Assembly: GCF_003334305.1 (NCBI RefSeq) | Contig: NZ_QOWS01000011.1 | DNA: 64,000 bases | From: Escherichia coli | Lineage (GTDB): Bacteria > Pseudomonadota > Gammaproteobacteria > Enterobacterales > Enterobacteriaceae | Reading direction: 5' to 3' (one strand) | Part shown: piece by piece, positions 1 through 64,000 of the stretch | Numbering within the stretch: the stretch's first letter is position 1 | Layout of the letters: each line of letters opens with the position of its first letter | Notes under the pieces: model-generated | The model's input: only the letters and a program-made list of their open reading frames with translations | What the model was told of the DNA's origin: nothing | Databases searched by the model: none | Translations under genes and position numbers: made by a program

Positions 1-19
1 TGACGGCGCTGTGTCTGGC

Positions 20-77
<58 letters not shown>

Positions 78-153
78 TCAATCTGCATTCTCACCGAACT
101 TACTCGAACGCCCACGTCTGGAAAGCCATCTACAAAAACTCCTGACCGATGCC

Positions 154-582
154 GTGAAAATGCGTGGGCTGATTGCGCCCGCCAGCAAAGAAACCCGTAT
201 TCCAAAATCGATATATGAAGGTATCCAGACCATTAACCGCAATCTGGTTTGTATGCTGGAGTTGCAAATCAATGCGTACTGGGCCACGCGCCCCAGCCAT
301 TTCGTGTTATTGAACGCGCAAAAACTTCGTGATACCCAGCACATGATGCAGCAAATACTGCTGAGCCTTGTTCATGCGCTGTACGAAGGTAATCCGCAGC
401 CGGTTTTTGCCAATACGGAAAAATTGAACGATGCTGTGGAAGAGCTGCGTCAGTTGCTCAATAACCACCATGACCTGAAGGTTGTGGAAACACCAATCTA
501 TGGTTATGTGTGGCTGAACATGGAAACGGCACATCAGCTTGAGTTGCTATCGAATCTGATTTGCCGGGCCTTGCGCAAATAA
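154..582 (+). CDS. hypothetical protein; by position probably the 3' part of a yeeA-like inner-membrane protein gene
   Basis: ORF track 142 aa (GTG at 154, ATG at 160); lies directly upstream of yeeX in the same orientation, as yeeA does in E. coli K-12; in-frame TGA at 1-3 so any upstream continuation needs a frame change; no motif recognised. Confidence 0.4.
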   Translation: MKMRGLIAPASKETRIPKSIYEGIQTINRNLVCMLELQINAYWATRPSHFVLLNAQKLRDTQHMMQQILLSLVHALYEGNPQPVFANTEKLNDAVEELRQLLNNHHDLKVVETPIYGYVWLNMETAHQLELLSNLICRALRK

Positions 583-753
583 TTCCTGAACTTCAGAATC
601 ATCTTGCTGCTGCTTCGATTCAGCAAGGATAAAGGGTATGATAGTGAAAAGGGATAAAAGCATTGTCATCTGCGGCAGCTATGAGTAATGTTGGCCCTAA
701 CGAATAGCGGTTGCTTAAACGAATCCGACTCTCACATTATCAGGGGTATAAAA

Positions 754-1083
754 ATGGAAACTACCAAGCCTTCATTCCAGGACGTACTGGAATTTGTTCG
801 TCTGTTCCGTCGTAAGAACAAACTGCAACGTGAAATTCAGGACGTTGAGAAAAAGATCCGTGACAACCAGAAGCGCGTCCTGCTGCTGGACAACCTGAGC
901 GATTACATCAAGCCGGGGATGAGCGTTGAAGCAATCCAGGGCATCATCGCCAGCATGAAAGGTGACTATGAAGATCGCGTTGACGATTACATTATCAAAA
1001 ATGCCGAGCTCTCCAAAGAACGCCGTGATATCTCCAAAAAGCTGAAAGCTATGGGCGAAATGAAAAACGGCGAAGCGAAGTAA
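754..1083 (+). CDS. yeeX: DUF496-family protein YeeX
   Basis: Internal ATG at 754 gives 109 aa starting [30 protein letters not shown], matching recalled E. coli YeeX length and sequence. Confidence 0.8.
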
Positions 1084-1097
1084 TTCCTGTTTTATTC

Positions 1098-1124
1098 AAT
1101 GAGGGTTGCCCGGCAACCCTCATT
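1098..1124. terminator. bidirectional hairpin between convergent yeeX and pduV
   Basis: Perfect inverted repeat aatgagggttgcc / ggcaaccctcatt located between the two convergent stop codons. Confidence 0.55.
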
Positions 1125-1183
1125 GCTCATTGATTCTTTTCTGTGTATCAAAGTCATCATTCCCATCTGATAACCTATCGAAA

Positions 1184-1627
1184 TTAGCGACAGACATCTT
1201 CTGTATGCAGCAAGGCAAAAAGTTCTGTAACTCCATTGTTATTAACCGCACTGGTTACTAACACGTTGTGCGCTCCGGCTTCCCGTAACCAACATTTCAC
1301 CAAAGATATTTGTTCCATGCTGGCTAAATCTGCTTTGGTTACTACTCCAATGACCGGGCGATTCATTGACGAGGTAAAGCCTGGCGAAAAAGGTGACCAC
1401 GGTGCGTCCGCATTAAGCACCAGCGCGATAATGTCTGCTTCGCAGGCGCTGACCAACAATGCACTGTAGAGGCTTCGGTTTTCCAGGTATTCGCCTGGTG
1501 TATCAATGGTGGTCGGGGACCAGACGATTGCTTGCGTTTTCTGATAATGAATATTTTCGCCGCGCAGACATTGCGTGAGTGACGTTTTTCCGCACTGGCT
1601 GGGGCCGATGAGCATCATACGTTGCAT
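1184..1627 (-). CDS. pduV: PduV, EutP/PduV-family GTPase of the propanediol microcompartment
   Basis: 147 aa; P-loop GPSQCGKTS; last gene of the pdu block, same order as Salmonella pdu operon. Confidence 0.85.
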
Positions 1628-1631
1628 AACG

Positions 1632-1982
1632 TCAGGTCCGCGTAATGGGGCAGGCGGTAAAGCGCATCATTTCACCCAGCGTACGGGTAACCTGGCTAAG
1701 TGCATATTCAATCGCAGAAACATCACCAGTCAGCACTACGGCACCGGTAAAACGATCAAGAAAACCGATCTCTACAGCGCCTGATTTTGTGGCGATATCG
1801 CATGCGATGATAGATGCTTCGCTGGGGGTAATCGTCAGAATGCCAATAGCGGAAATGGTGTCTGGTAAACCCAATTTCTTAAACAGATCCTTCCCTGGAT
1901 TGGCAATGACATGTGCCAGCGTGACCTGCTTACCAGGGACATATTCCTGAATCATCCGTTCAGTTGTGTGCTGAGTTGTCAT
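1632..1982 (-). CDS. pduU: PduU, microcompartment shell protein
   Basis: 116 aa from ATG at 1982 (TAATG overlap with pduT stop); starts [24 protein letters not shown], close to recalled Salmonella PduU. Confidence 0.8.
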
Positions 1983-2536
1983 TATCCCTCCACCATCTGA
2001 CGCCACATGGCTTCATGTGGACGGGCAATCACCGACCGATAGACCAACAAACCTTTTTCCCCCGCACGCTCGCTGGCGACAGAGACCGCGTTATTAACAT
2101 CTGAAATATCGCCAGCAACCACCATGTAGCATTTACCGCCAATGCCAAAAGCCATATGTACGCGAACGAGAATGACATTCGCAGCTTTGACAGCACAATC
2201 GGCAGCGTCAATGCAGGCGGCGACACTCCAGGTTTCGACTACGCCGACAGCCCGGTGCTGCTCAACATGGTTAAGTCCGCTGATTGCAGTAAGGAGGCTG
2301 GGATGAATATTCGGCAGGACAAGACTGTCGACCAGCATTTCACCAGCAAGGGACGCTCCGCTGTTGATGGCCTGTTGCACCGCGCCCACATCGCCACCGA
2401 GCATCAGCAGAAATTTTCCGGGGCATAGCGTTTTGCTGACCAGTAACTCAACGTTGGCGCTTTTCAGCATGGCGTCGCCGGTTTCCATCCCTTTCGCGAT
2501 ACTGCTAAGTTCTAAAATACCTACCGCTTTCGACAT
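1982..2536 (-). CDS. pduT: PduT, microcompartment shell protein with tandem BMC domains
   Basis: 184 aa, two BMC-domain repeats ([10 protein letters not shown]... and [11 protein letters not shown]...); position between pduS and pduU. Confidence 0.85.
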
Positions 2537-2538
2537 GG

Positions 2539-3882
2539 TTAACCTCTCACAAGCGTAATCGCGTTTTCTGTCACATCGCTGACCATGCCATCAATACTGG
2601 CATGAATGGGGGCACCTAATGTGCCGTGTGGAATTTGACCTACACATTGCCCATGAACGACGCGATCGCCTTTTTGTACACACGCAATTGCGCTGGCACC
2701 GATGTGCTGGCGTAACAATAACGTCACTTTTTCGGGCTGAGGCACCTGTTCAGACAATGGCGCATCCTGATACCACGGGGTTAAGCCAAGTCTGGTTACC
2801 AGCCGTTTTACGGGAATCAGTCGATAATTTGCCATGGGATCTGCAGGATTTAAGGCACCTTCGTAGCGGAGATTTTGTGCGCGTAATTCCTGCTTAAGCA
2901 GGCGGTTTATGCGCATTGGTGAAATTCCTACCGGACAGGCGACACTGGCGCAGACGTTGCACTCTGAACAGGTGAGCGCTGTCAGTAACAGTTGCGGCGT
3001 GGCGAGCTGTTGGTAGTTAACCGCACGTACTAATAAATGGGGTGCCAGTTCGTGACCGATTAAATGACGTGGGCAGAGATCGGTACACAAGCGGCATTGC
3101 TCACAAACAGTTTTCGCGACGGCAAGTACGCTGCGGTCATTCTGCAATCGACGTTGGATCAGTGAATGAGAGTTGGGTAAAACCAGCAAGCCGCCAGTGG
3201 TTTTGCTGACTGGTGTGTCGAGCGATGTGATCAAACTTCCCATCATCGGCCCGCCATTGATAAAACCAGGAGCATCCACTGTTGCGCCGCCCGCCAGCGC
3301 CAGGACTTCACGTAAAGACATGCCGATGGGGACGGTTACCGTTATTGGTTTCGCCACTGCACCATTAACGGTGAGTGTGCGGCGCGTCACTGGATACTGT
3401 TGCTCGACGGCTCTGGTAATATTAAGTACGGTTTGAACATTATTGACCACCACACCGACGCTAACGGGTAATGCAGCGGGTGGAACGCGGCGACCAGTTG
3501 CCATCCAGATGGTCAGCACTTCGTCTCCTGCCGGGTAAACATCGGGCAAAATATGCAGGCGGATATCCGGTGGTAACAGTGGTGTGAGTGCGTTTATTGC
3601 CCGTTGATATTTCTCTTTCAGCGCGATGATTCCGCTGCTGGCCCCGGTGGCTTTCATCGCATAGTGAACACCGCGAAGCAGGCGGCTGGCTTGCTGCGCC
3701 ATTAACTGTTGATCCACTTTCAACATGGGTTCGCATTCCGCCGCATTCACCAGGAAAGTGTCAACACGCGCTTGTAGCTTAATATGGGTTGGAAAACCTG
3801 CGCCGCCAGCACCCACGACACCTGCTGCTTGTACTCGCTCGCGGATGGTCTGGTCGTCGCAGGAGGTTAACTTGACGTTCAT
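2539..3882 (-). CDS. pduS: PduS, cobalamin reductase (flavo-iron-sulfur protein)
   Basis: 447 aa; Gly-rich nucleotide-binding loop [15 protein letters not shown]; two Cys clusters [12 protein letters not shown] and [13 protein letters not shown] typical of 4Fe-4S ferredoxin motifs. Confidence 0.85.
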
Positions 3883-4991
3883 AACAACTCCTCGAGCAGT
3901 TCTGCAATTGCGGAGGCATCAGCCGCACGCGGGTTGGTACGCAACGTTGCATCCGCCAGTGCCGCCTGAACCATATCTGGTATGCGTATTGACCATTCTG
4001 CTTTTTTTTCTTTCAGCGCATTAGCAAAAGTCGGCAGCGTACAGGTTGTTTTAAGCTGCTCAATATGTTGAATAAGTGCATTCAGGCTGGCGGTGTCATT
4101 GGCGTTGTCCGGGCATAAATGGCACGTTTTCGCCAGCCGGGCATAGCGTTTGGCTGTGCGCGGATCGCCAGCATTAAAGCGGATAACTGCCGTGAGCAGG
4201 AGCGCATTCGCCAGTCCATGCTGCAGATGAAACTGTCCGCCGAGTTGATGAGCAATTGCATGGTTTAAACCGAGTCCGGCCTGGCTAAAGGCCATTCCTG
4301 CAAGCGTCGATGCATTATGCATTTTGCCACGGGTGGCAAGACAATCGCCTTTTTTCACTGCAGTGGGCAGGTATTGAAAAACAATTTGCACGGCTTTTTC
4401 GACCAGTGCATCCGTGAAGTCGCTGGCGCGAGGAGAAACATAAGCTTCAAGCGCATGGGTTAAAACATCCATCCCGGTATTGGCCGTTATCGCCGGTGGC
4501 ACGCTGACGATCAGAGATGGATCAAGGATCGCGATATCCGGATAAAGTGCATTATCGAAAAGGGGATATTTAATCCCTTTCTCAGGATCGCTGATGACAC
4601 AAGCACTGGTCACTTCGGAACCGGTACCGCTGGTGGTAGGAATGGCTACGCAGGTTTCAATTTCAATGCCACACTGGCGACCGAACCAGACAATCGCTTT
4701 TGCGGCGTCCAGGGCAGAACCGCCGCCAAAACCGATAACCACATCCGGGCGTAAAGTCTGCATTTGCGCAATGCCTTTCACCACGGTCTGGATAGTTGGG
4801 TCGGGCGTTATTTCGCTAAAAATACTAAGACGATTACTGTCGGGCAGCGCCTGATGCAACGTGTTAATGAGTGGTGAGCGTGCCAGAAAGACGTCGCAAA
4901 TAATCCAGATGTGTTTATGAGAGAAACGGCTAATTACCTTGAGACTTCCCGGTCCGCTGTATAAACGCGTCTGCAGTGAAAAAGTATTCAT
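3879..4991 (-). CDS. pduQ: PduQ, iron-dependent 1-propanol dehydrogenase
   Basis: 370 aa; Fe-ADH motif GFGGGSALDAAKA; operon position. Confidence 0.85.
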   Translation of the reverse strand: MNTFSLQTRLYSGPGSLKVISRFSHKHIWIICDVFLARSPLINTLHQALPDSNRLSIFSEITPDPTIQTVVKGIAQMQTLRPDVVIGFGGGSALDAAKAIVWFGRQCGIEIETCVAIPTTSGTGSEVTSACVISDPEKGIKYPLFDNALYPDIAILDPSLIVSVPPAITANTGMDVLTHALEAYVSPRASDFTDALVEKAVQIVFQYLPTAVKKGDCLATRGKMHNASTLAGMAFSQAGLGLNHAIAHQLGGQFHLQHGLANALLLTAVIRFNAGDPRTAKRYARLAKTCHLCPDNANDTASLNALIQHIEQLKTTCTLPTFANALKEKKAEWSIRIPDMVQAALADATLRTNPRAADASAIAELLEELL

Positions 4992-5001
4992 TTCCGTTTC
5001 T

Positions 5002-6387
5002 CTAGCGAATTGAAAAGCCGCTGGTTAACACGCAGCGTCGTGAGCGGGCAAAAGTCCGTGCTGACGTTGTCCCTTCTCCGGTCGGTGTTGCAATGGTAAA
5101 GGTCGTAAAGCCTTCGCCGCCGACGCCAATACCCGCCCAGGAGGGGCCGTTTTTGACAAAGATTGAGGTTTGCATAACGCGTGCGGCAAGGTTGAGCCGT
5201 GAGACGTTCTGCGAGTGCATAATTGCCGTGTGGTGCAAGCCGTCTTCCACTTTCAGTGCCAGGGTGAGAGCGCTATCAAAATCGTTGACCTTCACAATGG
5301 GCAGCATTGGCATCAGTTGTTCACAAGTAACCCAACTATCATTGGCGTCGACAACAGCAATCAGTAGGCGCGGCGCTTTTGCGGGCAAAGGGAGGCCTGC
5401 CGCTTCCAGCAAGGCTGATGGGCTTTTCCCAACCAGTTTTTTGTTGGCGCTACCGTCTGGCAGGCAAATTGCACGCAATTTCTCAGTTTGCTCATAGTTA
5501 AGAAGAAGTGCGCCAAAACTTTGCATCTGCTGAATTAAATAATCTGCCACTGATGCCACGACAATCAGGCTTTTTTCAGCAATACACGGCAGGTTGTAAT
5601 CAAATGAAGCGCCGTTGATGATGTCCTCGGCGGCTTTCACAATATCCGCCGTTTCATCGACGATGCACGGAGGGTTACCCGCTCCGGCACCAATCACTTT
5701 CTTGCCACTTTTCATTCCCATGGCGACGATCCCCGGACCGCCGGTAATCGCCAGAACGCTGATTTTAGGGTGCGCCATCATCTGTTCGGTGGCAGCAAAG
5801 GTCGGTTCAGATACGGTAACGATCAGGTTATGAATGCCACTACAGCGAAACGCGATGTCTTCGATTGTGGTAATCAGTTTTAACGAAACGTTTTTGGCAC
5901 CCGGGTGTGGACTGAAGTAGACGCTATTACCTGCTGCCAGCATGCTGATGCTGTTGTTAATGATGGTTTCCGTGGGGTTGGTGCTTGGCGTGACCGAGCC
6001 AATCACCCCAAACGGAGAGTACTCAAACAAAACCATGCCACCATCACCGGTTAGTGCTGTGGTGGTTAAATCTTCAATTCCTGGCGTGTTATCAAGTGCC
6101 GCTTTGTTTTTTAGGTACTTATCTTCTTTATTTCCCATCCCCGTTTCTTTGGCGCTTTCTTCTGCCAGTTCGGTAAGGCGGGGCATTAATTCTTCGCGAA
6201 TGGCGCTGATAATGGCGCTACGGGTTTTAAGCGGACACTGTTGAAAGCGTAAAAAGGCCTGGTGTGCTGCGCAGACCGCTTCATCAACAGTCTGGAAAAT
6301 AGCGTTTCTTTGCGTTCGTGGTGTAGCGGGGACAAGTTGCTCGCGCAGAATATTGCGGATCAGTGTTTCTAATTCAGAGTTATTCAT
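5002..6387 (-). CDS. pduP: PduP, CoA-acylating propionaldehyde dehydrogenase
   Basis: 461 aa; starts MNNSELETLIRNIL, close to recalled Salmonella PduP; aldehyde-dehydrogenase fold motifs (GAGNPPCIVDETAD). Confidence 0.85.
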   Translation of the reverse strand: MNNSELETLIRNILREQLVPATPRTQRNAIFQTVDEAVCAAHQAFLRFQQCPLKTRSAIISAIREELMPRLTELAEESAKETGMGNKEDKYLKNKAALDNTPGIEDLTTTALTGDGGMVLFEYSPFGVIGSVTPSTNPTETIINNSISMLAAGNSVYFSPHPGAKNVSLKLITTIEDIAFRCSGIHNLIVTVSEPTFAATEQMMAHPKISVLAITGGPGIVAMGMKSGKKVIGAGAGNPPCIVDETADIVKAAEDIINGASFDYNLPCIAEKSLIVVASVADYLIQQMQSFGALLLNYEQTEKLRAICLPDGSANKKLVGKSPSALLEAAGLPLPAKAPRLLIAVVDANDSWVTCEQLMPMLPIVKVNDFDSALTLALKVEDGLHHTAIMHSQNVSRLNLAARVMQTSIFVKNGPSWAGIGVGGEGFTTFTIATPTGEGTTSARTFARSRRCVLTSGFSIR

Positions 6388-7391
6388 TGGTTTACTCCCA
6401 CGTTAATTGCCGCCATTGCGCTTTGAGCAATATCCATGTCTTGTTCAACGCTACCGCCGCTGATGCCAAGCCCGCCAAGCAATTTTCCGTCACGCCAGAG
6501 GGGGAAGCCGCCACCAAAAGTGACGACTTTGCCTTGCATATGGCTTTCGAGCCCGTAAAGCGGCGCGCCGGGTTGCACGGTATCAGCAAGTTTGTGGGTT
6601 GCCGTTTTCATCGCCACGGCGGTCCAGGCTTTTTTCGGTGCCAGTTCACTGCTGACCAACAGGGCATCAGGCATCCGCCAGGTAACACTTTCTGTTCCGT
6701 TGGCATCAACAATGCTGATGACAACGGGAATATGCAGTTCATCCGCGCGCATTGCCGCACTACGAATGAGCTGGTGAAGATCCTGAAAAGTGAGCGGCAT
6801 TGTGCGTTCCTTCAATGCTGGTATGTGGTTGGCTTCGTGATAACGTTTTGTGATTTCCTGAATCATCAGGTTTTGATGAGCAACGTTGTCTTCCACGCGG
6901 GCGAGGGCATACAGACAATCGGAAAGTCGGTTGATATAGTGCAGCAAAACATTCCGGACGGTGGTTTCCGTTGTCAGTTCAACCAGACGTCTTTCAGCCC
7001 GTCGAGCCACTGTGCGGGCGAAATGCATGCGGCTCGCGGCTTCACATCGACCAGGCAGAATGAAGCTGTGAACTGGGGGGACGGCGTTCATTGCGCTATC
7101 GATCGCGTTTTCCAGCGCAGCAATTTCTTCCGTACCGATGTAACGCTGTTGCGCTGACGGCTGTTCACTTTCACTGGCGAGTTCGGCGCTAAACCAAAAT
7201 ATCTGTTGTTGAATGGCTTCCAGTAAGATGCGATGGCTTTCGATGGCGGTGGCGCAATAACACAGACTGAGTGTCGCGTTCAGTTCATCCAGCGTGCCAT
7301 AGGTTTCGACACGTAGATGAGTTTTGCTGACGCGCTGTCCGGTAAATAAAGACGTACTTCCTGAATCACCTGTTCGGGTATAAATTGCCAT
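6384..7391 (-). CDS. pduO: PduO, ATP:cob(I)alamin adenosyltransferase
   Basis: 335 aa; N-terminal PduO-type motif IYTRTGDSGSTSLF; overlaps pduP start by 4 nt. Confidence 0.85.
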   Translation of the reverse strand: MAIYTRTGDSGSTSLFTGQRVSKTHLRVETYGTLDELNATLSLCYCATAIESHRILLEAIQQQIFWFSAELASESEQPSAQQRYIGTEEIAALENAIDSAMNAVPPVHSFILPGRCEAASRMHFARTVARRAERRLVELTTETTVRNVLLHYINRLSDCLYALARVEDNVAHQNLMIQEITKRYHEANHIPALKERTMPLTFQDLHQLIRSAAMRADELHIPVVISIVDANGTESVTWRMPDALLVSSELAPKKAWTAVAMKTATHKLADTVQPGAPLYGLESHMQGKVVTFGGGFPLWRDGKLLGGLGISGGSVEQDMDIAQSAMAAINVGVNQ

Positions 7392-7402
7392 CTTTTAGCT
7401 CC

Positions 7403-7678
7403 TTAGCGCGAAAGCGTATCGACAATGCCGACCACTGCCAGGTCGATGGCCTCGTTAGGGCCTGAAAACACATGTCTGGCGCTGGAACCACTGCTGAGGA
7501 GTACCAACTCACCAACGCCTGCGCCGACTGAATCAACGGCAACTTCGTCGCCGGTTAATGGCGTGAGAGGCAGTTCGCCGTCAGCACTGATCCGGCGAAC
7601 CAGCAGCAGTTTTTTCCCGATCAGAGAAGGTGATTTTTGCGTGGATACTACCGCGCCAGTGACTCGAGCCAGATGCAT
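7403..7678 (-). CDS. pduN: PduN, microcompartment vertex (EutN/CcmL-family) protein
   Basis: 91 aa; [15 protein letters not shown]... typical EutN/CcmL pentamer sequence. Confidence 0.85.
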
Positions 7679-7681
7679 AAG

Positions 7682-8173
7682 TTACTCCTGCCTGATTAAC
7701 TGAATATTTCGGGTAATTGCCGCTTCACGAGCCAGTGCGGTCACACAACATTTCCGCTGTAAAACCAGTATTCCCGAGCTTAACTGTGCGATATCGGCAT
7801 AACTTAAAAGTCGATCACGATGAAGGTAGATCGGTTGCCCTTGTTCGTCGCACCAGCTTAGCGGTAGACGGGCGAGAGTCTTCAATTCAATGGCGTTCAG
7901 GAAATGACGCTGCAACGACAATTGAATGTGCAATCCCCAGGCTAACGCTTCGTGTATCTGAATCGCTGCTCGATCTGACGTTTCGTTCTCCGCAAGTTGT
8001 CGCAGCAGCGGCAGATCGACATATCGGATTTGTAATGACGCATACTGATGAACGCTCTCTTGAACGCTGGCGTCTCGCAGTTGAAAAACAGTCAGCACGA
8101 GTGTTTTTCCCGCACGTTGTTTAAGGCGAAAAACCACTTCGTCAACAATACGTTGCATCAGCATGTTATTCAT
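7682..8173 (-). CDS. pduM: PduM, microcompartment structural protein
   Basis: 163 aa, operon position between pduL and pduN; no catalytic motif. Confidence 0.75.
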   Translation of the reverse strand: MNNMLMQRIVDEVVFRLKQRAGKTLVLTVFQLRDASVQESVHQYASLQIRYVDLPLLRQLAENETSDRAAIQIHEALAWGLHIQLSLQRHFLNAIELKTLARLPLSWCDEQGQPIYLHRDRLLSYADIAQLSSGILVLQRKCCVTALAREAAITRNIQLIRQE

Positions 8174-8802
8174 GGCACTGACACCAGTGTGGCAAAAACG
8201 TCAGGGCTATCAGCGCCTGCGGCGTTGGCCTCATCGGTATCAATATGCATTTCAAGACGCATATCCGGAGAGACGCGAACAGCGACGTTTTCGAATATCA
8301 GTCGTCGCTCATCACCTTCAATGGCAACCGCCACTTTATCGCCATGCGTAACGCCATAAATCAGGGCATCCAGCGGAGACATATGAATATGCCGTTGCGC
8401 GACAATAACGCCAGATGTGATCTCCAGTTCCGCAAATGGGCTTATCAAACGAATCCCCGGAGTGCCGCTGAGATCGCCTGACATGCGTAGCGGGGCGGTG
8501 ATCCCTAACGTTCTGGCGTCCGTCCGGGAAATTTCCACCTGACTTGCATTGCGTAGCGGCCCCAACAAGCGAACGTTGTGCAATTTGCCTTTTGGTCCCT
8601 CCAGCGTAACAACCTGTTCCGCAGCGTATTGGCCAGGTTGCATTAACGGCTTTTTCTCGCTAATCGGTTGTTCAGGAAAAAGACGCAAATAATCCGCTGT
8701 TGAAAGATGTATATGGCGACTGGAAACGCCCAGTGGGATAGGGCGCTCGCGCATCTCATCCAGAATCTGGTTCACTGTTTCCTGCAAGGTTTGTTTATCC
8801 AC
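8170..8802 (-). CDS. pduL: PduL, phosphate propanoyltransferase
   Basis: 210 aa; starts MDKQTLQETVNQILDEM; size and position match PduL. Confidence 0.85.
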   Translation of the reverse strand: MDKQTLQETVNQILDEMRERPIPLGVSSRHIHLSTADYLRLFPEQPISEKKPLMQPGQYAAEQVVTLEGPKGKLHNVRLLGPLRNASQVEISRTDARTLGITAPLRMSGDLSGTPGIRLISPFAELEITSGVIVAQRHIHMSPLDALIYGVTHGDKVAVAIEGDERRLIFENVAVRVSPDMRLEMHIDTDEANAAGADSPDVFATLVSVP

Positions 8803-8804
8803 TG

Positions 8805-9227
8805 CTACTCCCCTCGCTTATTGGCGTACAGGCAAAGTGAGCGGGGCTCACCTTTTTGCCGCTGACATGCCGGGTCAAGACACAAATTACAACTGATAAT
8901 CTCTGAGGTGACGGTTGTTGCTGGTGTTTTGCTTGTTTCAACCGTCACGGTCAATGCTTCAGTTGTGTGGGGCAGAATGCCGTCTCCCGGGCGGGCAATC
9001 ACTTTGTGTGCGACAAGGCCATTTCGCTGTCCGGCGAAACTGGCTCCCGTCGCGATCGCCGCATTAACCGAGGCGACGTCACCGGTGATTTTGATGAGCG
9101 TCCAGCCTGAGCCATTGGTCTTCTCAAGGCCAACCAGCGTGATGGACGCGGCTTTTGCCATAGCGTCTGCGCAACTGATGGCGAGAGCCAGACCACTGAC
9201 TTCAAGTAATCCCAGTGATTGCTTCAC
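8805..9227 (-). CDS. pduK: PduK, microcompartment shell protein with C-terminal Cys-rich extension
   Basis: 140 aa; N-terminal BMC domain (LGLLEVSGLALAISCADAMAKAA), C-terminal tail with CNLCLDPACQ...C. Confidence 0.8.
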   Translation of the reverse strand: MKQSLGLLEVSGLALAISCADAMAKAASITLVGLEKTNGSGWTLIKITGDVASVNAAIATGASFAGQRNGLVAHKVIARPGDGILPHTTEALTVTVETSKTPATTVTSEIISCNLCLDPACQRQKGEPRSLCLYANKRGE

Positions 9228-9250
9228 GCTGTGCTCCTTAGTAAATGGGG

Positions 9251-9526
9251 TTATGCCGATTTAGGTAAAATAGCCTCAACATCACTGTGTGGGCGCGGGA
9301 TGACATGGCAGGATTTCACTTCGCCAACGGCGCTTGCGGCGGCGCTTCCTGCGTCAACGGCGGCTTTTACTGCGCCAACATCGCCACGGACCATCACTGT
9401 AATCAGACCCGAACCAATCTTTTCATAGCCAACCAGTTGCACGTTGGCGGATTTAACCATGGCATCTGCAGCTTCAATTGCGCCAACTAACCCTTTTGTT
9501 TCAACCAGTCCTAGTGCGTTGTTCAT
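9251..9526 (-). CDS. pduJ: PduJ, major microcompartment shell protein
   Basis: 91 aa; canonical BMC domain [26 protein letters not shown]. Confidence 0.9.
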
Positions 9527-9545
9527 ACAGCGTTTCTCCTGTGGA

Positions 9546-9896
9546 TTATGAGTGGCATTCCCTGAAGGGAATGCCTTTTACCAGGCGGGCAGCGTTATTG
9601 CCGATGCTGCGCCGGGTATGGTTATCTTGTTGATACATCAGCGTAAACAGTGGCGCTGATGCCGGTAAGTTTTTGTAATGCACAATCAGCTTTTCCCGGT
9701 CGCAGGCTATGCCAACCAACAGGGGGGACTGACGAGCAGCCTGCCAGGCGCTATCGATGACTTCACCTGACGGGATATGTTGAATGCGAAAGGGGATGCC
9801 TTCCTCTTCAATGCCAAGAAGCACCTCATTCCATGTACTGATACAGTCACCTATTTCCGTAACGACAATAGCGGGCGTATGTTCTTTACTTTCCAT
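9546..9896 (-). CDS. pduH: PduH, diol dehydratase reactivase small subunit
   Basis: 116 aa; position after pduG with overlapping start/stop. Confidence 0.8.
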
Positions 9897-11718
9897 GAGC
9901 CAACTCCCTGTGCCAGGAAATCAGTAGCCCGGTAGCTACCGCATTGCGCGGGCCTTCACTACCACGGATATTCCCCCGTCCGGCGACCAATCGATAATGC
10001 GCCAATGCATCGGTGACTAACTGCGGGACTTCGAAATCCAGGGAAGAACCGCCCACCAGAACGACGAACGGAATATCGCGAATATTTCCGCCTGGACTTA
10101 CCTGACGTAGCGCGCGCAGGGCATTGGTTACGAAGACGCGCTCTTTCGCACTGCGGCGAACAGCACGTACTTTTTCCTGTGTTAAATCGCCGGGAATAGG
10201 CACCAGTTCGTCAGGTTTCACCACACAAACGCGGGCAAATACATGAGGGGACAGCGGAGTAGGGAAGAACTGAACGCTTCCGTCTTCATGGCGTAAATGG
10301 AACAGGCTTTCTACTTTTGCCAACGGGTATTTTTTGATTTCTTCTGCCAGATAACGATCATTTAAGCCCAGCTCACGAGCGATAATCATCGTTACCATGT
10401 CGCCCGCTCCCGCAAGGTGAGTGGCAACGATTTCCCCACTCTGATTGATGATGGAGGCATCGGTAGAGCCTGCACCTAAGTCCAGAATTGCCAGTGGACG
10501 TGTGGTTCCAGGGGTAGTCAAGGCCCCCTGAATGGCGGCTTCTGCTTCTGCGCCTCCGACCTGAACATCAACATGCAGTTTTTGCTTAATTTCACTGGCG
10601 ATCATCGCCATTTGCAGACGGTCGGATTTCACCATAGAGGCAATACCCACAGCCTGTTCCAGTGAAAATTCACCTGCCAGACCACCGGTTACGCTGACGG
10701 GGACAGAGGTATCTATCGCCAGCAAATCCTGAATAAAAATTTCGTTGCTGGGTTTGTTGGTCAGTTCCGCCATGGTCTGGCGAACATGTTCCAGCATTCC
10801 GCCGATGTTGGTGCCTGGTTCTCCCGTCACGTTTTCCAGTTTTGGGCACTCACCGACCGCTTTCATAATGGCATCGGCACCAGCAGCTACATCAACGCGC
10901 GTTGTGCGCCCGGCAGAAAGCAGTTCGATATTTCCGGCGGGTATCGAACGGGCTTTAACGTCGCCAGAGGGCGTTTTCACTACCACTGCTGAACGGTTGC
11001 CGATTAGCGCCCGCGCGACAGGAACAATATTTTTAGTCTCTTCAGCATTGAGGGCGAATACGGTGGCAATCCCATACGGGTTAGACAGGGTTTCGATAAC
11101 TTTCCCGGGAACGGCAACTTCAATTGCTGCCAGCATGCCGAGCGGAATACGATCGATGTAGAGGACTTCATCCACAATAGGTAAAGGAATTTCCAGGCGG
11201 TTATTGACCAGTACGCCATCGTCGCGTTGCAGAATAACGCCAGTCAGCTGATATCCGGCGCGTACGGAGGCGTTTATCATCGTCGCGATATCGGCAAAAT
11301 CAAATGCCGATGACACCACCAGGATGTAAGGTGTGTCCGCCGGGCGTGTTAATAACTCTTGCGGAGTGATGGTGAGCCCTACGCCCAGCCCCACTCCGCC
11401 CGGAGTTTTCGGGTTGTGACCGATCATGGTTGATTCGGTGATGATAGTTTCAGTGATGGTTTCCATCGCCACATCACCAATGACCGGAGTTGCTTCGTTG
11501 ATACGAATAAGCGAAATATCGCTAACATTGATGCCGACTTTTTTCGTTGCCTGTGCGAGCGCCTCCTGAATACCATGGACGTTACGCAACGTACCTTTAA
11601 TTCCGGTGGTTTCCGCCAGGGCGCTACTCACGAACGACAACTCTCCAGTTGCACTGAGCGTTGCCAGCGCAACCTCTGTTGATGAGTTGCCGATATCAAT
11701 GCCTGCTATATATCGCAT
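9886..11718 (-). CDS. pduG: PduG, diol dehydratase reactivase large subunit
   Basis: 610 aa; starts MRYIAGIDIGNSSTEVALA (actin/HSP70-like ATPase fold); size matches PduG. Confidence 0.9.
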   Translation of the reverse strand: MRYIAGIDIGNSSTEVALATLSATGELSFVSSALAETTGIKGTLRNVHGIQEALAQATKKVGINVSDISLIRINEATPVIGDVAMETITETIITESTMIGHNPKTPGGVGLGVGLTITPQELLTRPADTPYILVVSSAFDFADIATMINASVRAGYQLTGVILQRDDGVLVNNRLEIPLPIVDEVLYIDRIPLGMLAAIEVAVPGKVIETLSNPYGIATVFALNAEETKNIVPVARALIGNRSAVVVKTPSGDVKARSIPAGNIELLSAGRTTRVDVAAGADAIMKAVGECPKLENVTGEPGTNIGGMLEHVRQTMAELTNKPSNEIFIQDLLAIDTSVPVSVTGGLAGEFSLEQAVGIASMVKSDRLQMAMIASEIKQKLHVDVQVGGAEAEAAIQGALTTPGTTRPLAILDLGAGSTDASIINQSGEIVATHLAGAGDMVTMIIARELGLNDRYLAEEIKKYPLAKVESLFHLRHEDGSVQFFPTPLSPHVFARVCVVKPDELVPIPGDLTQEKVRAVRRSAKERVFVTNALRALRQVSPGGNIRDIPFVVLVGGSSLDFEVPQLVTDALAHYRLVAGRGNIRGSEGPRNAVATGLLISWHRELAHGK

Positions 11719-11727
11719 AGTTCGTCC

Positions 11728-12246
11728 TTAATCGTCGCCTTTCAGTTTTTTGCGCTCGACATAAAGTTCCGCAGCTTCACGGACAAATGCAGCACAAATT
11801 TTGGCCTGATAACGCTGTTCAAGATCGTCAGCAATGGCAATAAGTTCTTGCTTAGTTGAACGATAAGGGCGTAACGCATTGTAGATTTCGAGGATGCGAT
11901 CATCTGGTACTGAGGTAAGCTCAGCGGCGCGTTCAAAATTCATCGCCAGACGATCGCGACCAGCATCTCTGGCAATCGCAGCCTGAATACGCAATGTTTC
12001 AGGGGTAATGCGCATATCCAGGGCGGTGACGTTATCGCTTAGCACATTTTCCAGAGTGAAATCGTCGAGCGTTTTATTGGTCGCTGTTTTAACCCATTCC
12101 GGATGTTTATTTGCCAGCGGGTAATCCGTCACTTTGGCGCTCAGTATTGATGCGTTGGGGACCGCAGAAACAGGAGCTGCATCCTGTAAACTGTTCATGC
12201 GGTTCAACACGTCCCTGACCATCGACTCAATTGCATCGGTATTCAT
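11728..12246 (-). CDS. pduE: PduE, B12-dependent diol dehydratase small subunit
   Basis: 172 aa; position after pduD. Confidence 0.85.
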   Translation of the reverse strand: MNTDAIESMVRDVLNRMNSLQDAAPVSAVPNASILSAKVTDYPLANKHPEWVKTATNKTLDDFTLENVLSDNVTALDMRITPETLRIQAAIARDAGRDRLAMNFERAAELTSVPDDRILEIYNALRPYRSTKQELIAIADDLEQRYQAKICAAFVREAAELYVERKKLKGDD

Positions 12247-12260
12247 GAAGGTTTCCTTTG

Positions 12261-12929
12261 TTAAAACGTCACGCGCAGTTCTTGCGGTTTTTTGCCAGTG
12301 ACCACGTACTTCGTCTCTTTAATATGCAAAATGGCAGATTTGGCCTGGTATTTCGGCCGCGCCATTTGATCGTTGAGGGTCGGCACCGGTTGTGGAGACT
12401 CGCGCTTCGCATAACGCGCGGCGTTTTTGCCAATCTGACGATAAGTATCCAGCGTCAACAAAGGCGCTTGTGGGAAAAGTTCCAGGTTAGACAAGGGAGG
12501 AAGTCCCTGCTGGTGGATAACCGTTGTGCCTTTCGACTGAATACCGATAGCAATACCTGAACCACTAAGACGATCGCCTTCGACTGCTACGAATGCGACA
12601 TCGGACGATTTAAAGCAGCGAATCACACGGGCTTTAATGCCTTCTTCTTCGATACCGGCAATCACTTCGCGCAAGATGTTTTTATGCGGAATACCGATGA
12701 TATTGACGGTTTGCGCCAGGCCGAACGCCGGGCCTACAGCAATAATGACTTCATCTTGCTGAGTGCCTTGTTGGGCTTCGCCAATTTCGGTCAGAAAATT
12801 TCCGGTATCTGGCGCGGAAGAGACAGTTGCAGAGACAGGTGCGCGAAATGAAACGGACTTGTCGCTGGGTTGCATTTCTGCCAGCACGTCTTCGATAATC
12901 TGACGCAGTAATTTTTCGTTAATTTCCAT
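12261..12929 (-). CDS. pduD: PduD, B12-dependent diol dehydratase medium subunit
   Basis: 222 aa; starts [19 protein letters not shown]. Confidence 0.85.
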
Positions 12930-12938
12930 TTCTCACCC

Positions 12939-14603
12939 TTAGTCAATTTCGTTGGGATCAAGTGCACCGGGAATATTTTTGATCTCTTCCCAGCGTTCCC
13001 CTTGCAGGCGGTAACCTGTAGCCGGTCCGGCGTAATCATTGACGTCATTGACCGCAGAGAGCACTTGTCCGTCATCGACGATGATGGCTGAGGTATGGAG
13101 ATAATCGCCGGTCAGTTTTGCTTTTTGCATGTTGAGCATGTCCTGGGCGACATCGGTAAAACCGCCTTGCGCCAGGGCTTTCACCACTTCCAGGCTGTTC
13201 CGGTTTTTATTGATAATCTCCTGGGCGAACTTGATGTCTTCCACAATATTGCGCTCAGGCATATCTTTTGAACCGTGGGCATAGGTTGCCGCTTCGACTT
13301 CTTCATCGGTAATAGGCGGTAGTCCCATACCGGCAAAGACAGCCTGTAAAGCGCGAGCGGCTTTATTGCGGATAGCGATAACATCTTCTTCGCGTACTGG
13401 TCGCAGCCCACCATCAACCTTCAGGTCACGCTGAATGACGTTGTAATCATCGAAGTCTTCAGCATCTTCGTTTGAACCAGCAAACATGTTGTCGTAGTTC
13501 GGCACAGCGGAAAAACCGGAAGAGATAAAGTCGGTGCCTGGCAGAAATTGCATCAGGAAACGTGCGGTACGGCGCATATCCGAGTGGGTAAAGGTCTGGT
13601 CATTACTGGAGGCGCATTCCAGATCCAGCGATGAGCAAATTAAGTTTTCCGCTAATACTGCGCGGATGCCTGATGGCACAGCTGATGGAACACCGATGCA
13701 GCTTACCGAACCATTCTGCAGACCCTGAACGCCTGCGGCTTTGGTGATGTAAATGCAACGAGCCTCGAGGTAAAGCATTGATTTGCCTTCCGCGTAACCC
13801 ATCTGTACTTCAGAGCCGGAGCCGGAAGTAAAGCGCATTTTTAAGCCACGAGAAGCATAGGATGACGCGAGAAACCCTTTTGACCACGGGGTATCATCAC
13901 CATCGGTGAAAACAGGTTCTGTACCATAGACAGAAATTGTTTCGGCGTAACAGGTGTGGCCTAACATACCGAGTTTCAGTTCGGTGGCTTCTTCCAGTGA
14001 ACACTGGGTCAAGACGCCCGGACGTCCCACCTGTGAGCCGACCAGCAGGGCGATGGCGTTGAACGGTGCATAGCGAGCAACGGCAACGGTGGTTTCCTGT
14101 TCATCAAACCCGCGCCATGCGCCTTCAGCTGCGTCGGCGGCAATTTGTACTGGGTTATCTTTGACGTTGGTGACATGAGCCTGTTGTGATGGTGTTCGAC
14201 GGGCGCGCATTTTCTGCATCGCCATCATCATCTCTACCACGTTCATCTGCGAAACCACTTCGACGATTTTTGCAGGCGTCATTGCTGTGGTAAGGGGAAC
14301 GATATCGCTACGTTTGACATTTGGATCGCACAACATATTGGCAAGTTTTACCGAATCCATCGCGATGACTTCTTCGGCGCGCGCGAGATTGATGCCGTAG
14401 CGGGCGATAAAGTGGTCGATCAGGTCAAACTGGCTGGCGGGTTTTCCATCCAGTTCGGTAACGACGCCGTTAACAATTTTGATTGACGGTTTAGGATCGT
14501 TCGGGCTTTCCATCGCAATAAAGCCTTCTTCAATCCACTCTTTAACGAAACCGTCCTGGTTGACCGGGCGTTTTGCCAGTGCTTCAAATCTTTTCGATCT
14601 CAT
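12939..14603 (-). CDS. pduC: PduC, B12-dependent diol dehydratase large subunit
   Basis: 554 aa; starts MRSKRFEALAKRPVNQDGFVKEWIEEGFIAMESPNDPKPSIKIVNG, near-identical to recalled Salmonella PduC. Confidence 0.95.
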   Translation of the reverse strand: MRSKRFEALAKRPVNQDGFVKEWIEEGFIAMESPNDPKPSIKIVNGVVTELDGKPASQFDLIDHFIARYGINLARAEEVIAMDSVKLANMLCDPNVKRSDIVPLTTAMTPAKIVEVVSQMNVVEMMMAMQKMRARRTPSQQAHVTNVKDNPVQIAADAAEGAWRGFDEQETTVAVARYAPFNAIALLVGSQVGRPGVLTQCSLEEATELKLGMLGHTCYAETISVYGTEPVFTDGDDTPWSKGFLASSYASRGLKMRFTSGSGSEVQMGYAEGKSMLYLEARCIYITKAAGVQGLQNGSVSCIGVPSAVPSGIRAVLAENLICSSLDLECASSNDQTFTHSDMRRTARFLMQFLPGTDFISSGFSAVPNYDNMFAGSNEDAEDFDDYNVIQRDLKVDGGLRPVREEDVIAIRNKAARALQAVFAGMGLPPITDEEVEAATYAHGSKDMPERNIVEDIKFAQEIINKNRNSLEVVKALAQGGFTDVAQDMLNMQKAKLTGDYLHTSAIIVDDGQVLSAVNDVNDYAGPATGYRLQGERWEEIKNIPGALDPNEID

Positions 14604-14621
14604 AAATCTGCCTCAGAGAAT

Positions 14622-15434
14622 TCAGATGTAGGAAGGGCGATCGTTTTTCGGTGTATCGCCGAGAGTCGAAAGCACGGTTTTACCGATTTCGCGTGCGGAG
14701 ATGACCGCCTGGCGGACTGCGCCGGAGTCACCCGAGATAATCAGAATGACTTCATTGCTGTAGCTGGTGCCTTGAGCGGGGGAGCTGTATGCCACAACAT
14801 CCACATTGGCGGACTTCAGCGCGGTGTCGGCCATCAGAACACCCACAGCGGCTGGAGCGCCGACAATAACGCCGCAAGCCCGTCCCAATGGTGCACCAAA
14901 CGCTTTTTCCAGTGCATAGCTGGCGCGGGCGGTATATTGCAGCTCAAGATGTCCGGCTTCGTTGGCATAGACATCGCCAAAGGTCCGATCGAGTTCTTTC
15001 AGGGCGACTTCAATACCGCGTTTCACGTCAGAAACATCGTTGCCACCTAAGAGGATCAATGAGCCATGTCCGGCACCGCCTTTAGTATCCCGAGGAAGTT
15101 CAATGCTAATAACTTCAGTGTTGGTGGCTTTTACCGCTTCATCAGCGGCCATAATGTGTGGCCCTGCGCCAATACGCGCACCCAGAATGCCAATGGAACG
15201 ATAGCGTTTTTCAAGTTTCATCGCGTCCAACAGGGCGCTATCAACGTTCGCAATGACCAGACCTACAGTGTCGCCAATAGCGGTGCCAACAAATTCCGTT
15301 AACGTGCAGCTTTTTTCTGCCATAGCCGTCTCTCGTGTTTGATGAGTGGTTTCCGGGAGAACCTCATGCTCTGGCGTCGCTACGCGAGCGATGACCTGCG
15401 CCATGATCTGTTCGACCAGTTCATTGCTGCTCAT
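14622..15434 (-). CDS. pduB: PduB, microcompartment shell protein (tandem permuted BMC domains); internal start for PduB' at 15323
   Basis: 270 aa; in-frame Met at codon 38 ([13 protein letters not shown]) corresponds to the PduB' start described in Salmonella. Confidence 0.9.
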
Positions 15435-15715
15435 GGGTTAATTCCCTTTGGTAAGATTTTTTCGACATCGGTATGTGGGCGGGGAATAACGTGTACGGCT
15501 TTTACTTCACCGACGTTACGCGCAGCTGCGGCACCTGCGTCTGTTGCCGCTTTTACCGCCCCGACATCACCACGAACGATGACGGTCACCAGCCCGGAAC
15601 CTATTTTTTCGTAGCCGACCAGCAAAACATTTGCCGACTTCACCATGGCGTCTGCGGCCTCTATGGCGGCAGTTAAGCCTTTGGTTTCTACCATTCCTAA
15701 CGCTTCTTGTTGCAT
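15431..15715 (-). CDS. pduA: PduA, microcompartment shell protein
   Basis: 94 aa; [30 protein letters not shown], canonical BMC domain; first gene of operon. Confidence 0.95.
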
Positions 15716-16226
15716 AAAGACCTCGCCTGGATTTTTTTGACGATATGACTATAAAAAAAAGCGAGGAAAAAGAATGGCTGACTTAATCGGCTAATGAGAA
15801 AAATTAATAGAGAACAAATATTATAAAATTGCTTTTATGAACTATATGTTGTTAATTTATTAGTTGTTTTGTGGATATTTCAATGTGAATTAATTGCGTT
15901 GGCTAGTGAGTTTAATCGCGAGTAATATTTCGTTGAGTTTAGTTCGAGGAAGGAACTGTGATATTTGTTTCAATTTTATTATATCATGATGGCAATTTTT
16001 TATTGTGAAAGTTTGACAGTAATTATTACTTTCAACACTGATTAACGCTGTGTTGCATGATTCGGCAATGACAATAATTTGTTATGTTAGCACGATTTTT
16101 ACACGAGTCTGTCATGCATGTTGGCAATATTTTCTGCAGAGCAATTTTTTATAGTTGCGCTCGGTATACACAACAATCAGCGCATAGTTGGCTGATAAAG
16201 AAAAACTCCGTAAAGAAGGTGTCACT
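15716..16226. promoter_or_regulatory. divergent pduA / pduF control region (expected PocR-dependent promoters)
   Basis: ~510 bp AT-rich non-coding spacer between divergently transcribed pduA and pduF; individual promoter elements not resolved by eye. Confidence 0.5.
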
Positions 16227-17036
16227 ATGAATGATTCACTCAAGGCGCAATGCGTTGCCGAGTTTTTAGGCACCGGACTGTTCCTCTTTTTTGGCATCGG
16301 TTGTTTGTGCGCCCTGAAACTTGCCGGGGCAAGTCTGGGACTGTGGGAAATTTGTATCATTTGGGGGTTAGGGATTTCGCTTGCTGTTTACCTTACGGCA
16401 GGTATTTCCGGCGCTCATCTCAACCCGGCTGTTACCATTGCTCTGTGGCTGTTTGCCTCTTTCCCAGCCCGTAAAGTGCTGCCATTTTGTGTGGCGCAAT
16501 TAGCGGGTGCCTTTGGTGGTGCGGTTCTGGCATATTCTCTATACAGCAGTTTGTTTACCGATTTTGAATCTGCTCACAATATGGTGCGTGGTAGTGCAGA
16601 AAGTTTACAACTCGTCAGTATCTTCAGTACTTATCCGGCAGCGGCGATTAATGTATGGCAAGCTGCGTTGGTCGAAGTGGTCATAACGTCCATGTTAATG
16701 GGGTTGATTATGGCGTTGACCGATGACGGTAATGGCGTACCCAAAGGACCGCTTGCACCTTTACTTATTGGTATTCTGGTTGCTGTTATTGGTGCTTCTA
16801 CCGGACCATTAACCGGTTTTGCCATGAATCCAGCGCGTGATTTTGGACCTAAGATTTTCACCTGGCTTGCGGGGTGGGGAGAAATTGCGATGACTGGTGG
16901 ACGCAATATTCCTTATTTCATTGTACCCATTATTGCACCGATCATTGGGGCATGTGTTGGTGCGGCGATTTATCGCTATCTCATTGCAAAGAATTTACCT
17001 GTCAATAGTGTTACACCTAAAGGAATTAGCGAATAA
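16227..17036 (+). CDS. pduF: PduF, propanediol diffusion facilitator (MIP/aquaglyceroporin family)
   Basis: ATG at 16227 with GAAGGTG upstream gives 269 aa starting MNDSLKAQC; NPA motifs (HLNPAVT, MNPARD). Confidence 0.9.
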   Translation: MNDSLKAQCVAEFLGTGLFLFFGIGCLCALKLAGASLGLWEICIIWGLGISLAVYLTAGISGAHLNPAVTIALWLFASFPARKVLPFCVAQLAGAFGGAVLAYSLYSSLFTDFESAHNMVRGSAESLQLVSIFSTYPAAAINVWQAALVEVVITSMLMGLIMALTDDGNGVPKGPLAPLLIGILVAVIGASTGPLTGFAMNPARDFGPKIFTWLAGWGEIAMTGGRNIPYFIVPIIAPIIGACVGAAIYRYLIAKNLPVNSVTPKGISE

Positions 17037-17238
17037 CGAAATACTCTGGCAGTTATAAACATTTATTTTTTTACTGTTTGTGATCTGCTTTCCGAACTTA
17101 TTAAAAAGTCTCCCGCTTCACGGAGGCTTTTGTTATTGTCCTTTGTGCTTCTCGTCAGTAAATCATCAGGGATGATGTGAAGATTAAATGTAAAACAATT
17201 GTTTTGCTATAACAATAAATTAACTGGGAGGTTTTATC

Positions 17239-18153
17239 ATGATTTCTGCGGCGACACTTAATTCAGAACTCATTAATAAAATCGCGCAGGATTTTGCGCA
17301 GGCGACCAGCCTTGCGGTTGTCGTGGTCAATATTCACGGCGATGAAATTTCCGAGCTGTTTAACTTCACTCCATTTTGTCAGATGATGCGGCAACACCCT
17401 CAGCTAAGCACTCGATGTCGCATGAGCGATCGTTGTGGGGGCCTGGAAGCCTCTAAATCCGATCAGCCTTGTATTTATCGCTGTCATGCCGGATTAACCG
17501 ATTTCTCTATTCCACTGGTAATCGCCGGACATTTAGTCGGTTTTGTATTGTGCGGGCAAGTTCGTCTGCGTAATGATGATGTCGATTTGGTCGATATTCT
17601 GAATGTCGATGATTGCTGGCAGGCAGATCCCGAATTACTTAATGAATTCCGCAAAGTTCCTGAGATGGATTACTCAAGAGTTATGGCCTCTGCTGATTTG
17701 TTGAAGTTGATTGTGGAAAATTGCCTCAAAAAACAACTCAATTTTGTGGTTATTAAAGAGAACAAATCTCGGTCAGATTCGGTGCGCCAGACTCGTGCGC
17801 CTAATCCCCACGACAATAAAATGAAAAAAGCTTTACGCTATATTGATGCGCATTTATCAGACGATTTGCGTCTGGAAGATGTCGCCTCGCACGTTTATCT
17901 AAGTCCTTATTATTTCAGTAAGTTATTCAAGAAATACCATGGAATCGGTTTTAATGCGTGGGTAAACCAACAACGGATGGCCAGCGCTCGTGAGTTACTG
18001 TGCCATAGTGACTGGAGCATCGCCAGCATTGCGCGTAATTTAGGTTTTTCGCAAACCAGTTATTTTTGCAAAGTTTTCCGTCAGACTTATCAGGTTACGC
18101 CGCAGGTGTATCGACAGCAAGTGAGTGAAAATGCGGCGATGGAAACGGTATAG
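17239..18153 (+). CDS. pocR: PocR, AraC-family activator of pdu/cob genes
   Basis: 304 aa; MISAATLNSELINKIAQDFAQA..., C-terminal AraC-type HTH; close to recalled Salmonella PocR. Confidence 0.9.
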   Translation: MISAATLNSELINKIAQDFAQATSLAVVVVNIHGDEISELFNFTPFCQMMRQHPQLSTRCRMSDRCGGLEASKSDQPCIYRCHAGLTDFSIPLVIAGHLVGFVLCGQVRLRNDDVDLVDILNVDDCWQADPELLNEFRKVPEMDYSRVMASADLLKLIVENCLKKQLNFVVIKENKSRSDSVRQTRAPNPHDNKMKKALRYIDAHLSDDLRLEDVASHVYLSPYYFSKLFKKYHGIGFNAWVNQQRMASARELLCHSDWSIASIARNLGFSQTSYFCKVFRQTYQVTPQVYRQQVSENAAMETV

Positions 18154-18269
18154 AATAAATGCTAAAAAAAGGGAAGGTTTAAATAAACGCTGGAATGAAT
18201 AATTAACGTTATTTACGTGTTATGGGAAAAGTGAAATCAGCTCATAACATACGCTGACAGGTGTGGCAC

Positions 18270-18470
18270 ATTTGTGCCTGGGAAGAGGGTGAAAATCCCT
18301 CGCAGCCCCCGCTGCTGTAATGCTGACAAACCCGAAAATGCCACTGATCGCGAGATTGGGAAGGTCGGGTGAGGATGACGCTAAGCCAGAAGACCAGTCT
18401 GTCAGTCAATACCAACAACTTCGGTGGGAAGTGGGTTGCCCGGAAGCGTCCGGTAGAGTACTGGCGCGTC
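18270..18470 (+). ncRNA. cobalamin (AdoCbl) riboswitch-like leader, cob-operon type
   Basis: Conserved riboswitch core GGAAGAGGGTGAAAATCCCTCGCAGCCCCCGCTGCTGTAA at 18281-18320, GCCACTG at 18340-18346, B12-box-like AGCCAGAAGACCAG at 18383-18396; boundaries approximate. Confidence 0.6.
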
Positions 18471-18565
18471 TTTATACCCCTACCACCCTGAAAGGATCAG
18501 GGTATGGCGGCATCATTTAGTTCTTTCATCGCAGTGCCGACAGGCACCAGGGCTGCATTCAAGGT

Positions 18566-19072
18566 GTGGCAATATTGTTTCATGGCTTATCAACCAGACC
18601 GCCATTACAGGAAATTAAGTGGAGGGCGAGAGGCATGAAAACGATAAAACCCGAATCGATAGCTCTTTTTTGCCTCTTATCTGGAGATGTGGATCTGGCG
18701 AAACATCTGGCTGAAATATTGCCAATAACCTGTTTTGTTGGTGAGGACTGGCAGCAAGATTTCCAGCCTCTTGATGGTGGGCCTGTGCAATCGTTATCAG
18801 ATGCGTATAGCGATTATTCAGTGCTGCTATTGATAGCAGCTGAAAGCGAGATATCCGTACCAGAATGGCTCGCTCATTCTGAGGGAACGACGGTAATTTT
18901 GATTGCAGAACACAATGCCCGTTTGCTGACTGGTCCGGCTGGTGGGGCTGTAGCATTAATCCATTATCTGAATGAAATCTGTCATTCCAGAGAAACCGCT
19001 GTCAATGACGCATTTTGTCAGACGTTAACACGAGGAAGTCTGGCTATTCCACATAGCCATCTTCTTTCGTAA
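18566..19072 (+). CDS. hypothetical protein (168 aa), unassigned ORF at the position occupied by cbi genes in Salmonella
   Basis: ORF track only; no motif recognised; sits between riboswitch-like leader and cobU. Confidence 0.3.
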   Translation: MAILFHGLSTRPPLQEIKWRARGMKTIKPESIALFCLLSGDVDLAKHLAEILPITCFVGEDWQQDFQPLDGGPVQSLSDAYSDYSVLLLIAAESEISVPEWLAHSEGTTVILIAEHNARLLTGPAGGAVALIHYLNEICHSRETAVNDAFCQTLTRGSLAIPHSHLLS

Positions 19073-19205
19073 TGGATTGAGAATGCTGGATTTTTAATTA
19101 TATTACGCGCAGTATTAATCGCGTAAATGTTTTGCGGTCAGCAACGGTGGGGGATCCATTGTTCTGTTCAATGAATACCATCATACAATTGAATCAGGAG
19201 TCGGT

Positions 19206-19751
19206 ATGATGATTTTGGTGACGGGGGGCGCACGGAGCGGGAAGAGTCGCCATGCAGAGGCGCTTATTGGGGACTCTTCACAGGTTCTGTATATCGCCAC
19301 CTCACAAATCCTTGATGATGAGATGGCTGCACGGATAGAACATCATCGGCAAGGCCGCCCGGCGCACTGGCGCACGGTGGAGCGTTGGCAACATCTTGAT
19401 GAATTAATTCATGCAGACATTAACCCGCATGAGGCTGTATTGCTGGAATGCGTTACCACCATGGTGACTAATCTGTTGTTTGATTATGGCGGCGATAAAG
19501 ACCCTGATGAATGGGATTATCAGGCGATGGAACAGGCGATTAATGCTGAGATTCAGTCGTTGATTGCTGCCTGCCAACGTTGTCCCGCAAAGGTTGTATT
19601 AGTGACTAACGAAGTGGGAATGGGGATTGTGCCGGAGAGTCGTCTGGCACGACATTTTCGTGATATTGCCGGGCGGGTAAATCAGCAGCTGGCCGCTGCG
19701 GCAAATGAAGTATGGTTGGTGGTTTCGGGTATTGGAGTAAAAATCAAATGA
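19206..19751 (+). CDS. cobU: CobU, adenosylcobinamide kinase / adenosylcobinamide-phosphate guanylyltransferase
   Basis: 181 aa; P-loop [16 protein letters not shown] 8 nt upstream. Confidence 0.9.
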
Positions 19752-20491
19752 GTAAATTATTTTGGGCGATGCTCTCTTTTATTACGCGTCTGCCTGTACC
19801 GCGTCGCTGGTCCCAGGGACTGGATTTCGAGCATTATTCTCGCGGTATTATTACTTTTCCTTTAATTGGATTATTGCTTGGCGCGATTAGCGGGCTGGTC
19901 TTCATGGTGCTGCAGGCATGGTGTGGCGTACCACTGGCGGCACTGTTTAGCGTACTTGTGCTGGCGCTGATGACCGGGGGATTCCACCTGGACGGCCTCG
20001 CCGATACCTGTGATGGCGTATTTTCTGCACGTAGCCGCGATCGCATGTTGGAAATCATGCGTGATAGCCGTTTAGGCACCCACGGCGGTCTGGCATTGAT
20101 TTTTGTTGTACTGGCAAAGATTCTGGTATTAAGCGAGTTGGCTCTGCGTGGCGAACCGATCCTTGCATCGCTGGCGGCAGCATGTGCGGTCAGCCGCGGG
20201 ACTGCCGCATTATTGATGTATCGTCATCGTTATGCCCGGGAAGAAGGACTTGGCAATGTGTTCATTGGCAAAATTGATGGGCGACAAACCTGCGTCACAC
20301 TCGGCTTAGCCGCTATTTTTGCTGCCGTATTATTGCCGGGTATGCATGGTGTGGCTGCTATGGTGGTGACGATGGTGGCGATTTTCATCCTCGGTCAGCT
20401 TCTCAAACGTACGCTGGGCGGGCAAACCGGCGATACGCTGGGAGCTGCTATAGAGCTTGGTGAACTGGTCTTCCTGCTGGCACTGCTATAA
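19748..20491 (+). CDS. cobS: CobS, adenosylcobinamide-GDP ribazoletransferase (cobalamin synthase)
   Basis: 247 aa from ATG 19748 overlapping cobU stop (ATGA); polytopic membrane protein. Confidence 0.9.
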
Positions 20492-20502
20492 AGAGACGTG
20501 AC

Positions 20503-21582
20503 ATGCAAACACTTGCCGATTTACTGAATACGATCCCTGCTATCGATCCTGCCGCTATGTCGCGTGCACAACGGCATATTGACGGGTTACTCAAACCTGT
20601 TGGTAGCCTGGGAAGGCTGGAGGCGCTTGCCATACAACTGGCAGGAATGCCGGGGTTGAATGGCGTTCCGCATGTGGGCAAAAAAGCGGTACTGGTTATG
20701 TGTGCCGATCACGGCGTCTGGGAGGAAGGGGTCGCTATTTCCCCAAAAGAAGTGACAGCCATTCAGGCTGAAAATATGACCCGCGGAACAACCGGCGTGT
20801 GTGTGCTGGCAGCACAAGCGGGCGCTAACGTCTACGTAATTGATGTTGGTATTGATACTGCTGAGCCTATCCCCGGGCTTATCAACATGCGTGTTGCTCG
20901 AGGTAGTGGCAATATTGCTTCAGCTCCGGCAATGAGTCGCCATCAGGCAGAAAAGTTGCTTTTGGACGTCATATGTTATACGCGGGAGCTGGCAAAAAAC
21001 GGTGTTACGCTGTTTGGTGTAGGTGAACTGGGGATGGCAAACACGACACCGGCAGCGGCAATAGTCAGCACAATCACTGGCCGGGCTCCTGAAGAAGTGG
21101 TTGGGATTGGCGCAAACCTGCCGACAGATAAACTGGCTAATAAAATTGATGTTGTGCGCCGGGCGATTACGTTGAATCAACCAAATCCGCAGGATGGCGT
21201 TGATGTCCTGGCAAAAGTGGGTGGATTTGATTTGGTCGGAATGGCTGGCGTGATGTTAGGCGCTGCTTCCTGCGGTTTACCCGTGTTGCTGGATGGATTT
21301 CTTTCTTATGCTGCCGCGCTCGCAGCCTGCCAGATGTCTCCTGCAATCAAACCGTATCTCATTCCTTCTCACCTGTCGGCAGAAAAAGGGGCGCGTATTG
21401 CGCTGTCGCATTTGGGGCTGGAGCCTTATCTCAATATGGAGATGCGTTTAGGTGAGGGGAGTGGCGCAGCTCTGGCGATGCCCATCATCGAAGCTGCCTG
21501 TGCGATATATAACAACATGGGCGAACTTGCTGCCAGTAATATTGTTCTACCGGGGAATACGACTTCTGATTTGAACAGTTAA
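20503..21582 (+). CDS. cobT: CobT, nicotinate-nucleotide--dimethylbenzimidazole phosphoribosyltransferase
   Basis: 359 aa; [32 protein letters not shown]; size and sequence match CobT. Confidence 0.9.
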
Positions 21583-21643
21583 AAACGAAAAGTCTGATAA
21601 AAGCTATACTTAACGGATAGCTTTCGCGACTTAGGAAAGGGAC

Positions 21644-22579
21644 ATGATGCGTCGTGTAAATATTTTTTGCTCATTTGCTCTACTTTTTGCCAGCCATACT
21701 AGCCTGGCGGTAACTTATCCATTACCTCCAGAGGGTAGCCGTTTAGTGGGGCAGTCGTTTACTGTAACTGTTCCTGATCACAATACCCAGCCGCTGGAGA
21801 CTTTTGCCGCACAATACGGGCAAGGGTTAAGTAACATGCTGGAAGCGAACCCGGGCGCTGATGTTTTTTTGCCGAAGTCTGGCTCGCAACTCACCATTCC
21901 GCAGCAACTGATTTTGCCCGCCACTGTTCGTAAAGGGATTGTGGTTAACGTCGCTGAGATGCGTCTTTATTACTACCCACCAGACAGTAATACTGTGGAA
22001 GTCTTTCCTATTGGTATCGGCCAGGCTGGGCGAGAAACCCCGCGTAACTGGGTGACTACCGTTGAACGTAAACAAGAAGCTCCAACCTGGACGCCAACGC
22101 CGAACACTCGGCGCGAATATGCGAAACGAGGGGAGAGTTTGCCCGCATTTGTTCCTGCGGGCCCCGATAATCCCATGGGGCTGTACGCGATTTATATTGG
22201 CAGGTTGTATGCCATCCATGGTACCAATGCCAATTTTGGTATTGGGCTCCGGGTAAGTCAGGGCTGTATTCGTCTGCGCAATGACGATATCAAATATCTG
22301 TTTGATAATGTTCCTGTTGGGACGCGTGTGCAAATTATCGACCAGCCAGTAAAATACACCACTGAACCAGATGGCTCGAACTGGCTGGAAGTTCATGAGC
22401 CGTTGTCGCGCAATCGTGCAGAATATGAGTCTGACCGAAAAGTGCCATTGCCGGTAACCCCATCTTTGCGGGCGTTTATCAGCGGGCAAGAAGTTGATGT
22501 AAATCGCGCAAATGCTGCGTTGCAACGTCGATCGGGAATGCCTGTGCAAATTAGTTCTGGTTCAAGACAGATGTTTTAA
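21644..22579 (+). CDS. ldtA: L,D-transpeptidase LdtA (ErfK)
   Basis: 311 aa; signal peptide then YkuD-type catalytic region with HGT...SQGCIRL; matches recalled E. coli ErfK. Confidence 0.85.
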
Positions 22580-22600
22580 GAGCGTTGGTAATTAGAAAGC

Positions 22601-22629
22601 AAAAAGCCTGCTAGAAAGCAGGCTTTTTT
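22601..22629. terminator. hairpin terminator after ldtA, next to asnV
   Basis: aaaaagcctgc tagaa agcaggctttttt: GC stem flanked by A-run and T-run. Confidence 0.6.
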
Positions 22630-22634
22630 GAATT

Positions 22635-22710
22635 TGGCTCCTCTGACTGGACTCGAACCAGTGACATACGGATTAACAGTCCGCCGTTCTACCGACTGAA
22701 CTACAGAGGA
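22635..22710 (-). tRNA. asnV: tRNA-Asn (GUU)
   Basis: 76-nt reverse complement of TCCTCTGTAGTTCAGTCGGTAGAACGGCGGACTGTTAATCCGTATGTCACTGGTTCGAGTCCAGTCAGAGGAGCCA; anticodon loop CTGTTAA. Confidence 0.95.
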
Positions 22711-22965
22711 ATCGTGTGAACGGGGCGCATATTAATGGCAGTGCATGGTGATGTCAAAGGGTGAAATGCATTTTTTTGTTTGTTTGCTGTCAATTTCAAC
22801 AAAGTGGTGAGCTTTCAATCTTATTGGGTAATGAATCATCGTGGTGCATACCCTCCTTTTATAGGGCAGGGGAACGCGACAGCTGATTAAAGGAGCAAAT
22901 GACGAATCTATCATAATCTCTTATTTGACAGTTGGTTAGCTTGTACATCAACGCCAAAATAAAAC

Positions 22966-22981
22966 TGGCAAGCATCTTGCA
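22966..22981 (+). promoter_or_regulatory. sigma-54 (-24/-12) promoter upstream of nac
   Basis: TGGCAAGCATCTTGCA matches TGGCAC-N5-TTGCA spacing exactly, 56 bp upstream of the nac ATG. Confidence 0.65.
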
Positions 22982-23036
22982 GTCTGGTTGTAAGTAATGG
23001 CGGCACTTGGGCCGATTCTTAAAAACCGGAGGCAAC

Positions 23037-23954
23037 ATGAACTTCAGACGCCTGAAATACTTCGTAAAAATTGTAGATATTGGTAGCCTGACCCAGGCTG
23101 CTGAAGTATTGCATATTGCACAACCAGCGCTCAGCCAGCAGGTTGCCACACTGGAAGGTGAGTTAAATCAACAACTTTTGATTCGCACAAAACGGGGCGT
23201 TACGCCAACAGACGCCGGAAAAATTCTCTATACCCATGCGCGGGCCATTTTACGTCAGTGTGAGCAGGCCCAACTGGCGGTGCATAACGTTGGTCAGGCA
23301 TTATCGGGGCAAGTCTCGATTGGCTTTGCGCCAGGAACCGCTGCGTCATCCATCACCATGCCCTTATTACAGGCGGTTCGCGCTGAATTCCCGGAGATCG
23401 TTATCTATCTTCATGAAAATAGCGGTGCAGTGCTTAACGAAAAACTGATAAATCACCAACTCGATATGGCGGTGATTTATGAGCATTCCCCTGTGGCTGG
23501 GGTATCCAGTCAGGCTTTGCTGAAAGAAGATCTTTTCCTGGTAGGAACTCAAGATTGTCCGGGGCAAAGCGTTGATGTGAATGCTATTGCGCAAATGAAC
23601 CTCTTTCTCCCCAGTGATTACAGTGCTATTAGACTTCGTGTTGATGAGGCTTTTTCCCTACGGCGACTCACGGCAAAAGTTATTGGTGAAATTGAGTCTA
23701 TTGCCACGCTAACCGCAGCGATTGCCAGCGGCATGGGCGTTGCAGTATTACCCGAATCGGCCGCGCGTTCGTTATGTGGCGCAGTAAATGGGTGGATGTC
23801 ACGCATTACCACTCCTTCCATGAGTCTCTCTTTGTCATTAAATTTACCCGCCAGAGCGAACTTATCGCCACAGGCACAGGCAGTGAAAGAGTTGTTAATG
23901 TCAGTGATTAGTTCTCCAGTGATGGAAAAAAGGCAGTGGCAATTGGTGAGCTAA
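23037..23954 (+). CDS. nac: Nac, nitrogen assimilation control LysR-family regulator
   Basis: 305 aa from ATG 23037; MNFRRLKYFVKIVDIGSLTQAAEVLHIAQPALSQQV matches recalled Nac N-terminus. Confidence 0.9.
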   Translation: MNFRRLKYFVKIVDIGSLTQAAEVLHIAQPALSQQVATLEGELNQQLLIRTKRGVTPTDAGKILYTHARAILRQCEQAQLAVHNVGQALSGQVSIGFAPGTAASSITMPLLQAVRAEFPEIVIYLHENSGAVLNEKLINHQLDMAVIYEHSPVAGVSSQALLKEDLFLVGTQDCPGQSVDVNAIAQMNLFLPSDYSAIRLRVDEAFSLRRLTAKVIGEIESIATLTAAIASGMGVAVLPESAARSLCGAVNGWMSRITTPSMSLSLSLNLPARANLSPQAQAVKELLMSVISSPVMEKRQWQLVS

Positions 23955-24055
23955 GTGTTATATCGGAATGGAATAAGATGCGGGTTTTTATTATTTGTTA
24001 TGCCGGGCATTAGACTTTAACAATAACGGGAAATCTGAACTGCCCGGAGTTTACC

Positions 24056-25006
24056 GTGAATTTCCAACAACTAAAGATAATCCGCGAGGCTGCACGTCAG
24101 GATTACAACCTGACAGAGGTTGCGAATATGCTTTTTACCTCACAGTCAGGCGTCAGCCGTCATATTCGGGAACTGGAGGATGAACTTGGCATCGAAATAT
24201 TTGTTCGACGAGGTAAGCGACTGCTGGGCATGACTGAACCGGGCAAAGCATTACTGGTCATTGCAGAACGTATTCTGAATGAAGCCAGTAATGTTCGTCG
24301 GCTTGCAGACCTGTTTACCAACGATACGTCTGGCGTTCTCACTATTGCAACGACGCATACTCAGGCACGTTATAGCTTGCCAGAGGTCATTAAAGCTTTT
24401 CGCGAACTTTTCCCGGAGGTTCGGCTCGAGCTAATCCAGGGGACGCCACAGGAAATTGCGACGTTGTTGCAAAATGGCGAAGCTGATATTGGTATCGCCA
24501 GCGAGCGTTTGAGTAATGACCCGCAGCTCGTCGCCTTCCCGTGGTTTCGTTGGCACCATAGTTTGCTTGTTCCACTCGATCATCCCTTAACGCAAATTAC
24601 ACCATTGACGCTGGAATCAATAGCGAAGTGGCCGTTAATCACTTACCGACGGGGGATTACGGGGCGCTCACGTATTGATGACGCATTTGCCCGCAAAGGT
24701 TTGCTGGCAGATATTGTATTAAGTGCGCAGGATTCTGATGTCATTAAAACCTATGTTGCTCTTGGGCTTGGGATCGGATTAGTTGCCGAACAATCCAGCG
24801 GCGAACAAGAGGAAGAGAATTTAATCCGTCTGGATACGCGGCATCTTTTCGATGCTAATACTGTCTGGTTGGGACTGAAGCGAGGACAACTTCAGCGTAA
24901 CTATGTCTGGCGCTTTCTGGAACTTTGTAATGCAGGACTGTCAGTTGAGGATATCAAGCGGCAGGTGATGGAAAACAGTGAAGAGGAAATTGATTATCAG
25001 ATATAG
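24056..25006 (+). CDS. cbl: Cbl, LysR-family regulator of sulfonate-sulfur utilisation
   Basis: 316 aa; MNFQQLKIIREAARQDYNLTEVANMLFTSQSGVSRHI; CysB-like. Confidence 0.85.
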   Translation: MNFQQLKIIREAARQDYNLTEVANMLFTSQSGVSRHIRELEDELGIEIFVRRGKRLLGMTEPGKALLVIAERILNEASNVRRLADLFTNDTSGVLTIATTHTQARYSLPEVIKAFRELFPEVRLELIQGTPQEIATLLQNGEADIGIASERLSNDPQLVAFPWFRWHHSLLVPLDHPLTQITPLTLESIAKWPLITYRRGITGRSRIDDAFARKGLLADIVLSAQDSDVIKTYVALGLGIGLVAEQSSGEQEEENLIRLDTRHLFDANTVWLGLKRGQLQRNYVWRFLELCNAGLSVEDIKRQVMENSEEEIDYQI

Positions 25007-25008
25007 CA

Positions 25009-25035
25009 AAAAGCCCGCTATAAAAGCGGGCTTTT
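25009..25035. terminator. hairpin terminator after cbl
   Basis: aaaagcccgc tataa aagcgggctttt immediately after cbl stop. Confidence 0.6.
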
Positions 25036-25043
25036 CAGAAATT

Positions 25044-25119
25044 TGGCTCCTCTGACTGGACTCGAACCAGTGACATACGGATTAACAGTCCGCCGTTCTA
25101 CCGACTGAACTACAGAGGA
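25044..25119 (-). tRNA. asnU: tRNA-Asn (GUU)
   Basis: Sequence identical to the tRNA at 22635-22710. Confidence 0.95.
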
Positions 25120-25279
25120 ATCGCTGTTGAGGCACATCTTAACGGCGAAAAATCTTTTGTCAAACCCGATTTTTAAATTCCCCAACTGTTTGCCGTTTCT
25201 ATCAACAGTTTGTTGCATTTGCAGACAATTTGTTGGCGAAAATCTTTGCAGCTTTGCTGATTCTCCCTCATTATTTGAA

Positions 25280-26767
25280 ATGTGGTTTCACTTTCTGCAA
25301 TTAAGGTCGGCTTTGAATATCTCCTCTGCTTTACGCCAGGTTGTTCACGGCACTCGCTGGCACGCTAAACGCAAGAGCTACAAAGTGTTGTTCTGGCGCG
25401 AGATAACCCCGCTTGCTGTTCCTATCTTCATGGAGAATGCCTGTGTCCTGTTGATGGGTGTCCTGAGCACTTTTCTGGTCAGCTGGCTGGGAAAAGATGC
25501 GATGGCCGGCGTGGGATTGGCGGACAGCTTCAATATGGTCATTATGGCTTTTTTTGCTGCTATCGATCTTGGTACTACTGTCGTTGTGGCATTTAGTCTC
25601 GGTAAGCGGGATCGACGACGAGCGAGGGTGGCGACGCGGCAGTCATTGGTGATCATGACGTTGTTTGCCGTACTGTTGGCAACGCTTATTCATCATTTTG
25701 GCGAACAAATTATTGATTTCGTCGCGGGTGATGCCACGACAGAAGTTAAAGCACTGGCGTTGACTTATCTGGAGCTGACGGCACTCAGTTATCCAGCAGC
25801 TGCCATCACTTTGATTGGTAGCGGGGCACTTCGTGGTGCAGGGAATACGAAAATACCGCTACTGATTAACGGTAGCCTGAATATTCTTAATATTATTATT
25901 AGCGGCATATTGATTTACGGCCTTTTCTCCTGGCCGGGACTGGGATTTGTCGGGGCTGGGTTGGGTTTAACCATTTCTCGTTATATTGGCGCAGTTGCAA
26001 TTTTGTGGGTGCTGGCGATTGGTTTTAATCCTGCGCTAAGGATTTCGTTAAAGAGCTATTTTAAACCGCTGAATTTTAGCATTATCTGGGAAGTCATGGG
26101 GATTGGTATTCCAGCGAGTGTCGAATCAGTGTTATTTACCAGTGGTCGGTTATTAACCCAAATGTTCGTTGCCGGGATGGGGACCAGTGTTATTGCCGGA
26201 AATTTTATCGCGTTTTCAATTGCGGCTCTTATCAACTTACCCGGAAGTGCGCTCGGCTCTGCTTCTACGATCATTACAGGCCGAAGGTTGGGGGTAGGGC
26301 AGATAGCGCAAGCAGAGATTCAGTTGCGGCATGTGTTCTGGCTTTCCACTCTTGGATTAACGGCCATCGCCTGGCTAACGGCTCCCTTTGCCGGGGTTAT
26401 GGCATCGTTTTACACCCAGGATCCACAGGTTAAACATGTCGTTGTGATTCTGATTTGGCTAAATGCTTTATTTATGCCTATTTGGTCCGCCTCATGGGTG
26501 CTACCCGCTGGATTTAAAGGTGCTCGCGATGCCCGTTACGCCATGTGGGTTTCTATGTTGAGCATGTGGGGTTGCCGGGTTGTCGTCGGTTATGTGCTGG
26601 GCATCATGCTTGGCTGGGGTGTGGTTGGTGTCTGGATGGGAATGTTTGCCGACTGGGCTGTGCGGGCCGTGCTGTTTTACTGGCGAATGGTTACTGGACG
26701 TTGGCTGTGGAAATACCCTCGATCCGAACCGCAAAAGTGTGAAAAAAAGCCAGCTGTGTCGGAATAA
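25280..26767 (+). CDS. yeeO: YeeO, MATE-family efflux transporter
   Basis: 495 aa from ATG 25280 (ORF track extends upstream to 25127); 12-TM hydrophobic profile; position between two tRNA-Asn genes as in K-12; start choice uncertain. Confidence 0.75.
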   Translation: MWFHFLQLRSALNISSALRQVVHGTRWHAKRKSYKVLFWREITPLAVPIFMENACVLLMGVLSTFLVSWLGKDAMAGVGLADSFNMVIMAFFAAIDLGTTVVVAFSLGKRDRRRARVATRQSLVIMTLFAVLLATLIHHFGEQIIDFVAGDATTEVKALALTYLELTALSYPAAAITLIGSGALRGAGNTKIPLLINGSLNILNIIISGILIYGLFSWPGLGFVGAGLGLTISRYIGAVAILWVLAIGFNPALRISLKSYFKPLNFSIIWEVMGIGIPASVESVLFTSGRLLTQMFVAGMGTSVIAGNFIAFSIAALINLPGSALGSASTIITGRRLGVGQIAQAEIQLRHVFWLSTLGLTAIAWLTAPFAGVMASFYTQDPQVKHVVVILIWLNALFMPIWSASWVLPAGFKGARDARYAMWVSMLSMWGCRVVVGYVLGIMLGWGVVGVWMGMFADWAVRAVLFYWRMVTGRWLWKYPRSEPQKCEKKPAVSE

Positions 26768-26867
26768 ACGACAAAATGCAGATTATTTCAGCAAACGATT
26801 TCAAATTTAAAAAACAGGCTTTGACATTATGGGTGGGCATCGCTAATATTCGTCTCGTTCTCACGAT

Positions 26868-26943
26868 TCCTCTGTAGTTCAGTCGGTAGAACGGCGGACT
26901 GTTAATCCGTATGTCACTGGTTCGAGTCCAGTCAGAGGAGCCA
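26868..26943 (+). tRNA. asnW: tRNA-Asn (GUU)
   Basis: TCCTCTGTAGTTCAGTCGGTAGAACGGCGGACTGTTAATCCGTATGTCACTGGTTCGAGTCCAGTCAGAGGAGCCA, identical to the other two copies. Confidence 0.95.
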
Positions 26944-27354
26944 AATTTTAGTTTTGAGATATCTCTATGAGTCTCAAAACAGTTAAAAAATAAAAATTAT
27001 TTTTACCCGGTTACCTTGTAAAAAAGTGACCGGGTTTTTTGATTTCTGTGTTTCGTGCGCTTAATCGAGTCTCACGCTTCAGTGAGCAAGTTGCCCCCAA
27101 CAGACATCACGATTCGCAAGGTCAAAAACTCTGTTCCATGAAGTACCGTACAAAGATAAAGAGAAAAATGCCTTATGCGGGATGTCGCTATCGCGTCTTT
27201 ATCGGGAAACTATGCGTTATTGCCACTTTGCCTTCTGTAATCAGAAAAAGAAGAACTGGAATTTTAATAAATATTATTTCTCTGGGAACGGGGATTTTTT
27301 ATAATCAATATGACGAGTTGAACATTATATTTTTTATAAGGGTTATATGAGATT

Positions 27355-27385
27355 AAAGAAATCTGCCGTAAAGACAGATTTCTTT
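27355..27385 (-). terminator. hairpin downstream of yeeN
   Basis: Inverted repeat aaagaaatctg ccgtaaag acagatttcttt; no strong U-run. Confidence 0.4.
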
Positions 27386-27394
27386 AAAAGATAA

Positions 27395-28111
27395 TTAGAG
27401 ATTTGCGACGTTATGATAAACTTTTTGTACATCGTCGTCATCTTCAAGGGCATCAACAAGCCCTTCAAAGATTTCTAAATCTTCTGGGGAAAGCTCAACT
27501 TCAGATTGAGCAATCATTTCTAATTCTGTTGTTGAGAACTCAGTGATTCCAGCTGCTTTTAGAGCCGCGATTCCTTTATGAAGGTCAGTAGGTTCAGTAT
27601 AAATAACAATGTTACCTTCTTCTTCAGTCACATCACGAACATCAACTTCAGCTTCAAGTAAAATTTCAAAAATATGGTCAGGGTCTGTCCCTTTAAATAC
27701 AATCACACCCGTATTGTCAAACATATAGCTGACAGAACCTGCCGCTCCGATATTGCCGCCTTTTTTATTGAAAATTGTGCGAACGTTAGCAATCGTACGG
27801 TTAACATTTGAAGTCAATGTCTCGGCGATAATCATTGAGCCATTAGGACCAAAGCCTTCATAACGTCCCTGCACGAACGTTTCATCTCCGCCGCCTTTGG
27901 CTTTATCAATTGCTTTATCAATAACGTGCTTTGGAACTTGTGCCTGCTTTGCACGTTCAATAACGAATTTTAAAGATGTGTTTAATTCTGGATCAGGTTC
28001 ACCTTGTTTGGCAGCAGCATAGATTTCTACACCGAATTTTGCATAAATTTTAGACGTTGCACCGTCTTTAGCCGTTTTTTTAGCAACAATATTGGCCCAT
28101 TTACGTCCCAC
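27395..28111 (-). CDS. yeeN: YeeN, YebC/PmpR-family probable transcriptional regulator
   Basis: 238 aa; [31 protein letters not shown] typical of the YebC family. Confidence 0.85.
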
Positions 28112-28453
28112 TGGAATGATCTCCTCGAAAATTTATTTACATTACAGGTAAATCGTTAACATGTGTTAATTCGGCATATTATATCATAACAGGAAAAATC
28201 TCGTCTATTAGAAATAAAAATATTCTAAAGCCATAATCTTATATTTTGTTTTATAAATACTAATGTTGTTGGCGGGATTTTTTATAATTATGTTTTTAAA
28301 GCATACTTGCTTTTAATATGCGGAAATCATTAAGACGATAATGAAACTCGCATTTGCCCAAGGAAGCAAACAGCCCGCGTTTATTGCAGGCTATTTGCCA
28401 GATGTCTTACTTAATCCTTCACATCTATTTCTGATAAGAAGGTTCAGAACTTA

Positions 28454-29908
28454 TTATCGGAACGGCGGCTCATTAAAGGTTCGTAATTTACGTGAATGCA
28501 GTCGGTCGCCTTCTGCGCGCAGCAAATCGATCGCCCGAATGCCAATTTGTAGGTGTTCGGAAATAGCGCCTTCATAAAAACGGTTAGCCTGACCGGGAAG
28601 TTTAATCTCGCCATGCAACGGTTTATCTGAAACACACAGTAGTGTCCCGTATGGCACGCGGAAACGATATCCTTGCGCGGCAATGGTTGCACTTTCCATA
28701 TCAATTGCTACGGCCCGGCTTAAGTTAAAACGAAGTGCAGAAGCTGAGTAACGTAATTCCCAGTTCCTGTCATCTGTGGTTACCACAGTACCAGTACGTA
28801 GCCGCTGTTTGACTTCCTCACCGGGCCTGCCACTCACCAGCTTGGTGGCGTCATAAAGCGCACGTTGCACTTCAGCAATGCTCGGAATAGGAATATCGGG
28901 CGGCAGAACCGCATCAAGAACGTGGTCATCGCGTAAATAAGCGTGTGCAAGTACATAATCGCCAATGGCCTGACTTTCACGTAATCCGCCACAGTGACCA
29001 ATCATCAACCAGACATCCGGGCGTAGCACTGCCAGATGATCGCAGATGGTTTTAGCATTTGACGGTCCCACGCCAATATTCACCAGAGTAATACCCTGAC
29101 CATCGGCGGTAATTAAATGCCATGCTGGCATCTGATGTTTTTTCCATGCAAGGTCGGAAATGGCTTCTTCTGGCGCTTCGGTTTCGGCGGTGATCCAGTT
29201 CCCGCCAGCACAAGAAAGGGCAATGTAGGGACTATCAGGATCGAGGATCTGGCTGCATCCCCAACGAACGAATTCATCCACATAACGTGTGTAGTTGGTA
29301 AACAAGACGAACGGTTGAAAATGTTCTACTGGCGTACCGGTATAATGGCGCAACCGTGCGAGGGAAAAATCAACCCGGCGAGCATCAAAATGCGATAACG
29401 GGGAGAATTCCGTTGGATGATAAATGCCGTCTGCAGTTTCATCGCCGATTTGCGCCAGTTCTGTTGTCGGGAAGTAGCGAGTTAAACCAGCGCTCATTGA
29501 GCGATCAAGTGTCAATTCAGAGCCATCAATGACATAAGGATAAGGGATTTCATGCTGCGAGGGTTGCACAGAGATATGCGCACCATAATCCTGATACAGC
29601 AACGTAAGTTGTTCATTGAGATACGAACGAAAGAGAGTAGGGCGAGTAATCGTGGTGGTGTAGCTGCCTGCGTGAGTAAAACGACCAAATGCGCGCGTTT
29701 TGGGGGGATTAGTTGTGCTACCGTCCCAGGTTACGGTCAGTGATGGATAGACAAAAAGACCTTGTTTGCGGGCGTTTTCATCAGGTAATTCGCCACTTGT
29801 AATATATTTGCCAATGGCGTTGCGTAAAGCAACTACAGATTGCTCATACAGCGCGTCGAGTTTATCCAGTGCCTGAGCTGGGGTCAGACCGGAGCCCTTA
29901 TTATTCAT
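28454..29908 (-). CDS. amn: AMP nucleosidase
   Basis: 484 aa from ATG 29908 (MNNKGSGLTPAQALDKLDALYEQ); ORF track shows a 21-codon upstream extension. Confidence 0.9.
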   Translation of the reverse strand: MNNKGSGLTPAQALDKLDALYEQSVVALRNAIGKYITSGELPDENARKQGLFVYPSLTVTWDGSTTNPPKTRAFGRFTHAGSYTTTITRPTLFRSYLNEQLTLLYQDYGAHISVQPSQHEIPYPYVIDGSELTLDRSMSAGLTRYFPTTELAQIGDETADGIYHPTEFSPLSHFDARRVDFSLARLRHYTGTPVEHFQPFVLFTNYTRYVDEFVRWGCSQILDPDSPYIALSCAGGNWITAETEAPEEAISDLAWKKHQMPAWHLITADGQGITLVNIGVGPSNAKTICDHLAVLRPDVWLMIGHCGGLRESQAIGDYVLAHAYLRDDHVLDAVLPPDIPIPSIAEVQRALYDATKLVSGRPGEEVKQRLRTGTVVTTDDRNWELRYSASALRFNLSRAVAIDMESATIAAQGYRFRVPYGTLLCVSDKPLHGEIKLPGQANRFYEGAISEHLQIGIRAIDLLRAEGDRLHSRKLRTFNEPPFR

Positions 29909-29980
29909 GTGTGTCTCCTGTTCCATACAATTACCGCACATCCGATAGTATGTCACAGGAATGTGAAACAAAAGTATAAG

Positions 29981-30002
29981 GCGAAGATCGGATGATCTTC
30001 GC
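29981..30002 (-). terminator. hairpin downstream of shiA
   Basis: gcgaagatc ggat gatcttcgc just 3' of the shiA stop. Confidence 0.45.
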
Positions 30003-30009
30003 TAGGCTA

Positions 30010-31326
30010 TCACGAGCGTTGATTGTCTTTCATCAATAAAGCGGTCATTGCAGAAATCAGGCATCCAGCCAGCAAATAAATGGCGACGCTATGCCAGTTC
30101 CCGGCAAAGTAAGTGATGAGTGCAGCGGCAATAAAAGGTGTAAATCCACCGCCAACCACACTGGCAACCTGATAACCGACTCCAGCACCACTGTAGCGAT
30201 AACTGGCACCAAACATTTCGGTAAACATCGGTTGTTGCACACACACCACCATGTCATGCGCAATGTTTGCCAGCATTATGGAGAAGAAAACTATCCAGAA
30301 AATAGATTGTGCTTCAAGCGCCATAAAGAAAGGAAATGCGCTCAACGTTCCGATCAACGCGCCTGTGATATAAACCCTGCGCCGACCAAAACGATCGGCA
30401 AGCCAGGCAAAACAGGGAATTGTCAGGCAGCTTAATCCACCTACCAGCAAACCAATATTAAGGAAAAGTTCGCGCGGTAACCCCATATTCTGGGTTGAAT
30501 AATTAAGTGCAAAGGCAGTAACAATGTACATCGTCAGCAACTCGCACAGTCGTAGTGCAATAATCTTCAGGAAAGCACCGGGATGTCGTAACAGAGCTTC
30601 GATAACCGGGATGCGTTTTTTCGCGGCCGCTTGATTATGTTGCTGTTGTTCAAATTCCGCGGACTCCTCCATGCCATTGCGCACCCACAATGCTCCCAGT
30701 ACCAGTACGATGCTAAACAGGAAAGGAATGCGCCAGCCCCAGCTTAAAAACTGTTCGTCAGTCGTCATCATACTGATCAATGAAACCAGTCCGGTTGAAA
30801 GCAGTAAACCTACTCCGTAGCCAACTTGTACACCGCTACTGTAAAAGGCTTTTTTATTTTTCGGCGCACTTTCAACGGAAAGCAACGCTGCGCCTCCCCA
30901 TTCGCCGCCGACGGCAAATCCCTGAATGGCACGCAGTGTCACCAGCAAAATAGGTGCCCACCACCCAATGGTCGAGAATGAAGGAAGAATACCAATCAAG
31001 GCTGTCGCGATGCCCATCATCCAGACGGTCAGCATTAACATGCGCTTACGTCCCAGCCGGTCACCAAAGTGACCGAAAATGACACCGCCGAGCGGTCGGA
31101 AAAGGAAGCCGACACCAAAGGTGGCAAATGCGGCGAGCGTTCCCATCGCCGGGCTTACCTGCGGGAAAAACTCGCGATTAAACACCAGTGCGGCGGTAAT
31201 GCCATAGAGTAAAAAATCATACCAGTCGACGACGGCACCAGCGAAACTGCCTAACGCAGCTCGTCGGGCGCGACTTAACGAAAGCGTCCCTTCATCGGGA
31301 CGAGTGGAGATGAGCGTGGAGTCCAT
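30010..31326 (-). CDS. shiA: ShiA, shikimate:H+ symporter (MFS)
   Basis: 438 aa; MFS sugar-transporter signature GHFGDRLGRKRMLMLTVWMMG; position next to amn as in K-12. Confidence 0.85.
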   Translation of the reverse strand: MDSTLISTRPDEGTLSLSRARRAALGSFAGAVVDWYDFLLYGITAALVFNREFFPQVSPAMGTLAAFATFGVGFLFRPLGGVIFGHFGDRLGRKRMLMLTVWMMGIATALIGILPSFSTIGWWAPILLVTLRAIQGFAVGGEWGGAALLSVESAPKNKKAFYSSGVQVGYGVGLLLSTGLVSLISMMTTDEQFLSWGWRIPFLFSIVLVLGALWVRNGMEESAEFEQQQHNQAAAKKRIPVIEALLRHPGAFLKIIALRLCELLTMYIVTAFALNYSTQNMGLPRELFLNIGLLVGGLSCLTIPCFAWLADRFGRRRVYITGALIGTLSAFPFFMALEAQSIFWIVFFSIMLANIAHDMVVCVQQPMFTEMFGASYRYSGAGVGYQVASVVGGGFTPFIAAALITYFAGNWHSVAIYLLAGCLISAMTALLMKDNQRS

Positions 31327-31640
31327 AATGATCCTGTTTGTACTGTCTTTTTATAATTAGTATGGAAAAGGTAACTCACATTGCCGTCGATCTATAAACG
31401 AACCTTATGAGACTACCTCGACAGAGCGAATCTGCAAATGATTTTATGGCTGATTAACGGCAACATGAAAAATTCGATGGAAGATGAAAGCGCAGGAGTT
31501 GCTGGTGTTGTTTAAGGATTAAGCAGAGGGCCCACAGGTTCGAGATATGAAACATAAAAGTCCGCATATGCACAAAATTGCACCCTGATGATTCTGATAG
31601 ACTGCATTGCATTATAACCAGTAGGGAGGCGAGGTTAGTT

Positions 31641-41945: not shown

Positions 41946-44900
41946 AACGTGTTCTCCGGTTGCGTTGAGGTTGCGCAAAGCCAGCGCGTAATGTGTTGCG
42001 CACAAGCCTGAACGTGGGGGGCTTCCATCATGATTTGCCAGTGGCTGGCTTCAATCACAGCGTCGTCGGCGTTGTTTATCCAGCCCTGCCACTCGGTTTC
42101 TGCTGGCGTCCAGCGCGCGGGTCTCCCGGCGGCATACACCATGAGACAGGGGACCGGAACGCTTTCGCCCGGCGTATGCTCAGTCAGTAAACGCAGCAGA
42201 TGCGCGATGTTGTCGAGCCACGTTTCTGCCGCTTGCAGCGTCAGGTTTTGCGACACCATACCGACCGTTTTAGCGAGGCTGATAAAGTCGGCAAGCTGGC
42301 TGTCGGGCGTCTGCTGGTCGAAATGTTCGGGCAGTGCCAGAGGCGTTTGTCCTTCGGCTAACAGGCGCAGCAGGGCCGCCCGGTTTTCGCAACAGAAATC
42401 CTGTCGGCACACGGGATCGATTAACACCATCCGAACCTGCTTGCCTTTGGCGTACAGGCGCTGTGCGGCGCCCGCCGCAAGAAACGCGCCATACGACCAA
42501 CCCGCCAGCACATAAGGGCCGTGAGGCTGCTGACGACGGATGCACCCGACATACTCATCGATCATCTGGTCGAGCGTGGCAAAGCGCTGCGGCGATTTTG
42601 CTTGCAGGCCGAAAACGCGCCTGTTCAACGCGTTAGCGAGCGGCAGCCAGGCGCTGATATCGCCGTCTGAAGCGTGGAAGACAAACAGGGTTTCCTCACC
42701 GTCGCCCTGGCAAAGGGGTATCGGGTTGTCCTCTCCTGACGTAGCCGCCTGTAGATGGGCGCAGAAGTCGCTCAGCGTCGAATGGTTGAACAGATCCTGA
42801 AGGTTAGCCCTGGCAATCCCTCTCCGGTTTAGCTGCGCGACCATCCTTGTCGCCATCAGGCTGTCGCCGCCCAGTTCGAAAAAGTCGTGATGCCTTGCCA
42901 CGGGGCGAGACAGCAGCGATTGCCAGAGTTCAGCCACCTGTTTTTCCAGCGCCGAATTCCCCCCGGCAACTGGCGTGGGTTTGGCTGGCTCAGTCGGCGC
43001 ATCAGACGGGGCATGGAGCGGCGTAAATAACGCTTCTCTTTGCCGGATCTGTAAAATGGGCAGACCGGTGCCAAAGCGCTGCTGTAAATAGCGGCTCACG
43101 GCTTTTTTATCCGGGCGATTTACGCCAGGCGAACGCGCTACCAGCAGATGCTGGCGCAGCGGCGACGATTCCTGCGCGGGCCACGCCAGCTCGTTTGCAA
43201 ACCCGGCCTGAACGAGAACCTCCTGCCATGCGGAGCGGGTGAGCATCGGTTTCTCATCCCGGCGGCGGAAATCGCGGTATCCGCTTAATCCCTCAATAAA
43301 GCCCACGCTCGCCAGCTGGAATACGCTGTTTCGCTCCGTCGCTTCAACGATCAGCAAACGTCCGCCGGCTTTCAGCAACAGTTTTAATCTGCGCAACGTC
43401 TGGACGACATGGCTGGCGTCGTGGAGCACATTGACGGCAACGATCAGGTCGTAACCCGCCTCCGGGTGGGCGGTGAAATCCAGCGGCTGGTTGATGTCGA
43501 ACAAGGCATAAGACACCTGCGATTCATCATGGAAACGGGCTCTGGCGTCATTGAGGAACTGCGCGGAGACGTCCGTGAAGTGGTACGACTGCCGCGTGTT
43601 CCGCGTGGCCTTCAGCACCGGCGCGGTAGTGGCTGCGGTTCCGGCGCCAACCTCCAGAATCCGTTCTGCGCTGCACAAGGCGGCAATCTGCGCGGTATAG
43701 CGATTCAGACAGGCGCTGGCGGGGTTGTCGCGATACAGCGCGTCGGTAACGCGATGCTGCTCGTTGAACAGCAATTCCAGCGGAGAACACTGCCCGGAGA
43801 AGAGGGCGTCGTGCCGGGCGATGCAGGTTTCCAGATACTGCGCCAGCGCCTGGCTCCATTGGCTTTGCGGGCACGCTTCCTGAGGCTCAGGAATCTCGCT
43901 GAGCGGAATGCGGCAGCGCCAGCTTTCACCTTCGCGGATTAACCACTCTCTTTCCGTCAGACACTGTAGCCACTGGCGCAGCAGACGCTGGTGAGACGCT
44001 TGCGCGGACAGCGCCTGTACTACTGCGCTAAAGCGATGGGCGATCTCCGGCGTGGTAAACAGGCCGTGACGATTTAGCGTAGCCGCGATCCCCTGTAGCG
44101 CACGCGCCTCCAGCCAGCGCCAGGTCGCCTCCAGCTCATCAAGCTGCGCCTGCTCAGGCAACGGCAGCGCCAGTTGGGTAAGTTCGTGCTCATCAGGCAT
44201 CGCCGCTGATGGCGACGGATCGTCGGCCATCACGATATCCAGCGTCAACGCGCCCTGTTCGGTTATTTCCGCTCTGGCCTGCCGGATGCCGGGGTATTCG
44301 AGCGTCGCCTGCTCAATATCCCGCAGGTCGTAGTCCGCCTGCGCGTTCAGCGGCCAGCGTCGGCGGGGAATGTGCCCGGCGATGCCGCTGGCGAGAGTCT
44401 TCAGGCTTTCAGGGGCGGCGATGACGGCTTGCAGGATGGCGCAATAGTCATTAAACATCGCCTCGGCAGCGCCGGGTTCCAGCACGTTGTCCATGCAGTA
44501 CCAGCTAAACATCAACTCGCCGTCGCTCTCCATGACCTGATGATCCAGCCAGACCTGCGGCGTTTGCGTGAATACATAGCAGGGTTCGCCGAACAGATGG
44601 CTCATCGCCTGATCGATAGTCATGCCTTCCAGCGTCATCCCCAGCATACTGGTAAACACTACCGGCATCAGCGGTTGACGTTGTGATCCGCGCAGGCGGC
44701 CCAGCTCACGGATCACCTCAACACCGTTCATTTCACTGTGCGCCATGTTTTGCCAGAGGCGCTGTTGGGTCTGTTGCATCTGCTCTTGCAACGTCACCGG
44801 CGCTGAGAAGTTAAAATCAACCAGCGTGACGGAGGTAAAATCACCAATCAACTGGTTGATTTGCGGATGGATCGGCTGGCGATTGAAGAACGTCAGGTTC

Positions 44901-47900
44901 AGCGTAAATGTTGTGGTACGGCTCCAGCGCTCAAGGGTGGCGGCAAACAGCGTGAGCAGCGCGGCAGACGGTGTGACGCCTTGCTGCTGCCAGCGCTGTT
45001 TCACGGCCTGCCATTCTGTCTTGCCGATCGTCGATTTGAAGGTGGTGAAGTGTGGCGTTTCCGGGGGCGTCTCAACCACCGGCAGCTCTGGCGCTAAGGG
45101 CAGTTGCGGCAGTTTTTCCTGCCAGTAATCCCAGGCATCGTGCCATGCCGATGTCTGTCGGCGCGCCTGTTCAGCCATCACATAATCACGGAAGGTAATA
45201 GCGAGCGGCGCCAGCGTTTCACCGCGCCAGACCTGCGCCAGGTCGTCCATCATGACTTTAAAACTCTGCACATCAAACTGCAAAAGGTCGAGGTTCATAT
45301 GCAGACGGTAATGGCAATCGTCGATTTCGCTGACCACCAGCTCAAAAAGAGGCCACTGGTCGGCAGGCAAAACGCGATAGCTCAGTTCATGCCGCCGTTT
45401 TTCCAGCGCGATGCGCTGTTCTTCCGGGGAAAGCGCGCGCAGATCGTCACGCGGGATGTGATACTCCGGCGTTGTCGCCAGGATTCGCTGCTGCCCGTCG
45501 GCATCAACCACCATACGCAACATATCGTGGCGTGCGATGAGCTGGTTCCATGCTTTCTCCAGTATGGCGAGATCGAACTCATCGTGGCGTTTATCCCACT
45601 CAAACAGGACGTGACAGGCGACGCCGCCATAGCCAATGAGGTGGGTTCGCCCCAGCCAGTAGGCGTGCTGAATGGGCGTCAAAGGGAAGGGCGCATAACG
45701 CTCGTCGGCGTCGTGCCGCAACACTTCCGGCTGCGAAGCGGCAGGCGTCGCCTCTGGCTTAGAACAGATAAGCTGCGTGAGTCCATGAGGAGACAGATCC
45801 TGCCACGCCCGTTCCGCATTGATGCGTACGCCCAGGTAGTGCTGAATATCGCTACTGAGTTCAAGGAAGAGCAGCGAGTCCATGCCGAGTTGCAACAGAT
45901 CCTGGTTTGGATGCAGTGACGCCGGATCGCTCAGCCTTAGCTGAACCGCAATCCGCTTTTTCAGCCATGCCATCACCGCTGTTTCATCGCTCAGGCTGCC
46001 GTTAAAGGCGTTGTCATCAGCAGGAGGAATGACCGGCGTTGCGGCTTTTTCTGTGGCGCTGATGTTAAACAGAGCCTGTTGTAACGGGGGCATTTTGTCG
46101 GTAAAAACGCGCATCGCCAGTCGCCACGGGGCGCCGCGCATCACCGCCTGTTCCAGGTGCCAGCAGCCTTCGGCATCGCTTAACGCGCCCATACCTCGGC
46201 TGGCGAGCGTCGCCAGCATTTCCGGCGTGGCCGCCCGACCGCTTTCTCCCCATGCGCCCCAGGCGACAGAGAGCGTTTTCGGCGCATCAAGGGTGGAAAA
46301 CTGCTGGGCCAGCCCGTCCAGGTAGCCGCAGGCCAGCGCATGGGCGCTCTGACCCGGCGCGCCGAGGGTGGCGGCAGCGGAAGAGTAGAGAATAAGATAG
46401 CGTCCGTCGTGGTTGCGCAGGGTTTGCAACAGCTGGCTTGCCGCCTGCGCTTTTACCGCGAAAACGGCAGCCAGCTGGTGGTCATCAAGCTCCTGCAAGG
46501 GCGCGTCAGCCAATACGCCAGCGGCATGAATCGCTCCGGCAATGCCGCCGTTGGCCGCCAGATCGTCAAGAACCGTGGCCAGTTGCCCGGCATCGCCCAC
46601 ATCACAACGGCAGACGCGCGTCTGCCCGCCCTCCACGTCGCGTAGCCATGACTCATCCACGCGCGGCGCCAGCAGGGCGATGCGTCGCGCCCCTTTTTCT
46701 CTGAGCCAGTTCACGGCAAGGCGGCCTAATCCGCCAAACGCTCCGGTCACCAGATGCCAGCGGCTATCGCCGGTAAACACGTTTGCCGGTAATTCAGCGG
46801 CGCATCCCGTATTGGGCGACAGTGAAGGAAGCCAAAGGGTGTCACCCCGTGCGGCGAGCCAGCGCTGTGATAGTGAGACTGCACTCAACCCTTGATGCAG
46901 CGTTTCCCACGGGGTGTTTTCGGCGAGATCGATGGCGGCAAGCAACCGTTCCGGCTGTTCGTTGGCCGCGACGCGAAGCAAGGCCCATAGCGCGTGATGG
47001 GATGCAGAGAGTGCTTCATTTTCCTCGACTCGCCACGCGCGGCGAGTAACCACAATCAATCCGGCTGCGCTGGCGGTGAGCGCTGCTATCACTTTCTCCG
47101 CTAAGGCCAGCGTATCCTCGCTCTCCTCAACAATCATCAGTCGTGAAGAGGCGTGCGGATCGTGAATGATGCCGTATTGCGCCAGCTCGTCGCTGCGCGC
47201 AAGCGTACCGGCGCTGAAGCTAAAGGTAAGCGGATGGTCAATGCTGGCGACGTTGAGGGGCGTCCAGCGCCATTGATAATGCGTTTGCGGCGCAGGAAGA
47301 GGCGCGGCGGGCGATAGCGGCAGCCACTCGCCAGCAGGATGACGGGCTTCAACGCGCATCTGACCGCGGGAAAAGGCTTCGTTTTGCCAGCTTAAGCGAA
47401 CCTTCCCTAGCCACTCCGGGGCGGCGACGGGGGGCGGTTCCACAGGCAGAGCGTCGCCATGACGCTGTGAAAGCAGACGCCAGGCCTCCTGCCAACGGGC
47501 GTTAAACCGTTCGGGCTGACCTGCGCAATCAGACCAGTCGGCGAGATAATCACCGTTATCCGTCAGCGCCTGCCCCAACACGGGTTCTGATGGCGCGGTG
47601 AATGTTACGGCGCTAACCGCCTGACCGGGCAGCGTGGCGAGAATGATATGTTCGCTCATCCCGGCGGTCGGGCTGCCATCCTGCGGTAGCCACGCCACTT
47701 TGCTGAATCCGGCGTGGCGGCACTGTTGTTGCCACTGAGCGGTGGTGAGGAATAACTCACCTTCGCGGGCGTCGAGATCCTGTAGCGGAAGAACCAGCGG
47801 GCCGAAAACGAAGTCAAACAGACGCATTGGCTGGGTGATTTCGCGCATCAGCAGGCGCCCGCCCGGCTTGAGCAGGGGGCGCAGATTATCGAGCGTGCGG

Positions 47901-50900
47901 CCAATATGGCGGGTGGCGTGAATCACGTTCGCTGCCACGATAAGATCGTAAGACTGTGCCTGGAAACCCTGAGACTGCGCCTCTTTTTCGAGATCCAGCT
48001 CGCTATACTTCACAAAATCATAGTCGGCGAATTTCTGCTGGGCGCGACGGGTGAACAGCGCCGAGATATCGGTGAAATGGTACTCCAGTGCCGGAACGCC
48101 GTTGAGTTCCGGCAGCAGCCACGCGGTGGTGCCGCCGGTTCCGCCGCCAACTTCAAGAATACGCAACGGCTGGCGGGGCTGACGCGTCTGGACAATGCCG
48201 CGTAATACCCCGGCGGCGATTTGGTTGAAATAGCGGCCAAAGCTGAATTCCTGATACAGCACTTCCACGCCGTCGGAGGCGCTTTGCGGGAAGATAATCG
48301 CCACCGGTTCTTCCGCGCCGCTCATCATTTCATATAACCGATCGCCGGCACGGGCGATGGTGTCGGGAATAGCCTGAAAACCTTCACAATAACCGGCAAG
48401 TTCCGTCAGCAGTGATTCCCGCTGTTGATGTTCAATGGGGCGGGCGCGGACGTATCGCCCGTCGGTGCAGCGGTAATCGCCGTCGACCACGCAGTTATTC
48501 AGCAGGCGCTGGAGTAGCTGCTGGTAGCGGGGCAGCAGACGTCCACGGCGCATGATGGTCATGGCGTCCACGCCGTTCTCAATGGCATCGCCGGTACAGC
48601 GTTGTACCAGTTGATCGACGTAGATGGCGTGCAGTCGCGTGGCGCACTGTTTAAGCGCTTCCAGGCGAGGGAGATCGAGCGCTGTCGCGGCGCGACTCGC
48701 CACCTCCAGCCCGGCAGACAGCGCTGCGTCGGCAGGCTCGCAGGCCGGGGAGACGCGCTCTTTCCAGTAACGTTCAGTATCAAACGGATAACATGGCGCA
48801 GCGATACGTTGTCCATCGCCCGCCAGCAGGTCGGCCCACGGTAGGGCGACGCCGGCAGCGTAAAGCTGGAGCAGGGCCTGATTGAGGACATCGCTCGCCT
48901 CTTTGTTACGCCGGGCGCTGGCTATCCAGTATGCGTTATCGCGGTATTCGCGCTGCCCGCAAGCAACCAACTGGGCATCGGGCCCCATCTCCAGAAAAAC
49001 GCGGGCGCCGAGCTGATGCGCCACCTGAATACTCTGGATAAAACGCACCGGCTGGCGCATGTGTCGGCGCCAGTAATCCGCCTGGTTGAGCGTTGACTCA
49101 TCAATGACGTCGGCGGTGAGCGTGGAAATAATCGGTATTTGCCCCGGCTCCGCGTGCAGTCCCGCGCAGGCGTCCTGGAACCGATCGAGTATCGGCTCCA
49201 GTAAAGCGGAGTGCGCCGCACCGGTTACGCTCAGGCGACGATAGTTAATGTCATGCTGCGAGAGCGTGGCGCAAAATACCGCGAGACGGGCTTCCGGCCC
49301 GGAAAATACCGTATGTTGCGTACCGTTGTTGGCGGCGAGATCCAGCTCAAACTGGCGAGCCAGCGGCATCAGCGTGTCTTCGTCTGCAAATACCGCCACC
49401 ATCGCGCCGCTTGCGCACTGCTGCATTAGCGCGCCGCGCCGACAAACCAGTGGCATGACCTGTTCAATCGTATAGTGTCCGCAGACAACGGCAGCGGCAA
49501 ATTCACCGACGGAATGCCCAATGGCGAAGTCTGGCTTCAGTCCTTCAGCACGCCAGTGCGCCGCCATCGCGATTTCAAACGCGACAATCGCCGGCTGCGC
49601 CCAGGCCATATTGTCCAGCTGCGCCGAATCGGGGTTAAACATCGCTTCGCGCAGTGACGGCGTGAGCATTTCGCTACAGGCGGAAAAACAGCGATCCAGC
49701 GTGTCGGCAAACGCCGTTGAGTGCTGGTACATCGTTTGGCCCATAGTGCGCCAGTGCGAGCCCTGGCCGGTAAACAGCCACACCTGCTTGCCGCTGGCGC
49801 CGTGGCCGCTGTATACCTGCGCCCCCGATTTCTCACTAGCCCAGGTGCTGAGCGCGTCGGCGGTTTCACGGTTTAATGGCACCGCCAGGCGGAAAGGAAG
49901 ATCGAGACGGCGCGCGTGCAGGGCCGTGAAGGCCAGATCGCTGGCATCCGCATTCTTCCTCAGCGCCCCGGCATAATCCGTCGCCAGCCGCCGCAACGCG
50001 CTGTCGCTGGCGGCGCTGAGCAGCAGCGCAGTACTTTTTCTGCCGCCATCCGTATTGGGGAGGCGCGCGTTGAGCGCATCGGGCAGCGAGGCGACGATCA
50101 TATGGCAGTTGGTGCCGCCAATACCAAAGGAGGATACGCCCGCATAGCGCATTTCATCCTGCCACGCTTGCGCCGACACTGGTACGGTAAAGGGGCTCTC
50201 CTCAAGCTTCAGCGCCGGGTTGGGGGTGTGGAAATTCAATAAGGGTGGAATTTGTCCGCGACTGACGGCCAGAACGGTTTTCAGCAGTCCGGCAATGCCT
50301 GCCGCGGTATCCAGATGCCCCATATTGCTTTTCACGGAACCGAGCGCACAGCGCCTGTCCTGCGGGCGCGGCGCATAGACGTTGCGTAACGCTTCTATTT
50401 CAATCGCATCGCCCAGCGGTGTGCCGGTGCCGTGGGTTTCAATGTAACCTACCTGCCTGTCGTCGATGGCCGCCAGCATTAACGCCTCTTCGATGACCGC
50501 CTGCTGCCCGGCGACGGAAGGGGCGGTATAGCCGACCTTTCTGTTGCCGTCGTTATTGACCGCGCTGGAGAGGATCACCGAGATAATCGGATCGCCTGAC
50601 AGTAGCGCGTCTTTCAGGCGACGCAGAACCACGCAGCCGAGACCATTACCGGCCCAGGTGCCCTCAGCCGAGGCGTCAAAAGGACGACAGTGGCCATCGG
50701 GAGAGAAAATCATTCCGGGCTGGTAGCGATAGCCCGCCTGCTGGGGGAAAGAGAGCGCCACGCCGCCGGCCACCGCCATATCGGATTCGCCTGCGCGCAG
50801 GCTTTCACAGGCCAGATGCACGGCAACCAGCGAGCTGGAGCAGGCGGTCTGTACCGATAACGCCGGGCCGTGCAGGTTGAGTTTGTACGCGGCGCGGGTG

Positions 50901-51433
50901 GCAATATAGTCTTTATCATTGCCCATCAGAGATTGCAGACCTTTTACCTGCGCGACTTCTGTCACGTTCAATGCTTCGCGACCGGGGTAGGTACTCATCC
51001 GGGAAGAGGCGAAAACGCCGGTCTTATGGGGGACGGCGCCGGGGGCATAACCGGCATGTTCCAGCGCATGCCAGACCGCCTGCAAAAACAGGCGCTGCTG
51101 CGGGTCCATCGACTCCGCTTCCTGTCGCGAATAGCCAAACAGGGTGGCGTCGAAGCAGTCGGCGTTGTCTAACACCGTACCGATATTGACATAATGAGGA
51201 TCGTCAATGATGGCGGCATCCAGACCGACGGCCAGAAGCTCTTCGCGCGTAAAGCGTCGGCTGCATTCACGACCTTCCAGCAGATTTTGCCAGAACGTTT
51301 CGCCATCCGGCGATTCAGGAAAATGGCAGGCGTAGCCGATAACCGCGACAGGTTCGCAGTCCGGGTAGTGTTGAGCGATCGATGCATCAATGGAATCTGC
51401 TGTCGGCGCAGAAGAGAAGCGCAAGTTATCCAT
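41942..51433 (-). CDS. irp1: Irp1 / HMWP1, yersiniabactin PKS-NRPS
   Basis: 3163 aa; motifs seen: KS TACSSSL, AT GHSVGE, methyltransferase LEVGGGTG, KR GAFGGLG, carrier GMDSL and FFELGGDSL, thioesterase GWSYG. Confidence 0.95.
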   Translation of the reverse strand: MDNLRFSSAPTADSIDASIAQHYPDCEPVAVIGYACHFPESPDGETFWQNLLEGRECSRRFTREELLAVGLDAAIIDDPHYVNIGTVLDNADCFDATLFGYSRQEAESMDPQQRLFLQAVWHALEHAGYAPGAVPHKTGVFASSRMSTYPGREALNVTEVAQVKGLQSLMGNDKDYIATRAAYKLNLHGPALSVQTACSSSLVAVHLACESLRAGESDMAVAGGVALSFPQQAGYRYQPGMIFSPDGHCRPFDASAEGTWAGNGLGCVVLRRLKDALLSGDPIISVILSSAVNNDGNRKVGYTAPSVAGQQAVIEEALMLAAIDDRQVGYIETHGTGTPLGDAIEIEALRNVYAPRPQDRRCALGSVKSNMGHLDTAAGIAGLLKTVLAVSRGQIPPLLNFHTPNPALKLEESPFTVPVSAQAWQDEMRYAGVSSFGIGGTNCHMIVASLPDALNARLPNTDGGRKSTALLLSAASDSALRRLATDYAGALRKNADASDLAFTALHARRLDLPFRLAVPLNRETADALSTWASEKSGAQVYSGHGASGKQVWLFTGQGSHWRTMGQTMYQHSTAFADTLDRCFSACSEMLTPSLREAMFNPDSAQLDNMAWAQPAIVAFEIAMAAHWRAEGLKPDFAIGHSVGEFAAAVVCGHYTIEQVMPLVCRRGALMQQCASGAMVAVFADEDTLMPLARQFELDLAANNGTQHTVFSGPEARLAVFCATLSQHDINYRRLSVTGAAHSALLEPILDRFQDACAGLHAEPGQIPIISTLTADVIDESTLNQADYWRRHMRQPVRFIQSIQVAHQLGARVFLEMGPDAQLVACGQREYRDNAYWIASARRNKEASDVLNQALLQLYAAGVALPWADLLAGDGQRIAAPCYPFDTERYWKERVSPACEPADAALSAGLEVASRAATALDLPRLEALKQCATRLHAIYVDQLVQRCTGDAIENGVDAMTIMRRGRLLPRYQQLLQRLLNNCVVDGDYRCTDGRYVRARPIEHQQRESLLTELAGYCEGFQAIPDTIARAGDRLYEMMSGAEEPVAIIFPQSASDGVEVLYQEFSFGRYFNQIAAGVLRGIVQTRQPRQPLRILEVGGGTGGTTAWLLPELNGVPALEYHFTDISALFTRRAQQKFADYDFVKYSELDLEKEAQSQGFQAQSYDLIVAANVIHATRHIGRTLDNLRPLLKPGGRLLMREITQPMRLFDFVFGPLVLPLQDLDAREGELFLTTAQWQQQCRHAGFSKVAWLPQDGSPTAGMSEHIILATLPGQAVSAVTFTAPSEPVLGQALTDNGDYLADWSDCAGQPERFNARWQEAWRLLSQRHGDALPVEPPPVAAPEWLGKVRLSWQNEAFSRGQMRVEARHPAGEWLPLSPAAPLPAPQTHYQWRWTPLNVASIDHPLTFSFSAGTLARSDELAQYGIIHDPHASSRLMIVEESEDTLALAEKVIAALTASAAGLIVVTRRAWRVEENEALSASHHALWALLRVAANEQPERLLAAIDLAENTPWETLHQGLSAVSLSQRWLAARGDTLWLPSLSPNTGCAAELPANVFTGDSRWHLVTGAFGGLGRLAVNWLREKGARRIALLAPRVDESWLRDVEGGQTRVCRCDVGDAGQLATVLDDLAANGGIAGAIHAAGVLADAPLQELDDHQLAAVFAVKAQAASQLLQTLRNHDGRYLILYSSAAATLGAPGQSAHALACGYLDGLAQQFSTLDAPKTLSVAWGAWGESGRAATPEMLATLASRGMGALSDAEGCWHLEQAVMRGAPWRLAMRVFTDKMPPLQQALFNISATEKAATPVIPPADDNAFNGSLSDETAVMAWLKKRIAVQLRLSDPASLHPNQDLLQLGMDSLLFLELSSDIQHYLGVRINAERAWQDLSPHGLTQLICSKPEATPAASQPEVLRHDADERYAPFPLTPIQHAYWLGRTHLIGYGGVACHVLFEWDKRHDEFDLAILEKAWNQLIARHDMLRMVVDADGQQRILATTPEYHIPRDDLRALSPEEQRIALEKRRHELSYRVLPADQWPLFELVVSEIDDCHYRLHMNLDLLQFDVQSFKVMMDDLAQVWRGETLAPLAITFRDYVMAEQARRQTSAWHDAWDYWQEKLPQLPLAPELPVVETPPETPHFTTFKSTIGKTEWQAVKQRWQQQGVTPSAALLTLFAATLERWSRTTTFTLNLTFFNRQPIHPQINQLIGDFTSVTLVDFNFSAPVTLQEQMQQTQQRLWQNMAHSEMNGVEVIRELGRLRGSQRQPLMPVVFTSMLGMTLEGMTIDQAMSHLFGEPCYVFTQTPQVWLDHQVMESDGELMFSWYCMDNVLEPGAAEAMFNDYCAILQAVIAAPESLKTLASGIAGHIPRRRWPLNAQADYDLRDIEQATLEYPGIRQARAEITEQGALTLDIVMADDPSPSAAMPDEHELTQLALPLPEQAQLDELEATWRWLEARALQGIAATLNRHGLFTTPEIAHRFSAVVQALSAQASHQRLLRQWLQCLTEREWLIREGESWRCRIPLSEIPEPQEACPQSQWSQALAQYLETCIARHDALFSGQCSPLELLFNEQHRVTDALYRDNPASACLNRYTAQIAALCSAERILEVGAGTAATTAPVLKATRNTRQSYHFTDVSAQFLNDARARFHDESQVSYALFDINQPLDFTAHPEAGYDLIVAVNVLHDASHVVQTLRRLKLLLKAGGRLLIVEATERNSVFQLASVGFIEGLSGYRDFRRRDEKPMLTRSAWQEVLVQAGFANELAWPAQESSPLRQHLLVARSPGVNRPDKKAVSRYLQQRFGTGLPILQIRQREALFTPLHAPSDAPTEPAKPTPVAGGNSALEKQVAELWQSLLSRPVARHHDFFELGGDSLMATRMVAQLNRRGIARANLQDLFNHSTLSDFCAHLQAATSGEDNPIPLCQGDGEETLFVFHASDGDISAWLPLANALNRRVFGLQAKSPQRFATLDQMIDEYVGCIRRQQPHGPYVLAGWSYGAFLAAGAAQRLYAKGKQVRMVLIDPVCRQDFCCENRAALLRLLAEGQTPLALPEHFDQQTPDSQLADFISLAKTVGMVSQNLTLQAAETWLDNIAHLLRLLTEHTPGESVPVPCLMVYAAGRPARWTPAETEWQGWINNADDAVIEASHWQIMMEAPHVQACAQHITRWLCATSTQPENTL

Positions 51434-51520
51434 AATCGGTCCCGTTTCCTAAGATTCACAAAGTCAATGGAACGCCATGCGTTCGCGATGGCGTTCCGGG
51501 GAAAATCAGTTTGCTTCGCG

Positions 51521-54500
51521 CTATATCCGCCGCTGACGACGGCGAACAGGGCGAGGTCGTTTTGTTTTCTCCACCGTGGCGACGCCGGCCAGATAATCGG
51601 CCAGGGCAGCAGGAGAAGGGTGGGTGAAGAGGTCAAGCAACGTCAGGGTGGAAAATTCGTGACGTTGTAACAAAACGTGCAGTTGCACCAGATTCAGCGA
51701 CGTTGCGCCCGCCTCAAAGAAGTTTTCTGCGGGCGTGACAGACTCGCCAACCACCTCGCGGAAGGCGTCGCAAATCAGGCTGACGGTGCTCTCGTCCGCC
51801 GCAATGTGTGGCTGAGAGTGCTCAGGGCATACGCGCGGTGAGCGCTCTGCGCATTGCCCTGCGTGTTTAACGGGAGGCACCAGCGCGGCGAGCGGCAGTT
51901 GCCAGCCGCTTTCATCCTCGGCCATTCGGTTTAGCAATGCGCAATACTGTTCAAACTGGCGCTCCACCTGCCCGGCAGGAAACAGCGCGGCGACAAAATC
52001 CCAGTTAAAGCGCAGTTCGCCTTCGGATTCATAAATCTGGTGATCGAGCCAGACCTGCGGCGTCTGGGAGATGCCCCAGACCGGTTTGAGCAGATTACGC
52101 CGGGCGAGGAAGTTATCCTGCTCAAAGCCCAGTGCGCTGGTAAAGACGACGGGCATCGGAACGGCAGGCACGTTTTGCCGTTGCGCCAGTTGACGCATCA
52201 CGCGGATGGCTGACACATCGCGGTGGTTGAGGTTCTGGCTCAGCCGCTGCTGTAGTGACTGCGCGCTGTGCAGCCAGCTTTCGCCGGGATGCCAGCTCAG
52301 CAGCATCAGCGAGGTGAAATCGCCCAGAATCTGGTTGATTTGCGGGTGCAGCGGTCGCCTGTCGAAAAGCGTAAGGTTAAGCGTGAACTCAGGCTGTGCA
52401 CTCCATGCAGAGAGAACCGTTGACCACACCGACAACAGTACGGCCGACGGGGTGAGATGGGCGTCAGCCGCCCGTTTTTTCAGCCGATGCCAGCGCGTGC
52501 TGTCCAGTGCGCCGTTCAGGCGGGCGAAGCGCGGTGTTTCAACCTCCTGAGGCAAGCAGCGCAGCGGCAACGCAGGCGCCGGAGGAATATCATCAAGCTG
52601 CGCCTGCCACCATGCCAGAGAATCTGGATTGGGCGACTGTAGCGAGGGTTGTTGCAGATAATCCCTGAAGGTGACGGGCAGCGGCGGAAGCAGCTGTTGC
52701 GGGTAGCGGTAGCCGTGCTCCAGCTCCGCCAGCAGGATCTGCATGCTCAGACCGTCAAGCAACAGGTTATCCAGACACAGCCACAGGCGGGCAGGCATCC
52801 CGTCCACGTATCCGACCTGGAGATCGAATACCGGCCACACTTCGGGGTTGAGTACCTGATGCGCCAGTTTTTCGCGCACCCGCAACGCCTCTTCAGGCGT
52901 ATGGAGGGTGTGTGCGGGTATCACCCAAGGGGGCGTCTGTTCGAGCACCTGTTGCTGTCCATCACGCACGATGGCGCGCAGCATATCGTGGCGGGCGATT
53001 AATCGGTTCCAGACCGTCTCCAGCCGGGTGAGGTCCAGATCGGCAATTTCAAATTCAACAAAGAAATGTGAGCCGACGCCGCCCAGGGCAAAGCCCGGCT
53101 GACGCCCCACCAGGTAAGCCTGCTGCACGTCGGTAAGCGCAAAGGGCTGGTAGCGATCTTCAGGGGAGTGGACGAATGGTTGTTCGACCGGGACGTCGGT
53201 TTTCCGCAGCGTGGCGGCAAAATCCGCCAGCCGGGGATGATTAAACAGGTCGCTTAATTGCGCTTCATAACCTGCCTGATGAAGTTGCCCGGTCAGACGG
53301 GTCGCCAGCAGGCTATCGCCGCCTTGCTGGAAGAAGTCGGTTTCTCTGGTGACATTGCCAGTTGATAAGAGTTGCTGCCAGAGGGCGGCAACCTGTTTTT
53401 CAATGTCGCCCTGGGGTAAATCCGCTTCGGCCGGGTTTTCCGCTTCAGGGGTATGACGACGCTTCAGCGCCTGGTAGTCAATTTTCCCGTTAGCCGTCAG
53501 CGGTAAGGCGTCGAGGAATACGATCCGTTGCGGCACCATCCACCCCGGCAGACGCCCGGCGAGGGCGGCCTGAAGTTGACGGGGATCGCGGCGCACCTGC
53601 CTGTCAGGACATTGTACGAGGAAGCGTTGTAACCCCGCGACCTCATCGCCATGCTGACAGTTGAAGCCGGCCGCGCTAAATAATGCCGCCCAGTCGGCGC
53701 TGTTATGCAGCAAGGCCTCCGGCTGCCCATTGGTTAACAGGAGCGTGCTGAGTAGGGCGGACGGCGTTAACTGGCGAAACTCCATCACGTAGAGCAGCGC
53801 GCCGGGAACGGCAAGCTGTTGTAATGTCGCAAGGAGCCCGGGATCTTCCGGCAGCAGACGATGCAGGGCGTTATTAAGCCAGATAATGTCCGCCGAGTGA
53901 GCGTGCGTCGCCAGCGTGTCTGCATTCCAGAGGGACAGACGGGCGCCAGGCCAGGGGGCGAGCCTCTGCCGGGCGCTCAGCAGCATCTCCTGGCTCTGCT
54001 CAAGCCCGACATACTCAATCTGTCCGGCGTTGAGCTGTGCTAACAGCGATTCTGCGGCGCGGCCAGTGCGGGTTCCCACCTCAAGCAGGCGTACCGGGCG
54101 CTGTAAGCGCTGTGCAAGCTGTTGGCAAATTGTCGCCAGTTCCTGAATATACGGGGCGCTGGCCGGATGGTTAAAGGCCAGGCTTTCCGGCGACCACTGC
54201 GCGTCGTTCAGTAACGACAGTTCGTTACGGGCACCGCGAAGAATTTGCGATAACGTTAAATCATGTCCGCTGAAGTGCGGGTGCTCATCCTCGCGTTCTT
54301 CACCAGCGCAGACCTGATAACCTTCAGCAGCGGGCTTCAGTCGCCGTTGTGTCACCAGAAATGCTAACCAGCGTTCCACCACGGCCTGCCAGCGCGGCTG
54401 GATAGCGAGTGAGTTCATCAGGGGGAGAGGATCGGCGCCAGCGGTGTGACCCGGCTTCAGTTTTAGCAGGCGATGCTGAAGGAAATCGGCTACCTGTTCT

Positions 54501-57500
54501 GCGGAGATCTCTGGCGAGATGGCGCAACAGGGCAACGTTCCCGCAAGCGTGTGCCACGCCTGCGGCAGTGCCGGGTTCCGATGATCGGTAACGCAAAAAG
54601 CCTCGCCCTGAGGAACAACGTATGCCGCCAGCGTTTTTTCTTTTTCGCCGATCGCCAGAACGGTTGCTTGTTTCACCCCCGCCAGCTGGCTGAGCGCGCT
54701 TTCGATTTCGCCCAGCTCGATGCGATATCCTCCGACTTTGACCTGCTTGTCGCGACGACCGAGGAACTCGATTGTGCCATCTGGCCAGTAGCAGCCGAGA
54801 TCGCCGGTGCGATACCAGCGCTCGTCCGGGAGCGTCAAAAATTGCTGCTCGCTACGCAGGGGATCGTTGAAATAGCCTTCCGCGACCCCAATGCCGCCAA
54901 TCCATAATTCACCCGGCACCCAGTCAGGGCAGTCCCGGCCCTGTTCATCCACCACCCGGTAGCGTTGGTTGGTTAGCGGAAAACCGTAAGGGATGGAGCG
55001 CCAGTGGGCGGGGACGTCGTGAATTTCGCAGGCGTTAGACCAGATAGACGCCTCGGTGGCGCCGCCCATCGCGATAAATTGTCCTTGTGGCCGGAAGGCC
55101 CGATAACGGGCGGGGAGGTCAAGCCCGATCCAGTCGCCGGAAAGCATCACTGCGCGCAGGTTTTCCGGCGTGGCGTCGGCGAAACCTTCACACCAGGTCA
55201 GCAGCATATCGAACAGCGCCGGGACGCTGTTCCAGAGCGTGACCTGATGGCGCTGGATCAGCTCACACCATGCGTGAGGATCGCGCCGTTGATTTTCCAT
55301 CACCATCACCAGCGCGCCGCCCGCGCGCAGTACGCCAAAAATGTCGTAAACCGATAAATCAAAATGTAGGGCGGAGAGGGCCAGCACCCTGTCATGCGGG
55401 CCAACCTGATAGCGGGTATTGATATCGCAACAGGTGTTAAGCGCTCCCCGGTGAGAAATGACTACCCCTTTCGGCGTACCGGTAGAGCCGGAGGTGTAGA
55501 TAATGTAGGCCGGTTGCGTGGGGGCGCGTACTACCGGGTTGGCGATCGGCTCCGCCTCAATGGCCTGCTGCCAGGCAAGGACGGGAATATCGTCTGACCC
55601 GGCGCTGGCGTCGTGCTGACAAATGAGCACCAGCCGGACGCTGGCGTCAGCGTAGATTTTCTCGCGCCGTGCGGCAGGCTGATCCAGCGAAACCGGAACG
55701 TAAACCGCCCCGGCCAGCAGGACGGCCAGAACCGCAACAAGTTGTCCTGCGCCTTTCGACATCGTGATAGCCACATTATCGCCGGGCTGAACCCCGCACT
55801 CGATTAACCTGCCCGCGCAACGGCGGGCATAGTCTGTCAGCTCATGATAATTCCACTGATAACGCATGTCCGTTACCGCCAGCGCCTGCGGCTGTTGCAG
55901 AGCGATACGGAAAATGCCTTCATGCAGCAAGCCTTCGGGAATGGGGGCGCCGGTGGCGTTGACCCGTTCGCGTATCGCGCGCTGGCTGGCGGGCATCATA
56001 TCTGCGAACGGCTTTTGCCAGGCGCTTTCGTCATCGCAGAGTTGGTTAATCAACTGGCAGTAGGCGTCGAACAATGTTTCGACTAACGCCGGAGGGAACA
56101 GCGCGTCGTTGCTGTCCCATTGTAGCCAGACCTCGCCGTGATGCTCGAACGCCAGATGATCTATCCAGACCTGCGGCGTTTGCGAGATGCCCCATTCCGG
56201 CTCGCCCAACGGCGATTCTGCGCGGCTGCTGTAGAGGGAACGCCCCAGATTGCTGGTAAATACCACCGGGGCGCCGTGGGGGTAGCGCTGCTGGCGTTTG
56301 AGTTCACGGAGTAATTCGACGCCGGACCAGTGGCGATGCTCCCAGTCCTCCGTAAACGTGAGCTGGTTTTTACGCGCCAGGTTGCTGACGGTATCGCCAT
56401 CGCAGGCGGTATCCAGCAGAAGAATATTGGTGAAGTCGGCAAGCATCGCGCCAACCGCCGGGTGCAGCGGCTGGCGGTCGAATAAGGTGATGTTAAGCAG
56501 CAGACGCGTCAGGCCGCCCCAGCGAGCCAGCACGGCAGAAAAACAGGTCGCCAGTGCCATTGTCGGCGTCACGCCATACTCGCCGGCCCGGTTGCTAAAG
56601 GCGTGCCAGCGTGTTGCCGGGACAATCATGCGGCGTCGGGTATTACGGACTTCACGTAGCGTGGCGGGTTCGCAGGCCAGCGGCAAGACGGGCGCGGGGG
56701 GAAGCGTCGATGCTTTCGCCAGCCAGTAAGCGCGCGCGTCGTCTCTCAGTGGTTGATTGATCTTCTGCTGGTGCAGCAAATACGAGCGGAAATCATAGCG
56801 GGTGTCGATAGCCGGCAGCGATTCTCCGGCCAGCAGGGCGTTAAGCTCATCGAAGAAAAGCGTAAAGCTGGAGGCATCCATAATCAGCAGGTCAATATTG
56901 ACATGGAGGCGGTGGCGATTGTCCGGCAAGAGCGTCAGCTGAAAATCAAACGTTTCGCCGATTTCCACGCGTAAAAGACGGTGGCTCAGGCGCTGGCGCA
57001 GTGCGTCCAGATAGGCCTGGCGGCTTTCAGCGTCGTTATGGCGTAAATCATGAACGGTGACGCCGTTCCAGTAAGGTTGCGGTAGCCAGACCTGCTGCCC
57101 GTCGGGGCGAAAGGCGATATGCAGCATTGGGTGGCGTTGCAGCAAGGTCGTGATGGCCTGCTCCAGCTGCGACGCCGTCAGACAATGGCCTTCAAACTCC
57201 TGATACAGGTGGCAACCCACGCCGCCAAGCGTCTGCCCCGGCATGCGGCCCGTCAGGTAGGCGTGCTGTACTGGCGTCAATGGGAAGGGCGTACTTTCGG
57301 TCATGTTCGGCCAGGATGATTCGTCGGGCGGCGTTTCTTCTTCCGCGTTCTCCGGCGACCGGCTGAGCATTAACTGGTTCCATGCCGCCAGCGTGGGGGC
57401 GGCATACAGCTCGCGAAGGGTAAGGCGGTAGCCATTTTTACGAAACCAGTGTAACCATCTCATCAATCTTATGGAATCCAGGCCGGCCTGGATCAGGTTG

Positions 57501-57628
57501 CTCTCTTCATGTAACTGCTGCGGCGTTAAATTCAGTTCCTGTATGAGCCGCTCGCGTAATTGTTGGTAATCAGCCGCGTGGCGGTTGTCCGGTACCAGCG
57601 AATCCTGAGATGGTGCGCCAGAAATCAT
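51521..57628 (-). CDS. irp2: Irp2 / HMWP2, yersiniabactin NRPS
   Basis: 2035 aa from ATG 57628 ([24 protein letters not shown]); adenylation core [12 protein letters not shown], cyclisation-domain [11 protein letters not shown], carrier motif FFQQGGDSL. Confidence 0.95.
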
Positions 57629-57667
57629 TCTTCCTCCTGATGGCACGTCTTACCGAAAAGCATTACT

Positions 57668-57739
57668 AATATGAGAATAATAATTATTAACAATTGAATG
57701 CTACCCGAAACGGGTTTATTTATGCCCGTTTCGGGTTGG
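57668..57739 (-). promoter_or_regulatory. irp2 promoter region: Fur-box-like site and YbtA-box palindrome
   Basis: aatatgagaataataattattaacaattg (57668-57696) and ctacccgaaacgggtttatttatgcccgtttcgggt (57701-57738), the same palindrome as at fyuA. Confidence 0.6.
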
Positions 57740-57755
57740 TAACAGGCGGAAAGAA

Positions 57756-57786
57756 CAGAGGCCCGGATGAGGTATCCGGGCCTCTG
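57756..57786 (-). terminator. hairpin terminator after ybtA
   Basis: cagaggcccggat gaggt atccgggcctctg, 33 bp 3' of the ybtA stop. Confidence 0.6.
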
Positions 57787-57818
57787 TCAGGGAGGAGTTT
57801 AGGGGGGCGCGACCCCGG

Positions 57819-58778
57819 TTACATCCCGCGTTTAAAGGTCGAAGGAGTTACGCCAAACTGTTTCTGGAAGGCGGCAGAGAAATGGCTGGCGTTGGCATAG
57901 CCCAGATCGGCCGCCACCGTCATGACGGAGGTATTGCCGTTGGCCAGGCGTCTTCTGGCTTCCTGCATTCGTTCAGCCTGAAACAGGCCATAGACGCTGT
58001 TGTTGAACAGAACGCGGAAGCCTCGCTTAATTTTGAGAACGCTCAGACCGGACTCTCTGGCCAGCTCCGCGACGCCCGGCGCTTGCGTCAGATCAGCCAG
58101 CAGCAGATCCTTCGCCCGCAGCAGTTTCTGGCGTTCCATCGGGTTGAAGTGGCAGGAGAGGCAACTGGCGTCTTCGCGATGTTCATCCAGCACCAGGCTG
58201 AGCATGACCAGACTTTGCCCCTGCAACCATAGCGTCGACGGCTTTTGTTCATGACTGAAGCCGCCGTGCATGCGCATCAGCGCGTGACGCAAGGCCTGAG
58301 CCGTTAAGTGGGTTTCAGCATTACAACGCTGCTGCTGGCAACAGCAGTGGGAGTCGATCTTATTCTTAATGACCGCGCTAATATCCGGCACCCACAGCGC
58401 GAGGGTTTCAGGGCTGAAGGAGAGGGTAATGCTCTCGAATCGGCCACAATAGGAGGCGCTGCCGCGACAGTCTGGCGTATGGGTAATGTAATGGCGATTG
58501 CGCGCAAGCTCCCAGTCGGTGTGGCGCCGGAGTCCCTGAATCGCAAAGCGCGATGTGCCTTCCAGGATGCACGAGAAGTTAATCCTGCCCAGATCGTCGT
58601 GTAGCTGCAACGTCTCTGGCCGCGCAAAATGGCCCCTCCAGAGCAAAATATCCATACCTTCCTGCAACGAACAGCGCAGCAGTTCACACTGAGCAGGAAT
58701 ATTGCCATCGTTTGCAGGTTTCCCGACCACCAACTGGTGAATAGAGATTTCAGATTGCGTTTGCGGTGACTCCGTCAT
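57819..58778 (-). CDS. ybtA: YbtA, AraC-family activator of the yersiniabactin regulon
   Basis: 319 aa; C-terminal AraC HTH (...GYANASHFSAAFQKQFGVTPSTFKRG). Confidence 0.9.
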   Translation of the reverse strand: MTESPQTQSEISIHQLVVGKPANDGNIPAQCELLRCSLQEGMDILLWRGHFARPETLQLHDDLGRINFSCILEGTSRFAIQGLRRHTDWELARNRHYITHTPDCRGSASYCGRFESITLSFSPETLALWVPDISAVIKNKIDSHCCCQQQRCNAETHLTAQALRHALMRMHGGFSHEQKPSTLWLQGQSLVMLSLVLDEHREDASCLSCHFNPMERQKLLRAKDLLLADLTQAPGVAELARESGLSVLKIKRGFRVLFNNSVYGLFQAERMQEARRRLANGNTSVMTVAADLGYANASHFSAAFQKQFGVTPSTFKRGM

Positions 58779-58848
58779 GACCTGGTTATCTCCCTGTGGC
58801 TTAGACCAATGCGGGTATAAATAGAACCGAATGGGGTAGATGAGTTAT

Positions 58849-58875
58849 TGATAATGGTTATTATTCACATTAATT
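58849..58875. promoter_or_regulatory. Fur-box-like site in divergent ybtA / ybtP intergenic region
   Basis: ttgataatggttattattcacattaat resembles the GATAATGATAATCATTATC Fur consensus. Confidence 0.5.
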
Positions 58876-58944
58876 CTCAGAACGCCACCCTGAATTGTCG
58901 TTTTTGGCGTCCGTAAAAATTCATCAGGAAATTCAGTTACTCCC

Positions 58945-60747
58945 ATGTCATCTCAATCATCCAATACTGAATCGCTGTCCCGATTTCCTCTCTGGCAGGT
59001 GATTACACCGGTTCGCAGGAAGGTTATTTTAGCTATGGCGCTGGCGGGGCTGGCGGCATTAACCAGCCTGGGGGCGCTCCTTTTTCTGGCGTGGAGCCTG
59101 CGTGACATTCGCGCGACGCCTGACGCTATTCCGGCCTGGCCGCTGGGCGGCGTGATCGGCTGCGTGGTCTTAACTTTTGTTCTGCGCTTACAGGCGTTCA
59201 ACACCTCTCATTACGCGGCTTTTCATCTGGAGAACATTCTGCGCAGCAGGTTAGCCCGTAAAGCATTGCAGCTTCCGCCTGGCGTGTTACAGCAAATGGG
59301 CAGCGGGTCAGTGGCGAAAGTGATGCTGGATGACGTGAAGTCGTTACATATTTTTGTGGCCGACAGCACGCCGCTCTATGCCCGCGCGATCATCATGCCG
59401 CTGGCGACAATCGTTATCTTGTTCTGGCTGGACTGGCGGCTGGCAATCGCGACGCTGGGGGTACTGGCGTTTGGATCGGTTGTTCTCGTGCTCGCCCGCC
59501 AGCGTTCGGAAAATATGGCTCAGCGTTATCATAAGGCGCGCGAGCAGGTTAGCGCGGCGGTTATTGAGTTCGTGCAGGCCATGCCCGTGGTGAGAACGTT
59601 TGATAGCGGCAGCACCAGTTTTTTGCGCTATCAACGCGCCCTTGAAGAGTGGGTCGATGTGCTCAAAACCTGGTATCGCAAAGCCGGTTTTTCAGCGCGT
59701 TTTTCCTTCTCGATTCTGAATCCTCTCCCGACCCTGTTTGTCCTGATCTGGTCGGGATACGGCCTGTTGCACTATGGCAGTTTCGATTTTATCGCGTGGG
59801 TGGCCGTTTTACTGCTGGGCAGCGGAATGGCCGAAGCCGTAATGCCAATGATGATGCTCAATAACCTGGTCGCGCAAACGCGTTTAAGCATTCAGCGTAT
59901 TTATCAGGTTCTCGCGATGCCGGAGTTATCGCTGCCGCAGTCTGACCAGCAGCCGCAAGAGGCGAGCATTACCTTTGAGCAGGTGAGCTTTCATTATCCG
60001 CAAGCGCGTACTGGCGCCGCGTTGCAGGAGGTGAGCTTTCATGTGCCTGCCGGGCAAATTGTGGCGCTGGTCGGGCCAAGCGGCGCCGGAAAAAGCACCG
60101 TGGCGCGCTTGCTGCTGCGTTACGCCGACCCGGACAAAGGCCATATCCGTATTGGCGGCGTGGATCTGCGTGATATGCAGACGGACACCCTGATGAAGCA
60201 ACTCTCGTTTGTGTTTCAGGACAACTTCCTTTTTGCCGACACGATAGCCAATAACATTCGTCTGGGCGCGCCGGATACGCCGCTGGAGGCGGTTATAGCG
60301 GCGGCCAGAGTGGCGCAGGCCCATGATTTTATTAGCGCTCTGCCAGAAGGTTACAACACTCGAGTCGGGGAACGTGGGGTATTTCTCTCCGGCGGCCAGC
60401 GGCAGCGCATTACTATCGCCCGGGCGCTTTTGCAGGATCGCCCCATCCTGGTGCTCGATGAGGCGACGGCGTTTGCTGACCCGGAAAACGAAGCGGCGCT
60501 TATCAAGGCGCTCGCGGCGGCCATGCGTGGCCGGACGGTCATCATGGTCGCGCATCGTCTCTCAATGGTGACTCAGGCCGATGTGATATTGCTGTTTTCC
60601 GACGGACAACTCAGGGAAATGGGGAACCATACGCAACTGTTGGCGCAGGGCGGCCTGTATCAACGGCTCTGGCAACACTATCAGCAGGCGCAGCATTGGG
60701 TGCCGGGTGGAACACAGGAAGAGGTGGTGGAAAATGAAAGACAATAA
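58945..60747 (+). CDS. ybtP: YbtP, ABC transporter (fused permease/ATPase) for ferric yersiniabactin
   Basis: 600 aa; Walker A GPSGAGKST, ABC signature LSGGQRQR. Confidence 0.9.
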   Translation: MSSQSSNTESLSRFPLWQVITPVRRKVILAMALAGLAALTSLGALLFLAWSLRDIRATPDAIPAWPLGGVIGCVVLTFVLRLQAFNTSHYAAFHLENILRSRLARKALQLPPGVLQQMGSGSVAKVMLDDVKSLHIFVADSTPLYARAIIMPLATIVILFWLDWRLAIATLGVLAFGSVVLVLARQRSENMAQRYHKAREQVSAAVIEFVQAMPVVRTFDSGSTSFLRYQRALEEWVDVLKTWYRKAGFSARFSFSILNPLPTLFVLIWSGYGLLHYGSFDFIAWVAVLLLGSGMAEAVMPMMMLNNLVAQTRLSIQRIYQVLAMPELSLPQSDQQPQEASITFEQVSFHYPQARTGAALQEVSFHVPAGQIVALVGPSGAGKSTVARLLLRYADPDKGHIRIGGVDLRDMQTDTLMKQLSFVFQDNFLFADTIANNIRLGAPDTPLEAVIAAARVAQAHDFISALPEGYNTRVGERGVFLSGGQRQRITIARALLQDRPILVLDEATAFADPENEAALIKALAAAMRGRTVIMVAHRLSMVTQADVILLFSDGQLREMGNHTQLLAQGGLYQRLWQHYQQAQHWVPGGTQEEVVENERQ

Positions 60748-62536
60748 TCCTGCGGATAACCTGGCCTGGCGCGTCATCTGGCGCCAGCTTATCTCCAGCG
60801 TTGGCAGTCAGGCCAGGATGCTGCGACGCAGTATGCTGGCGCTGTTGCTGGCGGCATTCATGCAGGGGATCGCCTTTGCCTGTCTTTATCCGATCATTGA
60901 TGCGCTGTTACGGGGAGACGCGCCGCAACTTCTTAACTGGGCTATGGCCTTCAGCGTCGCCGCAATTGTGACGCTGGTGCTACGCTGGTATGGCCTGGGC
61001 TTTGAATACCGTGGTCATCTGGCGCAGGCTACCCATGAGTTGCGCCTGCGACTTGGCGAGCAGTTACGCCGCGTGCCGCTGGAGAAGCTCCAGCGCGGCA
61101 GGGCGGGTGAAATGAACGCCTTGCTGCTGGGCAGCGTGGATGAAAACCTCAATTATGTTATTGCGATAGCCAATATTTTGCTGCTCACCATTGTCACGCC
61201 GCTGACGGCGTCGCTGGCGACATTGTGGATAGACTGGCGGCTGGGGCTGGTGATGTTGCTGATCTTCCCTCTGCTGGTGCCGTTTTATTACTGGCGCCGC
61301 CCGGCGATGCGGCGACAAATGCAGACGCTGGGGGAAGCGCACCAGCGTCTGAGCGGCGATATCGTTGAATTTGCTCAGGGGATGATGGTATTGCGCACCT
61401 GCGGCAGCGATGCCGATAAAAGCCGGGCGCTGCTGGCGCATTTCAATGCGCTGGAAAACTTACAGACCCGCACTCACCGTCAGGGCGCTGGCGCAACGAT
61501 GCTGATCGCCAGCGTCGTGGAGTTGGGCCTACAGGTGGTGGTGTTATCCGGGATCGTCTGGGTAGTGACGGGCACTCTGAACCTCGCCTTTTTGATTGCC
61601 GCCGTCGCGATGATTATGCGCTTCGCAGAACCGATGGCGATGTTTATCAGCTACACCTCGGTTGTGGAACTGATCGCCAGCGCCCTGCAACGGATTGAGC
61701 AGTTTATGGCGATAGCACCGCTTCCCGTCGCAGAGCAAAGCGAGATGCCGGAACGTTACGATATCCGCTTTGACAACGTCAGCTATCGCTACGAAGAAGG
61801 TGACGGCCACGCGCTTAATCATGTTTCTTTGACGTTCCCGGCAGCCAGTATGAGCGCGCTGGTGGGTGCCTCCGGCGCAGGCAAAACTACGGTCACCAAA
61901 CTGTTAATGCGCTATGCCGATCCGCAGCAAGGGCAGATTTCTATTGGCGGCGTCGATATTCGCCGCCTGACGCCGGAACAGCTCAATAGCCTGATTTCTG
62001 TTGTTTTCCAGGATGTCTGGCTGTTTGATGACACGCTGCTGGCGAATATCCGTATCGCGCGCCCACAGGCGACGCGGCAGGAGGTAGAAGAGGCCGCCCG
62101 CGCGGCGCAGTGCCTTGAGTTTATTTCCCGTCTTCCGCAAGGCTGGCTGACGCCAATGGGAGAGATGGGCGGCCAGCTATCGGGCGGCGAGCGCCAGCGG
62201 ATTTCCATTGCCAGAGCGTTATTGAAAAACGCGCCGGTCGTCATTCTCGATGAACCGACTGCCGCGCTGGATATTGAAAGCGAGCTGGCGGTGCAAAAAG
62301 CGATCGATAACCTGGTTCACAACCGGACGGTGATTATCATCGCTCACCGTTTATCCACCATCGCCGGGGCCGGAAACATTCTGGTGATGGAAGAGGGACA
62401 GGTGGTTGAGCAGGGTACTCATGCGCAATTGCTCTCACATCATGGACGTTATCAGGCGCTGTGGCAGGCGCAAATGGCCGCGCGCGTGTGGCGCGACGAC
62501 GGGGGTTCCGCGTCTGGAGAGTGGGTGCATGAGTGA
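60734..62536 (+). CDS. ybtQ: YbtQ, ABC transporter (fused permease/ATPase)
   Basis: 600 aa from ATG 60734 (MKDNNPADNLAWR), overlapping ybtP by 14 nt; Walker A GASGAGKTT, signature LSGGERQR. Confidence 0.9.
   Translation: MKDNNPADNLAWRVIWRQLISSVGSQARMLRRSMLALLLAAFMQGIAFACLYPIIDALLRGDAPQLLNWAMAFSVAAIVTLVLRWYGLGFEYRGHLAQATHELRLRLGEQLRRVPLEKLQRGRAGEMNALLLGSVDENLNYVIAIANILLLTIVTPLTASLATLWIDWRLGLVMLLIFPLLVPFYYWRRPAMRRQMQTLGEAHQRLSGDIVEFAQGMMVLRTCGSDADKSRALLAHFNALENLQTRTHRQGAGATMLIASVVELGLQVVVLSGIVWVVTGTLNLAFLIAAVAMIMRFAEPMAMFISYTSVVELIASALQRIEQFMAIAPLPVAEQSEMPERYDIRFDNVSYRYEEGDGHALNHVSLTFPAASMSALVGASGAGKTTVTKLLMRYADPQQGQISIGGVDIRRLTPEQLNSLISVVFQDVWLFDDTLLANIRIARPQATRQEVEEAARAAQCLEFISRLPQGWLTPMGEMGGQLSGGERQRISIARALLKNAPVVILDEPTAALDIESELAVQKAIDNLVHNRTVIIIAHRLSTIAGAGNILVMEEGQVVEQGTHAQLLSHHGRYQALWQAQMAARVWRDDGGSASGEWVHE

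Positions 62537-64000: not shown

Follow-up and report, generated by a model that had tools for sequence, protein, structure and literature searches.

The pdu operon of Escherichia coli ends at pduV: an old, genus-wide junction without pduW and pduX

Organisation of the locus

The stretch of DNA analysed here, referred to as the window, comprises 64,000 nt of an Escherichia coli genome (RefSeq assembly GCF_003334305.1, contig NZ_QOWS01000011.1) and carries a pdu operon close to one of its ends (Table 1). Over the two stretches compared, 700–2000 and 1084–1631, the window matches E. coli H15 (NZ_CP010178) at 100% identity, and subtracting 19301 from a coordinate of the H15 locus gives the window coordinate. 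Both the open reading frame (ORF) listing and the RefSeq annotation of H15 have pduV as the last pdu gene. It is followed directly, as a first-pass annotation of the sequence had described, by the convergent gene yeeX, the two stop codons being separated by a spacer of 100 nt. YeeX, a DUF496 protein annotated as tmaR in H15, belongs to the TmaR family (NCBIfam NF040881, 188.5 bits; curated cut-off 170), and PduV to the EutP/PduV family (TIGR02528, 186.7 bits over residues 2–141; cut-off 138.35), with P-loop GTPase motifs, TKAD among them, readable in its translation.

The matching H15 record annotates every gene from pduA to pduV as intact. These include the BMC shell genes (pduA, pduB, pduJ, a BMC-domain protein, an EutN/CcmL protein, pduT and pduU), the B12-dependent diol dehydratase pduCDE with its reactivase pduGH, for which the ORF sizes match in the window, and PduL, PduP and PduQ together with the cofactor recyclers PduO and PduS. 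Past pduA, the RefSeq order in H15 is pduF, pocR, a cobalamin riboswitch, a hypothetical ORF, cobUST and ldtA.

The first-pass annotation had stated that pduW and pduX, the last two genes of a full Salmonella-type operon (pduA–X), are absent, and this is borne out by the ORF listing, by the H15 annotation and by tblastn of Citrobacter PduW and PduX against the 64-kb window, which returned nothing at E≤1e-5 and noise alone at E≤10.

Further along the window, an enterobacterial sRNA, STnc230, is matched by Rfam in the pduF–pocR intergenic region at 74.8 bits, against a gathering score of 50. Three tRNA genes with equal scores lie beyond cobT, the tRNA at the corresponding position in a related strain being annotated as tRNA-Asn. 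The very large ORFs after them (3163 and 2041 aa) may represent the Yersinia high-pathogenicity island (irp1/irp2, ybt, fyuA), inserted at a tRNA-Asn gene.

Table 1. Features of the pdu locus and its surroundings in the 64,000-nt window
Feature	Position	Strand	Basis or remark
yeeA (partial)	ends at 582	+	ORF listing, H15 RefSeq annotation
yeeX / tmaR (DUF496, PTS regulator TmaR)	754–1083	+	convergent to the pdu operon; tmaR in H15 RefSeq
Spacer, 100 nt	1084–1183		tmaR stop to pduV stop
Hairpin, 13-bp stem, 3-nt loop	1097–1125		within the spacer
pduV, EutP/PduV-family small GTPase-like microcompartment protein, 147 aa	1184–1627	-	TIGR02528
pduU	1632–1982	-	beyond it pduT, S, Q, P onward to pduA
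Remaining pdu operon, in transcription order pduA, B, C, D, E, G, H, J, K, L, M, N, O, P, Q, S, T, U	1632–15715	-	H15 RefSeq annotation, ORF listing
pduF and pocR	16227–18153	+	divergent from pduA; H15 annotation
STnc230 match	17095–17178	-	Rfam
Cobalamin riboswitch and CbiG N-terminal relic ORF	18242–19072	+	Rfam RF00174, NF004463
Cobalamin riboswitch	18242–18416	+	Rfam RF00174
CbiG relic ORF	18566/18635–19072	+	NF004463
cobU, cobS, cobT (late, salvage-type cobalamin steps)	19206–21582	+	H15 annotation
Three tRNA genes (region 22638–26940)	22638–22710, 25047–25119, 26868–26940		equal scores
Very large ORFs	27395–63809		3163 and 2041 aa

Cobalamin genes beside the operon

Between pocR and cobU, all that remains of the cbi operon is the riboswitch (107.8 bits) and an N-terminal relic of CbiG, an ORF that matches positions 1–125 of the 351 of NF004463 (E 2.6e-19, far under the full-length cut-off). 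In Salmonella an intact cbi operon occupies the interval between the riboswitch and cobU, where the window has only this relic. The cbiG fragment would imply at least two deletions, one of cbiA–F and one of the rest of cbiG through cbiP. L-threonine phosphate for CobD and CbiB is supplied by PduX (PMC6249242), and with cbi reduced to a riboswitch and a CbiG fragment PduX would have no use.

Distribution of the junction within E. coli

The region 1084–1631, and with it the spacer, was matched in 5418 of 5426 complete E. coli genomes. A whole pduV, defined as a match covering at least 80% of this region, is present in 643 of the 5426, namely LF82, H15 and 641 more, all with an identical or near-identical 3′ end (95.8–100% DNA identity over 1084–1631 among pdu-positive E. 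coli), and the window is simply one member of this set. With the longer query 700–2000, pduT/pduU/pduV plus tmaR were covered in 641 genomes. In the published expression table of LF82, too, pduV is the last pdu gene listed (PMC6379400).

Most of the other genomes match just 1084–1366 and a few 1084–1482, so that they keep the spacer together with a 3′ remnant of pduV; among rows sampled evenly down the ranking, approximately 80% stop at window position 1366 and approximately 5% at 1482. K-12 illustrates this form, as its relic preserves the spacer, the hairpin and the 3′ 183 nt of pduV found in the window, whereas the CP4-44 prophage stands in place of the other pdu genes that complete the window operon up to pduA. 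Wedged between tmaR and CP4-44 is a 60-aa ORF of the EutP/PduV family, which is presumably yoeF. One further strain has a deletion running from mid-pduV up to the relic ORF upstream of cobU. Because the spacer and 3′ fragments of pduV persist in pdu-negative genomes, the pduV/spacer/tmaR junction is a species-wide constant in E. coli, and pdu has been lost secondarily within the species, with several different endpoints.

Short contigs carrying an E. coli-type pduV relic were also encountered in metagenome-assembled genomes (MAGs) labelled Planctomycetota and Segatella copri (L028 and L029, respectively), L028 including the end of yeeX as well; both are probably Escherichia contamination of the bins.

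The equivalent locus in other species

Scanning one genome per GTDB species with E. coli PduV as the query yielded 29 loci. E. coli (two GTDB species clusters), E. whittamii and E. albertii each have yeeX as the next gene after pduV, and a pduV relic adjoins yeeX in a cryptic-clade Escherichia. The order pduV-pduW-pduX was found in 20 of 21 loci from Citrobacter, Pluralibacter, Pseudocitrobacter and relatives, the contig of the 21st stopping inside pduX, and in 19 of those 20 yeeX-yeeA comes after pduX; a soil MAG is likewise among the loci with this order. Citrobacter PduW is an acetate/propionate-family kinase (827.9 bits; cut-off 659), and Citrobacter PduX is a GHMP-type kinase whose database relatives are named L-threonine kinase. 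In Citrobacter, for example C. youngae CCUG 30791, the layout and flanks are otherwise as in the window, with pduX after pduW and approximately 39 nt containing a different hairpin between pduX and yeeX.

The PduV-based scan missed Salmonella and Klebsiella, its peptide patterns being too specific, and both were reached via PduX homologues and their contigs. The pdu operon of Salmonella enterica LT2 (pduABCDEGHJKLMNOPQSTUVWX) occupies the same site, with yeeX-yeeA-sbmC-dacD on one side and pocR/pduF on the other; the order from pduA to pduV and the convergent yeeX are common to both, and the difference lies between pduV and yeeX, where Salmonella carries the propionate kinase gene pduW and the L-threonine kinase gene pduX. 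One S. enterica genome reached by this route reads pduV-pduW(split)-pduX-DUF496(yeeX)-yeeA-sbmC-dacD. This genome and the Citrobacter group have pduW and pduX after pduV, which the first-pass annotation had described as the Salmonella-type arrangement. Klebsiella michiganensis has pduV-pduW-pduX followed by an aminotransferase, amiC, argA and recD. This Klebsiella-type locus, at amiC-argA, has the same pdu gene set and order as the window up to pduV, but lies at another chromosomal site and keeps pduW and pduX ahead of its cobD-like aminotransferase gene. As the V-W-X order is also found at the Klebsiella site, it predates the yeeX-linked locus, and Escherichia is the exception.

Sequence divergence of the operon resembles that of its surroundings. 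Between E. coli and C. youngae the Pdu proteins are 54–91% identical and the flanking YeeX, YeeA, SbmC and DacD 74–94%; between E. coli and E. albertii or E. whittamii the values are 84–100% for Pdu proteins and 87–100% for flanking proteins (84–99% and 87–100% for E. albertii alone). That Pdu and flank divergence are alike fits vertical descent of the locus together with its flanks.

At the junction itself, E. coli PduV is 78% identical to Citrobacter PduV over residues 1–144, and the similarity stops where Citrobacter pduW starts, the start of that gene overlapping the end of pduV. On the right side, only the yeeX coding sequence and the 8-mer ATAAAACA beside the yeeX stop align to Citrobacter, this 8-mer being the only match within the spacer. 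The remaining 80–90 nt or so of Escherichia spacer has no counterpart in Citrobacter and no match in pduW/pduX; when remnants of these two genes were sought in the spacers of four Escherichia species by short-word and relaxed blastn and by blastx at E≤1000, only noise was returned.

The spacer and its hairpin

The spacer contains a perfect stem of 13 bp closed by a 3-nt loop (CAATGAGGGTTGC-CCG-GCAACCCTCATTG). The 86-nt stretch 1075–1160 of the plus strand, with the hairpin inside, folds at -23.3 kcal/mol (z = -3.7 against shuffles), and the 126-nt stretch 1075–1200 of the minus strand, again with the hairpin inside, at -35.9 kcal/mol (z = -3.7), so that the stable G+C-rich hairpin of an intrinsic terminator is present on both strands. 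A U-run directly past the stem is absent on both, the bases that follow being GAAUAAAACAGG on the pdu strand and GCUCAUUGAUUCUUUUC on the tmaR strand, and the terminator scan, which requires at least five T in 8 bases at 0–2 bases from the stem, made no call there. In the promoter/terminator scan of 500–2200 the sole terminator call fell inside tmaR, and an Rfam scan of the whole window at gathering scores gave no match within 1084–1631. The first-pass annotation had spoken of a convergent terminator hairpin; the hairpin is real, but the word terminator exceeds what the sequence allows, and a role as a transcript end for tmaR and/or pdu is possible.

Aligned across five Escherichia junctions, the spacer has a mean column identity of 86%. 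Pairing of the hairpin is retained in 93.8% of cells, with two pairs changed on both sides, a result equalled by 50 of 500 shuffles. In Citrobacter a different strong hairpin is found at the equivalent position beside the yeeX stop. It is conceivable, though unlikely, that the spacer and hairpin form a selected RNA element, be it a tmaR terminator or 3′ UTR, a bidirectional transcript end, or an sRNA element. Such an element, if real, would explain both the retention of the spacer in all but eight of the complete E. coli genomes and the fact that independent pdu deletions (ending at 1366, 1482 and elsewhere) stop short of it; the Escherichia-specific spacer would then have taken the place of the Citrobacter-type hairpin upon loss of pduW and pduX.

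In RNA-seq data from LF82, pduO–pduT were induced by bile salts and pduU (1.1-fold) and pduV (-1.2-fold) were not (PMC6379400, Table 4), a difference that read-through from the convergent tmaR, or a transcript end inside the operon, could explain.

pduW and pduX elsewhere in E. coli

The complete E. coli genomes were searched for pduW and pduX at the DNA level, with a reach of approximately 65–70% identity. Citrobacter pduW-pduX DNA (word size 11) found a match in one of the 5426, and in its pduW part only; H15, which was among the genomes searched, gave none. The sole matching genome, strain 48 from a deer (NZ_CP166879, 5244379–5260146), has a second, foreign pdu island that extends from pduA to pduV-pduW, ends at IS66/IS21 fragments near cdiA, and is without pduX. 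With a Klebsiella-type pduV-pduW-pduX query, elsewhere among the complete genomes only the pduV part was matched, and the pduX part of either query was matched in none.

A search with the PduX protein did recover clusters labelled E. coli or Shigella flexneri, derived from two kinds of locus. In the first (GCA_002521365.1, ERR987359 and ERR987355, labelled E. coli), pduX lies on an IS-flanked island next to a CdiA-like gene, in company with cbiA-B-C-D-E-T-F-G-H, a cobD-like aminotransferase gene, cysG-like genes and cobA. This looks like a mobile B12-synthesis island, on which pduX travels with cbi and not with pdu. In the second, drafts labelled E. coli or S. flexneri (GCA_022423985.1 and others) carry a pdu locus running to pduV-pduW-pduX-aminotransferase-amiC-argA-recD, of the Klebsiella type seen in K. 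michiganensis; the amiC-argA region of these drafts shares only 95.4% identity with complete E. coli genomes, pointing to a recombinant or to a divergent lineage of Escherichia. The E. coli-labelled PduX proteins were considered as counter-evidence to the absence of pduX and rejected, as neither the IS-flanked cbi/cob island nor the Klebsiella-type amiC-linked locus is at yeeX.

Function without PduW and PduX

That E. coli has no counterpart of PduW has been reported before (PMC3475010), and a pdu-positive Crohn's isolate was found to have only TdcD, which is 44% identical to PduW (PMC7360682). Among the 5426 complete genomes, ackA is present in 5423 and tdcD in 5378, and the role of PduW may well be covered by AckA/TdcD. 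The Salmonella proteins PduW and PduX are cytosolic rather than part of the microcompartment (PMC7181861), and the organelle need not suffer from their absence. A pduC mutant of E. coli CUMT8 does not grow on 1,2-propanediol (PMC9220930), indicating a working operon in the wild type, the 3′ end of the CUMT8 operon lying outside the present comparison.

The first-pass annotation had argued that loss of pduX fits the absence of cbi genes and that pduW is redundant with ackA/tdcD, and this functional reasoning is plausible. For pduX, the reduction of cbi to a riboswitch and a relic stands as observed, and the draft labelled E. coli in which pduX sits beside cbiA–H and a cobD-like gene fits the proposed coupling of pduX to cbi. 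The operon without pduW and pduX would still make a microcompartment and degrade 1,2-propanediol, with AckA and/or TdcD, both housekeeping paralogues, probably converting propionyl-phosphate from PduL to propionate and ATP. pduX would have become dispensable once the cbi operon and the threonine-phosphate branch were gone, leaving salvage of cobinamide or B12 via cobUST. E. coli would need to take up B12 or cobinamide to use propanediol, and AckA/TdcD would probably carry out the step that yields ATP.

Origin of the junction

The arrangement is most convincingly explained, and we hold this with considerable confidence, as the normal 3′ end of a native Escherichia pdu locus, shaped by one deletion that removed pduW and pduX long ago in the stem lineage. 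Absence is read as loss because Salmonella and Citrobacter operons carry pduV-pduW-pduX before yeeX, and loss, as the first-pass annotation had supposed, is the best reading. We infer the deletion from phylogenetic distribution, no scar being visible in the spacer. The ancestor that Escherichia shares with Citrobacter and Salmonella most likely had pduV-pduW-pduX directly before the convergent yeeX-yeeA. In the Escherichia stem lineage, a single deletion probably took out pduW and pduX, with its left edge at about codon 144 of pduV, where Citrobacter pduW starts, giving rise to a new short PduV tail and stop codon, and with its right edge just ahead of the yeeX stop. The pduV/100-nt spacer/yeeX junction so formed would have been passed to E. 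coli, E. albertii, E. whittamii and a cryptic-clade Escherichia, its hairpin perhaps marking the ends of tmaR and/or pdu transcripts, and most E. coli would later have shed the remaining operon, keeping the junction and the pduV 3′ fragment.

The reverse history, in which the form ending at pduV is ancestral at the yeeX-linked locus and pduW-pduX were gained later in the Citrobacter/Salmonella branch, would account for a spacer free of any detectable pduW/pduX remnant and for the presence by the yeeX stop of a hairpin in both groups, of different sequence. It is nevertheless very unlikely, as the V-W-X order recurs in Klebsiella at another site, in Pluralibacter, Pseudocitrobacter, the soil MAG and the foreign islands, and the similarity between Escherichia and Citrobacter PduV stops exactly at the pduW start.

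About equally improbable is horizontal re-acquisition of an operon already lacking pduW/pduX, by homologous replacement at the old site. The patchiness of pdu in E. coli (643/5426) and the multiple gains proposed within ST372 (PMC9997745) speak for it; however, Pdu divergence among Escherichia species and from Citrobacter is about that of the flanking core genes, pdu-less genomes retain the pduV relic at the same junction, and transfer within the species moves the same Escherichia-type allele, leaving its origin unexplained. A recent deletion specific to this strain or lineage, for which only the contrast with Salmonella and Citrobacter operons speaks, is refuted for practical purposes: the junction occurs in 5418/5426 complete E. 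coli genomes, and E. albertii, E. whittamii and a cryptic-clade Escherichia have it too, with a spacer and hairpin that can be aligned.

Under the preferred history of a single stem-lineage deletion, the arrangement is ordinary: it is the standard Escherichia form, and the loss is genus-wide and old. The first-pass annotation had presented it as a notable feature of the locus, which does not hold, since the same junction is found in all 643 complete E. coli genomes with a whole pduV, beside the pduV relics of most others, and in E. albertii and E. whittamii. That annotation had named two findings that would count against it, namely pduW or pduX elsewhere in the genome and related pdu loci ending at pduV. 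At the DNA level the former was not found; the latter is what comparison of pdu loci across the genus Escherichia revealed. Published work already records that E. coli lacks PduW, and the arrangement is annotated in hundreds of RefSeq genomes, while no paper was found in the open-access literature that spells out an E. coli pdu operon without both pduW and pduX.

The result matters little beyond bookkeeping, with one practical consequence: pathway reconstructions that demand PduW will wrongly call pdu-positive E. coli incomplete. The shared junction also provides a clean marker of pdu in the Escherichia ancestor, followed by repeated loss within E. coli. As a separate observation from E. albertii, in the locus of strain NBRC 107761 (positions 4238–5245) pduO is seemingly split into ORFs of 237 and 96 aa, and pduV, at 143 aa, has an earlier stop; the operon may be decaying in this strain.

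Follow-up and report, generated by a model that had tools for sequence, protein, structure and literature searches.

The four-cysteine C-terminal tail of the shell protein PduK in an Escherichia coli pdu operon: a conserved module and candidate metal site

Does the cysteine-rich C-terminus of PduK, as encoded in an Escherichia coli pdu operon, hold a metal centre and, if so, of which kind? PduK is among the least understood of the Pdu shell proteins, and a decision between an Fe–S cluster and a structural metal in its tail would help to choose between redox or cluster traffic across the shell and organelle positioning. The matter also bears on shell engineering, in which PduK belongs to the minimal Pdu shell set and its C-terminus serves as a display handle. 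A sequence-only reading of the window (the whole 64-kb stretch of DNA analysed here) had taken the spacing of the terminal cysteines as suggestive of a metal or Fe–S site on a shell component. We find this suggestion supported, with the same caution with which it was put, in that the cysteines are invariant, although it is not new: both the tetracysteine motif of PduK and the Fe–S proposal are already known (Crowley 2010, through citing papers; Sargent 2013; Ferlez 2019; a 2025 Klebsiella study). By the comparisons below, the four-cysteine tail is real, strongly conserved and an ordinary known feature of PduK.

The pduK coding sequence (8805..9227, minus strand), as given by the list of open reading frames and its translation, starts with GTG and encodes 140 amino acids followed by a TAG stop. 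Its neighbours on the same strand in the list are pduJ (9251–9526) and pduL (8170–8802), and the minus-strand order of the reading frames is PduG-H-J-K-L-M-N-O. The pduL–pduJ stretch (8170–9530) shows 100% identity to E. coli M8 and other strains and was found in 642 of 5,426 complete E. coli genomes; in M8, the RefSeq annotation contains a full pdu operon, pduA through pduV, again with pduK placed between pduJ and pduL, adjoining pocR, pduF and cobUST. The pdu operon of this E. coli chromosomal window is intact. The only Pfam match in the protein is a BMC domain (PF00936) at residues 4–80 (8988..9218, minus strand; E = 7.8e-22). Because of this domain and the place of the gene between pduJ and pduL in an intact operon, we assign the product of the 8805–9227 reading frame as PduK, the name that it had already been given, correctly, from the letters alone. 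The protein has the make-up of a PduK-type BMC-H: a single N-terminal PF00936 domain, the pduJ–pduL position and a C-terminal tetracysteine tail CNLCxDPxCxRxKGEPRxxC. By proteomics, PduK is a minor shell component in Salmonella and Citrobacter (PMC5109269).

The RefSeq model of pduK in M8 (WP_369758279.1) is 149 residues long, with an ATA start at 9254 that overlaps the pduJ stop. This start is probably too far upstream, and the GTG at 9227 is favored because a Shine–Dalgarno sequence read from the DNA, AAGGAG (9234..9239, minus strand), lies 6 nt upstream of it; the GTG also coincides with the start of the Salmonella and Citrobacter proteins, and the same Shine–Dalgarno argument has been made for Salmonella pduK (PMC3836489). 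At the other end of the gene, the last four codons, K-R-G-E (AAG CGA GGG GAG; 8808..8819, minus strand), read as the Shine–Dalgarno sequence of pduL, whose GTG (8800–8802) lies 2 nt past the pduK TAG stop. Such double duty would constrain the residues K-R-G-E, and may explain their being kept in Enterobacterales and not in distant PduK tails.

Several features of the wider window were observed in passing. Positions of about 1–21500 are 99.6% identical to a stretch of M8 (locus L001), in the annotation of which the pdu operon ends at pduV, without pduW or pduX. Of the cobalamin region, the M8 annotation has, downstream of pocR and a cobalamin riboswitch, only a small hypothetical gene and cobU-cobS-cobT; from this reduced set it follows that such strains can salvage B12 and cannot synthesise it. 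At ∼22630, the window is without the roughly 21-kb integrative element that M8 has at a tRNA-Asn gene, and its sequence at about 35000–59000 is that of the yersiniabactin high-pathogenicity island (irp1, irp2, fyuA, ybtE and ybtU), with 100% identity.

The 8805–8900 stretch consists of the stop codon (8805–8807) and the final 31 codons of pduK, E110–E140. The 140-residue translation ends ...EIISCNLCLDPACQRQKGEPRSLCLYANKRGE*, and its tail reads C113-N-L-C116-LDPA-C121-QRQKGEPRSL-C132-LYANKRGE, with the cysteines at residues 113, 116, 121 and 132 and the spacing CX2CX4CX10C. The cysteine-rich terminal string reported by the sequence-only reading is thus present, but it does not end at CLY as stated there, since six more residues, ANKRGE, follow. 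The conserved module extends from C113 to Y134 (CNLCLDPACQRQKGEPRSLCLY; 8826..8891, minus strand), as supported by 144 cluster representatives, the codons of 56 genomes and an AlphaFold core with a pLDDT of ∼90. Ahead of it lies a variable and probably disordered linker (residues of about 89–110; 8898..8963, minus strand) with a conservation of 0.47 and a pLDDT of about 30. The E. coli linker is Thr-rich and, at about 25 residues, among the shortest of the family, and in the alignment it differs in both length and sequence among close homologues; linkers of distant homologues are acidic (20% Glu) and range from 16 to 209 residues, with a median of 93. The exact CX2CX4CX10C spacing occurs a single time in the six reading frames of the 64-kb window. 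When the five cysteines of PduK were placed at random, four fell within 20 residues in 3.3% of trials, a figure that is modest by itself; it is conservation that provides the decisive evidence for the tail.

Conservation was assessed in three sets of sequences. A full-length homology search, which was unselected for the tail, gave 497 matches, of which the 120 listed are 64–99% identical and enterobacterial wherever the source names the organism; all 120 keep the four cysteines. In this search the tail is the best-conserved part of the protein, with a mean column conservation of 0.95; the BMC domain reaches 0.91 and the linker 0.47. A second set comprised 56 species-level genomic copies, found with patterns derived from the tail itself and hence selected for tail-bearing PduK. 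In this set the codons corresponding to Cys113 (8889..8891), Cys116 (8880..8882), Cys121 (8865..8867) and Cys132 (8832..8834; all minus strand) encode Cys in 56/56 genomes, with both TGC and TGT used at each position, and the Asn, Asp, Pro, Arg, Lys and Gly of the tail are likewise invariant. Invariant Leu, Pro, Arg and Gly positions are encoded by three to five synonymous codons (four each for Pro and Gly). Because synonymous codons vary freely while the residues stay fixed, selection on the tail acts on the protein and not on the DNA.

For the third set, a profile of the tail alone was compared with 1.84 billion cluster representatives (50%-identity clusters) and, at E ≤ 0.001, matched 248 clusters. 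Of these, the best 150 include 132 with an N-terminal BMC domain and 144 with the exact CX2CX4CX10C spacing, and every one of the 144 motif-bearing representatives keeps the four cysteines. Their consensus is C-N-[LI]-C-x-D-P-x-C-[P]-R-x-K-G-[EDQ]-P-[RKH]-x-x-C-[IL]-H-[Y], and in distant homologues the module lies 3–30 residues from the C-terminus. The distant set was chosen through its tail, which biases any comparison of tail and BMC identity within it. Judged from these alignments, the tail module is under strong purifying selection at the protein level. Conservation of the cysteines among PduK orthologues was the point on which the earlier proposal had been staked, and it holds throughout (120/120 of the homologues listed, 56/56 genomes and 144/144 motif-bearing representatives).

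One position of the module departs from the family in this E. coli allele. The codon two residues past the fourth cysteine is TAC, for Tyr134 (8826..8828, minus strand), where the residue is otherwise almost always His: 140 of the 144 cluster representatives have His at this position, as do 55 of the 56 species genomes, the window being the only one with Tyr. The exact 47-nt stretch that includes the Tyr134 codon is present in 262 of the 642 pdu-positive complete E. coli genomes, and 58 others have it with a mismatch, bringing the total to 320. If His134 is a ligand or a contact residue, Tyr134 would be a common natural variant.

Most of the non-BMC rows among the best 150 clusters are fragments; the remainder comprise three eukaryotic repeat proteins, one chimera and a tail piece duplicated in tandem. 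Occurrence of the module outside BMC proteins was considered and rejected, the matches being fragments, an apparent assembly chimera (P0122) and three false positives among eukaryotic repeat proteins. As far as these clusters extend, they show the module to be confined to the C-terminus of PduK-type BMC-H proteins, barring fragments and likely assembly chimeras. Two other sequences, P0026 from Escherichia albertii and P0027 from Shigella sonnei, begin with the N-terminus of PduJ and continue, in the same frame, with the C-terminal part of PduK and its Cys tail; these are apparently chimeras that arose by pduJ–pduK recombination or deletion.

Among the distant tail-bearing proteins whose context was usable, six are found in B12-dependent PDU loci (L057/L058, L059, L060, L061, L064 and L065), which carry PduCDE, PduGH, PduL and PduP, and one is found in a glycyl-radical-enzyme locus (L066). 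PMC6325248 remarks on the rarity of PduK homologues in GRM loci, with which the lone case of L066 agrees. The L066 protein (10001–10846; GCA_049324235.1) is of PduK type, has 281 residues and the same Cys tail, and is encoded beside a PFL-like enzyme and a radical-SAM activase. Genes for PduS-like (Complex1_51K + Fer4) and PduT-like tandem-BMC proteins lie near tail-bearing PduK in the window operon, L057, L059, L065 and L066. Two related PDU operons, L060 (from a metagenome) and L064 (GCA_018449575.1), keep the tail-bearing PduK and have no PduS or PduT in the operon, which is otherwise complete (pduA-B-C-D-E-G-H-J-K-L-M-N-O-P-Q-U-V-W).

In an AlphaFold model of full-length PduK from a shallow alignment of 21 sequences, the pLDDT is below 50 for the tail and about 30 for the linker. 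When the tail alone was modelled from 140 diverse sequences, the mean pLDDT rose to 82, with about 90 in the core, and the model is a compact knot without regular secondary structure. Absence of regular secondary structure is usual in small metal knots. The tail-only result agrees with the pLDDT range of 70–90 reported for this part of Klebsiella PduK in AFDB models (PMC12058022). Databases of families and structures gave no counterpart of the module. The PduK tail as a query matched no Pfam family at E ≤ 10; on 140 tails, no Pfam Fe–S family matched and no Pfam zinc-finger model was significant (best E of about 0.03–0.08). No NCBIfam model covers the tail, EutK being the third-best match, through the BMC domain and far below the cut-off. 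The tail was uncovered in a sequence search of the PDB with PduK and the tail profile, the sole match being a chance one over 13 residues to CFAP141 (E = 0.19), and a PDB fold search with the tail gave no detectable match; the PDB relatives PduA, PduT and CcmK align to PduK residues 1–90 only. The tail has the conserved Cys ligands expected of an Fe–S protein (four, invariant) and matches no curated Fe–S motif or profile; nor does it show the canonical spacing and profile match of a zinc knuckle or zinc ribbon. It is also not of the PduT type, as PduK has one BMC domain and the motif cysteines lie in the tail rather than in a pore.

Crowley et al., in 2010 (JBC), are said to have found iron in purified PduK. 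According to PMC6325248, the tetracysteine motif 'may ligate an FeS cluster', and PMC3836489 states that four cysteines in the last 30 residues may bind an iron–sulphur cluster, which might account for PduK being barely detectable in small-scale expression tests. A passage of PMC12058022, itself second-hand in its wording, calls the Fe–S evidence for Salmonella PduK 'partly demonstrated'. Deletion of pduK leaves well formed organelles that are aggregated at the poles, with wild-type growth on 1,2-propanediol (PMC9132943), and polar aggregation without PduK is noted also in PMC3425506 and PMC13052382. On one proposal, the flexible C-terminal extension projects outward from the concave side (PMC9132943), and a SpyCatcher–PduK fusion on purified empty shells reacts with a SpyTag protein added from outside (PMC10350929). 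In the 2025 work, lysines of the PduK tail cross-link to PduA/PduJ, beta-mercaptoethanol altered the co-purification of PduK partners in Klebsiella, and the paralogue EutK is described as having a C-terminal domain of nucleic-acid-binding type (PMC12058022). PduK–PduT is among the experimentally characterised interaction pairs (PMC4315436).

In our reading, PduK has three parts: an N-terminal BMC domain that would tile into the shell, a probably disordered linker of variable length and a mini-domain of roughly 22 residues. The four invariant cysteines of this mini-domain would hold a metal centre, together with the invariant Asn, Asp-Pro, Arg and Lys-Gly and the almost invariant His. Both termini of a BMC-H protein lie on the concave, outward-pointing face, which would place the PduK tail at the cytosolic surface, and the hexamer that the literature assumes for PduK would display six flexibly tethered modules on the cytosolic side of the organelle. 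We infer that the tail faces outward and is a metal-binding Cys4 mini-domain on a flexible tether, a placement and a description that are well supported; that a metal of some kind is bound appears highly probable. The metal would most likely be iron, as a small Fe–S cluster, because of the partial published evidence for Salmonella PduK, and an Fe–S cluster specifically has close to an even chance of being the right assignment; its iron draws on second-hand wording. Candidate roles of such a centre are electron or cluster exchange with the cytosol and a metal-stabilised docking knob that would keep the microcompartments dispersed. Several observations speak against a cluster: the E. coli allele has Tyr in place of the near-invariant His, the spacing of the tail matches no curated Fe–S or zinc family, and the main effect of deleting pduK is mislocalisation of the organelles, growth being normal (PMC9132943). 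In addition, the two PDU lineages that keep the tail without PduS/PduT in the operon make it unlikely that the tail is tied of necessity to the known Pdu redox proteins.

The main rival to the Fe–S cluster is one structural metal ion in the Cys4 site, either Zn2+ or, as has been reported for the C-terminal metal-binding domains of SecA type, Fe2+, which would make the tail a basic docking knuckle and not a redox centre; we hold this to be a credible alternative that falls somewhat short of an even chance. The knuckle would keep Pdu microcompartments dispersed by binding a partner in the cytosol, such as neighbouring shell tiles, the nucleoid or RNA, or a positioning factor. The first three ligands have the CX2CX4 spacing of the CCHC (retroviral) zinc knuckle and the module is basic, so that a structural metal fits as well as a cluster does; the fourth ligand, however, follows at X10 and not at X4, and none of the Pfam zinc-finger models was significant on the 140 tails, as noted above. 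Within the module, Arg11 does not vary, Lys13 hardly varies and a basic residue nearly always occupies position 17; a near-invariant His and an aromatic residue follow, a basic/His/aromatic pattern that is typical of binding knuckles. Retention of the tail in PDU operons without PduS/PduT is in keeping with a docking role, as are the cross-links of tail lysines to PduA/PduJ and the nucleic-acid-binding type domain of the EutK paralogue (both PMC12058022) and the organelles of pduK deletion strains, well formed yet polar, with normal growth (PMC9132943, PMC3425506, PMC13052382). Opposed to it are the second-hand reports of Fe–S in Salmonella PduK, as worded in the passage of PMC12058022, and the fact that no partner is known. 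A narrower form, which we rate as unlikely, is that the tail is a hitherto unclassified, PduK-specific, metal-stabilised basic knuckle (Cys4 plus the near-invariant His) that tethers the microcompartments to some cytosolic structure, for example the nucleoid or a positioning factor, and is no redox site. Were it true, metal or redox occupancy might tune organelle dispersal, and the His134Tyr allele would be a natural functional variant present in roughly 40–50% of pdu-positive E. coli.

Within the Fe–S reading itself, a special case is a redox relay, in which electrons or whole clusters would travel from donors in the cytosol, by way of the surface-tethered cluster, to the [4Fe–4S] centre at the pore of PduT and then to PduS, to reduce cobalamin in the lumen. 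PduS-like and PduT-like genes accompany PduK in the window operon, L057, L059, L065 and L066, the PduK–PduT pair is listed as experimentally characterised (PMC4315436), and a flexible tether suits such transfer. The L060 and L064 operons, however, retain the tail without PduS/PduT while being otherwise complete; the pduK deletion has no growth defect on 1,2-propanediol (PMC9132943), and redox activity of PduK is itself putative. We consider a relay quite unlikely. Metal-free cysteines, forming either a disulfide knot or redox-sensing thiols (an oxidative-stress switch), are very improbable: four cysteines in 20 residues could pair in principle, and the beta-mercaptoethanol effect on Klebsiella PduK partners (PMC12058022) would fit, but the cytoplasm of bacteria is reducing, strict anaerobes are numerous among the hosts (those of Clostridia-type loci included), and the invariant Asn, Asp-Pro, Arg and Lys-Gly at fixed spacing resemble a ligand cage. 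Conservation at the level of the DNA, for instance as an internal signal for pduL translation, can be set aside as the cause of the Cys motif, because the pduL Shine–Dalgarno sequence inside the last four pduK codons could cover only the terminal KRGE in Enterobacterales, synonymous sites are free over the 22 motif codons and the motif is kept in distant taxa with another downstream gene order.

Relative to the published motif, which the window itself extends by no new biology, the present analysis adds the invariance of the motif in the 144 representatives that bear it (out of the best 150 of 248 clusters), a precise family consensus, the finding that no domain database or structure covers the module, and the natural His134Tyr variant.

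The tail can be compared with several known systems. Among classical motifs, ferredoxins have CX2CX2CX3CP, radical-SAM enzymes CX3CX2C and CCHC zinc knuckles CX2CX4HX4C. The PduK tail resembles these in being a short segment with four clustered ligands, and its CX2CX4 equals that of the CCHC knuckle; its complete CX2CX4CX10C pattern with the conserved N, D-P, R, K-G and H matches no classical Fe–S or zinc motif. The SEC-C motif of SecA, CXCX8C[H/C], is a basic knuckle of ∼20 residues at the extreme C-terminus behind a flexible linker; it serves in partner docking, and both zinc and iron have been reported in it. Its likeness to the PduK tail is an analogy only, as the ligand spacing is different, there is no Pfam match and no evidence of homology.

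Among shell proteins, EutK shares the PduK architecture, its N-terminal BMC domain being followed by a linker and, on the outside, by a small basic C-terminal domain. The EutK extension differs in being a helical fold of nucleic-acid-binding type (PF16365) without the Cys motif, and the two tails are dissimilar in sequence. PduT, in which the cluster is ligated by one Cys per subunit, shares with PduK its status as a Pdu shell protein with a proposed Fe–S centre, the operon and homologous BMC domains. In PduT, three tandem-BMC subunits form a pseudohexamer (PDB 3N79/3PAC family) with the [4Fe–4S] cluster at its pore, whereas PduK has a single BMC domain and contributes four Cys of one chain from a tethered C-terminal tail.

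The closest counterparts are the PduK proteins of Salmonella enterica, Citrobacter freundii and Klebsiella pneumoniae, orthologues with the same pduJ-pduK-pduL order, the BMC domain and the tail CNLCLDPxCxRQKGEPRxxC. Full-length identity between these and the E. coli protein is 64–80%. The E. coli linker is about 15–25 residues shorter (140 residues in the whole protein versus 154–160), and the E. coli allele has Tyr134 in place of the conserved His. The Fe–S proposal, the polar aggregation of organelles and the outward-facing tail all stem from PduK of these three genera.

Follow-up and report, generated by a model that had tools for sequence, protein, structure and literature searches.

The closest described systems are the pduB genes of Salmonella and Citrobacter. 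In PMC3836489, the Salmonella pduB gene is described as carrying two initiation sites that lie 111 bp apart, the first of which overlaps the stop codon of pduA, and the same source cites Havemann and Bobik (2003) for two in-frame starts as the origin of PduB and PduB'. Expression of Salmonella pduAB in an E. coli host gave two PduB forms (PMC3836489). In microcompartments of C. freundii, PduB' and PduB accounted for 31% and 18% of the shell protein, and these values were 28% and 24%, respectively, when the C. freundii operon was expressed in E. coli (PMC5109269). The two species, of ~28 and ~24 kDa, are known only for the Salmonella and Citrobacter genes (PMC5109269, PMC9132943, PMC3836489). 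A Salmonella strain without PduB' was made by swapping the PduB' start codon for GCT, and a Salmonella deletion of codons 1–37 that kept the internal ribosome-binding site (RBS) and ATG was described as expressing PduB' (PMC9132943). Residues 1–37 of PduB act as a shell-to-core linker in Salmonella (PMC9132943, PMC11463388), with residues 1–22 as a signal-sequence-like amphipathic helix and residues 23–37 as the linker proper (PMC11463388).

We analyzed a stretch of 64,000 nucleotides of E. coli DNA (contig NZ_QOWS01000011.1 of assembly GCF_003334305.1), hereafter called the window. An earlier note on this DNA had proposed a conserved internal start for PduB', as in Salmonella, within positions 15321–15434, which correspond to pduB codons 1–38. 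The in-frame ATG that the note placed at codon 38 was borne out by the sequence and by the list of open reading frames (ORFs) (Table 1). The gene is the same and stands in the same place (pduA-pduB-pduC) as in Salmonella enterica LT2 and Citrobacter freundii, with the same ATGA overlap at the first start and a second ATG likewise located 111 nt downstream, at codon 38. Residues 1–22 are near-identical to those of the Salmonella and Citrobacter PduB, and the whole proteins are 86–92% identical. In contrast, linker residues 23–33 differ; the Salmonella/Citrobacter side reads EQQAIPGQPQPI, whereas the E. coli window has another sequence. Around the internal ATG, the 32 nt from −14 to +18, ACGAGAGACGGCTATGGCAGAAAAAAGCTGCA, are identical in the window and in the S. 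enterica locus L083.

Judged by these comparisons, the window pduB is an ortholog of the known two-start pduB, and is a family member rather than a functional look-alike. Since it is an ortholog of the Salmonella and Citrobacter gene, the two-start pduB reported here is already a known one. The window gene has all of the defining features of a two-start pduB that can be tested in silico, a canonical Shine-Dalgarno (SD) sequence aside. The E. coli pdu operon stops at pduV without pduW or pduX, matching the RefSeq record, unlike the Salmonella pdu operon, which has both pduW and pduX.

The pduB gene and its operon in the window

Two curated equivalog models assign the product of the full-length ORF as PduB. 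NF011944 (NCBIfam PduB equivalog) scored 475 bits against a cut-off of 173 over residues 3–270 of the window protein, and TIGR04501 (PduB equivalog) scored 397.7 bits against a cut-off of 310, covering only residues 46–270. The family PF00936 was precomputed for P0001, a cluster near-identical to the window PduB. A phmmer search matched 4fay (L. reuteri PduB; E 2e-79 over residues 40–270) and 3io0 (EtuB; E 3e-79). Because these solved structures align from residues 40 and 44 of the window PduB onward, respectively, Met38 marks where the BMC-T body begins, with residues 1–37 as an add-on. From the full-length alignment to the solved structures we infer a tandem BMC arrangement in PduB.

Table 1. 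Features of the pduB region, with window positions, and sequences found upstream of the internal ATG in each lineage.
Feature	Position	Strand	Remarks
pduB, full-length ORF	14622..15434	minus	270 codons plus stop; BMC-T shell protein, predicted tandem BMC domains
First start codon (ATG) of pduB	15432..15434	minus	Overlaps the pduA stop as ATGA, 15431–15434
SD-like AAGGGA for the first pduB start	15443..15448	minus	Inside the 3' end of pduA
N-terminal extension, pduB codons 1–37	15324..15434	minus	Only in full-length PduB
Internal in-frame ATG, codon 38	15321..15323	minus	Proposed PduB' start; 111 nt past the first start
GAGAG	15330..15334	minus	At −11..−7 of the internal ATG; Arg34 CGA plus Glu35 GAG
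Putative internal translation-initiation region, codons 34–48	15291..15335	minus	Gene-wide minimum of synonymous variation
PduB' coding part	14622..15323	minus	233 codons plus stop; BMC-T body alone
pduA	15431..15715	minus	Shell gene upstream of pduB; 94 codons; stop overlaps the first pduB start
Internal SD position, Firmicutes (Listeria, Enterococcus, Veillonella, Bacillaceae)	~−14 to −7		GGAGG, AAGGAG or GGAG
Internal SD position, Vibrio, Aeromonas, Tolumonas, Sodalis-like	~−14 to −7		CGAGG or AGAGG; −6 to −7 kcal/mol; Arg-Gly
Internal SD position, Enterobacteriaceae including the window	~−14 to −7		CGAGAG, CGAGAA or CGAGAT; Arg-Glu or Arg-Asp

The AAGGGA element of the first pduB start occupies −14..−9 relative to its ATG. 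Its duplex with the 16S 3' end was calculated at −5.3 kcal/mol, a value that nearly all enteric loci share, and the element is also conserved in A2.

Many E. coli chromosomes, those of strains 210221272 and ECC-1470 among them, match the 1.8 kb around pduB (14400–16200) with 100% identity, and 644 of 5426 complete E. coli genomes contain it; the identical E. coli DNA is annotated in RefSeq as pduA, pduB, and pduC. In identical or 99% identical E. coli DNA, the RefSeq order of the neighborhood is pduV-U-T-S-Q-P-O-N-M-L-K-J-H-G-E-D-C-B-A, with pduF and pocR divergent from the pdu operon, beyond which come a cobalamin riboswitch and cobUST. Compared with the matching RefSeq record, the window is collinear except for an IS30 in the pduS of the record, whereas the window pduS is intact with 447 codons. 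These observations, therefore, indicate that pduB stands in an apparently complete operon, and every ORF from pduA to pduV is intact in the window.

Several features of the neighborhood were also observed. The intact pduS lies at 2539–3882 (minus), while that of E. coli strain 210221272 is split by IS30 (L082, 7045–8265), and strain Ec1120 carries an IS1A within the pduA–pduC stretch (window 14400–16200). Thus, in some strains, insertion sequences are disabling the pdu island. The operon ends with pduV (1184–1627) and adjoins tmaR (yeeX) in the flank below ~1100. For pduK (8805–9227, minus), the ORF list gives a GTG start and 140 aa, and RefSeq gives 149 aa in the matching record; for Salmonella pduK, two possible starts were described, namely, an AUG located 3 bp past the pduJ stop and a GUG that lies 21 bp downstream and has a plausible RBS (PMC3836489). 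A cobalamin riboswitch (Rfam RF00174, 107.8 bits) was found at 18242–18416 (+), followed by a short ORF at 18566–19072 (+), where the matching RefSeq record places cobU, cobS, and cobT after a 438-nt 'cobalamin biosynthesis protein'. The riboswitch and short ORF look like what is left of a cbi operon leader, most of the cbi genes being absent. Furthermore, the enterobacterial sRNA STnc230 matched at 17095–17178 (−) with 74.8 bits (Rfam gathering score 50), in the pduF–pocR intergenic region and antisense to the direction of those genes. Farther away, three tRNA-Asn (GTT) genes were found at 22635–22710 (−), 25044–25119 (−), and 26868–26943 (+). Positions 22000–46000 contain yeeO and, from the yersiniabactin high-pathogenicity island, irp1, fyuA, and ybtE; this segment matches E. 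coli strain A7 with 100% identity, and 1782 of 5426 genomes cover 80% or more of it.

Conservation of the internal methionine

Next, the internal methionine was analyzed in an alignment of 106 full-length PduB homologs with 86 distinct N-termini. Met38 was found in the exact alignment column in 92 of the 106 sequences and within three residues of it (columns 35–41) in 102. The conservation profile of the N-terminus showed a conserved helix region at approximately residues 4–18, followed by a variable Pro/Thr-rich linker, and the majority residue of linker columns 19–37 occurred in only 15–54% of the sequences. This conservation of residues 6–18 and variability of residues 19–37 fit the helix-plus-linker description of PduB 1–37.

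At the DNA level, 80 pduB loci were compared, taken from contigs of one genome per species. An ATG was present at the internal-start position in 78 of them, 6–8 codons before the invariant TEF motif, and these ATG-bearing loci span Enterobacteriaceae, Vibrio, Aeromonas, Listeria, Enterococcus, Veillonella, and others. Of the two exceptions, one was cut by a contig end, and the other, L073 from Anaerosolibacter carboniphilus, had no ATG. With this distribution, the codon-38 ATG is judged to be more than a chance methionine. Met11 was also considered as an alternative start and was rejected; it is kept in only 69% of the homologs and has no SD-like sequence upstream.

In Firmicute pduB genes (Listeria, Enterococcus, Veillonella, and Brevibacillus), an extension of 28–42 residues precedes an internal Met with the same spacing (7–8 codons) from the invariant TEF motif as in the window. 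In five Veillonella loci, L075, L076, L078, L079, and L081 (from Veillonella rogosae and uncultured Veillonella), pduB was present in the short form only. As shown by their sequences, these genes begin at the Met38 equivalent, at ~1480–1520 in each locus, with GGAGGG 6 nt before the ATG; the in-frame upstream sequence meets a stop codon, and the N-terminal tether is lacking. In other Veillonella loci (L059, L061–L066, and L072), the gene is of the long form and contains AAGGAG-ATG internally. The short-only Veillonella proteins and EtuB (3io0) have the same BMC-T body, beginning at or shortly after the Met38 equivalent, with a single start and no extension, and so correspond to PduB' alone. 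The short-only genes are a mildly new, descriptive observation.

Homologs of the opposite kind were observed as well. In L073 and in the homologs P0080, P0100, P0108, and P0115, the extension is kept and Met is missing from the internal-start position and its vicinity; some Met-less homologs carry Val there, possibly encoded by GTG. These homologs would be natural tests of the dispensability of PduB'.

The distribution of short and long genes bears on whether a shorter PduB could arise by proteolytic loss of the flexible N-terminal 37 residues with no internal initiation. Residues 19–37 form the variable Pro/Thr-rich linker, which is described as unstructured (PMC11463388) and could be accessible to proteases. 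However, the Salmonella strain devoid of PduB' was built through the GCT swap of a start codon, and removal of codons 1–37 with retention of the internal RBS and ATG was described as giving PduB' (PMC9132943). Moreover, GGAGG or GAGG at the right distance is conserved in many lineages, and the short-only genes of the five Veillonella loci begin at the Met38 equivalent itself. We consider proteolysis extremely improbable as the source of the shorter form, and initiation at the internal ATG is the preferred explanation.

In-frame internal starts that give a short isoform without an N-terminal interaction domain are also found in infB (IF2 alpha/beta), clpB, and cheA, where the two products of a single ORF have their C-terminal body in common. 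These proteins are unrelated to PduB, such that the analogy is one of mechanism only.

Nucleotide signals around the proposed internal start

The 24 nt preceding the internal ATG were then aligned across all loci, and the duplex energy with the 16S 3' end was computed. Of the loci, 15 carry GGAGG, 21 have a 4-mer core, and 42 have only a 3-mer. The strongest signals were those of Firmicutes, where canonical GGAGG or AAGGAG gives −8 to −10.7 kcal/mol, a pairing equaled at few, if any, further positions of the gene, and the SD is encoded by conserved Gly-Gly or Lys-Gly codons. In contrast, the window has only GAGAG before the internal ATG, with a 3-bp pairing of −3.0 kcal/mol, and ~40% of the positions of the same gene pair equally well. 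By this duplex calculation, a canonical SD was absent before the internal ATG of the window, and it was ruled out as the signal for the enteric internal start, as the pairing is no better than the gene background. Accordingly, the internal-start claim rests on conservation, on synonymous constraint, and on identity with the Salmonella site. Since Salmonella and Citrobacter likewise have only a weak GAGAG-type element, a canonical SD is no defining feature of the enteric family. The GAGAG is best regarded as a degenerate SD remnant, the same position being held by GGAGG in Firmicutes and by GAGG in Vibrio, Aeromonas, and Sodalis. The resulting gradient, with GGAGG in Firmicutes, GAGG as the intermediate, and GAGA in enterics, is mildly new at a descriptive level.

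Synonymous variation was analyzed in 37 unique Enterobacteriaceae pduB genes. The mean synonymous-codon entropy of codons 34–48 was 0.38, compared to 1.02 for pduB, and none of 20,000 permutation samples was as low (p < 5e-5). The four lowest 12-codon windows of the gene begin at codons 34–37, and the next minima were codons 1–12, which contain the first start and the pduA overlap, and codons 259–270, just before the pduC start. Thus, the three dips in synonymous variation coincide with three translation-initiation regions. Arg34 (15333–15335, minus strand, in the window) is CGA in 37/37 unique enteric genes, while CGA accounts for 9/406 (2%) at the other eleven conserved Arg positions; the 37 sequences are kin, and the codon invariance partly reflects shared ancestry, yet the other Arg codons vary freely. 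TTA (Leu45) and TGC (Cys43) are likewise invariant in enteric pduB. The bases flanking the internal ATG appear to be under selection at the nucleotide level, a feature that the window gene shares with the family. The invariant rare CGA codon and the synonymous-variation minimum at the internal start are further descriptive observations that are mildly new.

Folding of the mRNA was considered in the same region. After the internal ATG, an A/U-rich run follows (GCA GAA AAA AGC TGC ACG TTA ACG GAA TTT). In 73 of 74 loci, a 45-nt window placed over the internal start showed less folding than the median of the windows downstream, and the openness of the site had its median at the 93rd percentile across the 74 loci. 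In the sequence of the window itself, it reached the 63rd–76th percentile, which is suggestive of an open internal start but is not decisive.

These signals also bear on whether the internal site might be silent or negligible in this E. coli, with Met38 kept only because the folded BMC-T body begins with it and with the SD decayed, so that essentially full-length PduB alone would be made. Such a reading would agree with a pairing of −3.0 kcal/mol that does not rise above the gene background and with the position of Met38, which adjoins the start of the conserved domain. Nevertheless, the identical weak-SD sequence, from −14 to +18, is that of the Salmonella site reported to yield PduB' (PMC3836489, PMC9132943), and the Salmonella and Citrobacter genes give both forms in recombinant E. 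coli (PMC3836489, PMC5109269). Furthermore, a structural requirement for Met would leave the synonymous constraint of codons 34–48 and the invariant CGA unexplained. We therefore hold a silent site to be very unlikely and retain an active internal start as the better reading.

A separate transcript for PduB', arising at a promoter inside pduA or in the 5' portion of pduB, was also weighed. Scanning of 15200–16250 for sigma-70-like promoters gave two matches, at the level expected by chance, and neither pduA nor pduB contained one on the minus strand; the absence of such a site on the minus strand over 15323–15715 comes from a consensus-only scan and is a weak test. In addition, the constraint is centered on the initiation region itself. 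An internal promoter is thus highly improbable in our view, and it would merely modify the main explanation, because a second transcript would use the same ATG.

Taken with these results, the view of the earlier note that codon 38 is a conserved internal start for PduB' as in Salmonella is supported by the identity of −14 to +18 with S. enterica, and it is further backed by the Met, the SD-like element, and the suppressed synonymous variation common to the relatives.

Proposed synthesis of PduB and PduB' and its implications

We propose that the window pduB is very probably a two-start gene on one operon mRNA, yielding both PduB and PduB'. Its anatomy, conservation, constraint, and identity with Salmonella were computed here, and initiation and the function of residues 1–37 are taken from the published work cited above. 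Ribosomes would start at the first ATG (15434–15432) to produce the 270-residue PduB, probably coupled to pduA termination through the ATGA overlap with AAGGGA upstream, and independent initiation at the codon-38 ATG (15323–15321) would produce the 233-residue PduB'. The internal initiation region, placed within the coding sequence, would consist of the GAGAG remnant, the ATG, and then the A/U-rich, weakly folded stretch. Both proteins would share the tandem-BMC body, assemble through it, and, as trimers, tile the microcompartment shell. The 37-residue extension would be confined to full-length PduB, where its amphipathic helix and flexible linker would connect the enzyme core with the shell, and PduB' would be a bare shell tile; the mix of PduB and PduB' would set the number of tethers on the shell. 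On the basis of orthology, we infer that both proteins are made by this E. coli strain, in some ratio of the two.

The enteric internal start has a decayed SD (ancestral-looking GAGG/GGAGG to GAGA), yet it has the strongest synonymous constraint of pduB, and an invariant CGA sits four codons upstream of its ATG. It is conceivable, although we regard it as unlikely, that enterics set the PduB:PduB' ratio otherwise than by SD pairing. As one candidate, SD-independent initiation could occur on the A-rich, unstructured site. Alternatively, slow decoding of CGA by ribosomes from the first start could transiently cover or expose the internal ATG, thereby coupling both starts. If ratio control of this SD-independent kind is true, the extent to which the shell is tethered to the cargo would likewise be set otherwise than by SD pairing.

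As a discovery, the present result carries little weight, since the PduB/PduB' pair has been described since 2003 and the tether role of residues 1–37 has been worked out in Salmonella. Annotation pipelines give only the long PduB product. The pdu island is reported in pathobiont E. coli, and correct models of shell composition would, therefore, be of some practical value for microcompartment engineering. The mark that the internal start leaves on the DNA, namely, SD-coding dipeptides in Firmicutes and a synonymous minimum with a rare codon in enterics, may serve as a template for the search for other two-start genes. For E. coli itself, the pdu island would carry the two-start device unchanged, in an intact operon.

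Follow-up and report, generated by a model that had tools for sequence, protein, structure and literature searches.

A cobalamin riboswitch heading a collapsed cob operon with a truncated cbiG, apparently retained by selection in pdu-positive Escherichia coli

What has become of the corrin-ring genes between pocR and cobU in an Escherichia coli that still possesses a pdu operon, and does what is left of them still have a role? In the stretch of E. coli DNA analyzed here (64,000 nucleotides, hereafter the window), the stop codon of pocR and the start codon of cobU lie 1,052 bp apart (18154-19205). The same interval measures 14,703 bp in Citrobacter (L089) and 14,713 bp in Salmonella diarizonae (L090), and in both it holds cbiABCDETFGHJKLMNQOP. 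A sequence-only reading of the window had claimed that the cbi genes are missing from this place, and the comparison with the ~14.7 kb of Salmonella and Citrobacter bears this out. The remains of the corrin-ring genes are a piece of cbiA of 44 codons (cbiA'), a piece of cbiG of 145 codons (cbiG') and ~145 nt of cbiP. The features of the locus are collected in Table 1; pocR is also named so in the M8 record, which is identical to this region.

Table 1. Features of the pdu-pocR-cobUST locus, in window coordinates.
Feature	Position	Strand	Evidence or remark
pduABCDEGHJKLMNOPQSTUV operon	1184-15715	-	PGAP annotation of the identical M8 region; ORF lists
pduF	16188-17036	+	
pocR, AraC-type activator of the pdu/cob regulon	17239-18153	+	NCBIfam NF047788 PocR equivalog, 554 bits vs cutoff 500
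pocR-riboswitch spacer	18154-18241	+	88 nt; alignment A1
Cobalamin (AdoCbl) riboswitch aptamer	18242-18416	+	Rfam RF00174
Expression platform	18417-18503	+	Enhancer-like element and RBS hairpin
cbiA' leader ORF, 44 codons	18504-18638	+	Begins at the ancestral cbiA ATG
cbiG', 145 aa	18635-19072	+	CbiG residues 1 to ~115-125 and a divergent tail
Decayed last ~145 nt of cbiP, non-coding spacer	19073-19205	+	Alignment A3
cobU	19206-19751	+	246.6 bits, NCBIfam; PGAP
cobS	19748-20491	+	NCBIfam/PGAP
cobT	20503-21582	+	NCBIfam/PGAP

Alignment with the complete operons identifies the 18154-19205 segment as the collapsed cob operon, still at its original chromosomal place and shortened by three deletions. 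One removed ~240 bp directly after pocR that are present in Salmonella, Citrobacter and Klebsiella and absent from the window (alignment A1). In Salmonella this block contains a promoter-like TTGTCA-N16-TAAAAT (L015 11000-11027), ~480 nt upstream of cbiA; neither Escherichia nor the single Scandinavium sequence in the alignment has the block. Another deletion runs from about codon 20 of cbiA through the end of cbiF, and the last one from about codon 120 of cbiG to 145 nt short of the end of cbiP. Left behind are the riboswitch with its platform and the cbiA ATG, cbiA', an ATGA overlap, cbiG', the cbiP tail and cobUST. The window has neither the promoter after pocR and the ~470-480 nt leader of a Salmonella-type cob control region, nor the complete cbiA-cbiP series that a Salmonella-type cob operon carries between leader and cobU. 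Homology to cbiA extends to about 18512-18572, the first ~20 codons being still CbiA-like; a search for the source of 18513-18630 by blastn and tblastx against full operons returned chance-level matches only. At the other end, the spacer before cobU is 63.5% identical over 148 nt (E 5.8e-7) to the 3' end of cbiP in Citrobacter, where this gene adjoins cobU directly, and it carries a promoter-like TTGAGA-N16-TATATT (19077-19104) and the Shine-Dalgarno sequence of cobU.

The earlier reading had placed a riboswitch-like leader at 18270-18470. The riboswitch is real, and only its position has to be corrected (Table 1): a covariance-model scan, which that reading had proposed, gives a full-length RF00174 match (model 1-189/189) with 107.8 bits against a gathering score of 31.5 (E 4.8e-26), and RefSeq annotates the element as well. 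The aptamer is the orthologue of the Salmonella cob-operon leader, and at every Escherichia and Scandinavium locus its counterpart reaches 102.6-112.9 bits, against 106.9 in Salmonella. Its B12 box, AAGCCAGAAGACCAGTC at 18383-18399, aligns with the RF00174 model segment AGCCAGGAGACCuGCC and varies at 2 of 17 positions across 9 species. In the platform we found an enhancer-like GGTGGGAAGTGGGT (18423-18436) and an RBS hairpin, ACCCTGA-AAGGA-TCAGGGT (18485-18503), whose loop contains the Shine-Dalgarno sequence and which is followed at once by the ATG (18504). Folding predicts both this hairpin and an alternative GGUGG/CCACC pairing with 18423-18436, and the platform has hardly changed in sequence between E. 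coli, Salmonella and Citrobacter. The element is a 5' leader with a platform that could hide the RBS, followed by cbiA', cbiG' and cobUST. Contrary to what had been stated, it is no orphan: it heads the stump of its own operon and has kept the cbiA start codon and RBS hairpin.

The ORF described as unassigned in the earlier reading turns out to be the 5' third of cbiG. It matches the NCBIfam profile NF004463 (cobalt-precorrin-5A hydrolase) over positions 1-125 of 351 (E 2.6e-19, 69.6 bits, cutoff 546), and its residues 1-112 are 42-47% identical to CbiG of Citrobacter, Salmonella and Klebsiella. The LF82 genome already labels this ORF (LF82_328) CbiG, and RPKM values of 16.7 and 13.0 are reported for it, with 7.3 and 10.8 for pocR and 0.7 and 3.3 for pduF (PMC4509574). 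A full-length CbiG has ~350 aa with CbiG_N, CbiG_mid and CbiG_C, all three of which are found in the Citrobacter and Salmonella proteins; a Pfam scan of CbiG' gave no CbiG_N match, only a spurious Nup96 one (E 0.046). The core motif of the N-domain, GATGIAVRxxAPLxxDKxxDPAVVVIDE...SGHxGGAN, is replaced in CbiG' with several residues deleted (7 in alignment A2), and 36 of 68 family-conserved residues are retained. An AF2 model (pLDDT 75) is matched by Foldseek to the N-domain of the S. solfataricus CbiG homologue 3eeq_B (probability 0.99, TM 0.52); the other Foldseek matches in the PDB are generic Rossmann-like ones, all with E >= 0.03 and giving no functional lead, and a PDB sequence search yielded nothing relevant. 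Likewise, blastn and tblastx against full operons gave chance-level matches only for the tail (residues ~125-145). CbiG' is a degenerate Rossmann-like CbiG N-domain that is no longer capable of the hydrolase role, and any function of it would have to be new. Two stand-alone "CbiG_N" proteins (P0054 and P0056) that came from the representative search are no new family; they are split cbiG genes inside complete operons, probably produced by frameshifts or assembly errors.

On the pdu side, pduV (1184-1627) directly precedes tmaR, pduW and pduX being both absent. The window holds pduA-V and not the full Salmonella-type pduA-X set, which reportedly comprises pduABCDEGHJKLMNOPQSTUVWX. The lack of pduX had been recognized from the sequence before; the loss of pduW had gone unmentioned. 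That pduO, pduS, pduGH and cobUST are kept, as was also stated, agrees with the annotation of the identical M8 region, in which pduO, pduS and pduGH are intact, and with the NCBIfam matches. Since the cbi genes are deleted in place, cobUST, pduO, pduS and pduGH are retained and pduX is absent, the Pdu system depends on imported corrinoids, and we arrive here at the same view as the previous reading. The cobUST genes, which serve nucleotide-loop assembly and cobinamide salvage, have a dN/dS of 0.02-0.17 between Escherichia species. With cobUST intact and constrained and the cbi genes absent, the gene content is that of a cobinamide salvager, and a 'Cbi salvager' class has been described (PMC6461909).

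The reading had named cbi genes elsewhere in the genome as evidence that would speak against it; DNA similar to Citrobacter cbiA-cbiD occurs in none of 5,426 complete E. coli genomes. Among these, the pocR-cobU junction with its riboswitch is present in every pocR-positive genome (645/645), and the riboswitch-cbiG' unit and pocR co-occur one to one in E. coli. Given this count and the RefSeq annotation, the arrangement is the standard one in pdu-positive E. coli, real but not novel; our full-text literature searches found no description of this junction. What is new here is the pattern of selection on the riboswitch and the ORFs, not the junction itself. About 88% of E. coli genomes lack pocR, and cobUST persists in them without the cassette formed by the riboswitch, cbiA' and cbiG'. 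In every pdu-negative E. coli inspected, the cobUST coding sequences are intact, the cassette having been lost via IS-associated deletions. K-12 and most E. coli are without pdu, pocR, the riboswitch and the 5' part of cbiG', and the last ~170 nt of cbiG' form a pseudogene. Loss of the cassette accompanies every loss of pdu, which may reflect mere adjacency.

We compared the rates at which the parts of the remnant change. Between Escherichia species, the aptamer has diverged by 5-7% and the platform by 3-8%, against 16-27% for the flanking remnants; the pocR-aptamer spacer, with 20-23%, is the most variable segment in Escherichia. Parsimony counts 0.23 steps per site in the aptamer and 0.26 in the platform, vs 0.82 at pocR third codon positions. 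Aptamer and platform are thus evolving ~3.5-fold slower than neutral sites, a pattern indicative of purifying selection, which would be indirect support for a response of the element to AdoCbl. Besides that of btuB, pocR-positive E. coli without exception have a second cobalamin riboswitch, which selection has conserved there and across the genera Escherichia and Scandinavium.

Both ORFs are open in every Escherichia lineage examined. In seven Escherichia lineages cbiG' is open at 144-145 codons, preceded by a cbiA' of 44 codons whose TGA stop overlaps the cbiG' ATG (ATGA), and the same holds for four further E. coli pathotypes. For the seven lineages, none of 20,000 neutral simulation runs kept all ORFs open, and the neutral chance that all fusions of five Scandinavium lineages are open is 0.002; both figures carry an ascertainment bias, the Scandinavium, E. 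albertii, E. marmotae and E. fergusonii copies having been found by an intact-protein search, and the only survival test free of it is that of four lineages sampled regardless of the ORF (P = 0.003). The NG86 dN/dS of cbiG' is 0.43 (range 0.27-0.67), vs ~0.75 expected for a neutral sequence kept open. It is 0.36 within Scandinavium and 0.29 against E. fergusonii, at a distance where dS reaches 1.4 for cbiG' and ldtA and is saturated for pduF and pocR. For a genuine protein, values of 0.3-0.4 amount to a weak constraint. The cbiA' peptide changes at a neutral rate (0.80 steps per site, dN/dS mean 0.71, median 0.53), and cbiA' would be a vestigial ORF apparently retained only for being translated.

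The surroundings of the cassette vary between species, and the adjacency of pocR and aptamer is kept in every lineage that has it. The cassette is followed immediately by cobUST in E. coli, E. marmotae, E. whittamii and related clades. In E. fergusonii the order is pocR, riboswitch, a 49-codon ORF, a cbiG' of 156 aa and ldtA, without cobUST at the locus; the peptide of the 49-codon ORF is unrelated to E. coli cbiA', and between the two species the platform is 94% identical, cbiA' only 45%. The 156-aa form of cbiG' predominates in a cluster of 69 sequences. In five lineages of Scandinavium, pocR and the riboswitch are followed by an in-frame cbiA'::cbiG' fusion and nac, again without cobUST at the locus; the fusion has 179 codons in four lineages and 175 in one, owing to an in-frame deletion of 12 nt. 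E. albertii keeps the cassette beside a cobU pseudogene, cobT being deleted. There, dS is 0.36-0.49 on the pdu-to-cbiG' side vs 1.0-1.26 for cobS and ldtA, and the pdu-to-cbiG' block appears to have been exchanged between Escherichia species. We discarded the decayed cobU of E. albertii as proof that the riboswitch long outlives cobU: since the cobU-cobS-ldtA side is far more diverged, the age of the decay cannot be read from divergence. Hafnia paralvei, in which a truncated cbiF and a full-length cbiG follow the riboswitch, was also set aside as support, this being apparently a recent independent deletion. Selective retention across Escherichia and in a second genus suggests that the leftover cassette still does something.

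We propose, with slightly more conviction than doubt, that the remnant works as a B12-repressed cassette of which the truncated CbiG' would be the conserved product, read-through control of cobUST being secondary. A scan of 16900-18300 (pduF to aptamer) found no sigma-70-like promoter, a PocR-dependent one being of a kind that would escape it, and no terminator-like site was found between the pocR stop and the aptamer, so the riboswitch is probably carried on a transcript that reads on from pocR. At low AdoCbl, the enhancer-like element would open the RBS hairpin, ribosomes would start at the old cbiA ATG, and translation of the leader ORF would lead to reinitiation at, or unmasking of, the overlapping cbiG' start and to synthesis of CbiG'. 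As cbiG' has a Shine-Dalgarno sequence of its own (GGAGG, 18621-18625), its putative control by the riboswitch requires coupling or polarity. When AdoCbl is bound, the hairpin would hide the Shine-Dalgarno sequence and leave the cassette untranslated, and the transcript would probably be shortened by Rho or by decay; the AdoCbl riboswitch of E. coli btuB blocks translation, after which Rho terminates early in the ORF (PMC11162775). A composition scan of 18400-19250 found no C-rich, G-poor Rho-loading (rut-like) tract, a result that is uninformative. Selection would act on the riboswitch, on translation that begins at the cbiA ATG and on CbiG' as a protein, and the riboswitch-cbiG' unit would travel with pdu and pocR. 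In E. coli, the riboswitch probably also tunes pocR-driven transcription that reaches cobUST. This effect would be secondary: the cobUST genes have a promoter-like site of their own and persist where the cassette is gone, and the cassette in turn survives without cobUST at the locus. The idea, already put forward in the earlier reading, that the riboswitch gates the ORF and/or cobUST is consistent with the conservation data.

One could go further and assume that CbiG' is a domesticated protein, made only at low AdoCbl and acting on the Pdu system or on corrinoid handling, an assumption that we regard as unlikely. In that case the cbiA' stump would serve purely as a leader ORF, relaying the decision of the riboswitch by translational coupling. 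CbiG' could act as an anti-activator restraining PocR or pdu expression until B12 is available, or as a helper that binds corrinoids or cobinamide and is induced when cells are starved of B12. An anti-activator would give corrinoid auxotrophs the 'no cofactor, no microcompartment' logic that an antisense RNA under riboswitch control provides in Listeria.

It is also conceivable, if on the unlikely side, that CbiG' is junk and that the riboswitch serves cobUST only, providing B12 feedback and pocR-linked induction while the open ORFs shield the transcript from Rho. Such a translated conduit would account for ORFs that stay open as the cbiA' peptide drifts, and it would preserve the logic of the ancestral operon, in which the distal genes were cobUST; these genes still come right after the cassette in E. 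coli, E. marmotae, E. whittamii and related clades. The translation block followed by Rho termination in btuB (PMC11162775) offers a precedent. However, the cassette is equally conserved where ldtA (E. fergusonii) or nac (Scandinavium) takes the place of cobUST, and E. albertii keeps it despite its cobU pseudogene and cobT deletion. The dN/dS of cbiG' (0.29-0.43) is also lower than the ~0.75 expected of a sequence that is open but otherwise neutral. Moreover, cobU has a conserved promoter-like site of its own, the ~88% of E. coli genomes that are pocR-negative keep cobUST and have no cassette, and no rut-like tract was seen in 18400-19250.

Constraint at the amino-acid level on cbiG' would equally be left unexplained if the cassette acted in cis on pocR, ligand-dependent translation or termination downstream changing where the pocR mRNA ends and how stable it is, and thereby tying the PocR level to B12 status. 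The absence of a detectable promoter or terminator between pocR and aptamer, the loss of the promoter-bearing block in Escherichia and in the one aligned Scandinavium sequence, the adjacency of pocR and aptamer in all cassette-bearing lineages and the one-to-one occurrence of unit and pocR in E. coli would all fit. Yet an OFF-type switch would lower pocR mRNA at high B12, opposite to what a B12-dependent pathway needs, and we hold this explanation to be quite improbable. We consider it very improbable, finally, and disfavor the reading, that the riboswitch and ORFs are a functionless relic which has not yet decayed or which is carried along with pdu when Escherichia species recombine with one another. 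The region is clearly what deletions have left behind, CbiG' lacks the core motifs of its family and the pdu-to-cbiG' block of E. albertii was apparently exchanged, as its lower dS suggests; but the cbiA' peptide, the cbiP tail and the pocR-aptamer spacer have decayed at neutral rates and the aptamer and platform have not, survival of the ORFs is improbable under neutrality in the three calculations above (0.003, 0.002 and 0/20,000 runs), and the architecture is kept at a dS of 1.4 and in a second genus.

In adherent-invasive, enteropathogenic and canine E. coli, the pdu operon is recognized as a trait associated with fitness and virulence. These pdu-positive strains all rely on imported corrinoids, and in the literature that we searched no description was found of how the costly expression of the microcompartment and the last steps of B12 assembly are matched to the supply of the cofactor. 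The conserved riboswitch and the apparently selected truncated CbiG would provide an easily testable handle on this matching. They would also illustrate, in a clean natural case, how a regulatory RNA and pieces of genes can outlive the pathway they once served. If the cassette is inert, the finding shrinks to a documented deletion scar.

The closest parallel to the proposed B12-repressed cassette is the Salmonella cob (cbiA) leader, reportedly an AdoCbl riboswitch in which an RBS hairpin and a translational enhancer give repression by B12. The Salmonella and Citrobacter cob leaders are 81-86% identical to the E. coli window from about 18200-18253 to 18512, and that of Salmonella shares with it a near-equal aptamer score (106.9 vs 107.8 bits), an identical RBS hairpin and start codon and the same place between pocR and the cob genes. 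It gates cbiA-cbiP, however, whereas the E. coli one is followed by a 44-codon stump coupled to a truncated cbiG, and it is preceded by the ~240-bp promoter-bearing block after pocR that is absent here. The btuB riboswitch belongs to the same ligand class in the same host and can serve as a model for the effect of the cassette on downstream transcription, but it lies at a different locus, has a paralogous aptamer and controls a full functional gene, whereas the ORFs gated here are vestigial. Compared with full CbiG, CbiG' is homologous over the N-terminal ~115 residues, has one third of the length, lacks the mid and C domains and, unlike CbiG, occurs in genomes without other cbi genes. E. coli K-12, whose cobUST is said to be a cobinamide-salvage locus, shares the cobUST-ldtA-tRNA-Asn-nac-cbl neighbourhood, with cobUST 96-99% identical, and likewise its physiology is limited to nucleotide-loop assembly without corrin ring synthesis. 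A parallel can also be drawn with B12 riboswitches that couple a microcompartment regulator to the supply of B12, namely Enterococcus/Listeria EutX/Rli55 and Listeria AspocR, the latter running antisense to pocR. In these systems, as in E. coli, a B12 riboswitch adjoins the regulator of a B12-dependent microcompartment, and the organism profits if induction keeps pace with the cofactor. They act through non-coding RNAs, as antisense or protein sponge, whereas the E. coli riboswitch, with a hypothetical link to PocR, lies on the same strand downstream of pocR and would gate protein-coding ORFs.

The window is E. coli chromosomal DNA whose segment 18100-19260 is 100% identical to strain M8. The loss of the cbi genes between pocR and cobU, proposed in a sequence-only reading, was confirmed: the interval measures 1,052 bp, versus 14.70-14.71 kb with cbiA through cbiP in Citrobacter (L089) and Salmonella diarizonae (L090), whose loci have the same flanks (pduBA, pduF and pocR, then cobUST and ldtA). 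That reading was also right about pduX, which is absent together with pduW since tmaR directly follows pduV. A covariance scan established the presence of the riboswitch, although the aptamer lies slightly off the 18270-18470 first proposed. The overall interpretation is correct in outline. On the other hand, the riboswitch is not an orphan; it remains at the head of its own truncated operon, because remnants of cbiA (start codon included), cbiG and cbiP follow in place, and the supposedly unassigned ORF is the 5' part of cbiG (NCBIfam NF004463, profile 1-125 of 351, E 2.6e-19).

The remnant was resolved against about 60 enterobacterial pocR loci. Alignment showed that the window lacks ~240 bp found after pocR in Salmonella, Citrobacter and Klebsiella, namely conserved blocks including a promoter-like TTGTCA-N16-TAAAAT ~480 nt upstream of cbiA. 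Owing to this loss the aptamer begins 88 nt past the pocR stop, and site scans found no promoter-like or terminator-like site in between. From ~18200-18253 to 18512, the sequence shares 81-86% identity with the Citrobacter and Salmonella cob leaders; the platform is nearly invariant and is predicted to form a hairpin (ACCCUGA-AAGGA-UCAGGGU) with the Shine-Dalgarno in its loop. On sequence grounds, aptamer and platform are orthologous to the cob leader and intact. The retained cbiA ATG opens a short ORF, cbiA', whose first ~20 codons are still CbiA-like (MAASFSSFIAVPTGT in the window versus MAARHHAFILAGTGSG in Salmonella) and whose TGA stop overlaps the cbiG' start codon (ATGA). The product CbiG' is 42-47% identical to CbiG of Citrobacter, Salmonella and Klebsiella, and several residues of the family's core motif are deleted (7 in alignment A2). 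Where the operon is intact, the end of cbiP overlaps the start of cobU; here the cbiP remnant contains a promoter-like TTGAGA-N16-TATATT conserved in Escherichia, K-12 included.

Features of the locus in window coordinates, with divergence within Escherichia
Feature	Position (strand)	Description	Between-species divergence	Fitch steps per site
STnc230 match	17095-17178 (-)	Rfam, 74.8 bits		
pocR	17239-18153	NCBIfam equivalog		
pocR third codon positions				0.82
pocR-aptamer spacer			20-23%	0.49
Cobalamin aptamer	18242-18416 (+)	Rfam, complete; 107.8 bits, gathering score 31.5, E 4.8e-26	5-7%	0.23
Platform	18417-18503		3-8%	0.26
cbiA'	18504-18638 (+)	44 codons	18-27%	0.80
cbiG'	18635-19072 (+)	145 codons; homologous to CbiG residues 1 to about 115-125	16-21%	0.64
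Decayed cbiP end	19068-19210	last ~145 nt; 63.5% identity, E 5.8e-7		
cobU	19206-19751	NCBIfam equivalog		
Three tRNA genes	22638-22710 (-), 25047-25119 (-), 26868-26940 (+)	identical scores		

The match to the enterobacterial sRNA STnc230 lies in the pduF-pocR spacer and is kept at each of the Escherichia and Salmonella loci inspected; its terminator hairpin (17104-17131) can also be read as a (+)-strand terminator after pduF. The three tRNA genes, annotated as tRNA-Asn in K-12, lie around nac and cbl just past ldtA; strain M8 carries a mobile element (RepL, MobQ, type IV pilus genes) after ldtA at this position.

Among pdu-positive E. coli the collapsed locus is the standard, already annotated state, an outcome that the sequence-only reading had itself named as one that would remove its novelty. 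Among the complete E. coli genomes (5,426), pocR DNA occurs in 645 and so does the riboswitch-remnant segment, chromosomal every time, with EPEC E2348/69, AIEC NRG857C and probiotic A0 34/86 among the carriers. Relocation of the cbi genes was not observed either: Citrobacter cbiA-cbiD-like DNA was found in none of these 5,426 genomes. RefSeq labels the site "riboswitch" plus "hypothetical protein" or "cobalamin biosynthesis protein". In the LF82 genome the ORF is named CbiG (LF82_328), and cultured cells transcribe it (RPKM 16.7 and 13.0 versus 7.3 and 10.8 for pocR; PMC4509574). The literature searched yielded no published description of the pocR-cobU junction in E. coli. Escherichia sp. MOD1-EC7003 (locus L038, 11455-18930) carries a complete Citrobacter-like cbiA-cbiH behind pocR, with CbiA-G 83-97% identical to Citrobacter; it could represent a rare Escherichia lineage possessing de novo B12 genes, or else its assembly could be mislabelled or contaminated.

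What goes beyond the deletion is evidence that selection maintains what it left, which is open to direct test. E. coli was set against two groups, one of E. whittamii and two cryptic-clade genomes, found via pocR and hence blind to the ORF, the other of E. albertii, E. marmotae and Escherichia sp. E4736, found via the protein; several lineages were thus ascertained through intact proteins and four are unbiased. The Escherichia aptamers all score 105.6-112.8 bits, level with Salmonella (106.9). In 7/7 lineages cbiA' has exactly 44 codons, the ATGA overlap is kept and cbiG' has 144-145 codons (one in-frame indel), and the same ORFs occur in four further E. coli pathotypes. Neutral simulation on the observed tree left all ORFs open in 0/20,000 runs for the seven lineages, and with a probability of 0.003 for the four unbiased ones (0.009 for cbiG' alone). 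All dN/dS values given here are counting estimates; for cbiG' the NG86 mean is 0.43 (range 0.27-0.67), versus 0.02-0.17 in flanking genes and about 0.75 in simulated neutral but stop-free sequence; cbiA' drifts at the neutral rate. Altogether, the slow change of aptamer and platform, the open ORFs and this dN/dS indicate that the riboswitch and translation from the old cbiA ATG are under purifying selection, and the CbiG' sequence modestly so. A 188-aa protein from one Logan contig (P0001) is an E. coli allele with cbiA' and cbiG' in a single frame (...RKLWRARGMKTIKPES...); like the Scandinavium fusion described below, it retains translation into cbiG' despite a changed junction.

The cassette formed by riboswitch, platform, cbiA' and cbiG' also exists without cobUST at the locus. 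In E. fergusonii (L101), pocR is followed by a riboswitch (112.9 bits), a 49-codon leader ORF whose peptide is unrelated to E. coli cbiA', an overlapping 156-aa cbiG' and directly ldtA, cobUST being absent at the locus. Identity to E. coli is 87% for the aptamer, 94% for the platform and 45% for cbiA'; cbiG' gives a dN/dS of 0.29 at dS 1.4, and in a cluster of 69 E. fergusonii sequences the 156-aa form predominates. Five Scandinavium lineages, ascertained like E. fergusonii through intact proteins and including "Enterobacteriaceae bacterium RIT691", have pocR, the riboswitch (102.6-103.4 bits), an in-frame cbiA'::cbiG' fusion (179 codons in 4/5, 175 in 1/5 through an in-frame 12-nt deletion) and then nac, again with cobUST absent at the locus. 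Their aptamers diverge by 0-4% versus 9-24% for the ORF, the cbiG part has a dN/dS of 0.36, and the neutral chance of all five staying open is 0.002. In E. albertii the cassette persists beside a cobU pseudogene, and cobT has been deleted. The reverse holds in K-12 and other pdu-negative E. coli, where IS-associated deletions ending within cbiG' took the cassette and left cobUST. On these cases, the conserved unit is, as judged by comparative genomics, pocR, riboswitch, leader ORF and cbiG', with cobUST an optional downstream passenger. These comparisons provide evidence, new relative to the annotated deletion, that leftover riboswitch and truncated cbiG are selectively maintained in two genera independently of cobUST.

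Several loci deserve separate comment. In E. albertii (L084/L085, 6436-7880), cobU has lost its P-loop and has an internal stop and about 148 nt of gaps, beside an intact cobS (dN/dS 0.02). Its dS to E. coli jumps from 0.36-0.49 (pduF, pocR, cbiG') to 1.0-1.26 (cobS, ldtA), which implies a boundary of recombination close to the junction of cbiG' and cobU, and exchange of the pdu-to-cbiG' block among Escherichia species. Just past ldtA in E. fergusonii (L101, 5691-8471) lies a second cluster (PTAC phosphotransacylase, BMC shell protein, radical-SAM activase), probably a glycyl-radical-enzyme microcompartment. In pdu-negative E. coli the deletion ends at window 18901 in K-12 (L002) and O104:H4 (L096), beside IS5 or IS4 remnants, whereas in GF54 (L003) it ends at ~18733, where a pduV fragment is joined on; such differing end points imply that pdu was lost repeatedly and independently, cobU being spared each time. 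In E. coli Combat13F7 (L095, 1637-3205), a deletion joins pduO straight to the mid-riboswitch region. It took pocR, pduF and pduA-N and left just the counterpart of window 18368-18640, but the 145-aa cbiG' and cobUST remain. The cob operon of Hafnia paralvei (L051, 11570-17504) collapsed independently, leaving a cbiA'::'cbiF fusion ORF and full-length cbiG after the riboswitch, with an OLD-family ATPase (687 aa) and a UvrD-like helicase (694 aa), resembling a Gabija-type defence pair, in place of cbiH onward.

CbiG' lacks the mid and C domains of CbiG entirely, retains 36/68 family-conserved N-domain positions and gave no match in a Pfam scan; further cbi genes turned up in no E. coli genome searched. 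The predicted protein cannot be a cobalt-precorrin-5A hydrolase. AlphaFold2 models, at moderate confidence (pLDDT 75, pTM 0.69), an alpha/beta domain carrying a long helix at its C terminus, and in the PDB only the N-domain of 3eeq, the CbiG homologue from S. solfataricus, matches it meaningfully. By eye on the alignment, the positions common to Escherichia, E. fergusonii and Scandinavium seem to belong mostly to the hydrophobic core. This evidence suggests that CbiG' is a folded, fast-evolving small protein.

We propose that transcription enters the riboswitch from pocR. At low AdoCbl, initiation at the cbiA ATG would lead to coupled CbiG' synthesis; at high AdoCbl the hairpin would close, probably causing premature termination or decay. 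In E. coli the switch could also trim read-through into cobUST, which also has a promoter-like site of its own. A C-rich composition scan of 18400-19250 revealed no rut-like tract. Beside the signs of purifying selection, a functionless relic seems very improbable, and we consider an effect in cis on the pocR mRNA scarcely more plausible. One would also wonder whether the ORFs are only a translated conduit relaying the riboswitch decision to cobUST by polarity. As the main function this is unlikely, however: the cassettes of E. fergusonii and of the five Scandinavium lineages run into ldtA and nac, and that of E. albertii is kept beside a decayed cobU. A parallel can still be drawn with the E. 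coli btuB riboswitch, a precedent for such a relay (PMC11162775). There, the decision is passed by polarity within the riboswitch's own ORF, whereas here it would have to travel through cbiA' and cbiG' to cobUST.

Follow-up and report, generated by a model that had tools for sequence, protein, structure and literature searches.

The open reading frame behind the B12 riboswitch in the analysed window (the whole stretch of 64,000 nucleotides of Escherichia coli DNA) is, as judged from homology, the front third of cbiG, left after deletion of the pathway in an Escherichia ancestor. Comparative tests showed its cbiG-derived part to be kept as a translated coding sequence under moderate purifying selection throughout Escherichia. 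The best explanation as a whole, namely a cbiG remnant formed by two deletions, a selected coding fragment and an accessory protein controlled by PocR and the riboswitch, has in our view roughly an even chance of being correct.

Results

The open frame from GTG 18566 to TAA 19070-19072 (18566-19072, 168 codons; plus strand, as for all features below unless stated) was confirmed, but the 5' limit given in the initial annotation turned out to be wrong. The 69 nt from GTG 18566 to ATG 18635, corresponding to the N-terminal extension of the 168-aa version (18566-18634), lie outside the conserved gene and carry in-frame stops in five out of five other Escherichia lineages examined. GTG 18566 is therefore ruled out as start codon, and ATG 18635 is taken as the conserved start. 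Homology to CbiG also begins at ATG 18635, and a Shine-Dalgarno sequence (GGAGG or GGAG; GGAGG at 18621-18625 in the window) precedes this codon in five of six lineages, with a G-run (GGTGGGGG) instead in E. fergusonii. The conserved form of the frame, termed ORF2 (18635-19072, 145 codons plus TAA), is annotated by RefSeq as a 145-aa protein (WP_000849054.1; SLSDAYSDYSVLLLIAAESEISVPEWLAHSEGTTVILIAEHNAR is an example peptide of the product), which is named either 'hypothetical protein' or 'cobalamin biosynthesis protein'.

Using tblastn, residues 1-112 matched the start of cbiG in about 50 enterobacterial loci (E 1e-17 to 1e-23), with 43-46% identity to CbiG of Citrobacter, Salmonella and Klebsiella; the matching cbiG position in other genera lies 8.1 kb upstream of cobU. 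The NCBIfam model NF004463 was detected with E 1.6e-19 over profile positions 1-125 of 351, scoring 70.3 bits against a curated cut-off of 546. By DNA profile the homology reaches residue ~126, and nhmmer extends it to native cbiG codon ~134; the cbiG-derived part of ORF2 thus covers 18635-19012 (native codons 1 to ~134, with in-frame deletions common to the lineages). A word-indexed protein search matched only the Escherichia and Shigella copies, and an exhaustive search of representative proteins added distant CbiG proteins only. The frame had initially been left unassigned, a label to be dropped upon clear similarity to a known protein, and CbiG is such a protein. The accompanying remark that no motif could be recognised holds for Pfam, which gave no match to the 168-aa or the 145-aa form, but not for NCBIfam and direct comparison, both of which reveal CbiG. 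Pfam CbiG_N was found in none of 11 Escherichia sequences and in all 10 sequences from other genera (full-length CbiG and fragments in the same alignment), with CbiG_mid in 7 and CbiG_C in 6 of these 10.

ORF2 shares with CbiG the start codon and the first residues (M-x-T-x-KPESIALFCL), and the 3' end of cbiF with the Shine-Dalgarno sequence is kept upstream. A profile including the ORF matched the CbiG homologue 3EEQ with E 1.5e-13. The AlphaFold2 model of ORF2 (pLDDT 74, pTM 0.67), a predicted alpha/beta fold resembling the 3EEQ N-domain, gave the same protein as best TM match (TMq 0.53, probability 0.99); as the fold-search E-values were all above 0.01, this structural match is supportive and no independent proof. 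With 145 residues versus 351 in CbiG, ORF2 stops after the N-domain and does not show the CbiG_N, CbiG_mid and CbiG_C architecture; the middle and the CobE-like C-terminal domains are absent, two in-frame deletions are common to Escherichia, and the remaining pathway is missing. The CbiG motifs GATGIAVRVLAPL and LLSGHxGGAN are replaced by AAESEISV----PEW and LLTGPAGGAV, which destroys GATGIAVR and SGHxGGAN in the Escherichia fragment, and the 4-residue deletion at the motif site is common to six Escherichia lineages. Because two of three domains, the conserved motifs and the substrate-producing pathway are gone, the ORF2 product is expected to lack cobalt-precorrin-5A hydrolase activity. That one CbiG-type domain can exist as a small protein of its own within a cobalamin gene cluster is known from CobE of the aerobic pathway (PDB 2W6K, 3BY5), which is a homologue of the CbiG C-terminal domain, exactly the part missing from ORF2; no relation between CobE and ORF2 was detected. 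The literature searched held no description of this cbiG remnant or of a role for an isolated CbiG N-domain.

Comparison with other genera showed that two deletions, both older than the split of the Escherichia species, reduced the 17-gene cbi part of the cob operon to the present locus. In a complete cbi operon cbiG lies between cbiF and cbiH, but ORF2 has only about 37 nt of cbiF in front of it and, behind it, about 140 nt of cbiP before cobU. The order is riboswitch and leader, cbiA start with two further codons, deletion 1, cbiF end, truncated cbiG, deletion 2, cbiP end and cobU. As mapped by these matches, deletion 1 extends from cbiA codon 4 to ~37 nt before the cbiF end, and deletion 2 from about cbiG codon 134 to ~140 nt before the cbiP end. 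The last ~37 nt of cbiF (18598-18634, boundary approximate) natively carry the cbiG ribosome-binding site, and nhmmer with a profile of the Escherichia alignment matched Citrobacter and Klebsiella loci from 35-40 nt upstream of the cbiG ATG. Searches with blastn, tblastn and nhmmer led to no match to any cbi gene for 18513-18597 and to no significant one for the junction segment of ~50 nt at 19013-19064. This segment encodes most of the ORF2 tail, shows an omega of ~1 and a divergence of 27-28%; the tail is shortened in natural alleles (P0004, 136 aa; P0219, 134 aa). ORF2 thus consists of the N-terminal alpha/beta domain of CbiG and a junk tail of ~20 residues.

The last ~140 nt of cbiP (19065-19205) contain stops in the cbiP frame and supply the ORF2 stop at 19070-19072. 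Comparison of CbiP with the locus detected nothing at the protein level (E 3.4), but the nucleotide profile match was clear (nhmmer against Citrobacter L011 9855-10000, E 3.9e-13), ending at the cobU start; blastn gave 79-81% identity over 19175-19258. For CbiA there was no protein similarity, and the three cbiA codons were found at the DNA level only. Among the origins first considered for the frame, a fusion remnant of deleted cbi genes is the one that agrees with these data, as cbiG codons 1 to ~134 are followed by the ~50 nt junction and the out-of-frame cbiP 3' end, with scraps of cbiA and cbiF upstream. The frame had also been described as unlike the CbiA N-terminus, which is correct since only three cbiA codons are left, and in a different frame. 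To place it where the first cbi gene would be is only partly correct, the true cbiA start surviving at 18504 in another frame.

The cobUST salvage operon has survived, with cobU (19206-19751) as its first intact gene; CobU is 81-85% identical to that of Citrobacter and Salmonella, and the Citrobacter comparison locus has the full cbiA-to-cbiL set. A promoter-like site (TTGAGA-16-TATATT, 10 of 12 matches) was found at 19077-19104. The cbiP remnant stretch is kept in nearly all E. coli, K-12-like strains included, and the latter keep cobUST with only the stretch holding this site. As a separate promoter downstream of ORF2 seems to serve cobUST, a coupling of ORF2 to cobUST would not be required.

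Upstream of ORF2, the leader of the former cob operon is preserved. The cobalamin riboswitch aptamer (18242-18416, Rfam RF00174) covers the full-length model (1-189) with 107.8 bits (gathering score 31.5) and ends 150 nt before the 168-codon frame, on the same strand and with no gene between. It diverges by 5-6% from four Escherichia lineages and by 13% from E. fergusonii, compared to 20-28% for flanking unconstrained DNA, and is also intact in E. fergusonii (112.9 bits), E. albertii (105.4) and E. marmotae (105.6). The following expression platform (18417-18503; divergence among Escherichia 4-10%) includes a 6-bp hairpin, CCCTGA-AAGGA-TCAGGG (18486-18502), the loop of which, as read from the sequence, holds the Shine-Dalgarno sequence of the old cbiA start. 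An alternative platform fold also buries the Shine-Dalgarno sequence, and RNA folding of the platform gave z = -1.5, a value that says little on its own. From 18237 to 18512 the identity to the pocR-cbiA leader of Citrobacter amalonaticus is 84%, up to and including ATGGCGGCA (MAA, 18504-18512) with the retained cbiA start codon at 18504. Aptamer, platform, ribosome-binding-site hairpin and the cbiA ATG with two codons are thus kept as in the Salmonella and Citrobacter cob leader, and at the same place after pocR. Whereas the leader in these genera regulates the 459-codon cbiA and 16 further biosynthetic genes, a 44-codon scrap overlapping the start of the cbiG fragment follows here. The flagged gene has a riboswitch arrangement of the cob-leader type, with B12-dependent repression predicted. 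In the initial annotation an unrelated small gene now under B12 control had been considered as well; ORF2 does lie behind a conserved riboswitch and the cbiA translation-initiation region, but it is not unrelated.

The scrap, termed ORF1 (18504-18638, 44 codons plus stop), starts at the retained cbiA ATG and only its codons 1-3 are derived from cbiA; beyond these it diverges by 20-28%. Its TGA overlaps the ORF2 ATG as ATGA (18635-18638). A 44-codon ORF1 with this 4-nt overlap is common to five lineages, while in E. fergusonii ORF1 has 49 codons and the overlap is 20 nt, equal to that of native cbiF/cbiG. The omega of ORF1 was 0.3-1.0 (44 codons only) and not consistently different from 1, and no codon-usage signal was detected in it. 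From the stop/start overlap, translational coupling of ORF1 and ORF2 would be predicted.

As the lineages for comparison were retrieved through CobU or PocR and not through the ORF, there is no ascertainment bias for openness. Maximum likelihood estimates of omega for the cbiG-derived part were 0.45, 0.26 and 0.27 in three independent pairs (likelihood-ratio statistics of 5.2, 15.7 and 22.5; p 0.023, 7e-5 and 2e-6). The low values (0.26-0.45) are concentrated in the domain core, with an omega of ~1 in the tail of ~30 codons (alignment columns 119 to end, a few final cbiG-derived codons among them). In the +1 and +2 frames omega was at or above 1, and the other two sense frames contain 8-14 stops each. 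With substitutions placed randomly, the probability of no in-frame stop in the three independent species pairs was 0.07 x 0.11 x 0.00085, i.e. ~7e-6. Insertions and deletions inside the ORF are all multiples of 3, intergenic ones are not, and the synonymous divergence of the ORF equals that of flanking unconstrained DNA. Codon usage, the comparison of which had been suggested initially, gave +0.09 bits per codon in frame 0 versus -0.5 in the other frames. The proposal that the frame might be non-coding is thus not supported, given an omega significantly below 1 in the annotated frame only, the in-frame indels and the lack of stops in six lineages. Nevertheless, the constraint on the cbiG fragment, as estimated by omega, is weak compared with true cbiG (0.02-0.07), pocR (0.03-0.05) and cobU (0.13-0.19), ORF2 evolving 5-15 times less constrained than CbiG. 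Its GC3 of 0.36-0.38 versus 0.77 in native cbiG reflects a drift that would fit poor expression or relaxed selection. Within E. coli, 15 non-synonymous and 7 synonymous polymorphisms were counted (pN/pS ~0.65), which is indistinguishable from neutrality.

ORF2 was intact in pdu-positive E. coli, E. whittamii, E. marmotae, E. albertii and E. fergusonii. The six Escherichia lineages are alike in the two-ORF layout, in spacing (131 vs 130 nt) and in the in-frame deletions relative to CbiG; none of the six has a stop or frameshift in the frame, and intact alleles dominate in five species. For each of E. fergusonii, E. albertii and E. marmotae, contigs with an intact ORF2 (144-156 aa) number in the hundreds, and for E. 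coli at least 1000; all seven sampled E. coli alleles were intact. Both ORF2 and a full-scoring riboswitch persist in E. fergusonii, although cobUST is deleted, and in E. albertii, although cobU is broken and cobT gone. Disruption of ORF2 was observed only where larger deletions took out the pdu region. Of 5426 complete E. coli genomes, 644-645 carry all 145 codons together with the regulatory leader; in ~88% of complete E. coli genomes the 5' part was lost along with pdu, and ORF2 is therefore dispensable there. K-12-like, O104 and O157 strains carry a stump of the same DNA directly upstream of cobU, which is the 'cobalamin biosynthesis protein' pseudogene of RefSeq. They keep the equivalent of window positions 18901 (or 18946) to 19205 with 92-95% identity, while the 5' two-thirds, ORF1, the riboswitch, pocR and the pdu operon were removed by insertion-sequence-associated deletions.

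Discussion

From the homology, the conserved leader and the comparative tests, the following mechanism can be proposed. Transcription would start from the PocR-dependent cob promoter, and under B12 shortage the riboswitch would keep the old cbiA ribosome-binding site accessible. Ribosomes may then translate ORF1 and re-initiate at the overlapping ATGA, aided by the native cbiG Shine-Dalgarno sequence, so that a stand-alone, catalytically dead CbiG N-domain would be made in the presence of propanediol and at low B12. Its likeliest role might be that of a non-enzymatic accessory connected with how corrinoids are handled for the Pdu system. As a secondary effect, translation of ORF2 could keep the mRNA between riboswitch and cobUST covered by ribosomes.

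This secondary effect may also be what selection acts on. ORF1 and ORF2 would then be a translated spacer in which translation and not the protein is kept, transcripts controlled by PocR and the riboswitch would reach cobUST without Rho-dependent polarity, and the constraint would reflect the harmless folding of an obligatory polypeptide. Translational control of cbiA in Salmonella is polar on the downstream cob genes, and cobUST begins 133 nt downstream of ORF2. Likewise, ORF1 stays open with a conserved stop/start overlap despite a divergence of 20-28% and no codon-usage signal, some E. fergusonii alleles fuse both ORFs into one frame of 199 aa (P0187), and riboswitch and ribosome-binding-site hairpin are strongly conserved. 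However, ORF and riboswitch are kept just as well in E. fergusonii, which has lost cobUST by deletion, and in E. albertii, in which it is broken, and the promoter-like site between ORF2 and cobU lies in the only stretch that K-12-type strains keep with cobUST. In addition, if only an open frame were selected, omega should be ~1 with no stops, unlike the values in the domain core. We therefore consider such a spacer function unlikely, although it is the strongest competitor of a selected protein.

Somewhat less probable still is a dead relic, i.e. a pseudogene fragment open by chance, with the constraint as an artefact of few sequences, of the alignment or of residual ancestral codon structure. 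Such a relic would be expected where the pathway has disappeared and only a third of the enzyme is left, and the failure of Pfam, the collapsed GC3, the non-significant pN/pS within the species and the neutrally evolving tail point in the same direction, as do the loss of the ORF from most E. coli without obvious consequence and the pseudogene label of the K-12-type stump in RefSeq. On the other hand, an omega of 1 was rejected by three independent likelihood-ratio tests in the ORF2 frame only, chance openness has the very low probability calculated above, all indels are in frame, the lineages found via CobU or PocR carry no bias for openness, and four further species have kept the ORF intact throughout. 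That the conservation belongs to an overlapping element, either the 113-codon antisense ORF (18615-18956, minus strand; omega of 0.35-0.5 in the wobble-sharing antisense frame) or else an element at the RNA or DNA level, for instance a structure associated with the riboswitch or an internal promoter, is very improbable, as homology to a known protein exists in the sense frame only and synonymous sites evolve at about the rate of flanking unconstrained DNA; the antisense ORF was rejected because its signal is the expected mirror of sense selection and weaker in every pair (likelihood-ratio statistics of 3.7, 4.7 and 13.2), its 102-108 comparable codons versus 114 in sense being consistent with stops in some lineages.

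Returning to the selected coding fragment, the dead CbiG N-domain may have been co-opted in Escherichia as a propanediol-induced, B12-repressed small protein with a new non-enzymatic role, e.g. in corrinoid binding and hand-over for the Pdu microcompartment or in salvage; we regard this as a tentative idea that is somewhat more likely to fail than to hold. The flagged ORF itself is settled as an N-terminal cbiG fragment framed by scraps of cbiA, cbiF and cbiP. The finding traces, base by base, how de novo B12 synthesis was lost in Escherichia while the cob leader, the riboswitch and cobUST were kept. It opens no long-standing question, and its practical use lies in annotation and in studies of propanediol use in pdu-positive E. 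coli. Unexpected is that the fragment acts as a constrained coding sequence genus-wide, whether or not cobUST survives. If this holds, it would be a clean natural case in which one domain of a biosynthetic enzyme has outlasted its pathway under the old regulatory signals, and ORF2 would be the only gene between the conserved riboswitch and ldtA in E. fergusonii. The co-opted role, if true, would also explain the intact B12 riboswitch of this species without any cob gene behind it.

Identification of the ORF as a cbiG remnant

The window is 100% identical to E. coli strain A7 across stretches of 18-24 kb, and identical copies of the kilobase studied here occur in many E. coli strains. Gene order is the minus-strand pdu operon, pduF, pocR (17239-18153), a cobalamin riboswitch covering the full-length model (18242-18416; RF00174, 107.8 bits), the ORF in question, cobU (19206-19751), cobS, cobT, ldtA and tRNA-Asn. 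The pduF-pocR intergenic region matches the Rfam model of STnc230, an enterobacterial sRNA (minus strand, 17095-17178; 74.8 bits), and the match recurs in the loci of E. fergusonii, E. albertii, E. marmotae and Citrobacter. Downstream of ldtA lie three tRNA genes with identical scores (22638-22710, 25047-25119 and 26868-26940), which are tRNA-Asn according to the RefSeq annotation of related strains, and, past tRNA genes, the yersiniabactin high-pathogenicity island (irp1, fyuA, ybtE) with yeeO (~22000-46000).

The initial annotation had called an ORF of 168 codons, and an open frame from GTG 18566 to 19072 does exist, although its 5' limit could not be upheld. All five other Escherichia lineages compared carry in-frame stops within the 69 nt 5' of ATG 18635, which rules out GTG 18566 as the conserved start, and a Shine-Dalgarno sequence (GGAGG or GGAG) precedes ATG 18635 in five of the six lineages, with a G-run (GGTGGGGG) instead in E. 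fergusonii. By this alignment the shorter form (ORF2, 18635-19072) is the conserved one. RefSeq starts the gene at the same ATG (145-aa WP_000849054.1) and names the product 'hypothetical protein', with 'cobalamin biosynthesis protein' used in other genomes.

Pfam scans of the 168-aa and the 145-aa form gave no match; the NCBIfam model NF004463 (cobalt-precorrin-5A hydrolase, CbiG) was matched over positions 1-125 of 351 (E 1.6e-19), scoring 70 bits where the curated cut-off is 546. For comparison, 80 cobU loci, each with flanks of 10 kb, were drawn from species-representative genomes; tblastn aligned ORF residues 1-112 with the first ~119 residues of cbiG (43-46% identity) in Citrobacter, Salmonella, Klebsiella, Raoultella, Kosakonia, Buttiauxella and others, every match beginning at residue 1 and located upstream of cobU at a distance of ~8.1 kb. 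With a nucleotide profile built from the Escherichia sequences, the match ran from ~37 nt before the cbiG ATG, at the end of cbiF, to native cbiG codon ~134 (window ~19012). In the AlphaFold2 model of the product (pLDDT 74, pTM 0.67), a long helix of low confidence comes after a compact alpha/beta domain; by TM-score, the CbiG homologue 3EEQ ranks first among PDB matches (TMq 0.53, probability 0.99, E-values all weak). The truncation point is near the end of the N-domain, and natural alleles with a still shorter tail encode 134 and 136 aa. CbiG is the nearest known entity, from which the ORF descends, and of the features that define CbiG the ORF shows homology alone. This identity is in itself ordinary and already implicit in the database names; the RefSeq pseudogene stump upstream of cobU in K-12-like strains has its complete form here.

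The product is without the middle and C-terminal (CobE-like) domains of CbiG, its N-domain motifs GATGIAVRVLAPL and LLSGHxGGAN are destroyed, and Pfam CbiG_N matched 0 of 11 Escherichia proteins versus 10 of 10 sequences from other genera (full-length CbiG and fragments) in the same alignment. As the remainder of the B12 synthesis pathway is missing too, the product is, judged by its sequence, not a cobalt-precorrin-5A hydrolase.

Origin by two deletions

That the ORF could be a fusion remnant of deleted cbi genes, as the initial annotation had suggested, is borne out by the gene scraps around it. The leader (18237-18512) is 84% identical to the pocR-cbiA leader of Citrobacter amalonaticus, the match ending after ATGGCGGCA, i.e. 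the cbiA start codon plus two codons. The old cbiA ATG therefore lies at 18504, in a frame different from that of the 168-codon ORF, and opens a 44-codon ORF1 (MAASFSSF..., 18504-18638) whose TGA overlaps the ORF2 ATG at 18635 as ATGA. On the other side, ~19065-19205 aligns, as far as the cobU start, with the final ~146 nt of Citrobacter cbiP (nhmmer E 3.9e-13); the cbiP frame is interrupted by stops in this scrap, and the TAA of the ORF (19070-19072) lies a few bases within it. For 18513-18597 and 19013-19064 no match was found. From these junctions, the locus is a former cob operon less two deletions: between the leader and cobU there remain, in order, three codons of cbiA, ~37 nt of cbiF, cbiG codons 1 to ~134 and ~140 nt of cbiP. 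The first deletion separates the cbiA and cbiF scraps, the second those of cbiG and cbiP, and their end-points are approximate (10-50 nt) where divergence exceeds recognition.

Age and distribution

Loci from outside E. coli were retrieved via CobU or PocR, never via the ORF itself, and the two-ORF arrangement was also present in E. whittamii, E. marmotae, the divergent 'E. coli E69', E. albertii and E. fergusonii. ORF1 has 44 codons and a 4-nt overlap in five lineages, and 49 codons with a 20-nt overlap, as in native cbiF/cbiG, in E. fergusonii; ORF2 ranges from 144 to 156 codons. Because all six lineages have in common two deletions relative to CbiG, one of 4 residues and one of 1 residue, as well as the cbiA-to-cbiG start spacing (131 vs 130 nt), the truncated form is, on this comparison, older than their divergence. 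Protein clusters place the intact form on at least 1000 E. coli contigs and on hundreds each from E. fergusonii, E. albertii and E. marmotae. In some E. fergusonii alleles ORF1 is fused in frame to ORF2 (P0187, 199 aa).

Within E. coli, 644-645 of 5426 complete genomes contain the whole region and are essentially the pdu carriers (at least 80% of window 1-18200 is found in 638). Only the 3' end is kept in K-12-like and O104 strains (from 18901, beside IS fragments), in O157 (from 18946) and in ~200 complete genomes (from 18732), where a single deletion fuses pduV' to ORF2. This last haplotype (e.g. E. coli H5, locus L095, 2207-2841) is recurrent, with the join at ORF2 codon ~34; the deletion takes out the pdu operon, pocR, riboswitch and ORF1, and the 119-aa chimera (P0200) occurs on at least 1000 contigs.

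Selection on the cbiG-derived part

Selection was assessed across the six lineages with a home-made pairwise maximum-likelihood codon model (own GY94/F3x4 script), using three phylogenetically independent pairs. Omega for alignment columns 1-118 was 0.45, 0.26 and 0.27 (likelihood-ratio tests against omega = 1: p 0.023, 7e-5 and 2e-6), ~1 for the ~30-codon tail (columns 119 to end, including the last few cbiG-derived codons) and at least 1 in the +1 and +2 frames. Nei-Gojobori estimates agreed, codons 1-70 being the most strongly constrained (omega 0.16-0.3); the antisense frame sharing wobble positions gave a weaker mirror signal, as expected, and the other antisense frames no such signal in the codon-model test. 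Synonymous divergence of E. coli from the four closer lineages (0.27-0.47) was about that of neighbouring unconstrained DNA; raw differences came to 20-28% in the spacer between pocR and riboswitch, in the remainder of ORF1 and in the tail of ORF2, and to only 11-16% in ORF2 codons 1-70. Indels within ORF2 were all multiples of three, those in intergenic DNA 1, 3-4, 6 or 11 nt. With the observed substitutions placed randomly, the probability of no stop was 0.07, 0.11 and 0.00085 in the three pairs (product ~7e-6), the other sense frames having 8-14 stops, and codon-usage log-odds were +0.09 bits per codon in frame 0 versus ~-0.5 in the other frames, with stronger values in cobU and pocR (+0.23 to +0.25). 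These independent lines of evidence point to continuing selection on the cbiG-derived part as protein-coding sequence. That this selection is only weak is suggested by three comparisons. Omega is 5-15 times the value for true cbiG (0.02-0.07) or for pocR (0.03-0.05) and roughly double the value for cobU in Escherichia (0.13-0.19). GC3 is down to 0.36-0.38 from 0.77 in native cbiG. Seven E. coli alleles, none of them disrupted, carry 15 non-synonymous and 7 synonymous polymorphisms, giving a pN/pS of ~0.65 that is indistinguishable from neutrality.

Codon usage gave no signal for ORF1, its omega (0.3-1.0) was not consistently different from 1, and its divergence resembles that of flanking unconstrained DNA; it is open in all six lineages despite 20-28% divergence from the four closer ones and 58% from E. 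fergusonii. Constraint on cobU is noticeably relaxed within Escherichia compared with E. coli versus Citrobacter (omega 0.05).

The leader and a possible role of the product

Compared with the four closer lineages, aptamer and expression platform differ by 4-10% and the flanks by 20-28%, and the aptamer of E. fergusonii differs by 13%, which shows strong constraint on aptamer and platform. The riboswitch scores 105-113 bits in every lineage, and neither the ribosome-binding-site hairpin (18486-18502) nor the cbiA start has been lost. In Salmonella, the PocR-dependent cob promoter sits between pocR and cbiA. Transcripts from such a promoter would carry the riboswitch; at low B12 the cbiA ribosome-binding site would be accessible and ORF1 translated, and ribosomes may re-initiate at the ATGA, aided by the native cbiG Shine-Dalgarno sequence. 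A stand-alone CbiG N-domain would then be made when propanediol is present and B12 scarce. The protein may have a role of its own, which would be non-enzymatic and plausibly linked to corrinoids or Pdu, its exact biochemical role being speculation.

Alternatively, the ORF might be a pure translated spacer serving cobUST expression. In E. fergusonii (L086, 11039-12129), however, pdu operon, pocR, riboswitch (112.9 bits), ORF1 and ORF2 are all kept with cobU, cobS and cobT entirely gone and ldtA 226 nt past ORF2, and in E. albertii (L087, 7826-9265; 4989-5797) the riboswitch and a 144-codon ORF2 are intact next to a cobU with a 16-nt deletion near its start, cobT missing and ldtA directly after cobS. 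Moreover, the cbiP remnant between the ORF2 stop and cobU contains a promoter-like site (19077-19104; TTGAGA-16-TATATT, matching at 10 of 12 positions). Because the ORF is kept without intact cobUST and this site is present, we rank a role of the protein over the spacer. Neutral decay of the ORF, compatible with the pN/pS among E. coli alleles and at odds with the omega values, ranks below both.

The promoter-like site is followed by an 8-bp inverted repeat (ATTACGCG ... CGCGTAAT, 19104-19130) not found in native Citrobacter cbiP sequence, and this 3' stretch upstream of cobU is kept in nearly all E. coli and diverges by 10-21%, less than the ORF2 tail. The cbiG fragment is the only cobalamin gene left for the E. 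fergusonii riboswitch to control; in the E. albertii locus, pduF is split into 221-aa and 48-aa pieces.

A literature search returned no paper describing the cbiG remnant, its conservation or a function of an isolated CbiG N-domain; older work by Lawrence and Roth reportedly covers E. coli cobUST and the loss of the cob/pdu complex and is relevant background. What is out of the ordinary is the genus-wide purifying selection that the codon models indicate on a one-domain relic behind a conserved riboswitch.

Follow-up and report, generated by a model that had tools for sequence, protein, structure and literature searches.

Three identical, unoccupied tRNA-Asn genes as potential integration sites in Escherichia coli A7

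The 64-kb window (the whole stretch of DNA analysed here) matches the record of E. coli strain A7, NZ_CP028767.1, with 0 mismatches (positions 100-64000 compared), and the annotation of that record gives the gene order ldtA-asnV-nac-cbl-asnU-yeeO-asnW-yeeN. Three tRNA genes were identified in the window using ARAGORN, all of them tRNA-Asn with the anticodon GTT at position 34, and each scores 72.6 bits against the Rfam tRNA model RF00005 (gathering score 29). From asnV to asnW they span 4309 bp (22635-26943):

22635..22710, minus strand: asnV, tRNA-Asn(GUU), 3' end toward ldtA (ARAGORN; RF00005; annotated as tRNA-Asn between ldtA and nac in NZ_CP028767.1)
25044..25119, minus strand: asnU, tRNA-Asn(GUU), 3' end toward cbl (ARAGORN; RF00005; NZ_CP028767.1 annotation)
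26868..26943, plus strand: asnW, tRNA-Asn(GUU), 3' end toward yeeN, inverted relative to asnV and asnU (ARAGORN; RF00005; NZ_CP028767.1 annotation)

An earlier sequence-only reading had described these copies as 100% identical and had named them asnV, asnU and asnW. All 76 nucleotides are indeed the same in the three genes, and in asnT of NZ_CP028767.1, while the names are correct as judged by the flanking genes (ldtA and nac for asnV, cbl and yeeO for asnU, yeeO and yeeN for asnW). The copies also lie within repeats: asnV and asnU form a direct repeat of 84 nt (100% identical), asnU and asnW an inverted repeat of 85 nt (100%), and asnV and asnW an inverted repeat of 104 nt (96%) with arms at 22631-22734 and 26844-26947. 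Repeats in general carry the hazard of being collapsed or copied during assembly, which could make the identity of the three copies an artefact. We give this explanation next to no credence and consider it already refuted by population data: the repeats are short (76-104 nt), their unique flanks place each one unambiguously, and thousands of complete genomes, each assembled independently, show the identical arrangement of three copies. The copies of the cluster are kept in 5425 of 5426 complete E. coli genomes; they are conserved genes, and a chance match is excluded. The layout is ordinary, common and already published (PMC8209727, PMC2801613). With asnT, the three genes make up the four chromosomal copies encoding the only tRNA-Asn(GUU) species that E. 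coli annotation lists, and their sequence identity may be maintained by selection on the tRNA together with gene conversion.

The three genes appear to be transcribed separately, as small individual units: about 20 nt upstream of each lies a promoter close to consensus, and a terminator hairpin follows directly downstream. All of these promoters and terminators are assigned as matches to a consensus:

22729..22757, minus strand: sigma-70-like promoter of asnV, TTGACA-17-TAATAT (consensus scan, 10/12; consensus match only)
25136..25163, minus strand: sigma-70-like promoter of asnU, TTGACA-16-TAAGAT (consensus scan, 10/12; consensus match only)
26821..26849, plus strand: sigma-70-like promoter of asnW, TTGACA-17-TAATAT (consensus scan, 10/12; consensus match only)
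22601..22628, minus strand: intrinsic terminator hairpin of asnV, lying between this gene and the stop codon of ldtA (terminator scan: 12-pair stem and T run)
25008..25035, minus strand: terminator hairpin of asnU, AAAAGCCCGC...GCGGGCTTTTT (read from the sequence, uncalled by the scan; repeat family D2)
27005..27040, plus strand: probable terminator 3' of asnW, ACCCGGTTAC...GTGACCGGGTTTTTT (read from the sequence, uncalled by the scan because its loop exceeds 8)

The asnU terminator is 77% identical to that of asnV, the two forming repeat family D2.

The 3' end of each tRNA gene carries an exact copy of a 17-bp attachment core, after which the native flank follows:

22634..22650, minus strand: asn attachment core (attO/attB) CCAGTCAGAGGAGCCAA at the asnV 3' end, exact match
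25043..25059, minus strand: asn attachment core CCAGTCAGAGGAGCCAA at the asnU 3' end, exact match
26928..26944, plus strand: asn attachment core CCAGTCAGAGGAGCCAA at the asnW 3' end, exact match

Allowing up to 3 mismatches, the whole window contains this 17-mer three times, at the tRNA 3' ends only, compared to 0.09 expected occurrences in shuffled sequences. The same 17-mer is given as attO in PMC2801613 (Paauw 2010), in line with the initial suggestion that the identity of the copies extends to a 3' end serving as the attachment site of the yersiniabactin island (HPI). The asn-tRNA attachment site of the HPI in Yersinia and E. coli, a 17-bp attO/attB used by a P4-type integrase, is thus present with its exact core in asnV, asnU and asnW, but in empty rather than occupied form. 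It is at this core that P4-type tyrosine integrases recombine the islands that target asn genes, namely the HPI, the pks (colibactin) island and ICEEc1-like elements.

An HPI is present in this strain, and the window ends inside it:

36312..64000, minus strand: HPI context, with fyuA, ybtE, ybtT, ybtU, irp1, irp2, ybtA, ybtP, ybtQ, ybtX and part of ybtS (NZ_CP028767.1 annotation and coordinate mapping)

The window terminates within ybtS. In NZ_CP028767.1 the HPI integrase maps to window coordinates 65335-66597, 1.3 kb beyond the window end, where it is intact (420 aa), and asnT maps to 66759-66834, 2.8 kb beyond the end. Together asnT and the intact integrase head the island, adjoining ybtS. 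The proposal that the island sits solely at the fourth copy, asnT, outside the window is borne out by this 100%-identical record, in which asnT and the integrase lie beside ybtS, past the window end. An HPI-type integrase is found at asnT in 2133 of 5425 genomes. The right-hand (far) direct repeat of the HPI was not found in the window. The resident island corresponds to the E. coli form, which is immobile and fixed at asnT (PMC8209727). Lacking the far direct repeat, the resident HPI is fixed in place and unable to move into asnV, asnU or asnW, so that the free asn sites are targets for incoming elements and not for the HPI already present.

In E. coli A7, asnV, asnU and asnW are all unoccupied. 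Each tRNA 3' end passes straight into a native terminator and core-genome flank. Inspection of the same flanks in other genomes, a check proposed with the sequence-only reading, showed that the 1-kb junctions are contiguous in 4665 (86%, asnV), 5177 (95%, asnU) and 4971 (92%, asnW) of 5425 genomes, the remainder being a mixture of IS elements, rearrangements and islands; contiguous junctions are 95-100% identical across genomes. Judged against the 5425 genomes, none of the three tRNA genes here is separated from its conserved neighbour by strain-variable DNA. The initial reading had seen no integrase or island beside any copy, and in agreement with this, tBLASTn searches with the HPI, pks and EC26 integrases gave no match in 22000-28300 (best E 0.09), the reach of such similarity searches stopping short of fully eroded, very old island remnants. 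The HPI integrase had no match in the whole window either (best E 0.35). As a positive control, the asnT integrase was recovered with E = 0.

A partial integrase or a leftover direct repeat beside any copy had been named as the observation that would overturn this picture. Such a remnant would mean that at least one copy is or was occupied by an island, now degraded, and that the sites are not pristine. The asnW-yeeN spacer is the place where this could be suspected, since it is long (451 bp), AT-rich (38.5% GC in 27000-27999) and contains a 103-aa ORF. However, this ORF and the other small spacer ORFs have no family match in NCBIfam, no integrase similarity was detected (the same best E of 0.09), and no second partial tRNA 3' end (attR direct repeat), that is, no further 17-bp core, occurs in the whole window at up to 3 mismatches. 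An Rfam search at a permissive threshold, used to look for remnants, returned nothing beyond sub-threshold chance matches (manA-II at 32 bits versus 100, rnk_pseudo at 30 versus 55). The asnV and asnU spacers are just 55 and 37 bp and are made up of terminators. Furthermore, the asnW tRNA with 500 bp toward yeeN found a match covering 80% or more of its length in 5398 of 5425 genomes, among them K-12. This query is useless for counting occupied asnW slots, since the direct repeat at such a slot leaves about 91% of the query covered. The breadth of these matches indicates that the asnW-yeeN stretch is core DNA and not a strain-specific remnant. Occupation, past or present, is therefore very improbable and largely refuted already. 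H208 is an example of a genome picked up with the tRNA and yeeN-flank query.

An older history of the cluster can also be considered, in which the nac-cbl and yeeO segments are ancient "genomic modules" in their own right, each lying between asn attachment sites, and the cluster is the fossil of an integration hotspot, not a group of virgin sites. Such an origin was proposed by Paauw et al. (PMC2801613) for the equivalent modules EhGM3-5 of Enterobacter hormaechei, where homologous modules (a nitrogen assimilation regulator and a MATE transporter) are read as possible island remnants. Each segment in E. coli A7 is likewise bracketed by full tRNA copies with the attO core, and the GC content of 47-48% across 22000-26999 fits this origin as well. 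Against it, the two segments are present in 5425 of 5426 E. coli genomes, are free of integrase or mobility genes, and encode chromosomal regulators and a transporter. We regard this origin as quite unlikely; it would far predate the species and would leave the present emptiness of the three 3' ends unaffected.

The corresponding slots are occupied in other E. coli genomes. The ldtA-side slot is filled by pks in BH100N, with a 16-nt tRNA-identical repeat inside the 17-mer core followed by an asnV-type flank, and in EC26 by an island with a P4 integrase and Rhs. The cbl-side slot (asnU) is filled in PE144 and the yeeN-side slot (asnW) in 1424KP, in both cases by one island type with a 24-nt direct repeat. 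Across these occupied slots, 16-24 nt of each repeat agree with the tRNA 3' end, and the native flank comes next. The asn tRNAs are known to be identical, with pks inserting at multiple asn sites (PMC8209727). An apparent island beside asnV in HZDC01 was rejected as a case of attB use, as the native asnV terminator is intact and a sugar-PTS cluster starts beyond it. The presence of islands at each of the three slots, at exactly these 3' ends, argues that asnV, asnU and asnW are real potential attB sites in E. coli, supporting the original view that three such sites are left; we infer that they could act as attB in this strain.

The inverted repeat formed by asnV and asnW encloses a segment whose orientation varies among strains:

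22631..26947, no strand assigned: segment bounded by the inverted asnV/asnW repeat, with nac, cbl, asnU and yeeO, in the ancestral (non-pks) orientation here

Strains carrying pks have the same three tRNA genes, the same 4309-bp segment and the same asnV/asnW arms bounding the inversion (PMC8209727). However, BH100N, Nissle 1917 and other pks strains have this segment turned around, with the island placed between ldtA and the tRNA that adjoins yeeO, whereas here pks is absent and the orientation is ancestral. The flipped junction was found in at least 265 genomes and the junction between the pks end and ldtA in 269. This inversion of nac-cbl-asnU-yeeO in colibactin-island strains, including its 4309-bp size, is not a new observation, having been described previously (Auvray 2021, PMC8209727). 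A clean arrangement that is flipped but empty was not found among the genomes surveyed. The nearest exception, SE15, was discarded as an inverted but empty case, as its annotation has an extra partial copy of yeeO, pointing to a different and more complex rearrangement.

With their mutually inverted orientation, asnV and asnW are also the substrate for the 4.3-kb inversion of pks-positive B2 strains. It is conceivable, though unlikely, that the pair acts as a recombination switch, which an incoming integrase with asn specificity would flip by recombining the inverted att cores site-specifically. If so, the 4.3-kb nac-cbl-asnU-yeeO segment would be turned and the newly arrived island locked in place, and the ancestral orientation with three free cores would represent a "pre-flip" state. 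The data show association only: flipped segments accompany the colibactin island, as already published, and an integrase or RecA could have done the flipping alike.

The asn tRNA cluster is a textbook case of a hotspot at which yersiniabactin and colibactin islands integrate, and free asn copies indicate whether a strain could still gain, for example, a genotoxin island by site-specific integration. E. coli A7 retains three intact, free sites, with its HPI fixed at asnT and the region in the ancestral, non-pks orientation. We are highly confident in this overall explanation, of empty asnV, asnU and asnW, an HPI at asnT, three free landing sites and the ancestral orientation, and nothing in the data speaks against it. 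Its value lies mostly in correct annotation; it is unsurprising to specialists and opens no new question. The asnT/asnU/asnV/asnW family of E. coli K-12, with its cluster between ldtA (erfK) and yeeN, has the same genes, flanks, order and orientation, and in K-12 derivatives the three 1-kb junctions align from end to end at 97-99% identity. No material difference separates the two clusters; A7 additionally has the HPI at asnT, which is absent in K-12.

A 10-kb query taken from the window gave a 100% match to E. coli strain A7 (NZ_CP028767.1), from orangutan faeces. The window corresponds to positions 2842660-2906659 of this record, reverse-complemented, with 0 mismatches over the compared part (window 100-64000). 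The annotated gene order is cobU-cobS-cobT-ldtA-tRNA-nac-cbl-tRNA-yeeO-tRNA-yeeN-amn-shiA. Exactly three tRNA genes were identified in the 64 kb using ARAGORN, all of them tRNA-Asn genes (72.6 bits each with the Rfam tRNA model), and the names asnV, asnU and asnW given in the sequence-only reading fit the flanking genes in the identical record.

tRNA-Asn genes (anticodon GTT), near-consensus promoters about 20 nt upstream, and spacers between the tRNA 3' end and the adjacent gene
22635-22710, minus strand: asnV; promoter TTGACA-17-TAATAT; 55-bp spacer to ldtA, made up of terminator
25044-25119, minus strand: asnU; promoter TTGACA-16-TAAGAT; 37-bp spacer to cbl, made up of terminator
26868-26943, plus strand: asnW; promoter TTGACA-17-TAATAT; 451-bp spacer to yeeN

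The three genes are the same at 76/76 nt, and similarity dwindles in the flanks (alignment with 20-nt flanks). A repeat finder returned asnV/asnU as a direct repeat (84 nt, 100%), and asnU/asnW (85 nt, 100%) and asnV/asnW (104 nt, 96%) as inverted repeats. Counted from the start of the first gene through the end of the last, the cluster covers 4309 bp, which confirms the earlier description of three identical genes within 4.3 kb. Their identity may be maintained via selection on the tRNA together with gene conversion. A hairpin terminator is predicted downstream of each gene and, going by these consensus matches for promoter and terminator, the three look like separate one-gene transcription units.

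All three copies had been read as unoccupied, and this was borne out by four lines of evidence, one of them the spacers listed above. The asn attachment site has a published core, CCAGTCAGAGGAGCCAA (Paauw et al. 2010, PMC2801613), which occurs only three times in the 64-kb window with up to 3 mismatches allowed, each time at a tRNA-Asn 3' end, so there is no residual direct repeat. tBLASTn searches of 22000-28300 with three asn-type integrases (one from the HPI of A7, one from the pks island of BH100N and one from the island of EC26; mutually 69-81% identical) found no similarity (best E 0.09), and recovered the asnT integrase as a positive control (E = 0). No family match was found for the small spacer ORFs beside asnV, asnU and asnW. 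Thus, the check for partial integrase or repeat remnants beside the three genes found none. We compared the junctions with 5425 complete E. coli genomes with a match, using 1-kb queries centred on the tRNA 3' ends. The ldtA-asnV-nac junction is contiguous in 4665 genomes (86%), cbl-asnU-yeeO in 5177 (95%) and yeeO-asnW-yeeN in 4971 (92%), and therefore the tRNA flanks in the window are ordinary core genome. The three empty sites are an already known, ordinary feature. Paauw et al. (2010, PMC2801613) proposed that, in Enterobacter, the DNA separating asn tRNAs may consist of old 'genomic modules'. We give little weight to a similar deep origin for this tRNA-Asn cluster, which would in any case leave the present status of the three 3' ends unchanged.

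Each slot is in use in other genomes, which supports the proposal that the three copies are potential attB sites. Insertion of the colibactin (pks) island has been reported at asnW, asnV or asnU (Auvray et al. 2021, PMC8209727). In pks-positive BH100N, this island has ldtA on one side and a tRNA-Asn gene on the other, with its integrase adjoining the tRNA; its far end carries a repeat with 16 nt common to the tRNA 3' end and an intact 17-mer core, followed by asnV-type flank. In EC26, the island at asnV carries an Rhs-type toxin and, as a pseudogene, a P4-type integrase. The island at asnU in PE144 (fetched locus L008, 9500-18524) encodes DUF6387, HTH, H-NS-like, CoiA-family and RepL proteins, and asnW in 1424KP (L009, 1-12025) holds the same island type, with an identical 24-nt direct repeat and identical island-end sequence. 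This shows directly that tRNA-Asn copies are interchangeable for one element. Based on sequence identity and these genomes, asnV, asnU and asnW are likely to function as attB sites in this strain.

Compared with the window, pks strains have the nac-cbl-asnU-yeeO segment inverted. The window has this segment in ancestral orientation, together with the inverted asnV/asnW arms that delimit the flip (repeat finder). The flipped nac-tRNA-yeeN junction was found in 265 genomes, the pks-end/ldtA junction in 269 and a pks-type integrase adjoining a yeeO-flanked tRNA in 367. The flipped ldtA-tRNA-yeeO junction without an island was found in 1 genome of 5425, SE15 (NC_013654.1; L007, 7501-12953), which has inverted yeeO-asnU-cbl-nac without the pks island and an additional partial yeeO in the original orientation adjoining asnW. 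SE15 is a more complex, inverted-duplication-like rearrangement. Approximately 100 genomes have the pks-type integrase at the yeeO-flanked tRNA (367) without the pks-end/ldtA junction (269); in these, asnW is presumably occupied by other islands whose integrase is related, with the segment in ancestral orientation.

The HPI, by the earlier account, occupies only asnT, outside the window. Most of it is inside the window, where it runs from fyuA (from approximately 36312) through ybtE, ybtT, ybtU, irp1, irp2, ybtA, ybtP, ybtQ and ybtX, and the window end (64000) falls within ybtS. Beyond ybtS, NZ_CP028767.1 has an intact 420-aa tyrosine integrase, followed by a tRNA-Asn gene adjoining mtfA, which is asnT, in agreement with that account.

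Borders of the HPI (the last two in extended window coordinates, from the identical record)
32854-36311: right border; no 17-bp repeat; asnT-downstream K-12 sequence and first part of yeeJ gone
65335-66597: HPI tyrosine integrase
66759-66834: asnT

The 17-mer search of the window found no attachment-core repeat on the fyuA side. Approximately 590 bp of the K-12 sequence normally 3' of asnT, including the yeeJ start, is missing, and yeeJ homology picks up again only at 35308. According to Auvray et al. (2021, PMC8209727), deletion of the right repeat has left the E. coli HPI immobile and unable to move from asnT, and the resident HPI is this truncated form. As it cannot excise, the free sites are available to asn-targeting elements that arrive from outside and not to the resident HPI. 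The observation of three empty copies is thus confirmed and its interpretation supported, with the emphasis shifted to incoming elements. An HPI-type integrase adjoins asnT in 2133 of the 5425 genomes, so this layout is very common. At the right border, yeeJ is in two pieces, a beta-domain ORF of 250 aa and an Ig-like pseudogene with a frameshift, and the 650 bp between the beta-domain ORF and fyuA is AT-rich, without an annotated gene.

Nearer the window start, at 1184-19751, the propanediol-utilisation (pdu) operon is present in full, along with pduF, pocR and, at about 18242-18416, a cobalamin riboswitch. Between it and cobU-cobS-cobT there is just one hypothetical ORF of 145 aa. In Salmonella, the cbi cobalamin-synthesis genes come after pocR; cbi genes are absent from the window between pocR and cobU. 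The fetched regions of BH100N, SE15 and PE144 have only a 'cobalamin biosynthesis protein' fragment ahead of cobU and no pdu genes.

In HZDC01 (L006, 1-9054), a sugar-PTS/hexulose-phosphate cluster adjoins an intact asnV terminator, in the usual place of the ldtA end; this insertion or replacement does not start at the tRNA 3' end but just past the position of the ldtA stop codon. Across the genome collection, 13-14 plasmid places in all match tRNA-containing queries. NZ_CP196293.1 (5969 bp, strain AH21A060, presumably a plasmid) has two places that match, and carries a tRNA-Asn copy at approximately 2917-3021, where some 25 nt of the 5' flank match as well.
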